Shown: positions 1-64,000 of the stretch, in pieces | How the letters are laid out: every line of letters begins with the position of its first letter | Position numbering within the stretch: the first letter of the stretch is position 1 | IMG/VR virus record: IMGVR_UViG_3300023108_000002 | Strand: one strand, 5' to 3' | DNA from: a virus | Taxonomy: Duplodnaviria > Caudoviricetes | Length of the DNA: 64,000 nt | Program-made: the position numbers and the translations under genes | The notes under the pieces: generated by a model | The model's input: the letters and a program-made list of their open reading frames with translations, nothing else | The model's database searches: none | Told to the model about the DNA's origin: nothing

Positions 1-3000
1 AAATGCCGATGATAATTCTCAATTATATTCAATTAATGATATTGTAAAAATTGATGGTTCTACTTTTAGACCAGATGGCGAGAGCATTAATGATGATGTA
101 TTCATTAAGATCACAGCTGTTGCGGGTGGAGTTGTTGTGACTGATATTGAAAGCGATGCATATACAACAACTAGTGTAAACGGTACTGGCGCAGTTTGGG
201 ATATTGATACTACACAAGCAACATATCCAAAACTAATATCAGTTTTATTGAGTGATGCAGATTCTAATGGAAATCCATCTCCTACTAGTGGATATGAAGT
301 GGGAGATTCATTTACGATACCTGGCTCAGTTATCAACGGCACTGATGGTGAACACGATCTGACGATTGAAGTTACTGAAGTGGATAATAATGGAAGAATT
401 CACAGTTTCCAAACGCTAGGTCGTCCACAGGGCGGACAGATATCATCATTTACACAAGAAAATTTTCCAACACTACCAGATGCAAAACATGAATTCTATA
501 ATCCAACATTTGTTGCAAACAATCCAAACGGCGGGCCCGTTGGTGTTGGATTAAAATTTTCTGTGAATGTAGATGGAAGTTCATATTCTGTTATAAATCC
601 TTTTGGTGTGTCTCGTGGCTCAGGATATGAGGTGGGAACTACTCTTACTATCAATGGTGAATTATTGGGAGGAACTACTGGTGTAAATGACCTTGTAATT
701 CGAATTGATGATGTAGTGGACAATATTAGAGATGGAGAGTTTATTTCTGGACAAGTAAAAGAGTTGTCTGTTGTTAGTGGAACAGCTGTAAATAAAACAA
801 CATATAGAAATGTAAGTGTACAAAATGGAAAAGGAAGGGGTGCTAGATTTGATGTTGCTGTTAATTCTGGAACCTATTCTATTACAATTCCAGCGGGAAA
901 AGAGGGAACTGGATATTCTATAGACCAAACTCTTACTATTCCTGGCCAAGTTCTTGGTGCCCAATGGATTAAAGATGGATTTGTGGCTGGTTTGGATCAA
1001 GTTGGAGAGTATGCTCTTCACACAGATTTTGGATATGCCAGAACAGATGATGTCGATGAAATTCTATCAAATAGCTTAACAAATAATGAATTGACTTTAG
1101 ATTTTTGGTATTTTAGAAAATCAACATCCATAACTGATTTAAATTCTCCTGGCTCATCAATATTTTCTTTCAATGTTGAAGATGGTGGAGATCAAAAAAC
1201 AATTCTTTGGCAAAAAACAGACGGAACACTTTTATTAGAAGATAGTCTTGGAAATCAATTAACAACTGCACAATTAGAATTTGGAAAATGGCATCATATC
1301 GCTGTTTATTTTAGCGACAATGCAACTACAATATATGTTGATGGAAAAAAAGAAGATACTATTGCGTCCACAAACATGCTTGAATATACTACAGGTACTA
1401 ATTTTTATGTCGGCGCTAGACAAGACGCTGGACCAGACTATGTAATACTTGATTATACTTTAGGTTTCTTTGGTAGTATGAGATTTACCAAAGGACAGAG
1501 ATATGAGGAACAACCAATTAATGGGGATGGTAATATTTTAGTTGAAGATTTGGGAACAGAAAACGCATTATCTGGAAATGGACTAAATCCAATATATGTA
1601 AATCCAGTTCCAAGTTATAGAAATATTAGAAATTCAGTAAAATTGACAAACTCCTTTGTTGCAACAGAAGGACAAACTGTATATGCATTAGATTATGACT
1701 CAACACAACAGATTGTAATTACTATCAATGATTCTCCAACAACCGCATTTTCTGCGACAGATGGATATGAAATTACTTTTGATAGTGGTTTGACTGCTGG
1801 TGATGTTGTAGTTATTTCTTCATATTCTGTTATAAATGATGATCTTGAATATATCATTTACGATTCAAATAATGCAGTTGCTGCGAATACGATCCTTTTA
1901 AGAAGAATGGATTCTGATGGAATCTATTCGTCATATCAACTTCCAGATGGACATTCATTGAGAGTAAAATATTCTGCGCGGCCACCGGCGGGAGTAAGCA
2001 AAACAAGACTTATTACTGGTGGTAGTAATTATATTCGTTATTTGTATGGTTATGTAAAAGACAAAACTATGGATTATAATTCAATTGGTGATGGCGCATT
2101 TTTCTTAGGCAAAGGAAAAACTGTTGGCGGGATTAGTAAAATCAATATTTATGAAAGCAATATTCAAGATCAGTATGATGGGTTTGGAGTTGGTTACGAT
2201 ACACCACCGACTCTAGACCTATCTCAACTTGGAGATGGTACTGCACAAGTAAATGTTTTGACAGGGCCGGTTTGTGTTAGAGAAGGACAATATATTAATG
2301 ATGAAGGTTTCTTATCGGCAGATAATAGAATAACTGACAGTTATTTGTGGCAAGATTATTCATATGTTATCAAAGTTGGTAGATATATTGATGAGTGGAG
2401 AAAAATCGTTAAGAAAGTAGTTCATCCGGCCGGACTAATGATGTTTGGTGAATACTCAATTACTACCACGGCGGAATTGAGAAAGACTGCAAATGCAGCA
2501 TGGAGTCAATTGATATATGAGATTATCAAAAATATCAACTTAAAAGTCAGAAATATGGATGGTTTGGGAAGATGGACATATGGATCTTCATTTCCAATGA
2601 ACACCAATGACTTAAATTCTTATGGGTATAAAATTGTCTATGATAATAGACAACCAACAATAAACAGCACGATTGATGGATTGTATCAGGGCGTGGGTAC
2701 TGGAGAGGTATCTGATGATACAATTGGAGCAGCCACAGTTGACACGGGTTCTGGTAGATATGCACTTTTAGATGAAAATCAAGATGATGCATACCAATGG
2801 AATGTTGTAAAATATATTGCATTGAACTACAAAGATGCGTTTGGAAAAGATTATGAAAATTATTACGAATCAGAACTTATTGGAAATACAGTAACTGTAT
2901 ATGATTTGTCTGATACTGAAATTACAAATGATGAATACATAAACACACGTCCTTGGGCGAAATATCAAATCACTTCAATTGAATTTGATGATGATGCTGA

Positions 3001-3889
3001 AGATAGAATAGTCACATTTACTGTGAAATATTTGAAACATTATAAAAATATTCCAACACTTTCCCCAGAAAACAAAGTAGAATTCAGATGGGATAATATC
3101 TTTAGAGGAAATGTGGACAGAATGAACAACTATTGGGTCGGTTCTACTCTAGATGGTGCCAATCCAAGAGATGAAAAAATGATCATAAATATTTCTGGAA
3201 GATATAATAATAACAAAGAAGGAGATGTGCCTACTTTACATACAACCTATCGTTCTCTAGAAAGATTTAAATTCTACTTTACAGCATATTATCCTTGGCA
3301 AAATCTAGCAGCACTGTTGTTTAGTCCACAGAGAGAAATGGAAGCTTCCCCATACTGGAATAGAAGAAAATTAATTCAAGGCAATCAACTCACTCATGTT
3401 CCAAGACGGCCTACAGAATTTAATATGTGGTATTTCTTGCCAGTTGAGGTTGCTGGAGATTATGATTGGATTGCAAATACGGATGGAACTGACCATCAAT
3501 GGACTAATACTAGAATTTCTGAAATTACAGAAAAATCGGATAGAAAATATAGAGCAGTTCTAGATTCACATTTAGATTTGAATCCTGTATATTTGGTAAT
3601 GAGTGAAGAAAATCCTAATTCTAGTACTAGAAAAAGAATGGGCCCTACTAATTTATCAGTAGAAAGAGCTAAATTCAATGAAAAAACTCAGATGATAGAT
3701 TATAATGTAGACAGAATTGATTATAACGAAAATGAGTTGTATATGAACACATTTGGAAAATATATCGTTCCCGGCGGGTTACATAATAAAACTAATTTTG
3801 CTTCTGAATCGAGCATAATAAAATTCCGTTCAGAACCAACCACATTGGAAGAATTGAATAATATGATAAGTTCAACTATGATTGACTAA
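1..3889 (+). CDS. gp7: Baseplate wedge initiator gp7-like protein, 5'-truncated by the window edge; carries G-Y-x-V-G repeats and an inserted LamG/ConA-like domain
   Basis: The frame is open from position 2 (NADDNSQLYS...), upstream of the GTG at 137, so the true start is outside the window. Contains the gp7-like motif DSYLWQDYSYVIKVG...WRKIVKKVVHPAGLMMFGE and lies directly upstream of gp8. Confidence 0.8.
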   Translation, partial: NADDNSQLYSINDIVKIDGSTFRPDGESINDDVFIKITAVAGGVVVTDIESDAYTTTSVNGTGAVWDIDTTQATYPKLISVLLSDADSNGNPSPTSGYEVGDSFTIPGSVINGTDGEHDLTIEVTEVDNNGRIHSFQTLGRPQGGQISSFTQENFPTLPDAKHEFYNPTFVANNPNGGPVGVGLKFSVNVDGSSYSVINPFGVSRGSGYEVGTTLTINGELLGGTTGVNDLVIRIDDVVDNIRDGEFISGQVKELSVVSGTAVNKTTYRNVSVQNGKGRGARFDVAVNSGTYSITIPAGKEGTGYSIDQTLTIPGQVLGAQWIKDGFVAGLDQVGEYALHTDFGYARTDDVDEILSNSLTNNELTLDFWYFRKSTSITDLNSPGSSIFSFNVEDGGDQKTILWQKTDGTLLLEDSLGNQLTTAQLEFGKWHHIAVYFSDNATTIYVDGKKEDTIASTNMLEYTTGTNFYVGARQDAGPDYVILDYTLGFFGSMRFTKGQRYEEQPINGDGNILVEDLGTENALSGNGLNPIYVNPVPSYRNIRNSVKLTNSFVATEGQTVYALDYDSTQQIVITINDSPTTAFSATDGYEITFDSGLTAGDVVVISSYSVINDDLEYIIYDSNNAVAANTILLRRMDSDGIYSSYQLPDGHSLRVKYSARPPAGVSKTRLITGGSNYIRYLYGYVKDKTMDYNSIGDGAFFLGKGKTVGGISKINIYESNIQDQYDGFGVGYDTPPTLDLSQLGDGTAQVNVLTGPVCVREGQYINDEGFLSADNRITDSYLWQDYSYVIKVGRYIDEWRKIVKKVVHPAGLMMFGEYSITTTAELRKTANAAWSQLIYEIIKNINLKVRNMDGLGRWTYGSSFPMNTNDLNSYGYKIVYDNRQPTINSTIDGLYQGVGTGEVSDDTIGAATVDTGSGRYALLDENQDDAYQWNVVKYIALNYKDAFGKDYENYYESELIGNTVTVYDLSDTEITNDEYINTRPWAKYQITSIEFDDDAEDRIVTFTVKYLKHYKNIPTLSPENKVEFRWDNIFRGNVDRMNNYWVGSTLDGANPRDEKMIINISGRYNNNKEGDVPTLHTTYRSLERFKFYFTAYYPWQNLAALLFSPQREMEASPYWNRRKLIQGNQLTHVPRRPTEFNMWYFLPVEVAGDYDWIANTDGTDHQWTNTRISEITEKSDRKYRAVLDSHLDLNPVYLVMSEENPNSSTRKRMGPTNLSVERAKFNEKTQMIDYNVDRIDYNENELYMNTFGKYIVPGGLHNKTNFASESSIIKFRSEPTTLEELNNMISSTMID

Positions 3890-3896
3890 AAAAGAT

Positions 3897-3904
3897 TATA
3901 AATA
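3897..3904 (+). promoter_or_regulatory. T4-type late promoter TATAAATA upstream of gp8
   Basis: Exact TATAAATA in the gp7-gp8 gap, followed by AAGGT RBS and ATG at 3938. Confidence 0.85.
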
Positions 3905-3937
3905 GTAAAAACTTACAAAGACTTAAAAGGTAAAAAA

Positions 3938-5608
3938 ATGGCAGCAATTATCACAAACAAATTGAGGATTTTCAACGCACAAGAATTCCTACAATCAATA
4001 AACCGTTCTTCTCCTGTCTGGACAACTAATAGAGCATATTCTGCTGGGGATTCTGTAGTAAATAACAGAAACCTTTTCATTGCAGTCTCTAATGGAACTT
4101 CTGCAGCAACAGGAACAGGGCCTACGCCATCTTCTCTTACAGATGGTACTGTAACATGGGTACATCAAGGTCTTGCAGTATATAACAATCTGTATATGTC
4201 AGTTGCAAGACACACTCCTTGGGTGAATGATGCAAATCCTCCAACTCCACAAGATTCTATTGGATATGGTTATTCAGTAAATGCAGATGCGATTGCAATG
4301 AAAAAGATCAATTATGCTGATATGACTCTCGCTATTCCAAGAATTAATTGGACTTCTGGAAGAGTTTATACAATGTTTGAACACGATTCCCCAGAAGAAA
4401 TCATTCCAAACAATTATGTAATTACTGATTCTGGAAATCAATACAATGTCTACAAATGTATTAGTAACCAAAGATATATTGACGATTCAGTTGGTGTTCA
4501 AGCTGTCGCATCTACTGTCAAACCTACTTCTACTTCTACTACTTCATTTGAGACAACTTCAGACGGATATGTGTGGAAGTATATGTATTCTATTGAACTT
4601 TCAAAGGCCTTAAAGTTTTTGACTAAAGACTATATTCCAGTCGATTCTGTTTTATATGAACCCGTTGATACTACTAGTGCAGAGTATGTACAGTGGCAAA
4701 TTCAACAAAATGCGGCATCAGTTGATGGAGAAATTGAATTTATTAAAATTGAACCAAACGAACCAGGCGGCGCTGTCTCTGGTGGTGCTGGTTATCATCC
4801 AAATATTAATAAAACTGGTGTAACTTTAAGTGGAAATACTCTAAGTATTACAAATTTACCAAACAATTCTCTTGATTATACAGGATATTTTGTAGTTGAT
4901 TTAGGTAATAACGAACAGTTTGAAATCACAGAATGGAATGTAACTGGAACAACTGCTAATGTTACGGTCAATGGAACATTTACTGGTGGTGCAGACAGAA
5001 ATATTATTGTTGCCCCAGGCGTATCTATTGCTGGTAATGGTTCTGGTTTCTCTGCATATGGTCTTGTAACTATTGACAAAATTTCAGAAATGAGAATTAC
5101 CGCTCAAGGTGCAAATTGGAGCGCAGTTGATAGTGCAACTATTGATACTGTAAATGTTCCAGCATTTGGCGGTGATGGAAATCCAAATGTAAATGCGTGT
5201 AAAATCAAACCTATTATTTCTCCAGATTTTGGTCATGGTTATAATGCCATTGAAGAGCTTGCTGGATATTATGTCATGATTTCAATGAGATTAGAATATG
5301 ATGAACAATCCACAAGAAATAACAGTTTGGGTAATAGTGAAACCAAAGTAATGTTCCCTGTTTCTGGAGATGAAGCACAATTCAGACAAATTGCTGTTGT
5401 TGCAGACCCACTAGAAGCAACCACAGACAATCCACCAGCTACGGAAGAATCTTATAGGGGCCCACAACACCCAGATTTTGGTACAGCAGACGAAGAACCT
5501 TTTGACATATTGACAGGTTCTGGTAAAGTACTTTATACAGAAAACAGACAGCCGGTTGCCAGAGCAATCGACCAAATTGAAGATATTAAAATAGTATTCG
5601 AATTCTAA
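3938..5608 (+). CDS. gp8: Baseplate wedge subunit gp8-like protein
   Basis: MAAIIT..RIFNA..F N-terminus; AMKKI...LAIPRINWTSG..Y.MFEHD; YNVYKC; TSDGYVWKYMY; C-terminal G.VLY.ENR.PV.RA.DQ.EDIKIV.EF. These match gp8 of marine T4-like phages. Confidence 0.9.
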   Translation: MAAIITNKLRIFNAQEFLQSINRSSPVWTTNRAYSAGDSVVNNRNLFIAVSNGTSAATGTGPTPSSLTDGTVTWVHQGLAVYNNLYMSVARHTPWVNDANPPTPQDSIGYGYSVNADAIAMKKINYADMTLAIPRINWTSGRVYTMFEHDSPEEIIPNNYVITDSGNQYNVYKCISNQRYIDDSVGVQAVASTVKPTSTSTTSFETTSDGYVWKYMYSIELSKALKFLTKDYIPVDSVLYEPVDTTSAEYVQWQIQQNAASVDGEIEFIKIEPNEPGGAVSGGAGYHPNINKTGVTLSGNTLSITNLPNNSLDYTGYFVVDLGNNEQFEITEWNVTGTTANVTVNGTFTGGADRNIIVAPGVSIAGNGSGFSAYGLVTIDKISEMRITAQGANWSAVDSATIDTVNVPAFGGDGNPNVNACKIKPIISPDFGHGYNAIEELAGYYVMISMRLEYDEQSTRNNSLGNSETKVMFPVSGDEAQFRQIAVVADPLEATTDNPPATEESYRGPQHPDFGTADEEPFDILTGSGKVLYTENRQPVARAIDQIEDIKIVFEF

Positions 5609-5629
5609 TTAATTTGAGAGAAGAAAAAC

Positions 5630-8600
5630 ATGGCCTTAAATCTTAATGTAGCTCCTTATTTTGATGATTATGATGTAAATAAGGGGTACTTAAAAATACT
5701 CTTCAAACCTGGCAATTCTGTTCAAGCCAGAGAAATGACGCAACTTCAGACAATACTGCAAAATCAAATTGCCAATCTATCTGATCATTTCTTTAAAGAA
5801 GGTTCTTTGGTAATTCCTGGCCAAGCAGCTCTTGATTTGAAAGCAAATTATGTAAAAGTAGAACTTGGTGGAACTCTCTCTACTGCAAATGGATTTGTAG
5901 GAAAAATTGTTCAGGGTAAAAGCACAGGAATTAGGGCATTAGTTGTAAATTATGCAGATGCTGTTGATTTAAATAATGATGATGTTATCGATGGTTCTAA
6001 TGATGAGTTAACTACCCTATATGTTAAATATTTAGATAGCACAACTTCAGGAAACACAACATTCTCTGATGGCACAACAGTAAATATTTTAGAAAATGGA
6101 ACAGCAAATTTTACAATAAATGGCCAAACTGTATCTTTAGCAGAAGGACAAACTTCCACCTTTGTGGAAGGAGAAGAACTTGTTACAACAACCGACGATG
6201 GTGTAAACTTAACTTGTACCGTTCAAAATAATTCTCAAGTTTTAAATCCTATTGGAATTGGTTCTCTCGCATTTATCGAAGAGGGAGTTTACTATATTGG
6301 TGGTAAATTAGTAAGAGTCGCATCACAAAGTATTATTCTAGACAAATATAATAACAAACCATCATATAGAATTGGATTGGAAATTTCTGAAAGTATTGTA
6401 TCTCATAATGACGATACTAGTTTATTGGATAATTCTTTAGGAACTACAAACTTTAATTCTCCTGGCGCCGACAGATATAAAATTCAACTCACTCTTACCA
6501 AACGAGATTATGATGTTATTGACACAAATAATTTTGTAGAATTGATAGCAGTTAAAGATGGGTATATTAATAGTTATGTTCAAAATACAGACTATTCTGT
6601 TTTAATGAAAACATTAGCAAGAAGAACATATGACGCGGATGGAGATTTTACAATTCGTCCATTCAAATTAGATATCAGAGAATATTATAAAGAAAATAAT
6701 AATGGTGGTGTGTTTTCAATGTCAGATTTTGAATTTGACACAGAAGTTGCTGCAAGACAGTTTGCATTTGATTGGGGATTTAGTGATGACATTGGATGGG
6801 TGATCAACGGCCAAGGTCAGGCGCATACTATTTCTTCTATTGACAGATTAAATTATCCAGAACAAAATTTAGATGAAACTGGTTTAAAATATTATCCGGC
6901 AAATAACCATGAAAATCTTATGGTTGCAATTAGAGACAAATTAGCCATTGGGGTAGAATCTGGGAAGGCTTATATTAAAGGATATGAAATTGAACGCAAA
7001 CCTTCTTCAAGACAAGGAAAATATATTGTATTTGATAAATCTAGAAGCAATTATCAAATAAACAACAAATATATGCCTGTGAATTTAGGAGCATTTGTTT
7101 ATACCAGCGACTCCAAAGGTTTATTTAAAATAGACGAAGAAGTAAAATTGGTAAATGTTCATATTTCTAACTCAGGCCTTACAAAATTTATAAGTGTAAA
7201 TGAGAATGTTGATGAATCGGAATCGAACTATTTAACAACTATTACATATGATGAAGATGATACATTTTATCAAGGTGGCGGAACTGCATTAGGAACGAAT
7301 ATATATGGAACTGATGTTATTGCAACTGCAAAAGTAAAGGCAGTTGAATATTTTGCAGATTCATCTTCTGATGCAAAGAAAAATAATTATTTACAATCTA
7401 GCTATCGTCCAACAACAGATGTTGAAAAAAGTAAAGAATCTGCAATCTATAAAGTATATTTATATGATATAGAGTATGAAACAAATCCTAGAACATCACA
7501 ACCCTATAATATGTCTAATGCTCGGTCTATTGTTTCTTCTGCTGAGCAGACTCCAGCGGGAATTGGTACTCCAATTTATGAAAATGGTGCCAATATTCTT
7601 ACGCAATTGCAGTTGACAGATGTTCAAGGCGGATTCACCTACAAAAGTATGATATATGATAAATTTAATGTGAACTTTAGAGGAATTAACTATTATTACA
7701 ATTCGATTTATTCAATTATGTTGGTTAAACCTTTAAACTCTGGAAATATTGCCAGTGGGGCCGAGGGTACAGGTGTTTTACCTTCTGCAACTTTTAATAT
7801 AAATGAAGTTATTCAAGAAGCAATACCATCCACTGATGTTGCAAGTGTTAATGTAAATTCTTGGAATGGGTCTCAAACCGCTGATGTTGGAAATGTTTCT
7901 GCAAGAATTTTTAGTAAAGCAGTTCTTCATAATACAAATGGTTCTAGTATTATTCCAATCGGACATGATTGGGTACAAACTGCTAGAAGTATTGACCCTA
8001 TAAGTGGTATTGCTTCTATTGATACACAATATTCAGTTATAAAAAGATTTGATAATGTAAGCACATCTCCCACGACAGGAAATGTAACACTTACAATAAC
8101 TGAATCTGATGCTTTTTTTGAAAATATTCCAAGTAAATATTTCATTTTTTCTTCCGCAACAACTACACAAAATAATGGAAACATTGGATTTACTTCTAAT
8201 TTTTCATTTTCTACGGATTTAAGAACAGTAACATTCAATGTTTCTGGTGATACCATTGCAAATGGTTCTGCCGGGCTTGTTGTATATGCACCAGTTAAGA
8301 AAACTTCTGCTAAAGAAAAAACAAAAACACTTGTAAAAAATTATGTTGAATTGCCGCTTACTTTGTTAAATGCTTCTGGAGCAACCATAACTCCAGTAGA
8401 CTATAACAATAGTCTTAGTTTTGAAGATAATGATTCATCAGGAACATATGGTGTAGATATTTTAAAGACAAATAGCAGTAATGCTACTGGAACTGTAAAT
8501 CCGACTTTTGCTGTTGGTGCGAATTTAGATATGAGTTTGAGTTTATCAACTTTGCAACTGCAAAAATCAGACATTAGAGAATTGGTAAAACTTTATGATA

Positions 8601-11600
8601 CATGTAATGTTAACAATGTTGCATATAGAGTTGATGTTGTGTCTGATACTAAAAAATATATTCATGAAATGACAGCAGATGATTTTGCTTTTGCAAGGAG
8701 TGCATATGAATTTTATGAACAAACAGGACAATCTCCATTCAATGTAAATTTGGACAATAATATTGTTACTAGTTTAGTTGACCTTGCAAATGCATTAACT
8801 ATTAGTGAAATTGAAAATCCGTTTAAAATTCAGATGGAAACCGCCTGGGCCGCCGGTCAGTTGATCACAAATCCAACTGATGTTCCTGTTAAAATTAATG
8901 ATATAACAGATAGATATGATTTATTTGACGGCCAAAAACCATCAATTATTCAGTTAGGAGAATTAAATTTAAAATCTGGAAGTTTACCCTGCGGAGGCCG
9001 TCCAATTGTTGTGTATAATTACTACAATCACGGCATAGGTGATTATGCGTCCGTAGATTCATATGTAGATGGATATTCGACTATAGGTTATTATCAAAAT
9101 TCTCGTTTATCAGATGTTATCGATTTCCGTCCAGCAGTTTCGTATCAACAGCTAACAGGATATCCTATAGGAGAGGGAGTTGTTTCTGATTCGACTGACT
9201 ATCCAATTCATAATACCGCAATTAGTGCTGATATTAGAATATATCTTGCTAGAAAGGATAAACTATATATTGACAAATTAGGAAGAGTGAGAGTTAAATA
9301 TGGTTCTCCTAGCGAAGACCCTTCAATGCCAGAAGATGCAGCCGATGGCATGGTAATTTACGAAATAAACACCGATCCATATACAATAAGTCCAAAAGCT
9401 CTTACTGTTAAAATGAGAGATAATAAAAAATATAGCATGAAAGACATTGGTAAACTAGAAAAAAGAATTGAAAATCTTGAATATTATACATCTCTCAATC
9501 TTTTAGAAAAAGACACTATGGATCTCGCAGTGAGAGATGAAAACGGAAATGATCGATTCAAAAATGGATTTATTGTTGATAGATTTGTAGATCATACAGT
9601 TGGTGATGTTTTTGATCCAGATTATAAAGTTTCAATTAGTAAATCTGAAGGCGTTTTGCGGCCGTTCTTTACTGAAAAAAATGTTAACATGTCAATTAAT
9701 GCAGCTGCATCTGATGGATATGCAATAAAAGAACAAAAACTGTATTTGCCATATACAAGCGAATATCTAATCACACAAGAAAAATCTTCAAAAACTGTGA
9801 ATGTTAATCCTTTTGCTATTTTCACATTTAGAGGAAGTGTTGCTCTATTTCCGTCTACTGATGAATGGAAAGTAACAAATCAGGCTCCAGATATTGTAAC
9901 TGATAGAAGAGAAGAGTATGAAAATATTTTTGGAGCGCTTCTTCCTGAAGATGGAGTTCTAGGCACAATTTGGAACGAATGGGAACAAAACTGGACAGGA
10001 GAGAGTTCAGATTCTACATCCAGCACACGAAGAGTGAATAGAAGTAATGCAACTTCTTCAGTTATTTCTGGTGGAAGAACATCTGGTGGCATTAGAAACG
10101 AAACAACTACAATTACGACTACTACACTCACTGGACAACAAACAAGAACTGGTACTACAAATATAGTTCAGTTGCGCGATAATACAGAAACCGTAGGACA
10201 AAGAATACTTAGTACTGAAATTATTCCGTTTATGAGAGCAAGAGATGTTTATTTTAGTGCTGATAGATTGAAACCAAATACAAGACTATATCAATATTTT
10301 GATGGAGTAGACGTTTCTCAGTATTGTAAATCTTCTACTTTAGTAACAATTAATGACATTCCTTCAGCAACTGCTACATGGAGAAAAACCAACCCAAGTA
10401 TTGTGAGAGATAATATGGGGTTTGTTTTTATTAGAGGTGGATCTAGTGGAACAAATGCAAGAGTTTTTGATATTAATTATTTGACTTCTAGCAGTTTGCG
10501 GTTTCATTTACACCCAGACGCAACAACTGGATTTATAAGTGGAGAAAATATATTCATTGTCTATCCTGATCCAGAAGCATCTGGGGGGGAGAGAATTAGA
10601 AATGCTGGAAGCTGGCCTACCCTCAGTTCAAATATTATTGCTGGTGGAGATCTTGTCAAATCAGATGGTGCTGGATTTGTTTCTGGTACTTTTTCTATTC
10701 CAAATAATGATGATCTCAGATTCAAGACTGGAGAAAGAGTTTTCAAGCTTTCTGACCAACCTAACAATGCACAGGATGTAGATACGGAAGCGCAGACAAC
10801 CTATGTTGCCTCAGGTGTCATTGAAACTGTTGCTGATCAAATTGTTCTAACAAGAATGCCAGACTTTCAAACACAAAGCGCAGAAGAATCCGAAGCAATT
10901 ACTTCAGTAGAGGTAAATACAGTTGTTACTGCTGGAAACTGGTATGACCCTCTTGCACAGACTATTATGATTAATCAAGACGGTGGCTGTTTTATTACAG
11001 CAGTAGAACTATTTTTCTCTACAAAGGATGATAGTAAACCAGTTACTGTTCAGGTTAGACAAACTGTAAATGGATATCCAGGCCCTAAAATTTTAGGACA
11101 ATCTGTAGTATATCCAGAAAATGTGTCCATATCAGATAATGGTGTTCTTCCGACTGAATTTGTATTTCCATCTCCTATCTATGTGCAAGACGAAACAGAA
11201 TATTGTATTGTAATTCTTGCAGATACACAAGGATATCGTTGCCACGTTGCTAGAATGGGAGAACAATCTTTAGATGGAAGTGGAACTATTTCTCAGCAAC
11301 CTTATGCGGGAGTATTCTTTAAATCACAAAATGCTTCAACTTGGACAGCAGATCAAATGGAAGATTTGAAGTTTAGAGTATCAAGAGCTAAGTTTGACAC
11401 TTTAGCAAATTCTGAAATTTATCTTCAAAACACAGAATTAGATGATATGGGTAATGACCTTTGGTCAGAAAACTTTAAATCAAATTCAATGAAAGTTGCT
11501 GCTGGAGATACTAAAGTAACATTCTTTGTTTCGGATACAAGTGGTATGGTCCCGACAAGTGTTTGGAGATCTAATGGATACAATTATGTTACCCTGCAAA

Positions 11601-12595
11601 ATTTCTTTGGAACATATGGAGTATTCCCATCTACATCATTGAATGGTACTCATTTGGTTACAGACACAACAACAAATAGTTTCACTATTGATTTGAGAAA
11701 TCCATTCTTCCCTGCTGGTTTGACTACTGCCCAGACAGCATATTCTGGAAGTACCTTACCAACAGTTGATGATTTATTTACACCAAAATCAAACACAAAC
11801 AAATTACCTTCTGTTAAATCTAATTTCAAGTATGACTTGATAAAACCCGTAATTGCAAATTTAGAGTTCCCAAGAACATCTATGACTTTTGCAATGAGAG
11901 GATTGAGTGGAACTTCTCAAGATTCAGCAGAAGTTCCAGGCATTAAAGATTCTGGATATGTTGGATTTATTCCAAATACAAATTATGAACTAACTTCTCC
12001 TAGAATGGTTGCAATAGATTTCAATGAAAATGAATATAACCAAGAGGCAGCTGCAATTGATAAAAAATCTCTTGTATTTAGAGTAAACATGAGAAGTGAA
12101 GTTGATAATCTGTCTCCTGTTATTGATACTCAAAGAATGAGTTCAATTCTTGTATCAAATAAAACTAACAGTCCAGAAAATGTTTCAAGGGGTGTATTGG
12201 GACATGTAAATACTGGATTTGTAGATGAAACCGAATCCACAGGTGGTTCCGCAGCAACTAAATATATGACAAGAGAAGTGACTTTGGACCAACCAGCAAC
12301 TTCATTAAGAGTTATTGCGGGAGTCAATAGAAGAGAGGGTTGTGATGTTGATTTTTATTATAGAATTAAAACATCTGAAGATCAGCTCTTCTCTAAATTG
12401 GCATATACACTAATCCCACGCAATAGTAACTATGATGTAGCGTCTATTAATGGAGAAGATTATAAAGAATTTGATTTTGACCTGAGAGGGTTGCCGGAAT
12501 TTACTTCAGTATCTATAAAAGTTGTTATGAAAACTAAAAATTCTTCAATTGTTCCTAAGATTAAGGATTTAAGAGTTATAGCATTAGCGAGTTAA
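5630..12595 (+). CDS. Giant virion structural protein, DUF4815/VrlC-like (2321 aa)
   Basis: N-terminus LNVAPYFDDY...ILFKPG..VQARE.TQLQTILQNQI; internal RFKNGFIVD.F and WYDPLAQT; FFKSQNASTWTADQMEDLKF; C-terminal VPKIKDLRVIALA. This family typically follows gp8 in marine T4-like phages. Confidence 0.85.
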   Translation: MALNLNVAPYFDDYDVNKGYLKILFKPGNSVQAREMTQLQTILQNQIANLSDHFFKEGSLVIPGQAALDLKANYVKVELGGTLSTANGFVGKIVQGKSTGIRALVVNYADAVDLNNDDVIDGSNDELTTLYVKYLDSTTSGNTTFSDGTTVNILENGTANFTINGQTVSLAEGQTSTFVEGEELVTTTDDGVNLTCTVQNNSQVLNPIGIGSLAFIEEGVYYIGGKLVRVASQSIILDKYNNKPSYRIGLEISESIVSHNDDTSLLDNSLGTTNFNSPGADRYKIQLTLTKRDYDVIDTNNFVELIAVKDGYINSYVQNTDYSVLMKTLARRTYDADGDFTIRPFKLDIREYYKENNNGGVFSMSDFEFDTEVAARQFAFDWGFSDDIGWVINGQGQAHTISSIDRLNYPEQNLDETGLKYYPANNHENLMVAIRDKLAIGVESGKAYIKGYEIERKPSSRQGKYIVFDKSRSNYQINNKYMPVNLGAFVYTSDSKGLFKIDEEVKLVNVHISNSGLTKFISVNENVDESESNYLTTITYDEDDTFYQGGGTALGTNIYGTDVIATAKVKAVEYFADSSSDAKKNNYLQSSYRPTTDVEKSKESAIYKVYLYDIEYETNPRTSQPYNMSNARSIVSSAEQTPAGIGTPIYENGANILTQLQLTDVQGGFTYKSMIYDKFNVNFRGINYYYNSIYSIMLVKPLNSGNIASGAEGTGVLPSATFNINEVIQEAIPSTDVASVNVNSWNGSQTADVGNVSARIFSKAVLHNTNGSSIIPIGHDWVQTARSIDPISGIASIDTQYSVIKRFDNVSTSPTTGNVTLTITESDAFFENIPSKYFIFSSATTTQNNGNIGFTSNFSFSTDLRTVTFNVSGDTIANGSAGLVVYAPVKKTSAKEKTKTLVKNYVELPLTLLNASGATITPVDYNNSLSFEDNDSSGTYGVDILKTNSSNATGTVNPTFAVGANLDMSLSLSTLQLQKSDIRELVKLYDTCNVNNVAYRVDVVSDTKKYIHEMTADDFAFARSAYEFYEQTGQSPFNVNLDNNIVTSLVDLANALTISEIENPFKIQMETAWAAGQLITNPTDVPVKINDITDRYDLFDGQKPSIIQLGELNLKSGSLPCGGRPIVVYNYYNHGIGDYASVDSYVDGYSTIGYYQNSRLSDVIDFRPAVSYQQLTGYPIGEGVVSDSTDYPIHNTAISADIRIYLARKDKLYIDKLGRVRVKYGSPSEDPSMPEDAADGMVIYEINTDPYTISPKALTVKMRDNKKYSMKDIGKLEKRIENLEYYTSLNLLEKDTMDLAVRDENGNDRFKNGFIVDRFVDHTVGDVFDPDYKVSISKSEGVLRPFFTEKNVNMSINAAASDGYAIKEQKLYLPYTSEYLITQEKSSKTVNVNPFAIFTFRGSVALFPSTDEWKVTNQAPDIVTDRREEYENIFGALLPEDGVLGTIWNEWEQNWTGESSDSTSSTRRVNRSNATSSVISGGRTSGGIRNETTTITTTTLTGQQTRTGTTNIVQLRDNTETVGQRILSTEIIPFMRARDVYFSADRLKPNTRLYQYFDGVDVSQYCKSSTLVTINDIPSATATWRKTNPSIVRDNMGFVFIRGGSSGTNARVFDINYLTSSSLRFHLHPDATTGFISGENIFIVYPDPEASGGERIRNAGSWPTLSSNIIAGGDLVKSDGAGFVSGTFSIPNNDDLRFKTGERVFKLSDQPNNAQDVDTEAQTTYVASGVIETVADQIVLTRMPDFQTQSAEESEAITSVEVNTVVTAGNWYDPLAQTIMINQDGGCFITAVELFFSTKDDSKPVTVQVRQTVNGYPGPKILGQSVVYPENVSISDNGVLPTEFVFPSPIYVQDETEYCIVILADTQGYRCHVARMGEQSLDGSGTISQQPYAGVFFKSQNASTWTADQMEDLKFRVSRAKFDTLANSEIYLQNTELDDMGNDLWSENFKSNSMKVAAGDTKVTFFVSDTSGMVPTSVWRSNGYNYVTLQNFFGTYGVFPSTSLNGTHLVTDTTTNSFTIDLRNPFFPAGLTTAQTAYSGSTLPTVDDLFTPKSNTNKLPSVKSNFKYDLIKPVIANLEFPRTSMTFAMRGLSGTSQDSAEVPGIKDSGYVGFIPNTNYELTSPRMVAIDFNENEYNQEAAAIDKKSLVFRVNMRSEVDNLSPVIDTQRMSSILVSNKTNSPENVSRGVLGHVNTGFVDETESTGGSAATKYMTREVTLDQPATSLRVIAGVNRREGCDVDFYYRIKTSEDQLFSKLAYTLIPRNSNYDVASINGEDYKEFDFDLRGLPEFTSVSIKVVMKTKNSSIVPKIKDLRVIALAS

Positions 12596-12597
12596 TA

Positions 12598-12804
12598 ATG
12601 AAAGAAAGACATATTGTAGAAGAAAACAAAAACTTACAGAGAGACCTGCACTCAAAAGCTATAATAAATACTGATAGTAGAGCATATCGTGATTATATGA
12701 ACAAACAACATGCTATCAAAAGAAGAGATGAAGAGATTAGAGATTTGAAATCTGAAGTTGACGAAATTAAAAAAATATTAAACCTAATATTGGAGAAAAT
12801 TTAA
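12598..12804 (+). CDS. Small coiled-coil protein of the type conserved downstream of VrlC-like genes (68 aa)
   Basis: NLQRDLHSKAIINTDS..Y..Y motif and a C-terminal heptad helix; abuts both neighbours (TAATAATG, TAAATG). Confidence 0.75.
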   Translation: MKERHIVEENKNLQRDLHSKAIINTDSRAYRDYMNKQHAIKRRDEEIRDLKSEVDEIKKILNLILEKI

Positions 12805-14217
12805 ATGGCCGTAGAATATCCAACACTAGTCAGTGTAATTCTGACAGATACATTTGAAGAATGGCGTATAAAAACAAATGCTATAATCGCGCACACTGAA
12901 GCGGCGGCTCAGAATGTCGGAAATTTAAATTTTCTAAACACTGATGGAAAAACTACAATTGTAGATGCCTTGAATGAAGTAGATACTCACACCGATACTA
13001 ATACTACAAATATTGGTAATATGAGTGATATTGATAATAAAATCAAAAAGGCAACACTTGTAGACACCCTAAATCAAGCAGTCCAATATCACGAAAAATA
13101 TACAACTGATGCAGTGGCAGCAGAGGCAGCTATTCGTCTTGCAAAGGATAATTCTCTTCAATCTGAATTAGATGCAACTCAAACAGCAGCTGGTTTGACA
13201 AATAGTGGAACCTATGTTGCTCCTACTTCTACATATTTGGGAAATTCAACATCTATTATGGGCGGTATGTTAAATTTAGATACTAATTTGAAAAGTACAG
13301 CAGATTTATTGGAAGTTTTGATTGATACGGTTGGAGCAAATGAAAAGGGAGTATATAATTACACTGGAGATACAGTTTATTACTTACAGACTCCCACGAC
13401 TGGAAATGCTAAAGTAAAAAGTGCATTGATTCAATTAGATAACCAGATACATTTAAATGCTGATAATATTTCAAATAACGTAACGGCACATAATGATTTG
13501 GCCGGAATTGTTGACAATATCAAAACTTCTATTGGTTTATTAACTGCTGATGGCTCTTATGAGGCCGACGAAAGAAATGATTACGCGGGGGGCGTTGGGG
13601 CCACATCGGTCAGGGACGATATTTCATTCTTAGACAATCAAGTTGCATCAATTTCCAATAAACTAACAGAAGATGTAGATGATATCAATGAAGCAATAAA
13701 ATTAAACATTGATAATATTTCAGCAAACGCAGTAGCACACAATACTTTGGCCGAACAAGTTGAAAGTTTGAGACAGGCACTTGGTATGATAAATACCAGT
13801 TTTAACTATACCACAATTTCTGGAACAAACTATGCCAAAGGGACTACAGTTGCAGCAGATATTAAAGCACTAGACGATACCTTACATGGGGCCATTTTGC
13901 AACTTACCGGCGAAACAGAGACTTCTATCGCTAACATTTCAGGAGATTTATCTACAAAGGCAGATAAAGTAGTTGTTGGCAATAGAGAGGACTTAAAGGG
14001 TGAGATTGGTAATACTTCTAACATTGTTGCAGCAATCAATTCTTTATATGACTTGGTGGCACCTCTCATCAATGGAGCGAGTACAACCCCATTTGTTTTA
14101 AAAACTGGAGATACAATGTCTGGTACTTTAACTATAGATGGTGGCAATTTAATTGTAACTGGAAATCAAGGCCTATATATTAAATCAAGTGGTGATGTGA
14201 TTGCATATGCTGACTAA
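12805..14217 (+). CDS. Segmented coiled-coil fibre protein (470 aa)
   Basis: N-terminal TDTFEEWR.KTN motif; four G-x-x-G-x-Y...LD knob/coiled-coil units; C-terminal fibre-tip motif KTGDTMSGTL...GDVIAY. Confidence 0.7.
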   Translation: MAVEYPTLVSVILTDTFEEWRIKTNAIIAHTEAAAQNVGNLNFLNTDGKTTIVDALNEVDTHTDTNTTNIGNMSDIDNKIKKATLVDTLNQAVQYHEKYTTDAVAAEAAIRLAKDNSLQSELDATQTAAGLTNSGTYVAPTSTYLGNSTSIMGGMLNLDTNLKSTADLLEVLIDTVGANEKGVYNYTGDTVYYLQTPTTGNAKVKSALIQLDNQIHLNADNISNNVTAHNDLAGIVDNIKTSIGLLTADGSYEADERNDYAGGVGATSVRDDISFLDNQVASISNKLTEDVDDINEAIKLNIDNISANAVAHNTLAEQVESLRQALGMINTSFNYTTISGTNYAKGTTVAADIKALDDTLHGAILQLTGETETSIANISGDLSTKADKVVVGNREDLKGEIGNTSNIVAAINSLYDLVAPLINGASTTPFVLKTGDTMSGTLTIDGGNLIVTGNQGLYIKSSGDVIAYAD

Positions 14218-14240
14218 ATCCTAATTAAAGAGTATTATAC

Positions 14241-17200
14241 ATGTCTATTACAGCTTTACCTGCCTCTGGAAGAATAACATTAGCACAAATTCAAGGCGAA
14301 TTCAATCCCTCTGATAATTCAGCACCACATGCGTTATCTGAATATTATAGAGGACATGGCAATGTTGAAGATATTATTGAGAACGAAAATATTCCAGCTG
14401 TTCAAAAGACTCAAATAAAATTTAGTGATTTCTTTGGCACCAGTGATGAGGTGGGACCATCTTCCGTCGATCTCCCTGCAATTAATGTTGAAGATTTTTG
14501 GCAAGAATGTCAGGGTGTTAATAATTGGAACGATATTCAGGATAATTGGAAACAATATGTAACTAGAATTAATGATAGACATGCGGTTGCAGTAGATGTT
14601 CGTTCTGAAAAAGCGAAAGTTGAAGTAGAATTTAATAATACAGGTTTTGGTCCTCCCATAATGATGGAGACTGGTGTTGGGGAAGATACTGGATTTGAAA
14701 AACTCCTTAGAAATACGCAAGAAAATAAAGATTACTTTGAATTTGGTGAATGGGCTCTTACTGTACCAAATAAATTTTATAGATTTAGAATAGTTGCAAC
14801 TGCTGGTGGTGGAAGTGGAAGTGTTCAAAAAACAGAATTGACAGGAGATGCTCTTCTCAATAAAGATTTGCCTGGATTAGAGGAATCTGGTTATAAGGGA
14901 GGAGATGCAGTAATAATATCAAATGGTGCCACCGTTAAAATGTTTGGTGCTCCTGGCGGAACTGACCCTGATGGAATTCCTGATGTTTCAATTATTCCAG
15001 AACAGGGACAATATACAGTTAAGAATAATGGAACAGTTACAGGAGATTATTTAAAAATATCTTCAACCACTGTTGAACATCCTTTGGTTGTAACTAAAGG
15101 AAATTATATATTGGAAGCCGGCCAAAAACACACCATCAAAATTGTTGGCGGTGGTGGAGGCGGTGGTGCTGGCTCTGATGATTGGAAAGATTTTGGTGCG
15201 GTTGGTACGGCGGGTACAGCAACAACCATAGAAATTCTCAAAGAAGATGGAAGTGTTCACGAAACATATTCTGCAGCTGGCGGCCGCCGAGGTAAAGGTG
15301 GAGACAGGCCGAAATGGGGTGGTGGAGAAACCAGCACCCATACGCGATTGATTGGTCTTAAATATGGAGAAAGAGGCCAAAGTAGTACATTCGGGGCTGG
15401 TGGCGGTGGCGGCGCCCAAGGCAGTACTGGTAGGCACGGTACTGCTGGTGGCGCTGGGGGAAGAGGAGCCGGCGGCGGCGGCGGTGGCGCAGGAGTCAAA
15501 TGGAGAACTGGATTTGGCGGTCAAGGAGGCGGGGCCGGAGAAGAAAAAACTGTTGAAATTGATTTGACAGGAAAGACTCAAAATTGGACTATGAAAGTGA
15601 CAGCCATAGGTCAAGGCGGCGCTGGAGGTCCAAGAGATGGTGGTAGCACAAAAGGTGGTGCAGGCGGCACGGGCGGAAATGGTGCTATAGAATATAATTC
15701 AGTTATGTCGAGTGATAAACCAAGATTTGTTCAATTCTATTGGAGCAATAATGTAATTGAAAGTTATTATGCTGGAAATAATTCTCGCACCACAGCACAG
15801 GAATATTCAGGCACTTCTTATAATTATATTTCAGAAGTAAATGAAATTTCAAGAGTAGGAGAAACTAGATACTATTCTCTCACAAGAATTCCAATTCCAG
15901 AAAGCGCCGATAATGATGGAGTTGCTGATGTCAATTGGAGTACATCTAGAAGCAATCTAATGGAAGTTTCTGGTGGAATTGAAACGAGTAAACCACTTGG
16001 AAAATATATGCACAGATTTCCAGATTCAGCAAAAAGATATACTCAAGACAATATTGTAAACTATACTGTAGGGGAAGATGGAAACTTTATGTTGCCTATT
16101 GGGCCTCCTACGGGAAATGCGAGATTTTCTGTTTTTGGAGACCCATCAAAATATCCAATAAACATGTATTACAGAGAATTCGATCAAAGAGCTCAACATC
16201 AAGATAAAAAAGGTGGATCTGGTAAAGGCGGAAAATCGTTTTATGGGGATGGAACTGTAGGCGCAGCAGAATATCCAAATATTTCGGGCCCCGAAGGAAC
16301 ACCAGCTTTTGGAGCCGGTGGCGGGGCCGGTCAGCACGGCGGTAGAGGGAGTGATGCGTATGGCTATACTGAAACGTATGGTGGATATGGAGCTCCAACT
16401 GCATATCTAGGAGACTTCTCATGCGAACCAGGCGATATTATTAATATCCAAGTTCCACAGGGCGGTAGAGAATCTAGAAACGAATATACAGAATATGATG
16501 AAGATACAGGTGATGGACAGAGATACGTTTCTAGAGCGGATCGCGGGGGAGATGGTTTAGTTCAGATATATGGACTACATGGTCCTTCATTTACTGAAAT
16601 GTCTCATGGCGGAATTGTTCTTATGGACGACACAGGAAGAGTTTTGAAAAATTTATATTCTAGTGGCACATCGAAACGTGGTGTAAATGAAGGCCTTCCT
16701 TCAATTCCAAACAAAATAAGTGTTGTTTTAAATGGAACAACCGATCCATCAAGTCCAAAAAGATATTATATTGGATATACAGCAAGAATTAGAAAGTCTG
16801 GTAAATTTAGAACTCCAACTAAATTTAATGCCCCAGGCGCAAAGGTCACTATCACTCCAACATTTACGGAAAATGTTACACCAACTGAGTTCCAACCAAT
16901 ATACTTGCTCCCAGACTATCAAGGACAAGAAGAGGTTTCAGTTGGAACTTTTGGCACTAGAGATGCTATTGATAATGAATTGGTTCCAAACTGGTTCATA
17001 AAGAAATGTGATGTAACTTTTACAGCCACAAGGGATGCTGGAGACAGTAATACCGCTACTTTTACTAAAGTGGAATCAACAAATGCGGATGTTGGACCAG
17101 ATACCATTACTTTTGGCCCGAATGGCGGAACCCAAACATTTACAGTGGCAGAAGATGAAGTATATGCTTTGAGGCCCAGCAATATAACTAACAATAGAGG

Positions 17201-17639
17201 CGCTGCTGGAGGAACTTACACCATAAAAACTTATGCTTATGAAGATGGAAGATTTCAGTTAGAAGACCGTTCCTCTGTTGATAGTTGGGCCAATGCCGAT
17301 CTTGGTGTTACTCCCTCTATGGGAAAATTCTATGTTGAGACTGGAGTGACATATTTTAGTTGTGGTAGAGAAACAAATTCTTCAGGAAGAACTGCCGGAA
17401 CAGTAAGGAATTATGTTGCAGCCGTGGTCATGTCCCATGATGATCCGGGCGCTTGGAAAAATGATAACAATAATGATGATCGAATCACATACACCTACAC
17501 AGACACACAAGTCATAGTCGATTTCGGCAGCGGTATGGTTCATACACACGACAGAGTTTCCACCGACCCAGATGGAGTCCAAAGCGAGAATGGCGGTTTG
17601 GATCTGTTCTCCGGCAGCAGTTGGTTGGGTGGATGGTAA
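14241..17639 (+). CDS. Glycine-rich fibre-tip adhesin-like protein (1132 aa)
   Basis: N-terminal LPASGRITLAQIQGEF...HALSEYYRG motif typical of proteins encoded right after phage fibres; several I-V-(A/G)-G-G-G-G-G-A-G glycine-rich domains, functionally reminiscent of T-even gp38. Confidence 0.65.
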   Translation: MSITALPASGRITLAQIQGEFNPSDNSAPHALSEYYRGHGNVEDIIENENIPAVQKTQIKFSDFFGTSDEVGPSSVDLPAINVEDFWQECQGVNNWNDIQDNWKQYVTRINDRHAVAVDVRSEKAKVEVEFNNTGFGPPIMMETGVGEDTGFEKLLRNTQENKDYFEFGEWALTVPNKFYRFRIVATAGGGSGSVQKTELTGDALLNKDLPGLEESGYKGGDAVIISNGATVKMFGAPGGTDPDGIPDVSIIPEQGQYTVKNNGTVTGDYLKISSTTVEHPLVVTKGNYILEAGQKHTIKIVGGGGGGGAGSDDWKDFGAVGTAGTATTIEILKEDGSVHETYSAAGGRRGKGGDRPKWGGGETSTHTRLIGLKYGERGQSSTFGAGGGGGAQGSTGRHGTAGGAGGRGAGGGGGGAGVKWRTGFGGQGGGAGEEKTVEIDLTGKTQNWTMKVTAIGQGGAGGPRDGGSTKGGAGGTGGNGAIEYNSVMSSDKPRFVQFYWSNNVIESYYAGNNSRTTAQEYSGTSYNYISEVNEISRVGETRYYSLTRIPIPESADNDGVADVNWSTSRSNLMEVSGGIETSKPLGKYMHRFPDSAKRYTQDNIVNYTVGEDGNFMLPIGPPTGNARFSVFGDPSKYPINMYYREFDQRAQHQDKKGGSGKGGKSFYGDGTVGAAEYPNISGPEGTPAFGAGGGAGQHGGRGSDAYGYTETYGGYGAPTAYLGDFSCEPGDIINIQVPQGGRESRNEYTEYDEDTGDGQRYVSRADRGGDGLVQIYGLHGPSFTEMSHGGIVLMDDTGRVLKNLYSSGTSKRGVNEGLPSIPNKISVVLNGTTDPSSPKRYYIGYTARIRKSGKFRTPTKFNAPGAKVTITPTFTENVTPTEFQPIYLLPDYQGQEEVSVGTFGTRDAIDNELVPNWFIKKCDVTFTATRDAGDSNTATFTKVESTNADVGPDTITFGPNGGTQTFTVAEDEVYALRPSNITNNRGAAGGTYTIKTYAYEDGRFQLEDRSSVDSWANADLGVTPSMGKFYVETGVTYFSCGRETNSSGRTAGTVRNYVAAVVMSHDDPGAWKNDNNNDDRITYTYTDTQVIVDFGSGMVHTHDRVSTDPDGVQSENGGLDLFSGSSWLGGW

Positions 17640-17705
17640 AGGTTGAAACTAGTAAGGATAAAATATAATGACATTCGCAATACAAATATTTGAAGGTAGA
17701 TATTA

Positions 17706-19754
17706 ATGGCACAAAGATATGTAGATCCTAGCACTTTTACAAACTACGGAGTATCTAGACAAAGAAGTTCTTTCACCACACTTCAGGGTGTTGGTGAAAT
17801 TTCTAGTGCTGGAGCGATTTCTGGCGGCGCGATGATGGTTCTTGCGACAGATTTGACTACAAGTTGGACTATGTATAATGGAGATCCTATTGCGGGAAAT
17901 GAAATTATTGATCAGGATATTGCCAGTCCAGTGACTCCAATCACAAAACAATTTTTCACACAGGTTTCTTTGAATCGTCCAACCACTTCTAATGGCGCGG
18001 GCTCTGGACCTTATGCTGGAGTTGCAAACTTTAGTCAACTCAATGCTGGAATTAATCCAGAACAACATGTTATGGTTTTTGAAACTAATGACGATATTTT
18101 ACCAAAAAGTGGTGCCGTTTCGAGAGGGATTGACCAAAATTATAGAATTAGATTTGAGTTGGATTTGCGTCCAAGACTTTATTTTGATGTGGCAGGAAAT
18201 TCTGGTGATGTTGAATTTAACCAAGAATTATATCAATTAAATATTCGTATGAGTTCTAGGGGCGATCCGCAATATGCAGTTGGTAGTACAATTGATGAAG
18301 CAACATTTGTTCCAGATTCTTATCATCCTGGCTATTCATTTACAGGAACATTAGCTTCTGGATGGGAGTTATCCACAGGAATACCAAATCCAAAATATGG
18401 TTGGTTCAAAGTAAATGTAGGAACCGCAAATCAAATATTAAATGATGGTAGTGTAGTATCTCCACAATTGAGTGGTGATGGACTTATTACATTAGAAAAC
18501 GGTTCGTCCACAAACACATCAGTTATTAGAAATCCTGGCGAGATGGTAGACTTATCTTTTGATGATGTTGTTATTGCTGCTGATGTTTCTAATAGTGGCC
18601 CATATCATGTTTACGGAACTGAAACGGACACTTCTACATATGGCCTTAGTAAAGGATATTATTATCCATTGTATCTAGACCAAGCAGCTTCGAATGCAGC
18701 GGATATTGCAGCAGGAGGCACAGGAATATCTCATACTCATACTTTTACTGAATATCCTCTTGCCACCTTCTATATGCCAGATTCTGACCAAAATCATACA
18801 ATGGCAACCGCTCCGAGCTCTTCTAGTTACACAAGATATATAAACAATAGATCGATAAGATTTAGAAATAAAAGAAAAGGTGGTGGATGGTTTAAGAGAT
18901 ATCCTAAAACCGACCCTACTCTTGAAGGAACATATCCTTTTTCATATAGATTAACAATGACTGAAAGAGGATTAATTTTATATATGTATGATGATGCGGC
19001 AAGTGATCAGGCAGATGATTATGCGTGGTTTTGCGTTCAAAGAACAGTAAGCAATGAAAGTGGATTACCAAGAACAGATGAGGGTTCAAAATTTCCAGTT
19101 CACGCAATGTACTCATGTTCAAGAGAATCTTCATATTCTAGTGATGCAGGAGTTTATTTTTCCAGTCAGGCTGCAAATTTACAAACAGCAGAAACTATGG
19201 TTAATCAAGTTTACGACGATCAAGGAAATGAATATACGCTTGAAAATATTGATAATACTAAAACATTTTATATTTTGAGTCCATTTGATAGAGAAGATTA
19301 TCTTGGAGATGAAGCAGCCGCAAAAAATATTTGGAGATTTGTTGTAAGAGAATTTGATATTCAAAAACCATCTGATGTTCATAAATTTGCAACAAGACAT
19401 CAAATTGATAGCAATGCAGTAATCAATCCACTGGAACAATTAGCAATCACAGACGAAAACAGATTTGTCATTACATTTCCAACGGGACTTACGACACAAA
19501 GATTTATGTATCCAAAAGAAGAGATAGATCTTATTTGTTTTTCCTCTGCTGAAGTTGTTGCTGAAGGAAGTAATATTCCAATGGCAACATATCTATACGA
19601 TGGAGCTAGTGAAGATAAAAGACGCTATCAGGGAATGCGTTCAACTGCTGCATTTGGAAACGGTATGAGAATTATGGTTTTGGTTAATTCACAATACATA
19701 TTTAATTCGGATGTTAACTTAGATGCCAACGACCCTGTTGGAACAGGAACTTAA
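17706..19754 (+). CDS. Unassigned virion structural protein, paralogue P1 (682 aa)
   Basis: Shares the core YP.SY.LT...G...DxA.xQ.DD.AWF.VQR.V, PVH..YS, RFVVRE.D..KP, NP.EQL.IT, QRF.Y, GNGMRI with the ORFs at 19817, 24140 and 40867. Confidence 0.75.
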   Translation: MAQRYVDPSTFTNYGVSRQRSSFTTLQGVGEISSAGAISGGAMMVLATDLTTSWTMYNGDPIAGNEIIDQDIASPVTPITKQFFTQVSLNRPTTSNGAGSGPYAGVANFSQLNAGINPEQHVMVFETNDDILPKSGAVSRGIDQNYRIRFELDLRPRLYFDVAGNSGDVEFNQELYQLNIRMSSRGDPQYAVGSTIDEATFVPDSYHPGYSFTGTLASGWELSTGIPNPKYGWFKVNVGTANQILNDGSVVSPQLSGDGLITLENGSSTNTSVIRNPGEMVDLSFDDVVIAADVSNSGPYHVYGTETDTSTYGLSKGYYYPLYLDQAASNAADIAAGGTGISHTHTFTEYPLATFYMPDSDQNHTMATAPSSSSYTRYINNRSIRFRNKRKGGGWFKRYPKTDPTLEGTYPFSYRLTMTERGLILYMYDDAASDQADDYAWFCVQRTVSNESGLPRTDEGSKFPVHAMYSCSRESSYSSDAGVYFSSQAANLQTAETMVNQVYDDQGNEYTLENIDNTKTFYILSPFDREDYLGDEAAAKNIWRFVVREFDIQKPSDVHKFATRHQIDSNAVINPLEQLAITDENRFVITFPTGLTTQRFMYPKEEIDLICFSSAEVVAEGSNIPMATYLYDGASEDKRRYQGMRSTAAFGNGMRIMVLVNSQYIFNSDVNLDANDPVGTGT

Positions 19755-19780
19755 TAAAGATATAAGGACTATTTTTTTTT

Positions 19781-19788
19781 TATAAATA
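19781..19788 (+). promoter_or_regulatory. T4-type late promoter TATAAATA upstream of P2
   Basis: Exact motif after a T-run, followed by AAGGAG RBS and ATG at 19817. Confidence 0.85.
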
Positions 19789-19816
19789 TAAAGAAAAATA
19801 CACAAAGGAGAATTTA

Positions 19817-22800
19817 ATGCCTATCGCCAGCGGATTCAGTATTCAAAGAAATGACATTATTGATGTCGCACATCGGACGCAGAAAGAAATGCACACAGCA
19901 AATTCTGCGACCGATACCTATATTTTAAGATCAAAACCAGATTTCACTGATAAAGAGTGGGAATGGGATATCAGAATGGGTGAAGTCAGATTGTATCTGG
20001 ATAGAAGAAAAGGAAATAATGTTCTTGCTATTCCAACAATGGCATCAGAAATAACAGAATGGCGCGGAAAAAATTATACGGAAGGTTCTTTAGTTGCTGG
20101 AGAAGGTGGTGTAATTTACGATAGTAGTGTTGGTGAATTTGGAGCATTAATATTTAGCGATCTTTCTAAACCAACTTCTGGCGAAATTGTTGAAATTCAA
20201 TATAGTGAGGCACTAGAAAAATTTACTGGCAATGACGGCGGCCTTCTTTTCCAACTGGCACATGACCTTTGTGTTCATCCATATAATACTCCAGAAACTT
20301 TTAGGGCAAAATTTAGTAATGCAGAGACATTAAAAATTAATCCGGCCGGAGATGCGCTTGATCCAACCACTAATGGCATCAACCCAAGCCAAACAATTAC
20401 TGGAACTCTTCTTAGCCAAAACGGCGACAACCTATCGGTGTTCAGAAACGATTTATCTGTAAGATATAATCATGATTATTTAGAAGATGGAACGAAGGCT
20501 GAACAAAGAGAAGGGTATCAGTTGTGGAAGGTTGTTACAGAACATAGAGAATCGGCCACTGTAGACCTTAGTGCTGGCGCTAACGCAACAACTCCTATAA
20601 CTTTGATGGACGATTTTCCTTTAATTGAAGGAGATCTTGGTTCTGGTGAATTTAGAGTTGCAATTAATGGAAGAGTTATTCCAAGAGATCACTATACAAT
20701 TAGTAGTGAGGTTGCTGATAGAAAATCTACATTCAAACTGATAAGAGATACAACTTTATATCCACTAACTTGGGTCGCAGATTTAGTTTCATCGAATATT
20801 GTAATCACCTATCATTGGGCAAAATCGCTAGATGTTCCATATGGGGCATTAGTTGGTTATAAAGGAATGGGCCCAGATCAGGCAAATTTAACACAAACTA
20901 ATGCAACTGTAAATCCAGCAGATGGTTCTTTTCCTAGACAGGGCGCAGATAAAGAGTATTGGGTATATAGTACTCCAATTTTAGCATCCCCTGCTACAAC
21001 AGGAATTAACGGATTTGTTGGTTGGGTTTATGATACTGGTACAAACGCAGCAAATGTTGTAACAGATCAAAGTACGGTAGGTACACCTATTACTACAGAT
21101 GGAATGAGCGAAAGAAGAAAAAATCTTGCTACCGTTTCTGATGGAGATGTATTCTACTTATCTTTCGTTCAAAATGACGATTTTGCAAACCCATTTGAAT
21201 TGGTTTATCCAAAACCAGTAAGTTCTGAATCAGCTGATGTTAAAGCAGCGCTGAGAAGAATTACTAATAAATTTCTTGTTGAGTCAGATAAGGGTGTTGA
21301 TTTATTGTCAGCATCAGATATGTCTTTCCTTAATAGTTATTCTCCTGTTACTGCAAGAAAATCACAGAGATGGAGAATTAGATTTGAATGGAATGAATCT
21401 GACTTTGCATTAAAAGTAAATGTTGCAACACACCATCAATTAAAAGATGATATGACCATTACTCAGCCTCAAGGTAGAGATGGAATTAAGTCTCCAGTCT
21501 ATAGAGAGCCTGGAGAACTTTGTGATGTTTATAAAGAACCTGTTATTGGAAAGGGTGCAAGCGTTCAAATTACAACAGCAAAACAACAGTGGTTCAAAAG
21601 AAATAAAATTGTTGATGAATTGTCCTTAACATATCCAATGTCATATCGTTTGACATGTACAAATCATGGGTTAGGATTATTTTTGTTCGATCAAGCCTCA
21701 GTAGATCAAGATGATGATTACGCATGGTTTGTTGTACAAAGACATGTGGATCAAACAACAGGACAGCCAGAATATACTGACAAGTCTCCCGTACATTGTG
21801 TATATTCTCCATTCAAACCAACTGCTGATATATCTACCATTAATAGATATTATGCTGTAGATGATTTGGATGATTTATCTCAACCACCGCCAATTGCGAA
21901 TGCATTGGGAGATATTTTTAAATCCGAATCTCCAACGATTTTCATAGACAAAGATAATTCTATTTTTAATGGATATGTAAATGCTGTAGATTTTAATAGT
22001 TTTGGATACACCACTGGCGTATCTGCTGGTATTTCCACTGGTGGAAATATAGTTACCACAGATTTCAAGGCCGATTTGTTTAGAGGAATTACAGGCACTT
22101 CTGGAATTCCTTCGACATCTCTCTGGTCAGCAACAACATATTCGTTTCAAATAGATGCTAATACAGCTGATCTTTCAACATTGGAAGATTCCGGCGCATT
22201 AATGGCTGGACGATATATTCAATTTGATGCTAATGATGCCTCATTTGCCTCAGCACCAAATCCAGCTGATGCCGTTGGCGGGCGTATTATATCATATAAC
22301 AAAAGCACTAAGGAATTGGTAATTTCTATGTCAGCAGACAAGAAAGCAGTTGCAGATGCTCTTGCGGGACAGGTGCCGGTTACTGCACACTTAGGAACAA
22401 GTGCGACTGGTGATGTGATAGGAATTAACGATTTTGCACAATCATCTCTTGCACAAGATTATGGGATTTTACATACTTTACCATATACAGGTGCGGACCA
22501 AGTTCTATTGACAACTCATAGTAGTGATTCAAATGCATTGTGTGTGAAGAATGAACTTGGAAATGTAAATGATTTGAATGTTGTTGGATTTAACTCCCTT
22601 CCAAGAAGAAGAGAAACGGCAGTTACAATGGGTGCGTCAAAATCTCCAGTTCCACTTATAAGAGATTCTTTAGCAAATCCAGTTTCTATGATTACTGCTA
22701 CTTCTAATGGTAATAATTTTACAGCAAATCATCCAGCAGCTGCTCTGTGGGTAAATACATTAGATATGGCTCCTTCTGCTTCTGGTAATGTAGTTTTCCC

Positions 22801-24082
22801 AGCACAACTATTAGATAGAATGTCTACTTTTAGGACAGCATCATCAAGCGGAACAGGAGTTCCACCTGTTCCAGAAAATATTAGTCTTTCAGATTATAAA
22901 GAAGGGGATTCTGCTGTTTTAGACATATTATATAACGCTCAACCAACAAACGCATCAAAAGTTTTTGAATCTATTGTTGTAGCAATTGATGATGTTGAAG
23001 TTGTAAGAGACCCAGATGCATATGTTCTTACATATGATGAATGGGTAGCACACGGCGATCCATCTACCGCTGGAAAATTTTTAGAAATGCTTGAAGCGGC
23101 CGGTGCGGATAATATTGGACCAAACTTCAAACTTCCAGCAGTTAACACAACTGTTTCTAATCTATTGGGAGAGACAGTAGATGGAACAATAGATGGTTCT
23201 GTTGTTAATAGAGTAACAAATCGTAGAATGTTTTTAGACAAAACTGGAGATTCTTTTGTAATCGCTTCTGGAAATTTAGTTGTCTCTACAAACGATACAA
23301 AATTGAGTAGTTTATTGCCAGGTGATATTGTTTGGAAAGAAAACTCAACCACAGATGCTTCTAGAAATACATATATGTATGATTTCTGGAACAAAACTTT
23401 AGTATTCAAATATGCTCCTAGAGCAAGTGCAAACTTTAGTATTTCTATGGTAAATTATACATCTTCTAATCCATCTCAAAATAGATATATTATTGATGTT
23501 CCAGAAGATAGAAATTTCCCAGAAACAAATATGAATAAAATTAAAACAATTAATAGATTTGTTGTTAGAGAACAGGACGTATTAAAACCTTGGGATTATC
23601 ATGTTTCTGCTACAATGCACGAAATTGACTCTCATGCGATCATCAATCCTCAAGAACAATTGTCCATAACACAGGATAGAAATTTTGTGTTCTCGTTCCC
23701 AACACAAATTACATCACAGAGGTTTTATTACCCACAAAGTGAACTTGATATTATTTGTGTATCTTCTGCTGATTTCTCTACTCAAGCTGGTCATGTAGAA
23801 ATAAATAAGTATGGAGATTCAGATGGGTTGAATGGAGTATTTTCTGGAAATGATTTTGTTCCAGCGGGCCTCGATGGTGACGAAGGCACAAGATATGCTG
23901 GGCATGTTGGACCAGATGGAGAAAAATATATCTGGAGAAAGTCTGCAAGAAAATATGAAGGAATGGTTTCTACACTTCCAAATGGAAATGGTATGCGAAT
24001 TTTCATGCAAGTAACGGGATCTAGTATTAGATACAGTGATGTGTCGCCAGGAAAAGATCCGGGCTCCGTCTTAGGAACATAA
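19817..24082 (+). CDS. Unassigned virion structural protein, paralogue P2 (1421 aa)
   Basis: Same conserved core blocks as P1, P3 and P4; own late promoter and strong RBS. Confidence 0.8.
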   Translation: MPIASGFSIQRNDIIDVAHRTQKEMHTANSATDTYILRSKPDFTDKEWEWDIRMGEVRLYLDRRKGNNVLAIPTMASEITEWRGKNYTEGSLVAGEGGVIYDSSVGEFGALIFSDLSKPTSGEIVEIQYSEALEKFTGNDGGLLFQLAHDLCVHPYNTPETFRAKFSNAETLKINPAGDALDPTTNGINPSQTITGTLLSQNGDNLSVFRNDLSVRYNHDYLEDGTKAEQREGYQLWKVVTEHRESATVDLSAGANATTPITLMDDFPLIEGDLGSGEFRVAINGRVIPRDHYTISSEVADRKSTFKLIRDTTLYPLTWVADLVSSNIVITYHWAKSLDVPYGALVGYKGMGPDQANLTQTNATVNPADGSFPRQGADKEYWVYSTPILASPATTGINGFVGWVYDTGTNAANVVTDQSTVGTPITTDGMSERRKNLATVSDGDVFYLSFVQNDDFANPFELVYPKPVSSESADVKAALRRITNKFLVESDKGVDLLSASDMSFLNSYSPVTARKSQRWRIRFEWNESDFALKVNVATHHQLKDDMTITQPQGRDGIKSPVYREPGELCDVYKEPVIGKGASVQITTAKQQWFKRNKIVDELSLTYPMSYRLTCTNHGLGLFLFDQASVDQDDDYAWFVVQRHVDQTTGQPEYTDKSPVHCVYSPFKPTADISTINRYYAVDDLDDLSQPPPIANALGDIFKSESPTIFIDKDNSIFNGYVNAVDFNSFGYTTGVSAGISTGGNIVTTDFKADLFRGITGTSGIPSTSLWSATTYSFQIDANTADLSTLEDSGALMAGRYIQFDANDASFASAPNPADAVGGRIISYNKSTKELVISMSADKKAVADALAGQVPVTAHLGTSATGDVIGINDFAQSSLAQDYGILHTLPYTGADQVLLTTHSSDSNALCVKNELGNVNDLNVVGFNSLPRRRETAVTMGASKSPVPLIRDSLANPVSMITATSNGNNFTANHPAAALWVNTLDMAPSASGNVVFPAQLLDRMSTFRTASSSGTGVPPVPENISLSDYKEGDSAVLDILYNAQPTNASKVFESIVVAIDDVEVVRDPDAYVLTYDEWVAHGDPSTAGKFLEMLEAAGADNIGPNFKLPAVNTTVSNLLGETVDGTIDGSVVNRVTNRRMFLDKTGDSFVIASGNLVVSTNDTKLSSLLPGDIVWKENSTTDASRNTYMYDFWNKTLVFKYAPRASANFSISMVNYTSSNPSQNRYIIDVPEDRNFPETNMNKIKTINRFVVREQDVLKPWDYHVSATMHEIDSHAIINPQEQLSITQDRNFVFSFPTQITSQRFYYPQSELDIICVSSADFSTQAGHVEINKYGDSDGLNGVFSGNDFVPAGLDGDEGTRYAGHVGPDGEKYIWRKSARKYEGMVSTLPNGNGMRIFMQVTGSSIRYSDVSPGKDPGSVLGT

Positions 24083-24100
24083 ACATAGGAAAAGTTTTTT

Positions 24101-24108
24101 TATAAATA
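24101..24108 (+). promoter_or_regulatory. T4-type late promoter TATAAATA upstream of P3
   Basis: Exact motif in the same context as the P2 promoter (TTTTTTTATAAATATAAAGAAAA); AAGGAG RBS follows. Confidence 0.85.
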
Positions 24109-24139
24109 TAAAGAAAAGCAACTTTAAAGGAGAACATAA

Positions 24140-27100
24140 ATGGCTACCTCACTAGCAACCGAATTTTTGTCAGGTGGTTTTTCTATCCAAAGAAACGAAA
24201 TGGTGTCTATGCAGCAACAGAAACACCGCCAAAAGTTTCAGTTTTTGAATAGTTTTAACCAAACATATACAAGACTCGATAGACCAGCACAAGGAGAATT
24301 TGATAGAATTCGTCCTTATTCACTATCATCTGAAAAAAGACAATTTATTGGTGGGACTGTTACTACAGTAACTACTCCATTAACACAAACATATAGAAAT
24401 GGAAATCAAAAAGCACAACTAGGAGGTATCACTTTAAACTCACAGGGTGGTATTGTAACTCTCAATGTTCTTTCTGGTGGATATGGTTATGCTCCTAGTA
24501 CAACATTTAATGTGATCTTTAGAGGTGGCCAACCAGATGTTGGAACTTTCGAGCAATGTTACGCTACAGCACAATCAGACGGTGAGGGTAGAATTGTTTC
24601 TGTAGATATTCAAGTCACTGGATTGAACTATGATGAAACAACTGGTGCCGAAATTACAGCAGAAATAGATGAGTCTCCTACTATTGGACAGTTCTATGTT
24701 TCTTTCTTTGATGGGGTTGGTGCTATTACTGGAGTTGATATTGAAAGTGGAAACACAGGACATCGCCCTGGCGTTTATTTTGTAGAAGCTGGCACGGTTG
24801 CTGTTGGTGTCGGTGAGGATGGTGTAACTCCAAACGCTTCAGCAGGTTCTGGTGGTACTTTCCAAGTGCATGTTGATAATAGCGGCGCTGTTATTAAAGT
24901 AGTTCCTCTTACTTTTGGACAAGATTATCTTGTCGGAAATGAAATTACTATTCCAGCAACACGACTTGGTAATAATGGAACTCAGTTAACACCAGTTACC
25001 GATCTTGTTATTAGTGTCAGTTCTGTTGTTGACGCCGATCAGTTTGCCCTTGATTATGGAACAGTCACTTGGAGAAGTGAAACCTTTCAAGTTGGCGATA
25101 CTGTTGTTTTAGAATATTTTATCGATACTTCTAGAGATACAAGAGCTGTTGATGGTGTTCTTAGAACACTTGCTACTGATTTGTGTCTACATCCATATGG
25201 AAACTATTATAGTTCTGCATTTTCAACTGTCCAACAAAGAAATGCTGTTTTGACTTGGGATGCTGCTCCGACTTATGGTGTTACTACATTTACTGCCACT
25301 TTAACAGATGCTGTTTCTGGATTTGCTTTAACAGCAGATACAGGATTTCAACCAGGCGATGTTGGTAAAAGAATTATTGAACCAAATAAAACTGGCGCTG
25401 CAAAAATTATATCTGTAGATGCCGCTGGTGTTGCTACAGTAACTATGGATAATGTTTTGGAACCAGATACAAGAGAAGTAAATGCATTTGAAAGTTCCAC
25501 AAAAACCACATATTCGGTAGGAGAATGGAGACTTGCGATTGCAACATCTGAATTTGAATCGCAACCATATAATATCATTTATCCATATCTCAATTCAGAT
25601 GCAACTTCTCCAATTCCAATCGCAGTTGATGGTCAACAAAACCATAGAGATGTTAAAACATGTATCAATAGAATTGGTGATATGTTTATTGTAGAATCTG
25701 AAAAGGCAACAGACCTTCTTTCTTCGAAAGCAGATATTAACTCTGCTACTTCAGCTATACCATCTTCGGTTTCTTTGACACAACCAGTAAAAGATGCTAG
25801 AAAACCACAAAAATGGAGAATGAGATTCTTCTATGACCAAAGAGATGAATATCTTTATGTAAATATAGCAACTTCTCTTCAAATTAAGGACAATGGAGAT
25901 TTGACAAAAGGTCAAGGACGTGATGGTATTAAACAGGCAGTATTTAGACAGCCAGGAGAATTAAGTGAAATTTATTACAATTTCTCCAATGATACTAACA
26001 AAGCAAAATCTGGTTGGTTCCGTAGACAAGGTAAAACAACAGACGATATTGAAAGCGGATATCCACTTGCATATCGTTTAACTTGTACTGACCATGGCAC
26101 AGGACTGTTCTTGTTTGACCAAGCATCAGTAGATCAAGATGATGACTACGCATGGTTTGTTGTACAAAGACATGTTAACAATGTTTCTGGAAGAATCGAA
26201 TTTGAAGATGGAAAATCTCCAGTACATTGTTTATATTCACCATCTACAAGGCCAGAAGAAACATCAAACTATAATGTAGGTTTCTTTGCAGAAGTTGATG
26301 AAGATTTGGATGTTATCAGTGGACAAACTACAATAACATCAAAATCTCTTGAAGAACTTCAAATCTATGATGTGAATGGTAGATTGCTTAAACCAGGCCT
26401 ACCAGTAGATGTATCTATTGTTACAGATTCTAGTCCTGTGGAATTTAGAACTACTCCATATTCGGGCGGACCTAAATATCTCGCTCCAACTCTTGCTGCT
26501 GGCGGTGTTGCCGGTGTTGGTCCGTATGATGGAATTTCATTTGTCGATACCGCGACACTAGGAACAGATTCCACAACTGGATATACAATTATTAATGACC
26601 AAGTGCTTATGCCAGCAATTACTGGTGGTGCGACTGGAACATATGAAGATCTAGCTATTTCAAAAAGTGCTGGATTTACAGGAGCAACTATTACTGATAG
26701 AACTCAATTTTCTCTGAATTTTGCTAAGGGATATGGAACAACTTTTGTTCCTGTGGGACAATTTATCACTGCACTAGAACAAACGAATAGATTTACAGCT
26801 AATGTGGATGAAGATATTGCAAAAACCGCAGCAGACATAGGAGACTCCAGAACCGTTGTTGCAAAGGCTGGATTTACTATTGGTGGTTTGGATAACTTTA
26901 ACGCAGCAAGAAATCAGATGACGGGCCCTGCTAGACTCGGATTGACGCCATCTAGAATTAGACATAGAAGTAGATCTGGTGTTGATACATACTTAGAGGT
27001 TTCCGATTTCCAATTCCTTGATAAAACTGAAATTGCACCAAGGGTAAATCCAAACGGCAAGGCAAGAGAACTTCCAGTCGTTTCATCTGTAGCAATATTT

Positions 27101-28642
27101 AAACCTCTTTCTGGATTTGCAAAAAATCTAGTAAACCAACAAAGAGTGAGAATAATTCACGTTACTCCTGTAACAGCTACATATTCTGCTGGTTCAAATA
27201 TTCCAGTAATAGCACTACAGGCCGCTGGATCAATTACTGGACCGGTAACTGGATTGACAGATGATGTAAATGCAGAAATTGTTCCAATCCCTTACGCACA
27301 ATTGGGCGGAAGCACAGCAGGATTTATTACAGACTATTCTGGTTTATCAGAAGCAACTCCAACCAATAATGGATTTATTACTGGTGGCAGCGGTTTTACT
27401 GACATGTTTATTACTGCTCCAGGCTCTGGAACTTTAGATATGGCTGTGGGTGATATGATTACAACTAAACAAGAAGCTGTCAAAGTTGATGCTACATATC
27501 TTGGAGCGCCAGGAGCGCCAATTGAGGGTTATAGAGTTGATGCTATTGTTGATACTTTCTCAGAAGGTGATGGTTTCATTTATGAATATGCATGGGAAGG
27601 TGCTGGATTTGGTAACACATATACAAACTTCTATGGAAGATCTGGTACTTCATCCAACCCACTATTTGAAGTAAATAGATTGAAAATATTTGTTGATGGT
27701 GCAGAAGCAGATGCTGCTGTTTTCGGACAAAACTATACTATCAACTCAGCGGGAGAAGTAGAGTTTGGTACAACTAATAAGAGTTTGGAATACTTTGGTG
27801 TTGAGAAACCAATGTATGCGTATAACTTGACAAACGACACATGGACTTTCAATGAAGTAATTGAAAATGGAACAGTTGTAAAACTTTCTTATGAAAACTA
27901 TAATGATATCGAAGAAAGAGATACAGGTAAATCAACATACTTGATTAAAGTTCCAGAGGATAGAGATATTCCAAGCATTTGGAATGATATTCACAGAGTT
28001 GCCAAAGGTATCTACAGATTCTGTGTCAGAGAAGCCGATGTGTTCAAACCTTGGGATTATCATGTATCTGCTGTAATTCCACAAGTAGATAGCCCTGCAT
28101 GTATTAACCCTGTAGAACAGTTGTCAATTACACAAGACAAGACAGTTATCTTTAACTTCCCAACACCTCTTGCATCACAAAGATTTATCTATAGTGATGC
28201 TGAAATGGACTTGATTTGTGTCGCAGGCGCAGACAGTTCAACTCAAGGTGGTATTATCAAAACTGCTTCTACAAAGTATGACTTGGATGCTGCACAAATC
28301 TCTGCGGTTACTGATGGACATACTCCAGGCACTGAAAATATATCAAGCAATGGAGATAAAATGAATTTCCGTCAACCATATGATTGGCACAACACTCACC
28401 AAGGAGTTCACTCAGCTACATTGGCTACAAATGGTGGAGTTGCATCTTTTAGAGATGGAGCTGTGGCTGTTGATACCATTTCGAACTCAACACACAGAAC
28501 ATATGTTGGTATGATGAGTACAAAACCTTTTGGTAACGGCATGAGAATCTTTATCTTAACAAGAGGTGGGCCAGTTAGACCACAATATAGTGACTATACT
28601 CCAAGAGATATTAGAGCAGAAAACGAAAATACATTTACATAA
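24140..28642 (+). CDS. Unassigned virion structural protein, paralogue P3 (1500 aa)
   Basis: Same conserved core blocks; closest to P2 (GFSIQRN, DLC.HPY, LFLFDQASVDQDDDYAWFVVQRHV identical). Confidence 0.8.
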   Translation: MATSLATEFLSGGFSIQRNEMVSMQQQKHRQKFQFLNSFNQTYTRLDRPAQGEFDRIRPYSLSSEKRQFIGGTVTTVTTPLTQTYRNGNQKAQLGGITLNSQGGIVTLNVLSGGYGYAPSTTFNVIFRGGQPDVGTFEQCYATAQSDGEGRIVSVDIQVTGLNYDETTGAEITAEIDESPTIGQFYVSFFDGVGAITGVDIESGNTGHRPGVYFVEAGTVAVGVGEDGVTPNASAGSGGTFQVHVDNSGAVIKVVPLTFGQDYLVGNEITIPATRLGNNGTQLTPVTDLVISVSSVVDADQFALDYGTVTWRSETFQVGDTVVLEYFIDTSRDTRAVDGVLRTLATDLCLHPYGNYYSSAFSTVQQRNAVLTWDAAPTYGVTTFTATLTDAVSGFALTADTGFQPGDVGKRIIEPNKTGAAKIISVDAAGVATVTMDNVLEPDTREVNAFESSTKTTYSVGEWRLAIATSEFESQPYNIIYPYLNSDATSPIPIAVDGQQNHRDVKTCINRIGDMFIVESEKATDLLSSKADINSATSAIPSSVSLTQPVKDARKPQKWRMRFFYDQRDEYLYVNIATSLQIKDNGDLTKGQGRDGIKQAVFRQPGELSEIYYNFSNDTNKAKSGWFRRQGKTTDDIESGYPLAYRLTCTDHGTGLFLFDQASVDQDDDYAWFVVQRHVNNVSGRIEFEDGKSPVHCLYSPSTRPEETSNYNVGFFAEVDEDLDVISGQTTITSKSLEELQIYDVNGRLLKPGLPVDVSIVTDSSPVEFRTTPYSGGPKYLAPTLAAGGVAGVGPYDGISFVDTATLGTDSTTGYTIINDQVLMPAITGGATGTYEDLAISKSAGFTGATITDRTQFSLNFAKGYGTTFVPVGQFITALEQTNRFTANVDEDIAKTAADIGDSRTVVAKAGFTIGGLDNFNAARNQMTGPARLGLTPSRIRHRSRSGVDTYLEVSDFQFLDKTEIAPRVNPNGKARELPVVSSVAIFKPLSGFAKNLVNQQRVRIIHVTPVTATYSAGSNIPVIALQAAGSITGPVTGLTDDVNAEIVPIPYAQLGGSTAGFITDYSGLSEATPTNNGFITGGSGFTDMFITAPGSGTLDMAVGDMITTKQEAVKVDATYLGAPGAPIEGYRVDAIVDTFSEGDGFIYEYAWEGAGFGNTYTNFYGRSGTSSNPLFEVNRLKIFVDGAEADAAVFGQNYTINSAGEVEFGTTNKSLEYFGVEKPMYAYNLTNDTWTFNEVIENGTVVKLSYENYNDIEERDTGKSTYLIKVPEDRDIPSIWNDIHRVAKGIYRFCVREADVFKPWDYHVSAVIPQVDSPACINPVEQLSITQDKTVIFNFPTPLASQRFIYSDAEMDLICVAGADSSTQGGIIKTASTKYDLDAAQISAVTDGHTPGTENISSNGDKMNFRQPYDWHNTHQGVHSATLATNGGVASFRDGAVAVDTISNSTHRTYVGMMSTKPFGNGMRIFILTRGGPVRPQYSDYTPRDIRAENENTFT

Positions 28643-28663
28643 TATAAAAGTATCATAGTTTTA

Positions 28664-28671
28664 GATAAATA
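28664..28671 (+). promoter_or_regulatory. Probable late promoter variant GATAAATA overlapping the terminator
   Basis: NATAAATA box in the intergenic gap about 40 nt upstream of the ATG at 28713. Confidence 0.55.
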
Positions 28672-28699
28672 AGGGGAGGCACTTAGCTTCCCCTTTTTT
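28671..28699 (+). terminator. Rho-independent terminator after P3
   Basis: AAGGGGAGG-CACTTAG-CTTCCCCTT stem-loop followed by TTTT. Confidence 0.85.
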
Positions 28700-28712
28700 G
28701 TTGCAGAGAAAA

Positions 28713-31700
28713 ATGTCAGTCGTAAATATATTTTTATTTAGAGATATAGTAAAAGTTAAGATTGGAATAGGTTCGCCTTCCAATCCTGGCACTCCTACGG
28801 ATGGTCAAGAGATCTCCGAGGGAAACATAACATATGTTTACAATGCGTCTACAACAAATTGGGATATTACAACAAAAACAAATCAAGTTTTTGTGTCAGG
28901 ATTATCTTCTGCTATAACTATAAATTTTTCAGCCGGTGATATTATAAAAAATGGTAATAGTGTCGGAACATCTACCACAGTAGATAATGGAGATACCGTT
29001 AGGCTTTCAGTTACAAGTCCTGTATTAAATACGGTGAACAATTATACGTTCACTGCTGATTCTACAACATTAGAATTTAATGTGGAATTAAATGATCCAG
29101 TAACCGCAAATTATGATGTAGAAAAAGCCGAAACAATTTCTAATAACGACGACTTAGAAAAAGAAGATGAAAATGTAAATTTAATTTCTGGTGCAACAGA
29201 AAATTTATTTCAGAATATTGCAAAACAGACTCAAACAACAGAGCGTGATGCTCTAATAGTAAAAGATACTATTGAAAAATATGTACAAGAAAGAGTTGGT
29301 AGTAATTTACTTGAGCCAGATTTTGCAGATATTGATATTATTACTGAAATTGCAAAGTTAGAAGGAATCAATCTTGAATTTATTGCTGACATAGAAACTA
29401 TTACTCTAAGAGATTTTATTTTAGCATATCTTCAAGATACAGAACTGAAAACTTTAGAATATACTCCTACAGAAGAAACAGTAGAAGAAAAATCTCAAGA
29501 ATCTATTGAAGAGGAAGAAACTTTACAAACTTCTGAAACCGAAAAATCAGAAGTTTTAGAAACAATTTCTACTACAGATGCTTCTTTGTTGGAAACATCT
29601 GATAGCGATTCTTTATTAGAAACTAATCTAATTGAAGATTCAGAAACCATTACTTCTTTAGAAACTGCAAGTGCGGAGATTACAGAGATTATATCTGCAA
29701 AAGATGCGGAGATTAATAATGTTACAGACACTATTGAGACAACACAGACATCTACATTTGAAGATATTGAAGAGATCTCTTCTCAGGAGACTTCTACATT
29801 AGAAGAAACGGAAACAATAACAACTTCTGAAACAGACAAGGCAGAAGAGACAGAGTTTGTTTCATTCACAGAAACTTCTACTTTAGAGGAAACTGAATCT
29901 ACTTCATTCACAGAAACTTCTACTCTAGAAGAAACCGAATCTACTTCAATCACAGAAACTTCTACTCTAGAAGAAACCGAATCTACTTCAATCACAGAAA
30001 CTTCTACTTTAGAAGAAGTAGAGGATGTTTCATTTACTAATATTGAAGCTGATGAAGTTCTTGAGCAGGCCAATTTACTAGAACAAATTAAAAACGAGCT
30101 TCAAGAACTCACAGAAACGAAACAATCTGAAATACTAAGTGAACTAGAAAATATTTTTCTGAATAATTTAGAAAATTTTTCTGAACAGATTACGGTAGAT
30201 TTTATATCTCAAAATTTAGCAGATATTTTAGAGAAAGAAAATTTATCAGTACCAGAATTCAATAGTTTTGAAGAATTACAACAGTTTCTTCAAAATGAAT
30301 TAGATTCTACTACCGAGATCACTTCTCTGCGTCAACTGAATTTAGGAGAAATTGATGAAATAATTTCCGTTTCTCTTCAGGAAACATTTACGGATAGCGT
30401 AGTCGATTCTTTATTGGACACGCCTATCAATGAAATAATAGATTCTGTTGAATTTGCAGATCCAAACATACTGAATGAAATTGAGACTTTTATAGAAACT
30501 AATTTCCCTCAAGCTTCTATAGAAGAAACCACAACATTTATAGAACCAAGAGAAAGTTCAAACGAAGCTGAAACAGTAGAAGCACAAGAAAAAATTACTG
30601 GTGCGACAGAACTTGTTTCTGGGGTTGATGACACTGATGATTCTTCAGTAAGTTCTGCTGTAAGCACAGATACTTCAGTAGAAGATTCTTCTTTAGAAAA
30701 TGCAGCAAATCCTGATCAAACCGAGGATTTTATTCCAGTATCGGGAGTTTCAGAAACGACAATTCCAGAAACTGAAACATCAGAATCTGAAGATTCTTAT
30801 GAATTCGAAAAATTTAGTGATGAAGAAATCAATGAAGTAAAAGAGATAGAAACTACATCAACAGATGAAATTAATGATACAAGAGAATTAGAATCTTCAA
30901 CACCAGACGAAAGTGAAAATTTAAGAGAATTGGATTTTGGTTCCGATTCGGATGTTGTTGAAACACAAGAAAAAATTACTGGTGCGGTAGAACTTGTTTC
31001 TGGTTCTGATGATACTGAAGATTCATCACAACCAACTGCTGTATCTACTGAAGGCACTGAAGATTCATCACAACCAACTGCTGTATCTACTGAAGGCACT
31101 GAAGATTCATCACAACCAACTGCTGTATCTACTGAAGGCACTGAAGATTTTATTCAGCCACCGTCTATTGGATCTGAAGAAACTGAAGAGGAATCACAAA
31201 AAACTGATATATCAACATCAGAGACTATTGATAGTGGTTTGATTTCTGTTGTTGGTTCTGATGGCATTGTTGAAGATTCTCAAAAAACGATAAACAATTC
31301 TGATGATGCTGTAGATACAGTACAAACTTCAGTAATTGCATCTGAAGACGAAGAAGAAGATTCTCAACAAATAACTGTCAACTCTAATGATGCTGTAGAT
31401 ACATCACAAATAATAGTTGTTGCATCTGAAGATGAAGAAGAAGATTCTCAACAAATAACTGTCAACTCTAATGATGCTGTAGATACAGTACAAACTTCAG
31501 TAATTGCATCTGAAGATGAAGAAGAAGATTCTCAACAAATAACTGTCAACTCTAATGATGCTGTAGATACAGTACAAACTTCAGTAATTGCATCTGAAGA
31601 TGAGGAAGAAGCGGCGCAGATAACAACCATATCTTCTAACTCTATAGACATTTCAGAGATAGAATCTATTATTCCGGCCGAAGATGTTTCAGATATTTCT

Positions 31701-34346
31701 TTAGATTCAAATTTAGAACAAGGAGAAGAAGTAGATGCTCAAATCCAGTCTGTAGCAAGCGCTGAGGTGCGCGAAGATGTTGCTGAAGCGGGAACTGCAT
31801 CAGAAGATATCTCTGTAGATAACGATGTGGCTGCAGCGTCTAACGCCGATACTGCTGTTGATAATAGTTTAGAAATTATACTTTCGACTGATGATAGTTT
31901 GGACGACCAACTCACATCTGGGACGGTTACGGATGAAATTTTAGATTCTTCATTAGAACTTTCTACAAATTTAGATGATACTACAGATCAAGCAATACTT
32001 CAAACACCACCAGTTGATGATACTACAGATCAAGCAATACTTCAAACACCACCAGTTGATGATACTACAGATCAAGCAATACTTCAAACACCACCAGTTG
32101 ATGAAAGCGAAGATCAAGCAATACTTCAAATACCACCAGTTGATGAAAGCGAAGATGTTCAACAACCCATTGTAGTTACAGCAGAAACAGATATTAATGA
32201 AGATGCAGATTCATTCATAGGTGCAGATATAGCAATAGATGATACAGATTCTTTAGTTACTGCAAAAGAAGAATCCGTAGACAGTACAGAATCTATAGAT
32301 GCTGGAGAAGATCCTTCAATTGATACTTCTGTTGTTTCTATTGTTTCTGACGAAACATCAGAAGATAATACAATTCCTGTTGTGACAGCTGTGGAAGATG
32401 AAGTCGAAGAACCTACAATTTCTACAAAATCTGAAAATGATAGTATTGATTCTGAAATTGTTTCTTCAGCTCAATCAGAAATTCCTAATGACGAAGCTGA
32501 TTTTATAGAGACTGGAGTTGACCCCAGTGAAGATCAGAGTTTGGAATTTACTCTTCAAACAGATTCTAATGTTGATTTTACTTCACCTCTTCCAGTTTCA
32601 GAAGATGATTTAATTCCAGACACTGAAAATATTATTTCGCAACAAGATACAAATATTGACCTTACAGATAGTGTGTCTCCTAATATTGACGAACCAACAG
32701 ATGAGACTGTTCCAGTATTAGCACAAGAAGATGTTAGAACTGATCTTACAGATAGTGTATCTCCTAATATTGATGAACCAACAGACGAGACTCTTCCAGT
32801 ATTAGCACAAGAAGATATTAGAACTGATGATAGTGATTTCGTGGAATCGCAAACCGATCTGCGGCCTGATGAGACAAGTCCAGTTACGGCTCAATTCGAT
32901 GAGACAATTGATAATGATTCAGCACCAGATTCGCAAACCGATCCACGGCCCGATGAGACAAGCCCTGTCACAACTCAATTCGATGAGACAATTGATAATG
33001 ATTCAGCACCAGATTCGCAAGTAGATGATCAGCCCGATGAGACAAGTCCTGTCACAACTCAATTCGATGAGACAATTGATAATGATTCAGCGCTAGATCC
33101 TCAAGTAGATGATCGGCCTGATGAGACAAGTCCAGTTACGGCTCAGTTTGATGAGACAATTGATAATGATTCAGCGCTAGATCCCCAAGTAGATGATCGG
33201 CCTGATGAGACAAGTCCAGTTACGGCTCAATTTGATGAAAGTTTAGATGATACTGACCCAACTATAGTTCAATCTGACCTCATAGAAGAAGATACAATAA
33301 ATCAAAATGGCGGCGAAAACCTTGAAATAGATGATACAGATATTTCTACTCTAAATGAAACTCCAGAAATTGATGATACAGATGCTGTTCCAACTGCTGA
33401 AAATTCTGTCGAAATAGAAGAAATTGTTTTAGATTCGAGTTCAGAGGTGCCGGTAGATGCGGATATTGATTTATCTGGAATCGAAGATACCGTAACAGAT
33501 CAGGACACTCCAAATCGTATAAGCGATGATGTAAGTTTGGATGACCCTCTAATATTGGAGCCATCAGTAGACGATACAACTGATGATGCTGTTGTATTTT
33601 CTAAAAATGACGATACTGTAGATGATGATGCAATAATATCAATTATTGAAACAGATCTTATTGATGATACTGAAATAAATTTAGGATTTACTGATGATAT
33701 TCTAACAGACCAAGACACTCCAACTATCGGGGTGGATGATGAATTAGGAGATGAGGATGTTGTATTTGTAACTTCGACAGACGATACGATAGATGATGCT
33801 GTTATTGTAGAAACGGTAGTAGATGATACGATAGATGATGCTGTTATTGTAGAAACGGCAGTAGACGATACAACTGATGATGCTGTTATTCTAGAAACAG
33901 CAGTAGATGATACAAATGATGAACAATTACAAGTAGGTGCAACAACTGATGATACGGCAGATCAAGAAACTCGGCCGAGACTTAGTGTTACTATAGAAAC
34001 AGATTCGCAAATAGTTCTTAGATCTGGTACAGATGAAACTGATACCGAAGCATTGGTTTCAGTAGTTCCAGATGAAGATCCAGTCCAAGCACCAAACATT
34101 CCTAAGCCTCCGGCTGAAGAACCTGTAGAAGAACCTCCTATTTCAAAGCCAGGCGAAGATACATTACCAGAATTAGCTCCACCGATTAGTGAAGGTTTGG
34201 ATGATTTTAATAGAGAAAAAGGAATAATTATAATGAGAACTGGAGAAGATAGGTTGTATGCGTTAACTCCTGTTTTTGATAGCGTAAAAAATAGAAATAT
34301 TGGTCCGTTTATTGATAGACGCGATTCAGATAGATATTTTGGATAA
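28713..34346 (+). CDS. Giant acidic 14-residue-repeat protein, probable virion appendage (ORF track starts at TTG 28698; ATG 28713 preferred)
   Basis: Uninterrupted ORF, very rich in D/E/T/S; N-terminal P.NP..PTDGQ...YVYN....W module shared with the fibre genes at 56609 and 63895; the TTG at 28698 lies in the terminator U-tract. Confidence 0.75.
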   Translation: MSVVNIFLFRDIVKVKIGIGSPSNPGTPTDGQEISEGNITYVYNASTTNWDITTKTNQVFVSGLSSAITINFSAGDIIKNGNSVGTSTTVDNGDTVRLSVTSPVLNTVNNYTFTADSTTLEFNVELNDPVTANYDVEKAETISNNDDLEKEDENVNLISGATENLFQNIAKQTQTTERDALIVKDTIEKYVQERVGSNLLEPDFADIDIITEIAKLEGINLEFIADIETITLRDFILAYLQDTELKTLEYTPTEETVEEKSQESIEEEETLQTSETEKSEVLETISTTDASLLETSDSDSLLETNLIEDSETITSLETASAEITEIISAKDAEINNVTDTIETTQTSTFEDIEEISSQETSTLEETETITTSETDKAEETEFVSFTETSTLEETESTSFTETSTLEETESTSITETSTLEETESTSITETSTLEEVEDVSFTNIEADEVLEQANLLEQIKNELQELTETKQSEILSELENIFLNNLENFSEQITVDFISQNLADILEKENLSVPEFNSFEELQQFLQNELDSTTEITSLRQLNLGEIDEIISVSLQETFTDSVVDSLLDTPINEIIDSVEFADPNILNEIETFIETNFPQASIEETTTFIEPRESSNEAETVEAQEKITGATELVSGVDDTDDSSVSSAVSTDTSVEDSSLENAANPDQTEDFIPVSGVSETTIPETETSESEDSYEFEKFSDEEINEVKEIETTSTDEINDTRELESSTPDESENLRELDFGSDSDVVETQEKITGAVELVSGSDDTEDSSQPTAVSTEGTEDSSQPTAVSTEGTEDSSQPTAVSTEGTEDFIQPPSIGSEETEEESQKTDISTSETIDSGLISVVGSDGIVEDSQKTINNSDDAVDTVQTSVIASEDEEEDSQQITVNSNDAVDTSQIIVVASEDEEEDSQQITVNSNDAVDTVQTSVIASEDEEEDSQQITVNSNDAVDTVQTSVIASEDEEEAAQITTISSNSIDISEIESIIPAEDVSDISLDSNLEQGEEVDAQIQSVASAEVREDVAEAGTASEDISVDNDVAAASNADTAVDNSLEIILSTDDSLDDQLTSGTVTDEILDSSLELSTNLDDTTDQAILQTPPVDDTTDQAILQTPPVDDTTDQAILQTPPVDESEDQAILQIPPVDESEDVQQPIVVTAETDINEDADSFIGADIAIDDTDSLVTAKEESVDSTESIDAGEDPSIDTSVVSIVSDETSEDNTIPVVTAVEDEVEEPTISTKSENDSIDSEIVSSAQSEIPNDEADFIETGVDPSEDQSLEFTLQTDSNVDFTSPLPVSEDDLIPDTENIISQQDTNIDLTDSVSPNIDEPTDETVPVLAQEDVRTDLTDSVSPNIDEPTDETLPVLAQEDIRTDDSDFVESQTDLRPDETSPVTAQFDETIDNDSAPDSQTDPRPDETSPVTTQFDETIDNDSAPDSQVDDQPDETSPVTTQFDETIDNDSALDPQVDDRPDETSPVTAQFDETIDNDSALDPQVDDRPDETSPVTAQFDESLDDTDPTIVQSDLIEEDTINQNGGENLEIDDTDISTLNETPEIDDTDAVPTAENSVEIEEIVLDSSSEVPVDADIDLSGIEDTVTDQDTPNRISDDVSLDDPLILEPSVDDTTDDAVVFSKNDDTVDDDAIISIIETDLIDDTEINLGFTDDILTDQDTPTIGVDDELGDEDVVFVTSTDDTIDDAVIVETVVDDTIDDAVIVETAVDDTTDDAVILETAVDDTNDEQLQVGATTDDTADQETRPRLSVTIETDSQIVLRSGTDETDTEALVSVVPDEDPVQAPNIPKPPAEEPVEEPPISKPGEDTLPELAPPISEGLDDFNREKGIIIMRTGEDRLYALTPVFDSVKNRNIGPFIDRRDSDRYFG
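29871..30038 (+). repeat. Coding tandem repeat, 4 x 42 nt (ETSTLEETESTS[F/I]T)
   Basis: GAAACTTCTACT(T/C)TAGA... recurs every 42 nt, in frame. Confidence 0.9.
31014..31139 (+). repeat. Coding tandem repeat, 3 x 42 nt identical (TEDSSQPTAVSTEG)
   Basis: ACTGAAGATTCATCACAACCAACTGCTGTATCTACTGAAGGC three times. Confidence 0.9.
31305..31610 (+). repeat. Coding tandem repeat, about 3.6 x 84 nt (28 aa)
   Basis: GATGCTGTAGATACA... at 31305, 31389, 31473 and 31557. Confidence 0.85.
31974..32156 (+). repeat. Coding tandem repeat, about 4.3 x 42 nt (DDTTDQAILQTPPV)
   Basis: Units start at 31974, 32016, 32058, 32100 and 32142. Confidence 0.9.
32868..33240 (+). repeat. Coding tandem repeat, about 4.4 x 84 nt (DETSPVT[A/T]QFDETIDNDSA...)
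   Basis: GATGAGACAAG units start at 32868, 32952, 33036, 33120 and 33204. Confidence 0.9.
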
Positions 34347-34352
34347 TTAATA

Positions 34353-37300
34353 ATGCCTCAGGTACAAATACGTGGCGGAACAAAAGTTCAAGCCAGAACA
34401 AGAAGGATAGATAATATAATTTTCGATTCTGTGGCCGAAGTTACGGTGCAGTATGTAAATTATTATTATGATGAGTCAAAAGAAAAAAATATTGCCCTTG
34501 AAAAGTTAAGAACCTCAATCACATTTGAAACTATCACTTCAAAGTTAGAATATAATCATTTAGAATTAGATTTTTTAGAAGGAACCACTAGTCCATATGT
34601 TCCAATTGGTACAGAAAGTATGGAAAAATTTGCAACCGTTTCTGCGCCCCCTATAGATTATGTGGCAATACATAATGAATTTTTGCCAGGAAAGTTTGTA
34701 AGTTCTAAAAATCATAGAGAAAGATTTTCTGGAGATGATTCTAGCAGATTTGTTGTGCTTGATGATAATTTTAGAAAAACTGCTACTATGCCATTACGGC
34801 ACGTACACACTTTAAATAATCCTAATGATTCTGGGCCGGGGGATGCGTTTCATTTTTCCATTTTATCTAGAAATATACTTACAGAAAATCCCAAGGTTAG
34901 AGTTAGTGTTTACAGAAGCACTTTGGAGTATGAAGATGCAATTGAAAATTTGGATGAATTTCAAAGAGGCTTGTCGTCTGTATTCGTTCAAAGCTTTGAT
35001 TATTCGATTGAGGGTGTTGGATGGAATAGATTTGTAATAAATTTAAGAACTTTAAACATACCTATTGGTAACTGCTTGTTGTGGTTTGTTATTGAAAGAT
35101 TGCCAATTATAATTGAAAATCCATTTGATATTCCTTCTGGAGAATATAATGAATCATTTAATGAAACTAATATACAAATAGAAACTATCGTTGATGATAA
35201 TTCTGAAACTAAAATTTATAGATTTTTAAGTTCTATAGATGATTGGATTGATAATGACACATTAACAACTAGGCCCTTTTCTATTCAAATAAATGGAGTC
35301 GATTTAACTTTAGATGTTGATTTTTCATATCAATTATTTAAACATAGAGAAACTATACGAAAATTAGAAATAACATTTTCTGACGATGTTCTTCCATTAA
35401 CTCAGGAAGGCGAACTTTCATCTTTCTCAGGAGTTCTTACAGTTGAGCCTAGAACAACAGGTGTTAATTCTTATGCTATTTTATCGAATTGGTATAAATT
35501 TTCACACGGCGCAATTTTTACCGATGGCAGCGCGATATATCCATCTATACCTTCTGAAATTGATTCGTGGCAAGTTAACGCGGATGACGCGATTTCATAT
35601 ACCAGAAACAGTCGGTCTTATATTGGATTTGTTTCTCCTGACCCAATCGAGTCTTATGAACTAGAAACTCAAGTTTCTTCGACAGGAAGAGATGATGATG
35701 CTATAGGTGTTGTGATTGGTTTTGCGAAAGATGAGGATTATGAATATACATTAAGTGCTGTTAGAGTTCATGGTGGTATGTTTGGTGGAGTAACTTGGAT
35801 GTTGGCTACAAACATAGCACAAACAATATCATTTAATGGTAGAACTATATCTGATAAAATTTCTAGTCATAGATGGTATCTTAGAACACCAGCCGGAGAA
35901 ATAGATTATGAAACAATCCCTAATATTGGAAGAAATTGGAGCAATACTCCAACAGGAGCAAAAATAAAAATTAGAAAAGAGGGAAATATTATAAAGGCAT
36001 GGACAAGCCAGATGAATTCTGATGTAATTGACCCTGCAAGTTTAATTGAAATTGATCTTAATGAATATGAAGATACTAAAAAATTCATTAACTCTCGATT
36101 TGGATTCTCTACTTATTCACAATCAAATTCAAAATTTACTAATATATCTTTTTCTCCTATCATTGGAGAAACGAACTTAGAAGATATAAAGGCCGGAGAA
36201 TTATTTGTTGGGGGATTTGCTACTGAGATTGCTTCCACTGAAGTCAAAAATTTAAATCCAAAGGCAAATCATGAATTTATAGATTCAATTACAGCCGAAA
36301 GATTTATCATAGATGGGCCAAAAGTTGCGAAAGAAAAATTTAACTTTATAACATTTGAACTAACTTCAGCAATAGACACTGATTCTGAAAATTTCATAGA
36401 TTTAATTAAACCAAGTCTATATGCTGGAACTATACTTGATTATACTAATATTAGTATGCTTTTAAAAACTAAAAAACTTACATTTACACACAATCCTTTT
36501 ACTGGATTTAGAATTGATTATCTCACCGAAAACATTGATTCTCAATTAGTGTCAGGCGAAAGTTTAGTTGATATATTAAATAGATATATTTCTCCTACGA
36601 ACGACTTATTTGCTGCTCAAAAATTAGTAGAAATCATCGAAGGAAAAGACGCAGCGAAAAGATATGTTGAGTTTATATCTTCTGAAATGAGTCAAAATAT
36701 TATACAAAATATTTCAGGAGAATTTACATCAACAGGAGTTTCTATAGAAAATATTTCTAGTGAATTTGCTATATCTCAAAATATAAGTAAAAAAATAATA
36801 GAAGTAGGATATGCTGGAATAAAATATGAATTCTCATACGATCCTATCGATAGAGTGCAAAATTTAGATTCTATTACTAAAGAATTAAATCTTTCAGAAT
36901 TTATTTCTATTTCTGATATCGCTTCTATTCAAAATTATGGAAGAGAATTAAATAGAGCAGTAGATATTTTAAAAGAACAAGATCTTGTTATGGATATACA
37001 ATCTGGATTGTATTATTTCGAACCCCAAGATTATTTAAATGATATTACAAAATCTATGTATTTTGGTAAACCAAAAGATAGCATTATTCCTATCAATTAT
37101 GGTTTCCAAAAATATACAGATTCTACAGAAAAATACAAAAAATATATTGAATTATCGAAAGACATTCTATTTGAGTTTGAGCCCTTTGCAGAAAACCCAA
37201 TAGATATTTTATTCAATTCTGAACTCTTTATTGAAAAACCAAAAGATATAGAATATGATACTCTTTGGATGAATGCTCCATCCGATATAGTTTTAAACAC

Positions 37301-39545
37301 AGAACTATTTTATGAAAATCTAAAAACAATAAATTTATCAAATTTGGAATTTAATGAAATTCTTAAAACGGTTGATATTTCACAAAAAGATTTTTATGAA
37401 GAATTAAAACTTGGAAATATTACACAGAAAGATTTTTATGAAATTGTAAAATCTATTTTTGAAAAAGAAAAAGTTTTCTATGAAATTCCAAGAAACATAA
37501 TTCTTGGAGACAAAACATGGAACGAAAAAATAAAAATTATAGAAATTAATTATCCAAAAACTTCTTTTTTTGAACGAGCAAAAGATATTAGATTTGACGC
37601 CAAACCATTCTATACAGAGACTTTAAGTAAAACATACATTAATAAAATATTTTTCGTAGATATGGATATGTGGAATAAAACTCTAAATTTCTCAGGATTT
37701 GAATTAGAAACTCAAGATGTATCATATTTTATTGAACAATATTTTATGCAAACGAATGCGGTTACTCCAACAATTGGGAAAACGATATTTGGCAAAAAAA
37801 TGTTGGAAGAAATATTCAGGCCGAACTTTAGAATTATAGAGAAAGTATTAGAATTTTTCTTCGATTCTTTTGTTGGTGTTTCGTCTAATTTATTCGATGT
37901 GAATAAATTTCAACCAACTTTTTATGACAAAATTACTTCTTTTCATCCCAGAAATGGGGGTTCAAACGCATATGGACATGAGGTATTAGAAAATGGTAGA
38001 AGTTTAATAGCTAGATCAAAAAAACCTGTTTTAAGTGAATATGTGGTTGAAAATAATTTTGAAGCTGCTGGACGATCAGGCAGACACGAAACAAATGTTT
38101 ATAGTGAAACTCAAGTTATAACAGACATTAATTCAAATTTTTTATTTGAATTTTCTACAGTCGATTGGAATTTAGAAACTAATAGTAAAATGAATGAGAT
38201 TTGGGCTTTTAATAATGAAAATAATAAGTTTAACTTTTTATATGATATAGAAGCTATGGAAGGTAGAATACCAGAATGTTTAACTCTTACTTCGACAGGA
38301 AGATTGACAGGAAAGCTTTCGGAAACTGATAAGTTTTTAAGAAAGTATGCTTTTGAGCCTTGGGTAAAAACTCAGGGATTTACTAATTCGAATGGAGAAT
38401 TTGTATCACATTTTGATAGTTTGGATTATGATTATACTGATTTTGAAGTAGTAGATCCTAGAGAATTTAGTGTGCGATTGGTGGGAAGAAATATTACAAC
38501 TGGTACTATTGACATTATTGCTGTAAATGATGGTGATGAGTTGGTGCCAGGTGAGGTTGTTAGACAAGGTCTTTCTAATTTTGTCGTAGGACCAAAAGTA
38601 ACAACTTTCAATAAAGATGTTAATTTAGGAAATGGAATAGTAAATAAAACAATTTTGCGTTATGAATTAGAAAGATTAGAAGGCGACATCAACATAACCA
38701 GAATTGAAAGGGTTCTTACCGATGTCTTTGTAACATCCTCTAGCATATTAATTAATAACATCGCTGAATTAAATGAACAGATTCTTTTTTCGGAAAATTT
38801 ACAAACCACTGAGGTTTTGTTACAAAGAAGGAATAAATTACAATCTTTATTGGATGCGGTTGGGCCGGATGAAGGAATTTTTGCCACCGAAACGGCATCA
38901 GAAACTGTTGAAGTAGAGACAATTGAACAAGAAGATGGAACACAGTTTTATGTAGATGATTTTCTTACAGATAATTCTGGTGCAGTTATAAAACAAGTAA
39001 CTCTCATTTTCAGAATATATAATAACTATTCATTTGATAGAGATTTATTCATTCATAAATCTCCACAGATAGATGATTCTCTATTTGCTTCTAGAACTGA
39101 GTGGTTAGAGGCAAACAGAGAAAATAATAATTTCAGATATAGTTCTTTGATAAATAATAGAGCAATAGATAGTGAAGTTATTGATGTGGTTAGAAATTAT
39201 TATAACTCAAAAATATCAGAAGTGGAATATAATGCTAGGAAAGCTGAACTAACAGAATTAAGAGAATACACAAATCCAGAACAATACAATAAATATATGA
39301 ATTTCCTAGATTCTTTATCTAGAGATGGGACTAATTATGACCTTTCAAAACTTTTAGATGTTGATTATTTTACAAAAGAGTTTCCAATACTACCTTCTAA
39401 ATTTGAATACTTGGAAAATATTGCAAATGAAAACGGAACATTTACATTGAATTGTGAATATGAAGTGGATGAAAAAACATTCTATGAAGCCACAGATGAT
39501 ATTAGAATAATAAGAGGATACCCAGTATATGCCAGCTGTAACTAG
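34353..39545 (+). CDS. Large virion-associated protein (1730 aa) with a thrombospondin-C/L-lectin-like domain, an aromatic 14-mer repeat tract and a putative Ig-like (He_PIG-type) motif
   Basis: YIGFVSP...SSTGRDDDAIGVVIGF...YTLSAVR resembles TSP-C-like lectin folds; GRIPECLTLTSTGRLTG resembles the He_PIG motif; overlaps PAAR by 17 nt. Confidence 0.6.
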   Translation: MPQVQIRGGTKVQARTRRIDNIIFDSVAEVTVQYVNYYYDESKEKNIALEKLRTSITFETITSKLEYNHLELDFLEGTTSPYVPIGTESMEKFATVSAPPIDYVAIHNEFLPGKFVSSKNHRERFSGDDSSRFVVLDDNFRKTATMPLRHVHTLNNPNDSGPGDAFHFSILSRNILTENPKVRVSVYRSTLEYEDAIENLDEFQRGLSSVFVQSFDYSIEGVGWNRFVINLRTLNIPIGNCLLWFVIERLPIIIENPFDIPSGEYNESFNETNIQIETIVDDNSETKIYRFLSSIDDWIDNDTLTTRPFSIQINGVDLTLDVDFSYQLFKHRETIRKLEITFSDDVLPLTQEGELSSFSGVLTVEPRTTGVNSYAILSNWYKFSHGAIFTDGSAIYPSIPSEIDSWQVNADDAISYTRNSRSYIGFVSPDPIESYELETQVSSTGRDDDAIGVVIGFAKDEDYEYTLSAVRVHGGMFGGVTWMLATNIAQTISFNGRTISDKISSHRWYLRTPAGEIDYETIPNIGRNWSNTPTGAKIKIRKEGNIIKAWTSQMNSDVIDPASLIEIDLNEYEDTKKFINSRFGFSTYSQSNSKFTNISFSPIIGETNLEDIKAGELFVGGFATEIASTEVKNLNPKANHEFIDSITAERFIIDGPKVAKEKFNFITFELTSAIDTDSENFIDLIKPSLYAGTILDYTNISMLLKTKKLTFTHNPFTGFRIDYLTENIDSQLVSGESLVDILNRYISPTNDLFAAQKLVEIIEGKDAAKRYVEFISSEMSQNIIQNISGEFTSTGVSIENISSEFAISQNISKKIIEVGYAGIKYEFSYDPIDRVQNLDSITKELNLSEFISISDIASIQNYGRELNRAVDILKEQDLVMDIQSGLYYFEPQDYLNDITKSMYFGKPKDSIIPINYGFQKYTDSTEKYKKYIELSKDILFEFEPFAENPIDILFNSELFIEKPKDIEYDTLWMNAPSDIVLNTELFYENLKTINLSNLEFNEILKTVDISQKDFYEELKLGNITQKDFYEIVKSIFEKEKVFYEIPRNIILGDKTWNEKIKIIEINYPKTSFFERAKDIRFDAKPFYTETLSKTYINKIFFVDMDMWNKTLNFSGFELETQDVSYFIEQYFMQTNAVTPTIGKTIFGKKMLEEIFRPNFRIIEKVLEFFFDSFVGVSSNLFDVNKFQPTFYDKITSFHPRNGGSNAYGHEVLENGRSLIARSKKPVLSEYVVENNFEAAGRSGRHETNVYSETQVITDINSNFLFEFSTVDWNLETNSKMNEIWAFNNENNKFNFLYDIEAMEGRIPECLTLTSTGRLTGKLSETDKFLRKYAFEPWVKTQGFTNSNGEFVSHFDSLDYDYTDFEVVDPREFSVRLVGRNITTGTIDIIAVNDGDELVPGEVVRQGLSNFVVGPKVTTFNKDVNLGNGIVNKTILRYELERLEGDINITRIERVLTDVFVTSSSILINNIAELNEQILFSENLQTTEVLLQRRNKLQSLLDAVGPDEGIFATETASETVEVETIEQEDGTQFYVDDFLTDNSGAVIKQVTLIFRIYNNYSFDRDLFIHKSPQIDDSLFASRTEWLEANRENNNFRYSSLINNRAIDSEVIDVVRNYYNSKISEVEYNARKAELTELREYTNPEQYNKYMNFLDSLSRDGTNYDLSKLLDVDYFTKEFPILPSKFEYLENIANENGTFTLNCEYEVDEKTFYEATDDIRIIRGYPVYASCN

Positions 39546-39837
39546 ATTCGGAGACTCCTGCACAGGACACGGTTGTTTCCCCCCAAGAAAAAATATAGCC
39601 GCAAGCGAAAATGTGTTTGTAAATAGTATTGGTGCTCATAGACAGGGAGATGGGTGGGCGGTTCATTGTTGTCCTCCGCCAACTTGTCATGGTTCTGTGC
39701 TTGCGATGGGTTCTCCTTCAGTATATGTAAATGGAAAACAATTAGGAAGAATTGGAGATCCAGTTGCGTGTGGGTCTACTGTTGCAAGTGGATCTGGAAA
39801 TGTTTTTGCCGGTGGTTCAACTATATCTGTTTTGTGA
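39529..39837 (+). CDS. gp5.4: PAAR spike-tip protein (T4 gp5.4-like)
   Basis: MPAVTR.GD..TGH..FPP...VFVN...R.GD....H...H......GS..VYVNGK...RIGD...CG......GS.NVFAGG, with the His/His/His/Cys metal-site residues present. Confidence 0.95.
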   Translation: MPAVTRFGDSCTGHGCFPPRKNIAASENVFVNSIGAHRQGDGWAVHCCPPPTCHGSVLAMGSPSVYVNGKQLGRIGDPVACGSTVASGSGNVFAGGSTISVL

Positions 39838-39848
39838 TTATTTTGAGA

Positions 39849-39856
39849 TATAAATA
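39849..39856 (+). promoter_or_regulatory. T4-type late promoter TATAAATA
   Basis: Exact motif in the gap after PAAR, followed by TAGGAG RBS and ATG at 39875. Confidence 0.85.
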
Positions 39857-39874
39857 ATAAATTAGGAGTTTTAA

Positions 39875-40807
39875 ATGGCACAGGCTTTTCCAGTAAAGGC
39901 AGTATTACAACAATCTGGTGATGTTGTACTCGCTGAATTTTTAGAATCTGATTTTGTTGGAATTCTTGACGGTGGAATCGGTGCCGGTGGCGATGCTGTA
40001 GAAAATGGATTGCCAGAGACAGCAACAACTGCTGAAATTTTAGAAGCAGTTAAAAATACAATGAGAAACAATTTTAATCTTTCTAGATTTGATGCGTTTC
40101 CAGACTATGCATCTATGAATGCTGAAAATCCAACTGTTGGTAGACTAGCACAAGATGAATCAACAAATACATTTTATTATGCCTCTGGTGAAGCATGGAT
40201 TCCTGTAGGTGCAGCATTGCAAGTTGCGGGACAAATAACCGCTGAATTGGAATTTGGGGGTGGTTTAGATGTGTCGTTTGATCCAAACACTCTTATAACA
40301 ACAGTGTCCGTTAACTTAGCACCATTACAGTCTGAAATTGATGAAATAGAACTTGGCACAGGGCTAAACATAGATGGAACGTATATAGTTCCTAATGGCA
40401 CAAATTACATAGATACATCGACCTCTATTGCAAATGCGGTTAGTTTGTTAGACGCTGCGATATTTGCGGAAAGAACTAGAGCAATAGGAGTGGAAAGCGG
40501 AATTATTGGTGATGTAACAACAATTGAAGATAACTTACAAAATTTTGAATACTCAGGACATACAGCATCTGATGTTTCAGGATCTGGTATTATTGGAATT
40601 GCATATGATGCCGGAACTGGTAAGTTTAGGCCAGAGACTAATTTTTCTGTGGGTGGATTTATAAAATTTCAAAAACAAAATGGAACTAGAGATGATCTTC
40701 CTCTCACCACCACTTTCGTTGGAGATCAATTAATAAGTGGAACTGTTGAGTTTTTCTTGCAAAATGGAACACAAGACGATATCGATTTGATTACGAATGG
40801 CGTATAA
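39875..40807 (+). CDS. Short fibre-like virion protein (310 aa)
   Basis: N-terminus homologous to that of the 44889 ORF; contains the GL..DGTY...TNY...TSI...LD unit of the 12805 fibre. Confidence 0.6.
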   Translation: MAQAFPVKAVLQQSGDVVLAEFLESDFVGILDGGIGAGGDAVENGLPETATTAEILEAVKNTMRNNFNLSRFDAFPDYASMNAENPTVGRLAQDESTNTFYYASGEAWIPVGAALQVAGQITAELEFGGGLDVSFDPNTLITTVSVNLAPLQSEIDEIELGTGLNIDGTYIVPNGTNYIDTSTSIANAVSLLDAAIFAERTRAIGVESGIIGDVTTIEDNLQNFEYSGHTASDVSGSGIIGIAYDAGTGKFRPETNFSVGGFIKFQKQNGTRDDLPLTTTFVGDQLISGTVEFFLQNGTQDDIDLITNGV

Positions 40808-40816
40808 TCTTTTTTT

Positions 40817-40824
40817 TATAAATA
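40817..40824 (+). promoter_or_regulatory. T4-type late promoter TATAAATA upstream of P4
   Basis: Exact motif after a T-run (TTTTTTTTATAAATATAATGAAAA); TAGGAG RBS follows. Confidence 0.85.
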
Positions 40825-40866
40825 TAATGAAAACGAACTAATTCAAATTATAGGAGTTTATTAAGA

Positions 40867-43800
40867 ATGTCCGTATCAATTAATAGAAACAATATGACTC
40901 AGCTAGATGGTTTCTATGCTGGCGAAATAAGAGAAAAAACAACACCAGTCCTTAAACATCTTGCGGATGACCTTCTTGCAAATGGATTTGAAGATGTCGG
41001 GCCAACTATTACAAAATTGACATTGAATAATAAACAATTGACAAAATATATTGATGAATTTATTGTTTATCATTACGATTCAAATTGTATTACTCCATCA
41101 GAAGGAGCATTTGGTATTGGTGACCCTATTAACGCAACTCCTGTTCGTGCTTTTGGAAGCGGCTCAGTTGATTATTTACTGGATGGAATTGGAAGTCAAA
41201 GAGTTAAAAAAATTGATGATGTTTATTTATATGACGATTGGCATCTCCACCTTTCAGAAGAACTTCAGCAGGGTATGACATACACAGGCGCACTAGATTT
41301 AGAAACTGCACTTGGGCCAAATTGCGAACTTTTTTCTTATTTAAATCCACATCCAAATATGCGAGGCGGCGAGGCTAGATGGCACACTTCACTTCAAGAT
41401 AATGCTGGAGATGGAACCGCTCAAACTGTTATACACATGGTAAGTACTGAACTCTTACAGGAAGGGGATATTCTTTTTGAAATTGCTGGCGTTCCAACTG
41501 TATCGCCATTTCCAACTATTACTGCAATAAACTCTAGCACATCTATTACTATGGACCAAGCAGTTACTTCTACTCGCGGTGATGAATTAATTTTTGGTAA
41601 AGATCAAGCATTGTATGCGGCTGGTTCCACATCTCTTAGACCAGTTGACCTTTACAACGGCCATTTTTATAAAAAACGTCCCTCCGCAGTTCCATTATTA
41701 TCAACCGCCGGCCCTGCTAAACAGCCTGGATATGTGGGATTGCCAGGAATTTCTGAAAAAATTTATTATAATGAATTTAATAAAATTAAAAGACTCATCA
41801 CAACCGCAGCCAGAGGTGTTACATTTATGCCTGCTGCATCAACTGGAGTGAATACTGAAGCAAAATTGCGTCATTATAAAGAAGAAAAAGCAGCAGACGG
41901 AACAGTCAAACATCATTTTTGGATTTCTAACTATAAGGACGATTTTTTCTTTCCAGCAGGAACAGTAGAACCGTCTAAATATCAGGGAGACCTTATGCTT
42001 GGTTTTGATTCTGCATTTACAACAAATGTGTTTCAAATTGGAGACATTTACACTTTTACATTTACTCATAAAGGAATCGCTCCAGCACCAGATGTTATCT
42101 ATGAAATTCCAGTAATTGTTGGATTGGACCCGACAATTAAAGGGTTTACTCAATCTCTTCACGAAGAAATGCAAAAATCTCCTTTAGCAGATCCTAAAGG
42201 TGGTGTTTTCTCTGCAATTATTGATCCAGATAGAATTGGTGTTATTGAATTTACATCTAGAGATATGGGCCACAGTTTAACAGCGTCTGTTTCTAGAACC
42301 GCGCGGCCAAATCAATCTTATACAAATTCAGTTGTGAATTTCATTGTTCCGCAAACTCAAGCTTCATCTACAGTAACTGATGGAGTTACAACCTCTACAG
42401 GCGCGACATATACAAATGGTTATATCCATGAAGTGCAAATTAGAGGATTAGAAGGTTCTAATATTGGAGATGAATTCCAAATCACTCTTGAAGGTGTTGT
42501 TGATGAAGATGCAGCAGATGTTACATTAACAACAGCAGTGAAAGATGTCGTAATTGATTTTACAACTAATGTCAGTTTAAATGCTTCTCAATTGGCAGAG
42601 GCCATGGCGAATAAAATTAGAGCAAATGCTTATGTATCAAAATACATGAAAGTTGAAGCAGGTGCAAACTTTATTACTATCAAATATGATAGAGCATCTT
42701 CTGCATACATGAAAAAATCAATAGTTGGCGCAACTCATGGATTACTTGGTGTTGATTCTGCAACATTGACAGGGACAATTGGCGCAACATCTTCTTCTGA
42801 ATATTCACTAGATGGATTTTTAGTTGCCGACCTTCCAACACATGCAGCATTCACAGCAAATGTGACAAATTTTTATACAGCAGATGTCTTACATAGTGTT
42901 GCATCAACAGGAGTTGAAGATGGTTTGGATTTTGAATTGGCAGAGACTCAAGCCGGTGTAAATTCAGCAGTTTCCACAGTTCGTTTGGGTTTCCCTCTTG
43001 CAAGAGATTTGGGAACATTTGCAAATCCTCCGACTGGAAATTGGACTGCTTATTCTAATTTTAAACTCCCAGGCAAAGGCGCTGGGGGTTCAGGATTAAC
43101 AAATTATTTTGTTTCTTATGAAATGCAAGTTTTGTCAAATGAAAACAGACCACTTGGGCCACAAGTTTCCTTTGACACCAATTCTCTTTTATCACATCCA
43201 AATACACAATATGGTGGCTCATCATCTGGAGAGGTTTCTTGGACAGAATTCGATAGATTTACTAAAGAAATTGAAATTGAATCCTTTGAATATATTGAAG
43301 ATTATTCGATGGGTCCAATTGTTTTAGAATCTTCATCAACATCGCAATTGTCTGGATCGAATGGAGATCAACCTTGGAGACTACGATTAGATGTTTCTAG
43401 AGGACAGGAAGTTAGAGAAACTTCGCCATATATAAATCCAAAAGTATTGGAGACTAATCAGGATCCTAGAAGCGTTTATGCAACTACAGGATATGAATAT
43501 TTGAGTGTTCATGTCGCTACTAAATTTCAGCTTCAATCAGATGGTGATATTTCTGAGATTCAAGGAAGAGATGGAATTCGCAAAGGCGATATGAGAGAGC
43601 CAGGATTTTTAGGAGCTTTAAGGCCTCAATTTAATGGATATTTAGAAACAATTACTCACTTAGTAAATCCATATGTAAATAGACTTGAACTTGAAGATAA
43701 TATTCAAAGTGGATTCAATATCTATGGTGGTTTGGTTGGAAGTCAACATTATACTTCAGCATATGCCTTAAAAACAATTGGGCCCGGCGCGACCGGAACC

Positions 43801-44814
43801 TACAATTTTTCAGAAGCATTCTCTTTACCAGCTGGAACAACAGCCCCAACACTTCCTTCTGGGACTTCTATAACTAAGGGAGTATTATCTGACGATGAAT
43901 ATAGATTTGAAGAAAAACTATTAAAAGGAACTTCTACTGAAATGTTGAATGATACTCCATATAATAGTGGATCTTTGAGAATACAAAAAGGATTGTTTAG
44001 AAGAACTGGAAAATTCGGTCCTGAGATTTCTGGACAGTATCCAATGAGTTATACATTAACTGTTGCGGATCATGGAATTTCTTTTTATATTAAAGATCAA
44101 GCATCTCATGCACAGGCAGATGACAATGCATTCTTCCTTGTTCAGAGACATGTTGATGCAACGACTGGCCAACCAGATTTTACATCAGAACATCAGCCAT
44201 TACATTGTGTATATCAATCTTCATTACCTCCTGTATTGTATTCTGACCTAACTCCATATTTTACTGAAAAACAACGGGTCAGGGCAAATTCTTTGGCATA
44301 TCAAGGAATTTATGATGCCTCTGGAAATTATACATATGAATTTAGAATTGATGAGTTGAAAGATGAAGAACTTCAGGCTCTTGAAATGGATACACAGGGC
44401 CGATTTAGGAGATTTGTTGTTAGAGAAAAAGACACATTAAAACCTTGGGATAGACATGTTTTCGCAGGAATCAATGAAAGAGATTCTCATGCGGTGTTAA
44501 ATCCTTTGGAACAACTTACTCTAAACGACCAAGGACAACTTGTAATTCAGTTCCCAAATAGATTAGGTTCTCAAAGATTCCTTTATACAGGAACAGAACT
44601 AGACTTAATTGCATTCTGTGGAGCTGGAGCAGTAGGTCAAGATACACTCATCACTAGTGATAGATTTAGTACTACTGGAACTAATGACAAGAGAAGATTG
44701 TACAAAGGCCAAATGTCAACTGAAGCTTTTGGAAATGGTATGCGAATTCTTCAATTAGTTGCTGGACATGGAATCGCTACAACGGATGTTGATACAAGTC
44801 TACTGTCCTCTTAA
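40867..44814 (+). CDS. Unassigned virion structural protein, paralogue P4 (1315 aa)
   Basis: QPWRLRL, HVATKFQL..DG, GRDGI...REPG, YPMSY.LT...HG, DQA..Q.DD.AFF.VQRHV, RFVVRE.D.LKPWD.H, GNGMRI core as in P1-P3. Confidence 0.8.
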   Translation: MSVSINRNNMTQLDGFYAGEIREKTTPVLKHLADDLLANGFEDVGPTITKLTLNNKQLTKYIDEFIVYHYDSNCITPSEGAFGIGDPINATPVRAFGSGSVDYLLDGIGSQRVKKIDDVYLYDDWHLHLSEELQQGMTYTGALDLETALGPNCELFSYLNPHPNMRGGEARWHTSLQDNAGDGTAQTVIHMVSTELLQEGDILFEIAGVPTVSPFPTITAINSSTSITMDQAVTSTRGDELIFGKDQALYAAGSTSLRPVDLYNGHFYKKRPSAVPLLSTAGPAKQPGYVGLPGISEKIYYNEFNKIKRLITTAARGVTFMPAASTGVNTEAKLRHYKEEKAADGTVKHHFWISNYKDDFFFPAGTVEPSKYQGDLMLGFDSAFTTNVFQIGDIYTFTFTHKGIAPAPDVIYEIPVIVGLDPTIKGFTQSLHEEMQKSPLADPKGGVFSAIIDPDRIGVIEFTSRDMGHSLTASVSRTARPNQSYTNSVVNFIVPQTQASSTVTDGVTTSTGATYTNGYIHEVQIRGLEGSNIGDEFQITLEGVVDEDAADVTLTTAVKDVVIDFTTNVSLNASQLAEAMANKIRANAYVSKYMKVEAGANFITIKYDRASSAYMKKSIVGATHGLLGVDSATLTGTIGATSSSEYSLDGFLVADLPTHAAFTANVTNFYTADVLHSVASTGVEDGLDFELAETQAGVNSAVSTVRLGFPLARDLGTFANPPTGNWTAYSNFKLPGKGAGGSGLTNYFVSYEMQVLSNENRPLGPQVSFDTNSLLSHPNTQYGGSSSGEVSWTEFDRFTKEIEIESFEYIEDYSMGPIVLESSSTSQLSGSNGDQPWRLRLDVSRGQEVRETSPYINPKVLETNQDPRSVYATTGYEYLSVHVATKFQLQSDGDISEIQGRDGIRKGDMREPGFLGALRPQFNGYLETITHLVNPYVNRLELEDNIQSGFNIYGGLVGSQHYTSAYALKTIGPGATGTYNFSEAFSLPAGTTAPTLPSGTSITKGVLSDDEYRFEEKLLKGTSTEMLNDTPYNSGSLRIQKGLFRRTGKFGPEISGQYPMSYTLTVADHGISFYIKDQASHAQADDNAFFLVQRHVDATTGQPDFTSEHQPLHCVYQSSLPPVLYSDLTPYFTEKQRVRANSLAYQGIYDASGNYTYEFRIDELKDEELQALEMDTQGRFRRFVVREKDTLKPWDRHVFAGINERDSHAVLNPLEQLTLNDQGQLVIQFPNRLGSQRFLYTGTELDLIAFCGAGAVGQDTLITSDRFSTTGTNDKRRLYKGQMSTEAFGNGMRILQLVAGHGIATTDVDTSLLSS

Positions 44815-44827
44815 TATGAATTATTGA

Positions 44828-44865
44828 AGGGGGATTTGGAGAAAACTTAGTCTCCAAATCTTCCT
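44828..44865 (+). terminator. 15-bp stem-loop after P4 (terminator-like or RNA-stabilising; no U-tract)
   Basis: AGGGGGATTTGGAGA-AAACTTAG-TCTCCAAATCTTCCT, including two G-U pairs. Confidence 0.6.
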
Positions 44866-44870
44866 AAATA
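44863..44870 (+). promoter_or_regulatory. Probable late promoter variant CCTAAATA
   Basis: TAAATA followed by GTAGAAAA, the same downstream context as the promoter at 58221; GAGG RBS and ATG at 44889. Confidence 0.6.
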
Positions 44871-44888
44871 GTAGAAAAGAGGCTTTTC

Positions 44889-47800
44889 ATGACTAATGTA
44901 ATTCCAATAAGAGTTATAGTAGATGGTTCTGGAGACACAACTGGTTTAAGTGAATTTCTTGTAAACGAAACAGTAGGTCTGGACCATGGCGGAACCGGCG
45001 CAACAGATGCGGTCGGTGCAAGAACGAATCTTGGACTTTCTACTATCGCAGCAACTGGAAGTTGGACTGACCTCTTAAATAAACCAGATACTGATGCAAT
45101 TCCAGAAGGTTCTACCAACCTTTATTTTACAGATGAAAGAGTGGACGATAGAGTTGCCGCTCTTTTTGTTGATGGAACTGGAATTCAAAAAACATATGAT
45201 GACGTTGGAAATCTTCTAAACATTTCTATAGACTTTAGCGAATTCGACTCTGATGATATTGTCGAAGGCGCAGTCAATACATTCCTTGCAAATAGAACAA
45301 CTGATAATATTCCAGAAGGTTCAACAAATCTTTATTTTACAGAAACTAGATCAAGAAATTCCATTAGTGCAACTGGAAGTATTAATTATGATCCAGCTAC
45401 AGGTGTAATAAGTTATACCCAAGGCGATACTGATACAATCGTAGAAGGCACAACAAATCTCTATTTCACAAATGAACGTGTCGATGACAGAGTTGCTGCT
45501 CTTATTCAAGACGGTGTTGGCATTGTCAAAAATTATGATGATGCTGGTAATCTATTAGATATTGCTATTAATTTTACAGAGTTTGATACTGATGATATTA
45601 TTGAAGGTAGTGTAAATACATATCTTGCAAACAGAACTACAGATGATATCCCAGAGGGTTCGACAAACCTTTACTATACAGACGCAAGAGCAGACGCTAG
45701 AATCGCCGCTGCAAGTGTTGATGCACTATCTGATGTAGATACTACAACAACTGCACCAAACACTGGAGAGGCGCTTGTATGGGACGGAACAAACTTTGTT
45801 CCTGGCGTTACATTTAGTCAAGGAGATTTTGATACTGCATTTACCAATAAAGACGCCTCCGATTTAAATCTTGGTACTCCAACAGATGGAAGTCTGAGTG
45901 ATGGAGCTATAATTTTAGATTCTACAGATAAAACAGTAGATGCTATTGATGAATTGAATGAGGCGTTAAACAACATTAGAATTGGTGTATTTGTAAGAAG
46001 TGTATCATTCACCGCATCTCCACTTGCGGGGGGTGAAGGAACTACAGTAACTTTATCTTTGAATGTTGATGGTTCTCCAAATAGATATGATATTGATTGG
46101 GGAGATGGTTCTAACACAAATGGCACAACCGACTCAACACCAAGTCATACATATACATCCAATGCTGGAAGTCCTTATACAGTGACCGTTAGAGCATATA
46201 ATAGTTCAGGGTCGGGTGCTGGAAGCGAAGCAACAGCAACTAATACAGATTATATTATCATTTATACAGCAGACCCTAGCACCGCATTTGCACTTTATAG
46301 AACTGTTTCTGGTGGTTCTTCTCTTAGCGGAAACGATCTTTATGTTATAGAGGGGCAAAGTTTATATTTACAAAATATTACTACAAATACTTTAATGGCA
46401 GATGTTACATATAATGTGAATTGGGGAGATGGAAGCGCACTTGATAATATTGCATCTGATGTAGCAGACGGCGGTGTGAGTGGTTCTAGATTACAACATA
46501 CATGGGGTGCAAATACAGATACAGGAACTGGAAGAGATACAGTTATATTAACATTAGACTCACACACCACAGCCGATCCTTCTGTAATTCCAACTAGTAC
46601 ATCCCTGCAACTTAAAGTATATGATCCTAATATCTCAACTCCAGCGGGATTGAGCTCAAAGTCAATAAGTTTTACTGGTGATGTTGGAACTTCTCCTAAA
46701 CTCGTATCTGGATTTACAGATAATACTGGAGGCACTTCTCTTGTGGCAGGAAGCAATGTAGATAGAACAACATCAACTTCTGGTTCTGTTCAGTCTACTA
46801 CAATTTCTACTTTTGCATATAATGCAGATGGTGGAACACTTGACGCAATTGTAAATGGTTCTTCAGATGGACAAATTACTTTTGATGGTAATGATAATTC
46901 TGGAACAGTCACTAGTCTTGTTGTTACAGAAGAAAGAGATTACAATTTATTAGACTCTGATGGTTCCAGTATTTCATTCACTTCCAGTGTATATCACCCA
47001 GATTTATATAAAGGATTCAAGGCTAGAGTTTCCAAGAGCGCAGCGACACTTAGTATTGGGATAAATAGTTTTCAATTATCTCACTCGACAACTGGAAATA
47101 CAAATCTTATAGAATTTGTAAAAGACGATTTAACATCTACACCAACAGTTACTTCTGGCACTCTTTCTGAGAATGTTGGCAATTACAGATATATTTCTGG
47201 AATTCCGTATTATACTTCAGGTTCGTCTTTGACCTTGAGCGGAGTTACTATTAATAATTTTATAGGTCAAACGTATAGAGATACATCTAGTGTTGTGACT
47301 GTACAGAGCGGAACTAACCAAGAAGGAACTTCTCAGTCTGCCATTTCTACTCAAAATTATAATTATTCTCAAATTGATGGATCTGTTACTTTCTTGAGTG
47401 ATGGAATTCCTATTGCAAACACTGGAAATGGTTCTGCATACTCAATTGGAGATTTGACTGTTAATATTACGGGTTCTGGTGTTAGGACTGTCGAAACTAT
47501 AAGTATTAGTGCTAATAATGTAAACGGAAGCGGAAGTTCGGTGCAAAACAATACAGCTTTACAGGTTCATACATCATCTCAATCAAACATAGATGAAACA
47601 AATATTAGCGTTTCAAGTTCTCTGGGTTCTGGTTTCAATGATGGTGGAGTTAGAGTTTTTGATTTTAATTTAGCAACCACCACAAATCCCTCAATAAATG
47701 ATGCAAACAATTACTATACAAGTAATCCATACACTGAAGGTTCTGATCCAGGCGTTGTTGGAACACAGGAAGCGACACTTAGATTAGGAGATATTGAACA

Positions 47801-48248
47801 CAATACAAATGATTACAGTAGTGGATATCTTCCAGTAGGACCAGATCGTTCTGGTGATACTGGTCAACAATATTTTACTTTTGCTTTCAGACGCACAGTA
47901 GTAGCAAACTTCAATATAAATATAACAAGTCCTAGTGGTGTGGCGGGTGTTTGGATTGCAGCTCCAGGCACAGCCATAGGAGCCACTAGTTCTATAAACG
48001 GATGGTTAGATTGTGGTGTTCAATATGCTGGTGCTGGAATCCCAGGCGCAAACACTGGCTCGGGTGGAAATGGTAGCAATGGTTGTGCCTCAACTGGTTC
48101 TGATAGGATTCTCCCAAATGCTTCTTTGAGCGGAAGTTATACCATGACACTAGGAACTGAAAATCTTACAAATGCTACTGGAAATGTTGCACTTGTACGG
48201 ATTGCATTAGATTCTGGTCAATCTATAACATCACTTAGTGTGTCATAG
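44889..48248 (+). CDS. Tail-fibre-associated structural protein with PKD-like domains (1119 aa)
   Basis: Four EGSTNLY(F/Y)T repeats; two Y.I.WGDG...HT PKD-type motifs; Ser/Thr/Gly-rich beta C-terminal part; TAG stop. Confidence 0.7.
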   Translation: MTNVIPIRVIVDGSGDTTGLSEFLVNETVGLDHGGTGATDAVGARTNLGLSTIAATGSWTDLLNKPDTDAIPEGSTNLYFTDERVDDRVAALFVDGTGIQKTYDDVGNLLNISIDFSEFDSDDIVEGAVNTFLANRTTDNIPEGSTNLYFTETRSRNSISATGSINYDPATGVISYTQGDTDTIVEGTTNLYFTNERVDDRVAALIQDGVGIVKNYDDAGNLLDIAINFTEFDTDDIIEGSVNTYLANRTTDDIPEGSTNLYYTDARADARIAAASVDALSDVDTTTTAPNTGEALVWDGTNFVPGVTFSQGDFDTAFTNKDASDLNLGTPTDGSLSDGAIILDSTDKTVDAIDELNEALNNIRIGVFVRSVSFTASPLAGGEGTTVTLSLNVDGSPNRYDIDWGDGSNTNGTTDSTPSHTYTSNAGSPYTVTVRAYNSSGSGAGSEATATNTDYIIIYTADPSTAFALYRTVSGGSSLSGNDLYVIEGQSLYLQNITTNTLMADVTYNVNWGDGSALDNIASDVADGGVSGSRLQHTWGANTDTGTGRDTVILTLDSHTTADPSVIPTSTSLQLKVYDPNISTPAGLSSKSISFTGDVGTSPKLVSGFTDNTGGTSLVAGSNVDRTTSTSGSVQSTTISTFAYNADGGTLDAIVNGSSDGQITFDGNDNSGTVTSLVVTEERDYNLLDSDGSSISFTSSVYHPDLYKGFKARVSKSAATLSIGINSFQLSHSTTGNTNLIEFVKDDLTSTPTVTSGTLSENVGNYRYISGIPYYTSGSSLTLSGVTINNFIGQTYRDTSSVVTVQSGTNQEGTSQSAISTQNYNYSQIDGSVTFLSDGIPIANTGNGSAYSIGDLTVNITGSGVRTVETISISANNVNGSGSSVQNNTALQVHTSSQSNIDETNISVSSSLGSGFNDGGVRVFDFNLATTTNPSINDANNYYTSNPYTEGSDPGVVGTQEATLRLGDIEHNTNDYSSGYLPVGPDRSGDTGQQYFTFAFRRTVVANFNINITSPSGVAGVWIAAPGTAIGATSSINGWLDCGVQYAGAGIPGANTGSGGNGSNGCASTGSDRILPNASLSGSYTMTLGTENLTNATGNVALVRIALDSGQSITSLSVS

Positions 48249-51200
48249 GGGAAGTCATGGCGATAAACGACAATCAAAAACTTGACTTTCTTTGGAAGAA
48301 ACTTGGTTATGGTGTTTCAAAGACTGACATAAATTCAATAAAAAACGCCACAAACGAAAGTATTCCTAGTCCACTTTTGATTAGGGGCGATAGGCTCTGG
48401 GCCGAAGCAGACCAAATTCCCACCACAATTCCATCTTCAGACACTTCACAAGTACAATTAGAAACTATAGAAACAACTGCTGATGCAACTGCATCTGCGA
48501 ATAGAACTTGGAAAACTGGTAATGGTGATTGGATACCACCAGAATTTGGTTCTACATATCAGATAAAAGTATATCTTGATAATTCAGGAGCTGCAAATCC
48601 GGCTTCTACAGGAACACAACTATTTGCTGCTGGTTCTGGTAATAATGATGAATGGTTTTTTGATTATCAATCTGGTGTTCTAAACTTTATTGGAGATAAT
48701 CTTCCAAGTGGAATTAGTGGAAAAACTGTATATATTATTGGTGCAAGATATATTGGCAATTTTGGTATATCTGGAACAACTGATGGAATTGTTGAAGGTG
48801 CCACAAATCTCTACTATACAGATGAGAGAGTTGATGACAGAGTTGCAAATTTAATTTTAGATGGGCAGGGAATTACAAAAAGTTATGATGATGCTGGGAA
48901 TCTTCTAAACATTGCGATAGATTTTACTGAATTTGATTCGGATGATATTATTGAGGGTGCTGTAAACACTTTCTTAGCATCCAGAACTACTGATGATATT
49001 CCAGAAGGCTCAACCAATCTTTACTATACAGATGCTAGAGTTGACACTAATTTTGCAACTAAAACTACAACCGATCTTACGGAAGGCACTAATCTTTACT
49101 ATACAGATGCTAGAGTTGACACTAATTTTGCAACTAAAACTACAACCGATCTTACGGAAGGCACTAATCTTTACTATACAGATGCTAGAGTACAAACTTA
49201 TTTAACTGCAAATAACTATGCAACCATCTCTACAGTAACACAACAGGTCGCAGCACAAATTGGAGCAATTCAATCCGATCTTGATGATGAGATTTATGAT
49301 AGAGAACAAGCAGATTTAAATCTTCAAAGTCAGATTGATAATTTAGTACTGAACGACTTGACGGATGTAAGTGTAACTTCTCCAACTTCTGGAGATGCTC
49401 TTGTATGGAATGGAACTTCTTGGATTCCGCAAGCTCCATTTAGTCAAGCAGATTTTGATTCTGCTTTTGCTGCTAAAACTACAACTGATTTAACTGAAGG
49501 TACAAACCTTTATTATACTCAGACAAGATTCGACTCCGCATTTACTGCAAAATCTACTACGGACCTTTCTGAAGGAACAAATCTTTATTATACAGATGAA
49601 AGAGTTGATGATCGTGTCGCAGCCCTAATTCAAGATGGAGTTGGGATTACTAAAACTTATGACGATGCTGGTAATCTTCTAAACATTGCTATAGATTTTA
49701 CTGAATTTGATTCTGATGATATCATTGAAGGTGCTGTAAATACTTTCTTGGCCTCTAGAACCACTGACGATATTCCAGAGGGTTCAACAAATCTTTATTA
49801 CACAGAAGCAAGATTTGATACAAGACTGGCAACAAAATCTACAACTGATCTTGCAGAAGGTACAAACTTATATTTCACAGAAGAAAGAGTAGATGATAGA
49901 GTTGCCGCATTAATTCAAGCAGGAGAAGATATTTCTGTTGTATATGATGATGTTGCAAATACTCTAACGATTGCACTTGCATCTAGTGTTGATGGTTTAG
50001 ATTTATCAAATAATAGTACTGATGACCTTTCAGAAGGTTCTACCAATCTTTATTACACTGATGCAAGAGTTGATGCGAACTTTGCAACCAAGACTACCAC
50101 AGATTTGACTGAAGGTACAAATTTATACTATACTGATGCTAGATTTGATGTCAGACTTGCAACTAAGACAACAACCGATTTAACCGAAGGTACAAATCTC
50201 TATTATACAGAAGCCAGAGTTGATGCAAATATTGCAACAAAAACTACTGATGATATTACTGAAGGTGCAACAAATCTTTACTATACAGATGCTAGAGTAC
50301 AAACTTATTTAACTGCAAATAACTATGCAACCATCTCTACAGTAACACAACAGGTCGCAGCACAAATCGGATCTTTACAATCAGATTTGGACGATGAAAT
50401 ATATGATAGAGAACAGGGCGATCTTGCTTTACAAAATCAAATAGATTCTTTAACAACAACCGATGTTGCAGAGGGAACAAATCTCTACTATACAGATGCT
50501 AGATTTGACGCTAGATTGGCTGCAAAAACTACAACCGATTTAACTGAAGGCACAAATCTTTATTATACGGACGCAAGAGTTCAAACAAAACTTGGTGATG
50601 TTTCTGGACATATTATTCCAGATACAGATGTAACTTATGATTTAGGTAGCACAACCAACAAATTCCGCGATTTATATTTGAGTGGAAGTTCAATTTATTT
50701 GGGAAGTTTACAATTATCTGATAACAATGGAGCTCTTGAAGTTACCGCAAGTGGTTCTACAGAAGTATTTGCGACAGAGACATATGTTGATACTGCAATC
50801 TCAAATCTTATAGATACTGCTCCAACCACTCTTGATACTCTCAATGAACTTGCTGCAGCACTAGGAGATGATCCAAATTTTAGTACTACAATTACTAATT
50901 TGATTGGAACAAAACTTGCAACAGCAGATTTCAATACAACTGCTGACACTTGGTTGGGAACAAAATCTACAACTGATTTATCAGAAGGCACCAATCTTTA
51001 TTACACAGATGCAAGAGTAGATGCTAGAATTACTGCATCCAATCCATATGATTCTTCTGATTTTGATACAGACTTTTCTGGAAAGTCTACAACAGATTTA
51101 ACTGAAGGTACAAATCTTTACTATACGGACGCTAGGGCGGACGCTAGAGTTGCTGCTGCAAATATTGGAGTATTGAATGATGTAAATACAACCGGCATTG

Positions 51201-54200
51201 CTACTGGAGATTTCCTTCTGTATGATGGTAGTGAATTTCTACCAGTCGATTTTGCAACTGAAGTAACCACATATGCAGACTCTCGTATTAATCTTGCAAG
51301 TATACAAGACTTATCAGATGTAGATGCAGTTGATACACCAGCAAATGGAGATGTTTTATTATATGATGCTGGAAATAGTAATTTTGGATTTATTAATCTT
51401 GGTAATGAAATTAATTCATATTTCGACATACGATTTGCAACAAAAAATACAGACGATTTAACAGAAGGTACTACCAATCTTTATTACACAGACGCCAGAG
51501 TCGGTGCATATCTGGTTGCAAACAATTATGCTACTACTTCATATGTAACAAATCTTGTAAACACACAAATTGCAATTGTAAATTCCAATTTAGATGACGA
51601 GATTTATAATAGAGAACAAGCAGATATTGATTTACAAAATCAAATCAACTCAAAGACTTCTTATACAACAAGCGATTTTGATACAGATTTTGCAACGAAA
51701 TCCACTACAGATTTGGCAGAAGGAACAAATCTTTACTATACAGATGCTAGAGCTGATGCAAGAATTACTACATTCGGTGCAGTAACGCAGAGTGATATTG
51801 ATGCATCTATTGCTGCTTTGGTTGACTCAGCGCCGACAACACTTGATACTCTAAATGAACTAGCAGCTGCGCTGGGAGATGATCCTAACTTTGCGACTAC
51901 GATTACAAATTCAATTGCAACCAAACTTGCAATTGCTGATTTCAATACAACTGCCGACACTTGGTTAGGAACAAAATCTACAACTGATTTAGCTGAAGGC
52001 ACGAATCTATATTATACAGATGCAAGAGTTGATTCAAGAATTAATTTACAAACCGGCACAAATTTGTCTTTGGCCAATAAAACTACTGATGATTTGACTG
52101 AAGGTTCTACAAATTTCTATTATACAGATGCCAGATTTGATACAAGACTTGCTACGAAATCAACAACTGATCTTGCTGAAGGAACCAACCTTTATTATAC
52201 AGACGCTAGATTTGATATTAGATTGTCCACAAAAACCACAGACAATCTTACTGAAGGTTCTACAAATCTCTATTACACAGACGCCAGAGTTGATGCAAGA
52301 ATAACTGCGGCCAATTTGTTTGATGGACAATTTAGCAGTTTAACAAATACTCCAACTACACTTGCTGGTTACGGTATTACAGACGGAGTTTCTACTTCTC
52401 AAGTAACTTCTATTGTAACACAACAAGTCGCAGCTCAAACTGGAGCAATTCAATCCGATCTTGATGATGAGATTTATGATAGAGAACAGGCAGACATTGG
52501 ATTGCAGAATCAAATAGATGCTTTGACAACAACTGATGTTGCTGAAGGAACCAATCTCTATTATACAGATGCAAGAGTTCAATCTTATTTAACTACACAA
52601 GGTATTGCCACAGAAACACTTACTTCACTTGGGATTGCTGGAAATGTTCTTACATACACAGATGAGAATGGAAATACCACAAATATTGATTTATCTCTCT
52701 ATTTGGATGATACAAATCTTGCAAGACTTACTTCGGGATCGCTTGCTGCAAATGGTATTGCTACGTTTATAAGAGATGATGCATCCACATTTACTGTAGA
52801 TTTCAGTCAATTTTTTGATGATACAAATTTATCAAGAGTTGATAATGCGACTTTCTCAAATGGTACACTGACACTCACTAGGGATGATTCATCGACTGCA
52901 GCTAGTGTAAATTTAGACGGTAGATACCTACAAAACCTTGTAGCTCAAACGACAGATGATCTTTCAGAGGGATCTACAAATCTTTATTATACAGATGCTA
53001 GAGTTAGAGATCAACTTTACAGTACTGTATCAGTAACAACTTCTAGTGGAAACTTCTATATTGATGGCGAACAACAAGGAATTGTAACACTCCAGCCAGG
53101 TAGAACTTATCGTTTCGATCAGTCAGATGCGTCAAATAACTCACATCCAATTAGATTTTCTGAAGTTTCAGATGGAACACATGCTGGTGGTGGCGCAACA
53201 GAATACACAACAGGTGTAACTGTTAATGGTACGGCAGGAAATGCTGGTGCTTATGTTGAGTTTGTGGTCACAAATGCTACTCCAAGATTGTATTATTACT
53301 GTGCGAATCACAGCGGCATGGGTGGAAAAGTCAGTGTCGGTAAGGAAATGTTTGTTGAACGTATCACTTCAGATACTTGGATTACGGGCCCTATCCAAAC
53401 TACTTCGGTGAATGTGGGTACTGGTGGTTCAATCAATGCATCTACCGCGACACTAGACTTTACTCACACTACTGTAAACTTTAGTGGTGCAACTGTAGGT
53501 GGTCTTAGTAATTCTGATGTTGGTTTGGCAAATATCGCAGATAACGCACAGGGTGTAGTTGTTACTGGTAAGGTTGCTGCCGATAGTTTAGATATAGGTA
53601 CTGGCGGTTCAATCAACGCACAACTTGCAACATTAGATTTTACTCATACTTTGGTAAATTTTAGTGGCGCAACTGTCGGTGGACTTGGTGATACTATTCA
53701 AGATGAAGTAGATTTTCATTTGAATAAAAATAATTCGAGTGGACAAACTATTATATCTGATGGACAAATACTAAGTTGGAATGCAACAGGTGGATTACAA
53801 GGTACAGGTGATTATGAGTGGATTGCACAATCTGGTGGTGGAGCATCTGTTACTACAAGCTCTACTGCACCAACAAGTCCTAATGATGGAGATTTGTGGT
53901 TCGATACTGACGAATTAAAAACATATGTATATTATAATGACGGAACATCTTCTCAATGGGTACAATCAAATCCAACAGGAGCTATAGGTGGTGGTGGAAC
54001 ATCTATTGAAATTTCTGATGTTGCTCCATCAAGTCCATCAGCAGGAGATTTGTGGTTTGATTCTGATGCTCTTAAAACATTCATTTATTATGATGATGGT
54101 AGTGGGGCCCAATGGATTGAATCTTCTGGCGGCGGCGGTTCTTCTATTGCGGATACTGATGCATTACCAGAGGGCTCTACAAACCTTTACTATACAGATG

Positions 54201-55492
54201 CAAGAGTTCAATCGGTTAGTATAAATGAAGTTGTAGAAGATACAACTCCCACATTAGGCGGCAACTTAAATTCTGGTGGATTTAATATTACTAATATTAG
54301 TGCAGATGGTTATAGTCTGCCAGTTGCAGATGGTACAAATCGCCAAGTTATTATGACAGATGGTAGCGGTACGTTATCGTTTGAAAATTTAGACACAATT
54401 CATACTGAAGTAACAAACCAAACTGGGTCAACTATTCTTAAAGGCACACCTGTTTATCAAACAGGAACAAGTGGCAATGCAATGACAATTGCACCAGCTG
54501 ATGCAAGTAGTTCAGCTACAATGCCAGCGGTTGGTGTTTTAGAACAAGATTTAGTATCAGGTGCTACTGGATTTGTTATCCATATGGGTAAAATTTCTGG
54601 AGTTGATACAAGTGCGTTCAACGAAGGAGACATAATTTATGTTGCAGTCGGTGGTGGTTACACAAATACCCCTCCAGTTGGTGAAAGTAATCTATTACAA
54701 AACTTGGGCCGTATCACAAAAGTTCATGCATCCAACGGCGGCGGCGTTATTATGGGTGCAGGACGTATAAATGCTGTACCCAATCTAAATGACGGTAACA
54801 TCTTTATTGGTGATTCAAACAATCAAGCAACTACTGCATCATTAAATACCTCTGTACAAAATTATCTATCAAATGTTTCTGGTAGTATCATTCCAGATAC
54901 AGATGTAACTTATGACTTGGGTAGTTCAACTCATAAATTTAGAGATTTGTATCTAAGTGGAAATAGTATTATTCTTGGTGGAATTACTCTCACAGAATCT
55001 TCTGGTTCTCTTTTAGTAACACCAACTGCTGGTGGAGCAAACAACACTTTCGCAACGGAAAGTTATGTAGATACTGCAATTTCAAATCTAATAGATACAG
55101 CACCAACAACATTAGATACTCTCAATGAACTTGCCGCAGCACTTGGTGACGATCCAAATTTTGCGACTACAATTACCAATTTGATTGGAACTAAACTTGC
55201 AACTGCTGATTTTAATACAACTGCCGATTCTTGGTTGACAACAAAATCTACTACTAATCTTTCAGAAGGCACCAATCTTTACTATACGGACGCAAGAGCA
55301 GATGCAAGAGTAAATCTACAAACAGGAACTAATTTAGACCTTAGTTCTAAAACAACCACAGATCTTGCTGAAGGTATAAATCTATATTATACTCAAACAA
55401 GATTTGATTCTGCTTTCACTGCAAAGTCTACGACAGATCTTTCGGAAGGTACAAATCTTTATTATACTGATGCAAGAGTTAGAGCTCATGTA
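45087..55492 (+). repeat. Dispersed/tandem 25-26-aa fibre-shaft repeat (TTDL.EG(S)TNLYYTDAR), 32 copies over two genes
   Basis: Manual count: 4 copies in the 1119-aa ORF and 28 in the 2782-aa ORF; a perfect 75-nt tandem lies at 49016-49191. Confidence 0.85.
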
Positions 55493-56605
55493 GAAGGACA
55501 AGATTTAGATTTAGGAACTAATAAAGTTTTATTCTCTAACATGTATGCTACAACTGGAGATCTTCCTTCTGCTACTTCATATCATGGTATGTTTGCACAT
55601 GTGCATGGTACAGGCAAAGCATATTATGCCCATAGCGGTAGTTGGATAGAACTTGCAAATGATAGTCAAATTGTTGCTCAAGATTTTTCTTGGAGTTCAA
55701 TAACTGGAACGCCAACAACATTAGCAGGATATGGAATTACAGATGGCTATGTAGACGCAGATGTAGATACTCACCTCAATACATCAACCGCAACATCTAA
55801 TCAAGTACTTTCATGGGATGGCACTGATTATGCGTGGGTTGCACAATCCGGCGGCGGAGGTGGTGGAGCTTCAGTTTCAGTTTCAGATACGGCACCAACT
55901 TCTCCATCTGAAGGCGACTTATGGTTTAATTCATCAAACACAAAAATGTATGTGTATTTTAATGATGGGACATCTTCTCAGTGGATTCAATCCAATCCTT
56001 CTGGAGCAACATCTCCAATCACCGCATCTGATACTGCACCAACCAATCCAGTTGAAAACAGTATGTGGTTTGATTCTACAGACGGAACACTATATTTTAG
56101 ATATAATGACGGAACATCTGAGCAATGGGTAAATCTTATTGGAGCTACATCAAATGGCGGTGGTGGAGGCGGCGGATCTTCAGTAACTGTATCTGATACT
56201 GCACCAACCACACCAACAGAAGGTGATATGTGGTTTGATAGTAGATATGCGGTTTTACTCGTCTATTATGGAACACAATGGGTAAATGTATCAGGCGAAT
56301 CTGGTTCATCTACAACACCATCTTGGCAGGAAACAACAAACCACACAGCAAGTGTTGGAGATAAACTCTTTGTTGATTGTAGTGGTGGTGCCGTGACTGT
56401 GACTCTTCCAGTGTCACCATCTATGGGAGATGAAATTAGAATAATTGATGCTACAGGAAATGCGTCTACAAATAATATTACTATTGCAAGAAATGGAAGT
56501 AATATTCAAGGGGTTGCAGACAACTTAATTATAGATACGGATAGGGCTGCCTTTGGGTTGGTGTATTACAACTCAACTCAAGGTTGGTTGTTAATGGAGA
56601 GATAA
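48257..56605 (+). CDS. Long mosaic tail-fibre protein (2782 aa)
   Basis: 28 TNLYYT shaft repeats; 3 x APTTLDTLNELAAALGDDPNF; 4 x LDDEIY.REQ; 2 x IIPDTDVTYDLGS...FRDLYLSG; 5 x AP..P..G..WF(D/N) knobs; one cupredoxin-like domain; C-terminal VTVTLP...GD.IRIID...NITI.RNG..I.G...LVY....W domain resembling the T4 gp9/gp10 beta-domain. Confidence 0.85.
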   Translation: MAINDNQKLDFLWKKLGYGVSKTDINSIKNATNESIPSPLLIRGDRLWAEADQIPTTIPSSDTSQVQLETIETTADATASANRTWKTGNGDWIPPEFGSTYQIKVYLDNSGAANPASTGTQLFAAGSGNNDEWFFDYQSGVLNFIGDNLPSGISGKTVYIIGARYIGNFGISGTTDGIVEGATNLYYTDERVDDRVANLILDGQGITKSYDDAGNLLNIAIDFTEFDSDDIIEGAVNTFLASRTTDDIPEGSTNLYYTDARVDTNFATKTTTDLTEGTNLYYTDARVDTNFATKTTTDLTEGTNLYYTDARVQTYLTANNYATISTVTQQVAAQIGAIQSDLDDEIYDREQADLNLQSQIDNLVLNDLTDVSVTSPTSGDALVWNGTSWIPQAPFSQADFDSAFAAKTTTDLTEGTNLYYTQTRFDSAFTAKSTTDLSEGTNLYYTDERVDDRVAALIQDGVGITKTYDDAGNLLNIAIDFTEFDSDDIIEGAVNTFLASRTTDDIPEGSTNLYYTEARFDTRLATKSTTDLAEGTNLYFTEERVDDRVAALIQAGEDISVVYDDVANTLTIALASSVDGLDLSNNSTDDLSEGSTNLYYTDARVDANFATKTTTDLTEGTNLYYTDARFDVRLATKTTTDLTEGTNLYYTEARVDANIATKTTDDITEGATNLYYTDARVQTYLTANNYATISTVTQQVAAQIGSLQSDLDDEIYDREQGDLALQNQIDSLTTTDVAEGTNLYYTDARFDARLAAKTTTDLTEGTNLYYTDARVQTKLGDVSGHIIPDTDVTYDLGSTTNKFRDLYLSGSSIYLGSLQLSDNNGALEVTASGSTEVFATETYVDTAISNLIDTAPTTLDTLNELAAALGDDPNFSTTITNLIGTKLATADFNTTADTWLGTKSTTDLSEGTNLYYTDARVDARITASNPYDSSDFDTDFSGKSTTDLTEGTNLYYTDARADARVAAANIGVLNDVNTTGIATGDFLLYDGSEFLPVDFATEVTTYADSRINLASIQDLSDVDAVDTPANGDVLLYDAGNSNFGFINLGNEINSYFDIRFATKNTDDLTEGTTNLYYTDARVGAYLVANNYATTSYVTNLVNTQIAIVNSNLDDEIYNREQADIDLQNQINSKTSYTTSDFDTDFATKSTTDLAEGTNLYYTDARADARITTFGAVTQSDIDASIAALVDSAPTTLDTLNELAAALGDDPNFATTITNSIATKLAIADFNTTADTWLGTKSTTDLAEGTNLYYTDARVDSRINLQTGTNLSLANKTTDDLTEGSTNFYYTDARFDTRLATKSTTDLAEGTNLYYTDARFDIRLSTKTTDNLTEGSTNLYYTDARVDARITAANLFDGQFSSLTNTPTTLAGYGITDGVSTSQVTSIVTQQVAAQTGAIQSDLDDEIYDREQADIGLQNQIDALTTTDVAEGTNLYYTDARVQSYLTTQGIATETLTSLGIAGNVLTYTDENGNTTNIDLSLYLDDTNLARLTSGSLAANGIATFIRDDASTFTVDFSQFFDDTNLSRVDNATFSNGTLTLTRDDSSTAASVNLDGRYLQNLVAQTTDDLSEGSTNLYYTDARVRDQLYSTVSVTTSSGNFYIDGEQQGIVTLQPGRTYRFDQSDASNNSHPIRFSEVSDGTHAGGGATEYTTGVTVNGTAGNAGAYVEFVVTNATPRLYYYCANHSGMGGKVSVGKEMFVERITSDTWITGPIQTTSVNVGTGGSINASTATLDFTHTTVNFSGATVGGLSNSDVGLANIADNAQGVVVTGKVAADSLDIGTGGSINAQLATLDFTHTLVNFSGATVGGLGDTIQDEVDFHLNKNNSSGQTIISDGQILSWNATGGLQGTGDYEWIAQSGGGASVTTSSTAPTSPNDGDLWFDTDELKTYVYYNDGTSSQWVQSNPTGAIGGGGTSIEISDVAPSSPSAGDLWFDSDALKTFIYYDDGSGAQWIESSGGGGSSIADTDALPEGSTNLYYTDARVQSVSINEVVEDTTPTLGGNLNSGGFNITNISADGYSLPVADGTNRQVIMTDGSGTLSFENLDTIHTEVTNQTGSTILKGTPVYQTGTSGNAMTIAPADASSSATMPAVGVLEQDLVSGATGFVIHMGKISGVDTSAFNEGDIIYVAVGGGYTNTPPVGESNLLQNLGRITKVHASNGGGVIMGAGRINAVPNLNDGNIFIGDSNNQATTASLNTSVQNYLSNVSGSIIPDTDVTYDLGSSTHKFRDLYLSGNSIILGGITLTESSGSLLVTPTAGGANNTFATESYVDTAISNLIDTAPTTLDTLNELAAALGDDPNFATTITNLIGTKLATADFNTTADSWLTTKSTTNLSEGTNLYYTDARADARVNLQTGTNLDLSSKTTTDLAEGINLYYTQTRFDSAFTAKSTTDLSEGTNLYYTDARVRAHVEGQDLDLGTNKVLFSNMYATTGDLPSATSYHGMFAHVHGTGKAYYAHSGSWIELANDSQIVAQDFSWSSITGTPTTLAGYGITDGYVDADVDTHLNTSTATSNQVLSWDGTDYAWVAQSGGGGGGASVSVSDTAPTSPSEGDLWFNSSNTKMYVYFNDGTSSQWIQSNPSGATSPITASDTAPTNPVENSMWFDSTDGTLYFRYNDGTSEQWVNLIGATSNGGGGGGGSSVTVSDTAPTTPTEGDMWFDSRYAVLLVYYGTQWVNVSGESGSSTTPSWQETTNHTASVGDKLFVDCSGGAVTVTLPVSPSMGDEIRIIDATGNASTNNITIARNGSNIQGVADNLIIDTDRAAFGLVYYNSTQGWLLMER

Positions 56606-56608
56606 TAA

Positions 56609-58225
56609 ATGGCACAGAATTTTCCATCAAGTCCATCTAATGGTGATACGTTTACTGCTAATGGAGTTGTTTTTGTTTACAATTCTACTAAAGGTGTTTG
56701 GGCAAAACAAGGAACATCTATACCACCAGTAGTGTCGGGACATGTTATACCAGACGCAAATGAAACCTATGATTTAGGAAGTGCTACCAATAAATTCAGA
56801 GATTTATATTTGAGTGCTGGCACTCTATATCTTGGAGACAAAACATTTTCTCAAACTGATATTTTAGACTTTGACCTCACAATCGATCCAGAAACTTTCA
56901 CTATCAATGTTGATGCACCAGATGCCGGCGGGGGAATGGATTGGAAATGGACTTGGGATGCCGGTAAGGTTGCATACACAAGACTTAAAATTACTAACGC
57001 ATTACAGTCAAATATTCCATTGTATATTGATGGTACATATGTTGTAAATAACTTCGCTGCCCATGATTTGCATGGCGGAATGACACAAACACATAAAATA
57101 TATCTCAAATGGATTGACGGGCCAGGAATAGACAATTTGGTTTCTTGGGCAACTTCTACTTTGAATGTAACTGGTGTTACTCATCCAGATATCAATGGTG
57201 GACAGGCCACAGAAGTGCAAAGATTGAATATTAGTATTCCGTCTACAATAACATTACCAACACTTACACCACCAATAGTTTCATATGATGTCTCATTTGC
57301 AAACACAGGATTTTATACTTTTGGAGGTTCGGCACATGGAGACAATCCAGACTTAAATCCATTGTATAGAGGCGGAACATACACATTCAATCTAGATGCA
57401 AGTCTTTCTGGTCATCCATTCTATCTTACCACGGATGACGGTACAAACTATGTCTCTGGAACATATGTTGGAGAATATACAGATGGTGTCACTGGTTCTA
57501 GAAATGAAAGTGGTACTCTTGTATTTACCGTTCCAGCTAATGCACCAGATACATTATATTATCAATGTGGCATTCATGGCGCGATGAGAGGTACAATTAC
57601 AATAAAAGACCTTGCAGTCGAGACAAATTCAGAGAATAATTATATTTTGTATTTTCAACATGACCAACAAGGACACAAAACTCCTGTTGAAGTAAAACCA
57701 GTGCCAGTAATTAATGATGTAGATAATCTGACACTTGTGTGGGATGGTACTACGAATAAATTCAAAGCAAAAGACATGGGCGAATATATGGATGATACTG
57801 CCCAGTTTCAGTCTAAGATAGAAAAGGTTATTAACGAATCTACTGTAGTTGAAACTGGTTTGAGTGACGCAGAAGTTTCTACAAAAATTAAAGATGAAAC
57901 AATATTCAATATAAATTTGCATCAAGGCGGAGCACTTCAAGTTCATACTGGAACTAAGCGTTGGTATGCTCCATTTAATCTACAAGTTACAGGGATTGCT
58001 TCCAGACTTGGGACAGCTGCGGATGCAACAGTTGGTGTTGATATTAAAAAGAATGGAGTTTCAGAGGAAACATATTCTTTTGGTGCAAATGCAACAACAA
58101 CTACAATTACAAATCAAATTATTAATATGAATGTAAATGATTATCTTACAGTTGATGTTACAAGTATAGGAACAACGAATACTGGAGAAGATCTTTATGT
58201 TCAATTTACATATAAAAAAGTATAA
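56609..58225 (+). CDS. Fibre-associated protein with a cupredoxin-like domain (538 aa)
   Basis: NFPSSPSNGD...YNSTKGVW N-terminus; YDLGS...FRDLYLS motif; GHPFYL...LYYQCGIHGAM. Confidence 0.7.
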   Translation: MAQNFPSSPSNGDTFTANGVVFVYNSTKGVWAKQGTSIPPVVSGHVIPDANETYDLGSATNKFRDLYLSAGTLYLGDKTFSQTDILDFDLTIDPETFTINVDAPDAGGGMDWKWTWDAGKVAYTRLKITNALQSNIPLYIDGTYVVNNFAAHDLHGGMTQTHKIYLKWIDGPGIDNLVSWATSTLNVTGVTHPDINGGQATEVQRLNISIPSTITLPTLTPPIVSYDVSFANTGFYTFGGSAHGDNPDLNPLYRGGTYTFNLDASLSGHPFYLTTDDGTNYVSGTYVGEYTDGVTGSRNESGTLVFTVPANAPDTLYYQCGIHGAMRGTITIKDLAVETNSENNYILYFQHDQQGHKTPVEVKPVPVINDVDNLTLVWDGTTNKFKAKDMGEYMDDTAQFQSKIEKVINESTVVETGLSDAEVSTKIKDETIFNINLHQGGALQVHTGTKRWYAPFNLQVTGIASRLGTAADATVGVDIKKNGVSEETYSFGANATTTTITNQIINMNVNDYLTVDVTSIGTTNTGEDLYVQFTYKKV

Positions 58226-58228
58226 ATA
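58221..58228 (+). promoter_or_regulatory. T4-type late promoter TATAAATA overlapping the upstream stop codon
   Basis: Exact motif; GGAG RBS and ATG at 58250. Confidence 0.8.
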
Positions 58229-58249
58229 GTAGAAAAATCGGAGATTACA

Positions 58250-58489
58250 ATGGATTTTACCAGAGATGTAGATGTTGTAGATGAAAACGGCGAAGCTACG
58301 ACAAAAACAATGAATTTTCACGCAACATTAGAAAATGGTGTTGCGGAAGTTTTTTTAGTGGACGCTGAAGGAAATAAAACAAGTTTAGTTTTGCAGCCTT
58401 GGAAAACCAATAGAGATGGAACAAGAAGTGATTGGATAGATTTAGATGAAGTTGTTTCTTGGTATCAAGACCTAGACGTAGCATTCTAA
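58250..58489 (+). CDS. Hypothetical protein (79 aa, acidic, Trp-containing C-terminus)
   Basis: Good RBS, own late promoter, and fills the gap between flanking genes. Confidence 0.7.
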   Translation: MDFTRDVDVVDENGEATTKTMNFHATLENGVAEVFLVDAEGNKTSLVLQPWKTNRDGTRSDWIDLDEVVSWYQDLDVAF

Positions 58490-58499
58490 GGAGAAAAAA

Positions 58500-60329
58500 A
58501 TGGCAAAAATTAGAAGAGCAGGAGCAATAAACAAATATACAGTTTTTGAAGACCCAAGACCTTCAAAAAATACCCTATATTTAGAACATGAGGCGCACGA
58601 CAAAACAACTTTAGCACCTAAATTTGGAGGAACTCTGCGAACAAAAGTAGCAGGAAATGCTGACGATTTTGATGGTTATTTCTCAGGTAATTATATTCGA
58701 TTAACAAACACCAACGCCTATGATGGTCGAGCAGGCGGCGCTTACACTATGGCACTGACGAAAGAAACTGCATATTGCTGGCACTACGAAGGAGCGGCTG
58801 GGGGAAATCAATTAAATAATGTAGATTACTGGAACTTTTTTTCGATAGACCCCACACTTCAATCGGGTCCTCTTAGAAGAATTGTAGACTCTACTACTAA
58901 TGATGAACTGCTACTATACAATATTAAAATAACACATTATAATTGGTATTATCAACATTCTTGGTATAACGTGCCAAGCACTAGAGAGCTTTACGAAACT
59001 AATCCAACAGATGTTTACGGATATGTTGGTTCGACCACTACTACAGATCACCAAGAACCTGTTTTTTGGACTGTAAAAGATCCAAACAGTGACAGAGTTT
59101 CGGGAATTGCTGGGTATTTCAGATGGGGGTATAATTTTAGACCTTGGATGAGTATTGCAAGAAACTCATTTTCATCATTCAACAGTAGTAATGACAAATA
59201 TGATATTTCTCCATCAAATCCTTGGTGGTATATGTATATTGGACAATCCACACAAGACGGACAGCCACTATACTTGATGACTCATCACGATACAGATTAT
59301 CAACATTATATTCGTAGGCATAATGTATCAACTGATAATACAACTGATTTGTTTGTGAATACAACTGCACCTAGCGCTTCTGGCACCTCATATGGTGGTG
59401 CAAGAACTATGAATGCCACAATGGGTCAACTTCAAAAGATTTCTTCAAAACATTTTGATGATCCTGGCGCAAGTGATAAGTGTTGGTATGTGCCGTATTT
59501 TGATACGAGCTATAACTATCATCCATTCGTATTTAGATGGAATCAGTCAACCGATACTTTTACAAGAGATCAGGCAACAAACATCACGGGAGATTTGAGT
59601 TCTACACATATGTTAAACTTGTTCGGCACAACCAGTGATAGCAGGGGTTTCGTAGGAGTTGTTTATAACGAAACATTTGTGAATGGTGGTAATAGATATT
59701 TAACTGTTATGTATCTTAACGGAGAACATAGATCACAAGATAGTCAACCGCTTGCAAGAACATTTGTTACATATTCAGTAGATGCAGCGGACCCAACAGC
59801 TCTTACACACCATTCAGCAGTCACTATTCCAGAAACGGTAAAACAAATTGTTTTCTTGAATGACGCAAAAACACTTTTAGGAGTTTTTGGTGTAGATGCG
59901 TTTTATATCTATAATTGGGATAATGTAAATGGTTGGACGCTCACAACAACTATTGCAGAAAAAGCATTTGCAGTAGGTAGAGATTCTACAGATAGAATCT
60001 GGATGGTTGCTGGTGGTGGAAGTGGCACTTACGCAGATATTCATGTTATCACACCAACAATTCCTGTGAGAATCACTATCACTCCTGCCCAATCCTCATA
60101 TAATCACACTGGTACAGATATTAATAGTACTATCGATGTGAGTGCATATAACATTGCAGGCGAAAGAATTGCAACTGATGTTGAACTATCTATTGATGGT
60201 AGTACTATGACTTTCTCAGGTGCAGCAACTACAACAACTGTAACTACATCAACATCAGCAGAAACATCTGTAGCTATTGTTATTACAGGTGCCGGACTTA
60301 GTGATATTGTAGCTAACGTATCGATTTAA
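58500..60329 (+). CDS. Hypothetical beta-rich virion protein (609 aa), possible propeller plus C-terminal Ig-like domain
   Basis: AAGGAG RBS; rich in aromatic residues and Thr; no family confidently recognised. Confidence 0.55.
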   Translation: MAKIRRAGAINKYTVFEDPRPSKNTLYLEHEAHDKTTLAPKFGGTLRTKVAGNADDFDGYFSGNYIRLTNTNAYDGRAGGAYTMALTKETAYCWHYEGAAGGNQLNNVDYWNFFSIDPTLQSGPLRRIVDSTTNDELLLYNIKITHYNWYYQHSWYNVPSTRELYETNPTDVYGYVGSTTTTDHQEPVFWTVKDPNSDRVSGIAGYFRWGYNFRPWMSIARNSFSSFNSSNDKYDISPSNPWWYMYIGQSTQDGQPLYLMTHHDTDYQHYIRRHNVSTDNTTDLFVNTTAPSASGTSYGGARTMNATMGQLQKISSKHFDDPGASDKCWYVPYFDTSYNYHPFVFRWNQSTDTFTRDQATNITGDLSSTHMLNLFGTTSDSRGFVGVVYNETFVNGGNRYLTVMYLNGEHRSQDSQPLARTFVTYSVDAADPTALTHHSAVTIPETVKQIVFLNDAKTLLGVFGVDAFYIYNWDNVNGWTLTTTIAEKAFAVGRDSTDRIWMVAGGGSGTYADIHVITPTIPVRITITPAQSSYNHTGTDINSTIDVSAYNIAGERIATDVELSIDGSTMTFSGAATTTTVTTSTSAETSVAIVITGAGLSDIVANVSI

Positions 60330-60338
60330 GGGGGATAT

Positions 60339-64000: not shown

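What the first reader, a model, noticed from the sequence alone, without database searches (positions are those of the whole stretch)
29517..34080. Giant acidic protein written in a near-strict 14-residue register (about 85 units)
Seen: beyond the exact 42- and 84-nt tandem repeats, the divergent sequence between them keeps the same phase (e.g. VDNDVAAASNADTA / VDNSLEIILSTDDS / LDDQLTSGTVTDEI / IDTSVVSIVSDETS / NDEADFIETGVDPS), usually with Asp at position 2 and acidic residues at the end. There are about 12 units at 29517-30038 and about 73 at 31014-34080, with only a few +/-1 slips. Lys/Arg are rare and Cys/Trp absent in the tracts. All recent duplications are multiples of 42 nt. Inference: register conservation argues against a disordered spacer and for a beta-solenoid or cation (Ca2+)-stabilised rod of adjustable length, forming a strongly polyanionic virion appendage (metal or mineral binding, spacer, or charge shield). 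I do not recognise the family.
Basis: partly seen in the sequence, partly recalled or inferred. Interest (0 to 1): 0.8.

Follow-up and report, generated by a model that had tools for sequence, protein, structure and literature searches.

The report
Acidic phage protein in 14-residue layers
An uncultured estuarine T4-like phage encodes a 1,877-residue, extremely acidic protein. More than 1,000 of its residues are written in strict 14-residue units with fixed aspartates. Relatives differ only by whole units, which points to a length-adjustable structural rod from an uncatalogued family, not a loose spacer.

Summary
The gene (window 28713-34346, +) has a 12-unit tract and a 75.6-unit tract with a 14-residue period. 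A cyclic profile model finds no frame slip across the 75.6 units. The period survives removal of all recent copies (Fourier power 33 against at most 8 in 1,000 shuffles).

Relatives from marine metagenomes (772 to 2,325 aa, 15 to 108 units) keep the same period with quite different unit sequences. Close variants differ only by 14 or 28 residues inside the tracts. Outside the tracts, 35 indels among relatives are 1-16 residues long, apart from one of 28. The two Asp columns change 3-5 times less than the others, and tract dN/dS is 0.2-0.44. So the unit length is under selection.

The fold is not established. AlphaFold2 gives only a weak model (pLDDT 48) with one strand per unit and a solenoid-like shape. 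No Pfam, PHROG or PDB family matches. The gene is co-transcribed with a 1,730-aa fibre-like protein and a PAAR spike-tip protein, and this order is conserved in a distant relative.

Best reading: a polyanionic, probably cation-neutralised beta-roll or solenoid rod of adjustable length in a baseplate or spike appendage. The scan has noted analogous, unrelated acidic 20- and 8-residue repeat shafts in other phages, but not this family.

The parts
28664..28697 (+). Late-promoter-like GATAAATA (28664-28671), followed by a G+C-rich hairpin with a T run (28672-28697). The hairpin is the terminator of the upstream gene.
   Evidence: Read directly from the sequence. Exact TATAAATA late promoters precede neighbouring genes.
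28713..34346 (+). Gene for the 1,877-aa hyperacidic protein. The ATG start matches the orthologues. An in-frame TTG at 28698 would lie against the hairpin and is unlikely to be the start.
28770..29117 (+). N-terminal beta-sandwich domain (P0001 residues about 25-140). This is the most conserved part of the family.
   Evidence: AlphaFold2 with a 16-row alignment gives pLDDT 72-88. Foldseek finds weak matches to domains of large phage structural proteins and no specific PDB match.
29532..30035 (+). Tract 1: 12 units of 14 residues, rich in Glu, Thr and Ser, ending in 42/84-nt exact repeats.
30036..30767 (+). Central conserved, helix-like segment (residues about 447-690), 42% identical to the orthologue.
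   Evidence: BLASTP and MAFFT comparisons. Fold not predicted.
30984..34160 (+). Tract 2: 75.6 units of 14 residues in one unbroken register. Consensus: [DE]-[DE]-[ST]-h-D-[DE]-[ST]-h-x-h-h-h-[SGNQ]-x, where h is a hydrophobic residue. Net charge about -283 over residues 771-1792.
34074..34199 (+). Pro-rich linker (residues about 1793-1834). It overlaps the end of the periodic segment.
   Evidence: Read from the translation. Aligned with relatives.
34200..34343 (+). Conserved C-terminal module of about 48 residues (KG-I-I-x-x-R ... Y-x-L ... GPF-x-x-R). It is present in all four lineages.
   Evidence: Alignment A2 shows invariant K, G, I, R, Y, L and GPF..R.
34353..39545 (+). Downstream partner gene (1,730 aa, P0004). 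It starts 6 nt after the stop with no promoter match in between. It carries its own 14-residue aromatic/Lys repeat at about 37170-37610.
   Evidence: PHROG tail-fibre hits. Homologue in the same position in L003. Lag-14 identity 0.295, reached by 0 of 5,000 shuffles.
39529..39837 (+). PAAR spike-tip gene (102 aa). Its start overlaps the end of the 1,730-aa gene.
   Evidence: Pfam PAAR_motif, E 3.8e-19. Same arrangement in L003-L005.

Best explanation
The tracts are a structural repeat, not a neutral disordered spacer.

Proposed structure (inferred): each 14-residue unit supplies one short beta-strand (the hydrophobic and Ser/Thr positions 8-12) and one acidic turn carrying two nearly fixed carboxylates (positions 1 and 5, plus Ser/Thr at 3 and 7). 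The units stack into a long, narrow beta-roll or beta-solenoid. This could be one unit per layer, as in the 14-residue rolls of trimeric adhesin heads, or two units per coil. The stacked Asp ladders would need Mg2+ or Ca2+ to be neutralised, and both are plentiful in estuarine water. Because each unit is a complete layer, the rod can lengthen or shorten only by whole units. At 4.8 A per layer it would be roughly 18-36 nm in this phage and up to about 50 nm in relatives.

Proposed role (inferred): the rod lies between an N-terminal beta-sandwich domain and a small conserved C-terminal module. It is made together with a fibre-like giant protein and the PAAR spike tip, so it is probably part of a baseplate or central-spike appendage. 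Its length and surface are swapped by recombination.

Shown here: the period, its conservation, the quantised indels, the site-specific constraint, the gene coupling and the allele exchange.

Inferred: the fold, the cation dependence, the oligomeric state and the location in the virion.
For: 1. Long-range coherence. There is one unbroken register over 75.6 units here and 107.9 units in the orthologue. Independent relatives not used for training show 0-1 slips (L012 18+55 units, L017 23+34.5, L003 15).
2. The period survives removal of recent copies. MAFFT, free to choose any offset, places 34 of 34 non-overlapping five-unit pieces of the two orthologues at offsets of 0 mod 14.
3. The period is conserved while the unit sequence is not. 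Units such as DDTIDDAVIVETAV, DDTDSVGALTDDRT, GEDESTTLITGGET, NEADSEVPLDDPIK and TDDTPDNPQEFNTA occur in different lineages.
4. Indels between close alleles are quantised. In four close pairs all 10 indels are 14 or 28 aa. In the window versus L008 the sizes are 28, 14, 14, 14 and 18+10, with a single 13-aa indel outside the tract. As a within-gene control, the non-tract parts show 35 indels of 1-16 aa and one of 28.
5. Constraint is site-specific. Columns 1 and 5 differ in 1-3% of units against 8% overall (p 0.004), and in 21-22% against 54% (p 2e-8). Tract dN/dS is 0.21-0.44.
6. The hydrophobic indicator has period-2 and period-7 harmonics, and many units contain Pro, so the tract is beta-like and not a coiled coil.
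7. AlphaFold2 on 10 units places one strand per unit. The nearest solved shapes are parallel beta-helices, including Ca2+-dependent ones. This is weak: pLDDT 48 and Z at most 7.7.
8. A solved precedent exists for a 14-residue layer, with 4.8 A rise, dozens of layers, a hydrophilic core and homologues that differ by whole layers (PMC9543794).
9. Context. The gene lies in the T4-like baseplate and fibre block. Its stop is 6 nt from the next start. PAAR overlaps the end of that next gene. The same order occurs in distant relatives.
10. Tract 2 is exchanged as a module: dS is 0.06 up to residue 650 and 1.12 in tract 2 between the window and L008.
Against: - The composition lies clearly on the 'natively unfolded' side of the charge-hydropathy plot (H 0.434 against a boundary of 0.513; net charge -283).
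- AlphaFold2 confidence is low (mean pLDDT 48, pTM 0.37). Structure predictors also tend to draw solenoids for any repeat.
- There is no conserved Gly or Asn at a turn position, unlike every solved tight beta-roll.
- No sequence or profile match to any solved structure or family was found.
- Nothing here shows that the protein is in the virion, forms an oligomer or binds cations.
- Selection for a 14-residue spacing could also come from a periodic binding partner rather than from a self-contained fold.
Confidence: 0.5

Rival explanations
1. The tract is an intrinsically disordered polyanionic brush or spacer. It would act as an entropic or electrostatic shield, or as a flexible tether. On this view the 14-residue period is a by-product of growth by 42/84-nt slippage or unequal recombination. 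The fixed Asp positions would reflect only a need for evenly spaced charge.
For: Disorder-type composition and very high net charge. Low-confidence structure predictions. Fast turnover and copy-number change of units. No family or structure match.
Against: - Units are too diverged (about 18% identity at lag 14 after de-duplication) for recent duplication to explain a register that is unbroken over 75-108 units in several lineages.
- Short indels of 1-16 aa are common elsewhere in the same protein but absent from the tracts.
- A 14-aa copy-number change also occurs in a region of the orthologues' N-terminal part where I saw no 14-residue repeat by eye (periodicity not measured there).
- Two columns are 3-5 times more constrained than their neighbours, and dN/dS is 0.2-0.44.
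Confidence: 0.25
2. The tract is an extended chain that is ordered only when it lies along another periodic structure. The 14-residue unit would then match the partner's spacing. Candidate partners are the 14-residue aromatic/Lys repeat of the co-transcribed 1,730-aa protein, other fibre proteins, or the tail.
For: The adjacent, co-transcribed protein has its own significant 14-residue repeat of about 10 units, and the pair is conserved in synteny. Fourteen residues in an extended chain span about 45 A, close to the roughly 40 A ring spacing of T4-type tails. That last figure comes from my own knowledge and was not tested.
Against: The partner's tract has about 10 units against 75-108 here. 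Unit number varies between near-identical phages by one or two units, and by seven-fold across the family. This is hard to reconcile with a fixed scaffold. 108 units at 40 A would need a 430-nm partner.
Confidence: 0.12
3. The protein is a cargo of the PAAR/central-spike module and is ejected into the host ahead of the DNA. An unfolded polyanion could slide through the tail tube, and it might act as a nucleic-acid mimic or decoy.
For: Conserved coupling with PAAR. DNA-like negative charge and lack of a predicted stable fold.
Against: There are no capsid-targeting or known ejection-protein features. The protein has an N-terminal Ig-like sandwich of the type seen in phage fibre and decoration proteins. 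Strict 14-residue quantisation is not required for a decoy. Allele swapping of the tract looks like that of surface-exposed host-range parts.
Confidence: 0.06

Closest known systems
Left-handed parallel beta-roll (YadA-like head) of trimeric autotransporter adhesins, for example Burkholderia BpaC (PMC9543794)
   Same: Both have a strict 14-residue unit, with dozens of consecutive layers (42 in BpaC). The core can be largely hydrophilic. Homologues differ by whole 14-residue layers. Tandem DNA repeats have been proposed as a way to tune length.
   Different: The defining conserved Gly (G@8) and the NSVAIG-type motif are absent, and there is no Pfam YadA_head match. The tract here is hyperacidic (27% Asp/Glu) with fixed Asp columns. 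It sits in a phage structural protein with no membrane anchor. Trimer formation is not shown.
Ca2+-dependent beta-solenoids and rolls: RTX nonapeptide repeats, and region IV of the Marinomonas primoryensis ice-binding adhesin (19-residue coils, PDB 3p4g)
   Same: These are acidic repeats with a fixed Asp in the turn. They are unfolded without Ca2+ and form a rod with it. Register is strict and copy number is variable. The weak AlphaFold2 model aligns to 3p4g (Z 4.8, 21% identity over 82 residues) and to RTX blocks (Z 4.3-4.9).
   Different: The period is 14, not 9/18 or 19. There is no GGxGxD or xGTGND motif and no Pfam HemolysinCabind match. Cation binding is untested.
Other acidic periodic shafts noted by this scan in uncultured phages: a 20-residue E-x5-D repeat (e1-3011293) and an octapeptide hyperacidic 3,914-aa fibre of a marine T4-like phage (e1-5388321)
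   Same: These are giant, very acidic phage structural proteins built from diverged short repeats with fixed acidic positions. They lie in fibre gene clusters, have no catalogued family, and were inferred to be beta-type rods.
   Different: The period and motifs differ, and there is no sequence relationship. Those notes are AI readings that I did not check.
Triple beta-spiral shaft of adenovirus and reovirus fibres (about 15-residue repeats). This comparison is from my own knowledge.
   Same: A short repeat with an alternating hydrophobic strand followed by a turn, which builds a long trimeric viral fibre shaft.
   Different: The period there is 15 and variable, with Gly or Pro at the turn, and the repeat is not acidic. 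No similarity was detected by any search here.

Membership tests
YadA-like head / left-handed parallel beta-roll (Pfam YadA_head, Hep_Hag) | 14-residue periodicity of consecutive layers | tested here: met
   The family criterion is described in PMC9543794.
YadA-like head / left-handed parallel beta-roll (Pfam YadA_head, Hep_Hag) | Conserved Gly at the turn (G@8) in nearly every layer | tested here: not met
   The column profile shows Gly at 14% or less in every column of the window's units and 10% or less in the orthologue.
YadA-like head / left-handed parallel beta-roll (Pfam YadA_head, Hep_Hag) | Profile match to the family model | tested here: not met
   No Pfam family at E <= 0.01 on the whole protein, or at E <= 1 on residues 1500-1800. 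No PDB sequence match with the repeat profile.
YadA-like head / left-handed parallel beta-roll (Pfam YadA_head, Hep_Hag) | Obligate homotrimer | not testable with these tools
   Oligomeric state needs experiment. See Tried and rejected for the one prediction that was run.
RTX / HemolysinCabind beta-roll | GGxGxDxUx nonapeptide repeats (18 residues per turn) | tested here: not met
   The period is 14 with no power at 9 or 18 and no Gly-rich motif. No Pfam match.
EF-hand-like DxDxDG Ca2+ loops | Oxygen ligands at positions 1, 3 and 5, Gly at 6, hydrophobic at 8, Glu or Asp at 12 | tested here: not met
   Positions 1 (D/E), 3 (S/T), 5 (D) and 8 (I/L/V) fit. Position 6 is D/E/S, not Gly, and position 12 is never acidic. 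The motif definition comes from my own knowledge.
Canonical coiled coil (heptads, 14 = 2 x 7) | Hydrophobic a/d positions with period 3.5 and no helix breakers | tested here: not met
   The hydrophobic indicator peaks at periods 2, 7 and 14, not 3.5. Pro occurs in many units, at 18% in column 9.
The new family itself (N-terminal sandwich + acidic 14-mer tracts + GPF..R C-terminal module) | Shared N-terminal domain, central segment, C-terminal module and position before the fibre-like gene and PAAR | tested here: met

The most novel reading that the evidence does not exclude
The protein may define a new class of virion rod. It would be a hyperacidic, glycine-free beta-roll built from 14-residue layers that is held together by stacked Asp-cation ladders. 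It would stay unfolded at the low free Ca2+ of the host cytoplasm and stiffen only in sea or estuarine water. Mounted on the PAAR and central-spike module, it would give the phage a salinity- or cation-gated appendage whose length is tuned one layer at a time and whose surface is swapped by recombination.
Probability: 0.15. Interest if true: 0.85.

Novelty: new variant of a known kind. Interest (0 to 1): 0.66.

Why it matters
Giant genes of unknown function take up a large share of the structural region of uncultured marine T4-like phages. Here evolutionary evidence alone shows that more than 1,000 residues of 'disorder-like' polyanion are held to a strict 14-residue layer length. The unit number ranges from 15 to 108, and whole tracts are exchanged between phages.

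If the tract folds, it would be the longest and most acidic short-period beta-roll known. It would also be a natural example of a rod whose length is set digitally. That would be relevant to phage host recognition in saline waters and to the design of cation-switchable protein rods. If it does not fold, it is an unusual case of a disordered region with a quantised length, which would itself need explaining.

Tried and rejected
- Complex prediction. Complex prediction with three copies of residues 1639-1882 (alignment A2) returned 'no answer' (score 0.00; the partner's own fold was below pLDDT 50). This is neither for nor against a trimer.
- Phage collection. Megablast of 10 kb and tblastn of residues 1-280 against 50,697 phage records found nothing.
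- Protein searches. The search for homologous proteins with residues 1-280 (near lengths) and with the repeat profile (longer lengths) found nothing. The tool warns that this is weak evidence.
- IMG/VR. Scans with the C-terminal part found only the already known contig.
- Metagenome scan. The first attempt failed because the alignment was too diverse. It worked with a tighter alignment.
- ESM Atlas. It gave no usable lead for the N-domain (scores <= 0.82) or for the tract.
- Foldseek against PDB. The N-domain model gave only generic sandwiches.
- PDB sequence searches. The repeat profile and the C-terminal profile had no hits.
- Redundancy mask. My first mask (6/14 at any lag) removed nearly everything and was discarded.
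- MAFFT on overlapping repeat windows. It staggered them, so only non-overlapping windows were used.
- Reads. Logan contigs break at every tandem array, so they cannot count units. They show one 126-nt (3 x 42) go-back joint in tract 1 and a 39-nt insertion outside the tracts.
- 310-aa ORF at 39875-40807. I tested it as the PAAR gene and rejected it. The real PAAR is the 102-aa ORF at 39529-39837.
- Tape-measure or sheath role. I rejected this because earlier notes place those genes elsewhere in the genome (not checked by me) and because the tract contains Pro and is not helical.
- Whole genome. None is held for this window.
- Literature. Searches for a described 14-residue acidic phage repeat found nothing relevant.
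Full report
**What is there**

The finding lies in one long ORF on the + strand, 28698/28713-34346. Orthologues begin at the ATG at 28713. A terminator-like hairpin occupies 28672-28697. The product is therefore 1,877 aa. It contains 26.6% Asp+Glu, 23.5% Ser+Thr, 3.2% Lys+Arg, no Cys and a single Trp, and its net charge is -444. All but one of the tandem arrays found by Tandem Repeats Finder have periods of 42 or 84 nt; the exception is a weak 21-nt row overlapping the tract 1 array.

**Is the 14-residue register real outside the exact repeats?**

Yes.
- After masking the tandem arrays, residue identity at lags 14, 28, 42 and 56 is 0.17-0.19 against about 0.095 at other lags.
- The Asp/Glu indicator of residues 773-1795 has a Fourier power of 82.8 at exactly 14.0, with harmonics at 7, 3.5 and 2.
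- When every later copy that is at least 8/14 identical to an earlier stretch is removed, the power is still 33.1, against a maximum of 8.0 in 1,000 shuffles. With a 7/14 cut-off it is 15.2 against 6.9.
- A global peak at exactly 14.0 requires phase coherence over the whole tract. The sliding phase stays at 2.4 +/- 0.8 residues from residue 751 to about 1800.
- Written in rows of 14, column 1 is Asp/Glu in 84% and column 5 in 90% of non-redundant units. Column 7 is rich in Ser/Thr, columns 8, 10 and 12 are hydrophobic, and column 13 is small or polar.
- A cyclic profile HMM with one-residue insert and delete moves finds a single periodic segment of 75.6 units (window 30984-34160) with no slip. 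Shuffled sequence scores zero.
- Tract 1 (residues 279-446, 12 units) is also periodic ahead of its exact repeats. Its lag-14 identity is 0.273, reached by 0 of 5,000 shuffles. Its global charge-phase signal is not significant on its own.

**Relatives**

No cultured phage has the gene. IMG/VR and metagenome scans gave about 20 marine or estuarine loci. An exhaustive protein search added fragments and a distant complete homologue of 772 aa. A fourth lineage is a gene broken by frameshifts (L006).

All share the same plan: an N-terminal domain, a first acidic tract, a conserved central segment, a second acidic tract, a Pro-rich linker and a C-terminal module of about 48 residues with invariant K, G, I, R, Y, L and GPF..R.

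Complete proteins have 772, 1,339, 1,367, 1,780, 1,794, 2,311 and 2,325 aa.

Every one of them has the 14-residue period, although the unit sequences are unrelated at first sight. In the 2,325-aa orthologue, column 1 of a fixed frame is Asp/Glu in 96 of 104 rows. The HMM gives 107.9 units without a slip. In relatives not used to train the model it finds 18+55, 23+34.5 (one slip) and 15 units. MAFFT, free to choose any offset, aligned 34 of 34 non-overlapping five-unit pieces of the two orthologues at offsets of 0 mod 14.

**Selection or mutational habit?**

Four lines of evidence point to selection on unit length.

1. Close alleles differ inside the repeat regions only by 14 or 28 residues. 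The sizes are 28, 14, 28, 28 (L009/L010); 14, 28, 14, 28 (L010/L011); 14 (L012/L015); and 28 (L017/L018). For the window versus L008 they are 28, 14, 14, 14 and an ambiguous 18+10. One 13-residue indel lies outside the tract. One of the variable units (QVVQDAQKTTNISD, present in 1, 3 or 4 copies) lies in the N-terminal part, where I saw no 14-residue repeat by eye.
2. As a control within the same gene, the non-tract parts of four diverged relatives show 35 internal indels of 1-16 residues and one of 28. So short indels do arise and are tolerated, but not in the tracts.
3. Amino-acid differences between alleles are unevenly spread over the 14 columns. Columns 1 and 5 differ in 3/104 and 1/103 units against 8% overall (p 0.004), and in 22% and 21% against 54% (p 2e-8).
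4. dN/dS in the tracts is 0.21-0.44, against 0.07-0.18 in the end domains. This is relaxed but clearly purifying.

The window and L008 are nearly identical up to residue 650 (dS about 0.06) but saturated in tract 2 (dS 1.12, 46% identity). So tract 2 is exchanged by recombination as a cassette.

**What fold?**

This part is not settled.
- The charge-hydropathy measure puts the tract on the unfolded side without counter-ions.
- AlphaFold2 on ten units, given a 20-row alignment of in-register pieces from four lineages, returned a weak model (mean pLDDT 48, pTM 0.37) with one 8-10-residue strand per unit.
- Searched against 48,161 solved chains, that model lies nearest to parallel beta-helices and solenoids. 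These include SufBD, UreD, the curli CsgA fibril, CAP, RsaA, RTX blocks and the Ca2+-dependent antifreeze 3p4g, with best Z 7.7. The tool's own note says such values may reflect only a common arrangement, and predictors favour solenoids for repeats. I count this as a hint only.
- Many units contain Pro, and the hydrophobic signal has periods 2 and 7 rather than 3.5. This rules out a coiled coil.
- No Pfam, PHROG or PDB profile matches.
- A 14-residue layer is nevertheless a proven architecture. The left-handed parallel beta-roll of trimeric autotransporter heads has 14 residues per layer and a 4.8 A rise. BpaC has up to 42 layers with a hydrophilic core, and a homologue lacks exactly ten layers (PMC9543794). 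The present tract fails that family's sequence criteria, having no conserved Gly, so it is an analogue at most.

**Context**

The window is the baseplate and fibre block of a distant T4-like myophage. It has a gp8 homologue, tail-fibre PHROGs on several giant ORFs and TATAAATA late promoters before neighbouring genes.

The acidic gene has only a one-mismatch promoter-like site. It ends 6 nt before the start of a 1,730-aa protein with tail-fibre PHROG hits. The end of that gene is overlapped by a 102-aa PAAR gene (Pfam E 3.8e-19). The order acidic protein, large protein, PAAR recurs in the distant relative L003-L005.

The N-terminal domain is a beta-sandwich (pLDDT 72-88). It weakly resembles domains of other large phage structural proteins.

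The 1,730-aa neighbour has its own 14-residue aromatic/Lys repeat of about ten units.

The phage occurs in salt-marsh, estuary and seawater metagenomes.

**Verdict**

The inference that the register is functional is well supported by comparative evidence. The specific fold, cation dependence, oligomeric state and virion location remain inferences.

I put about 0.5 on a folded, cation-neutralised beta-roll or solenoid rod of adjustable length in a baseplate or spike appendage. I put 0.25 on a disordered polyanion with quantised length, 0.12 on a chain ordered only along a periodic partner, and 0.06 on an ejected polyanionic cargo.

The family is uncatalogued. The idea of a short-period, length-tunable beta-rod is known, so I class the finding as a new variant of a known kind.

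The scan has recorded analogous acidic repeat shafts with other periods in other phages. It has not recorded this family on other DNA.

Noticed in passing
window 37170-37610 (P0004 residues about 940-1085): The co-transcribed 1,730-aa protein has about ten 14-residue units of a different kind (aromatic, Lys and Glu, for example x-x-K-D-F-Y-E-x-x-K-x-x-x-I). Lag-14 identity is 0.295, reached by 0 of 5,000 shuffles.
   Followed up: partly
window 39529-39837: A 102-aa PAAR-motif gene (Pfam E 3.8e-19) whose start overlaps the last codons of the 1,730-aa gene. In the relative L003 the PAAR protein is 347 aa, with a weak CHAP hit.
   Followed up: yes
window about 30660-31000, compared with L008: There is a recombination breakpoint. 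The window and L008 have dS about 0.06 up to residue 650 and dS 1.12 in tract 2, so the second tract is a swapped cassette. A 39-nt insertion at 30677-30682 marks the L008-type allele in marine and estuary runs X12 and X17.
   Followed up: partly
L001, L010 and L011 compared with L002/L009, residues about 160-200 of the orthologues: The 14-residue unit QVVQDAQKTTNISD is present in 1, 3 or 4 copies. It lies in the N-terminal part outside the acidic tracts. So the 14-residue quantum is not confined to the acidic arrays.
   Followed up: partly
window 17706-19754, 19817-24082, 24140-28642 and 40867-44814: Four large paralogues share a C-terminal region that hits PHROG 12249, which is annotated 'tail sheath'. 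Earlier notes place the real sheath gene elsewhere in this genome, so the PHROG label is probably misleading.
   Followed up: no
L006 9717-13184: In this ENA contig the family member is split into three ORFs by frameshifts. The minus-strand ORF at 10845-11285 is the mirror of a 14-residue array. This is probably assembly error rather than a pseudogene.
   Followed up: no
window 28664-28697: A one-mismatch late-promoter-like site (GATAAATA) abuts a strong terminator hairpin just upstream of the gene. A transcript started there would begin inside the hairpin.
   Followed up: no
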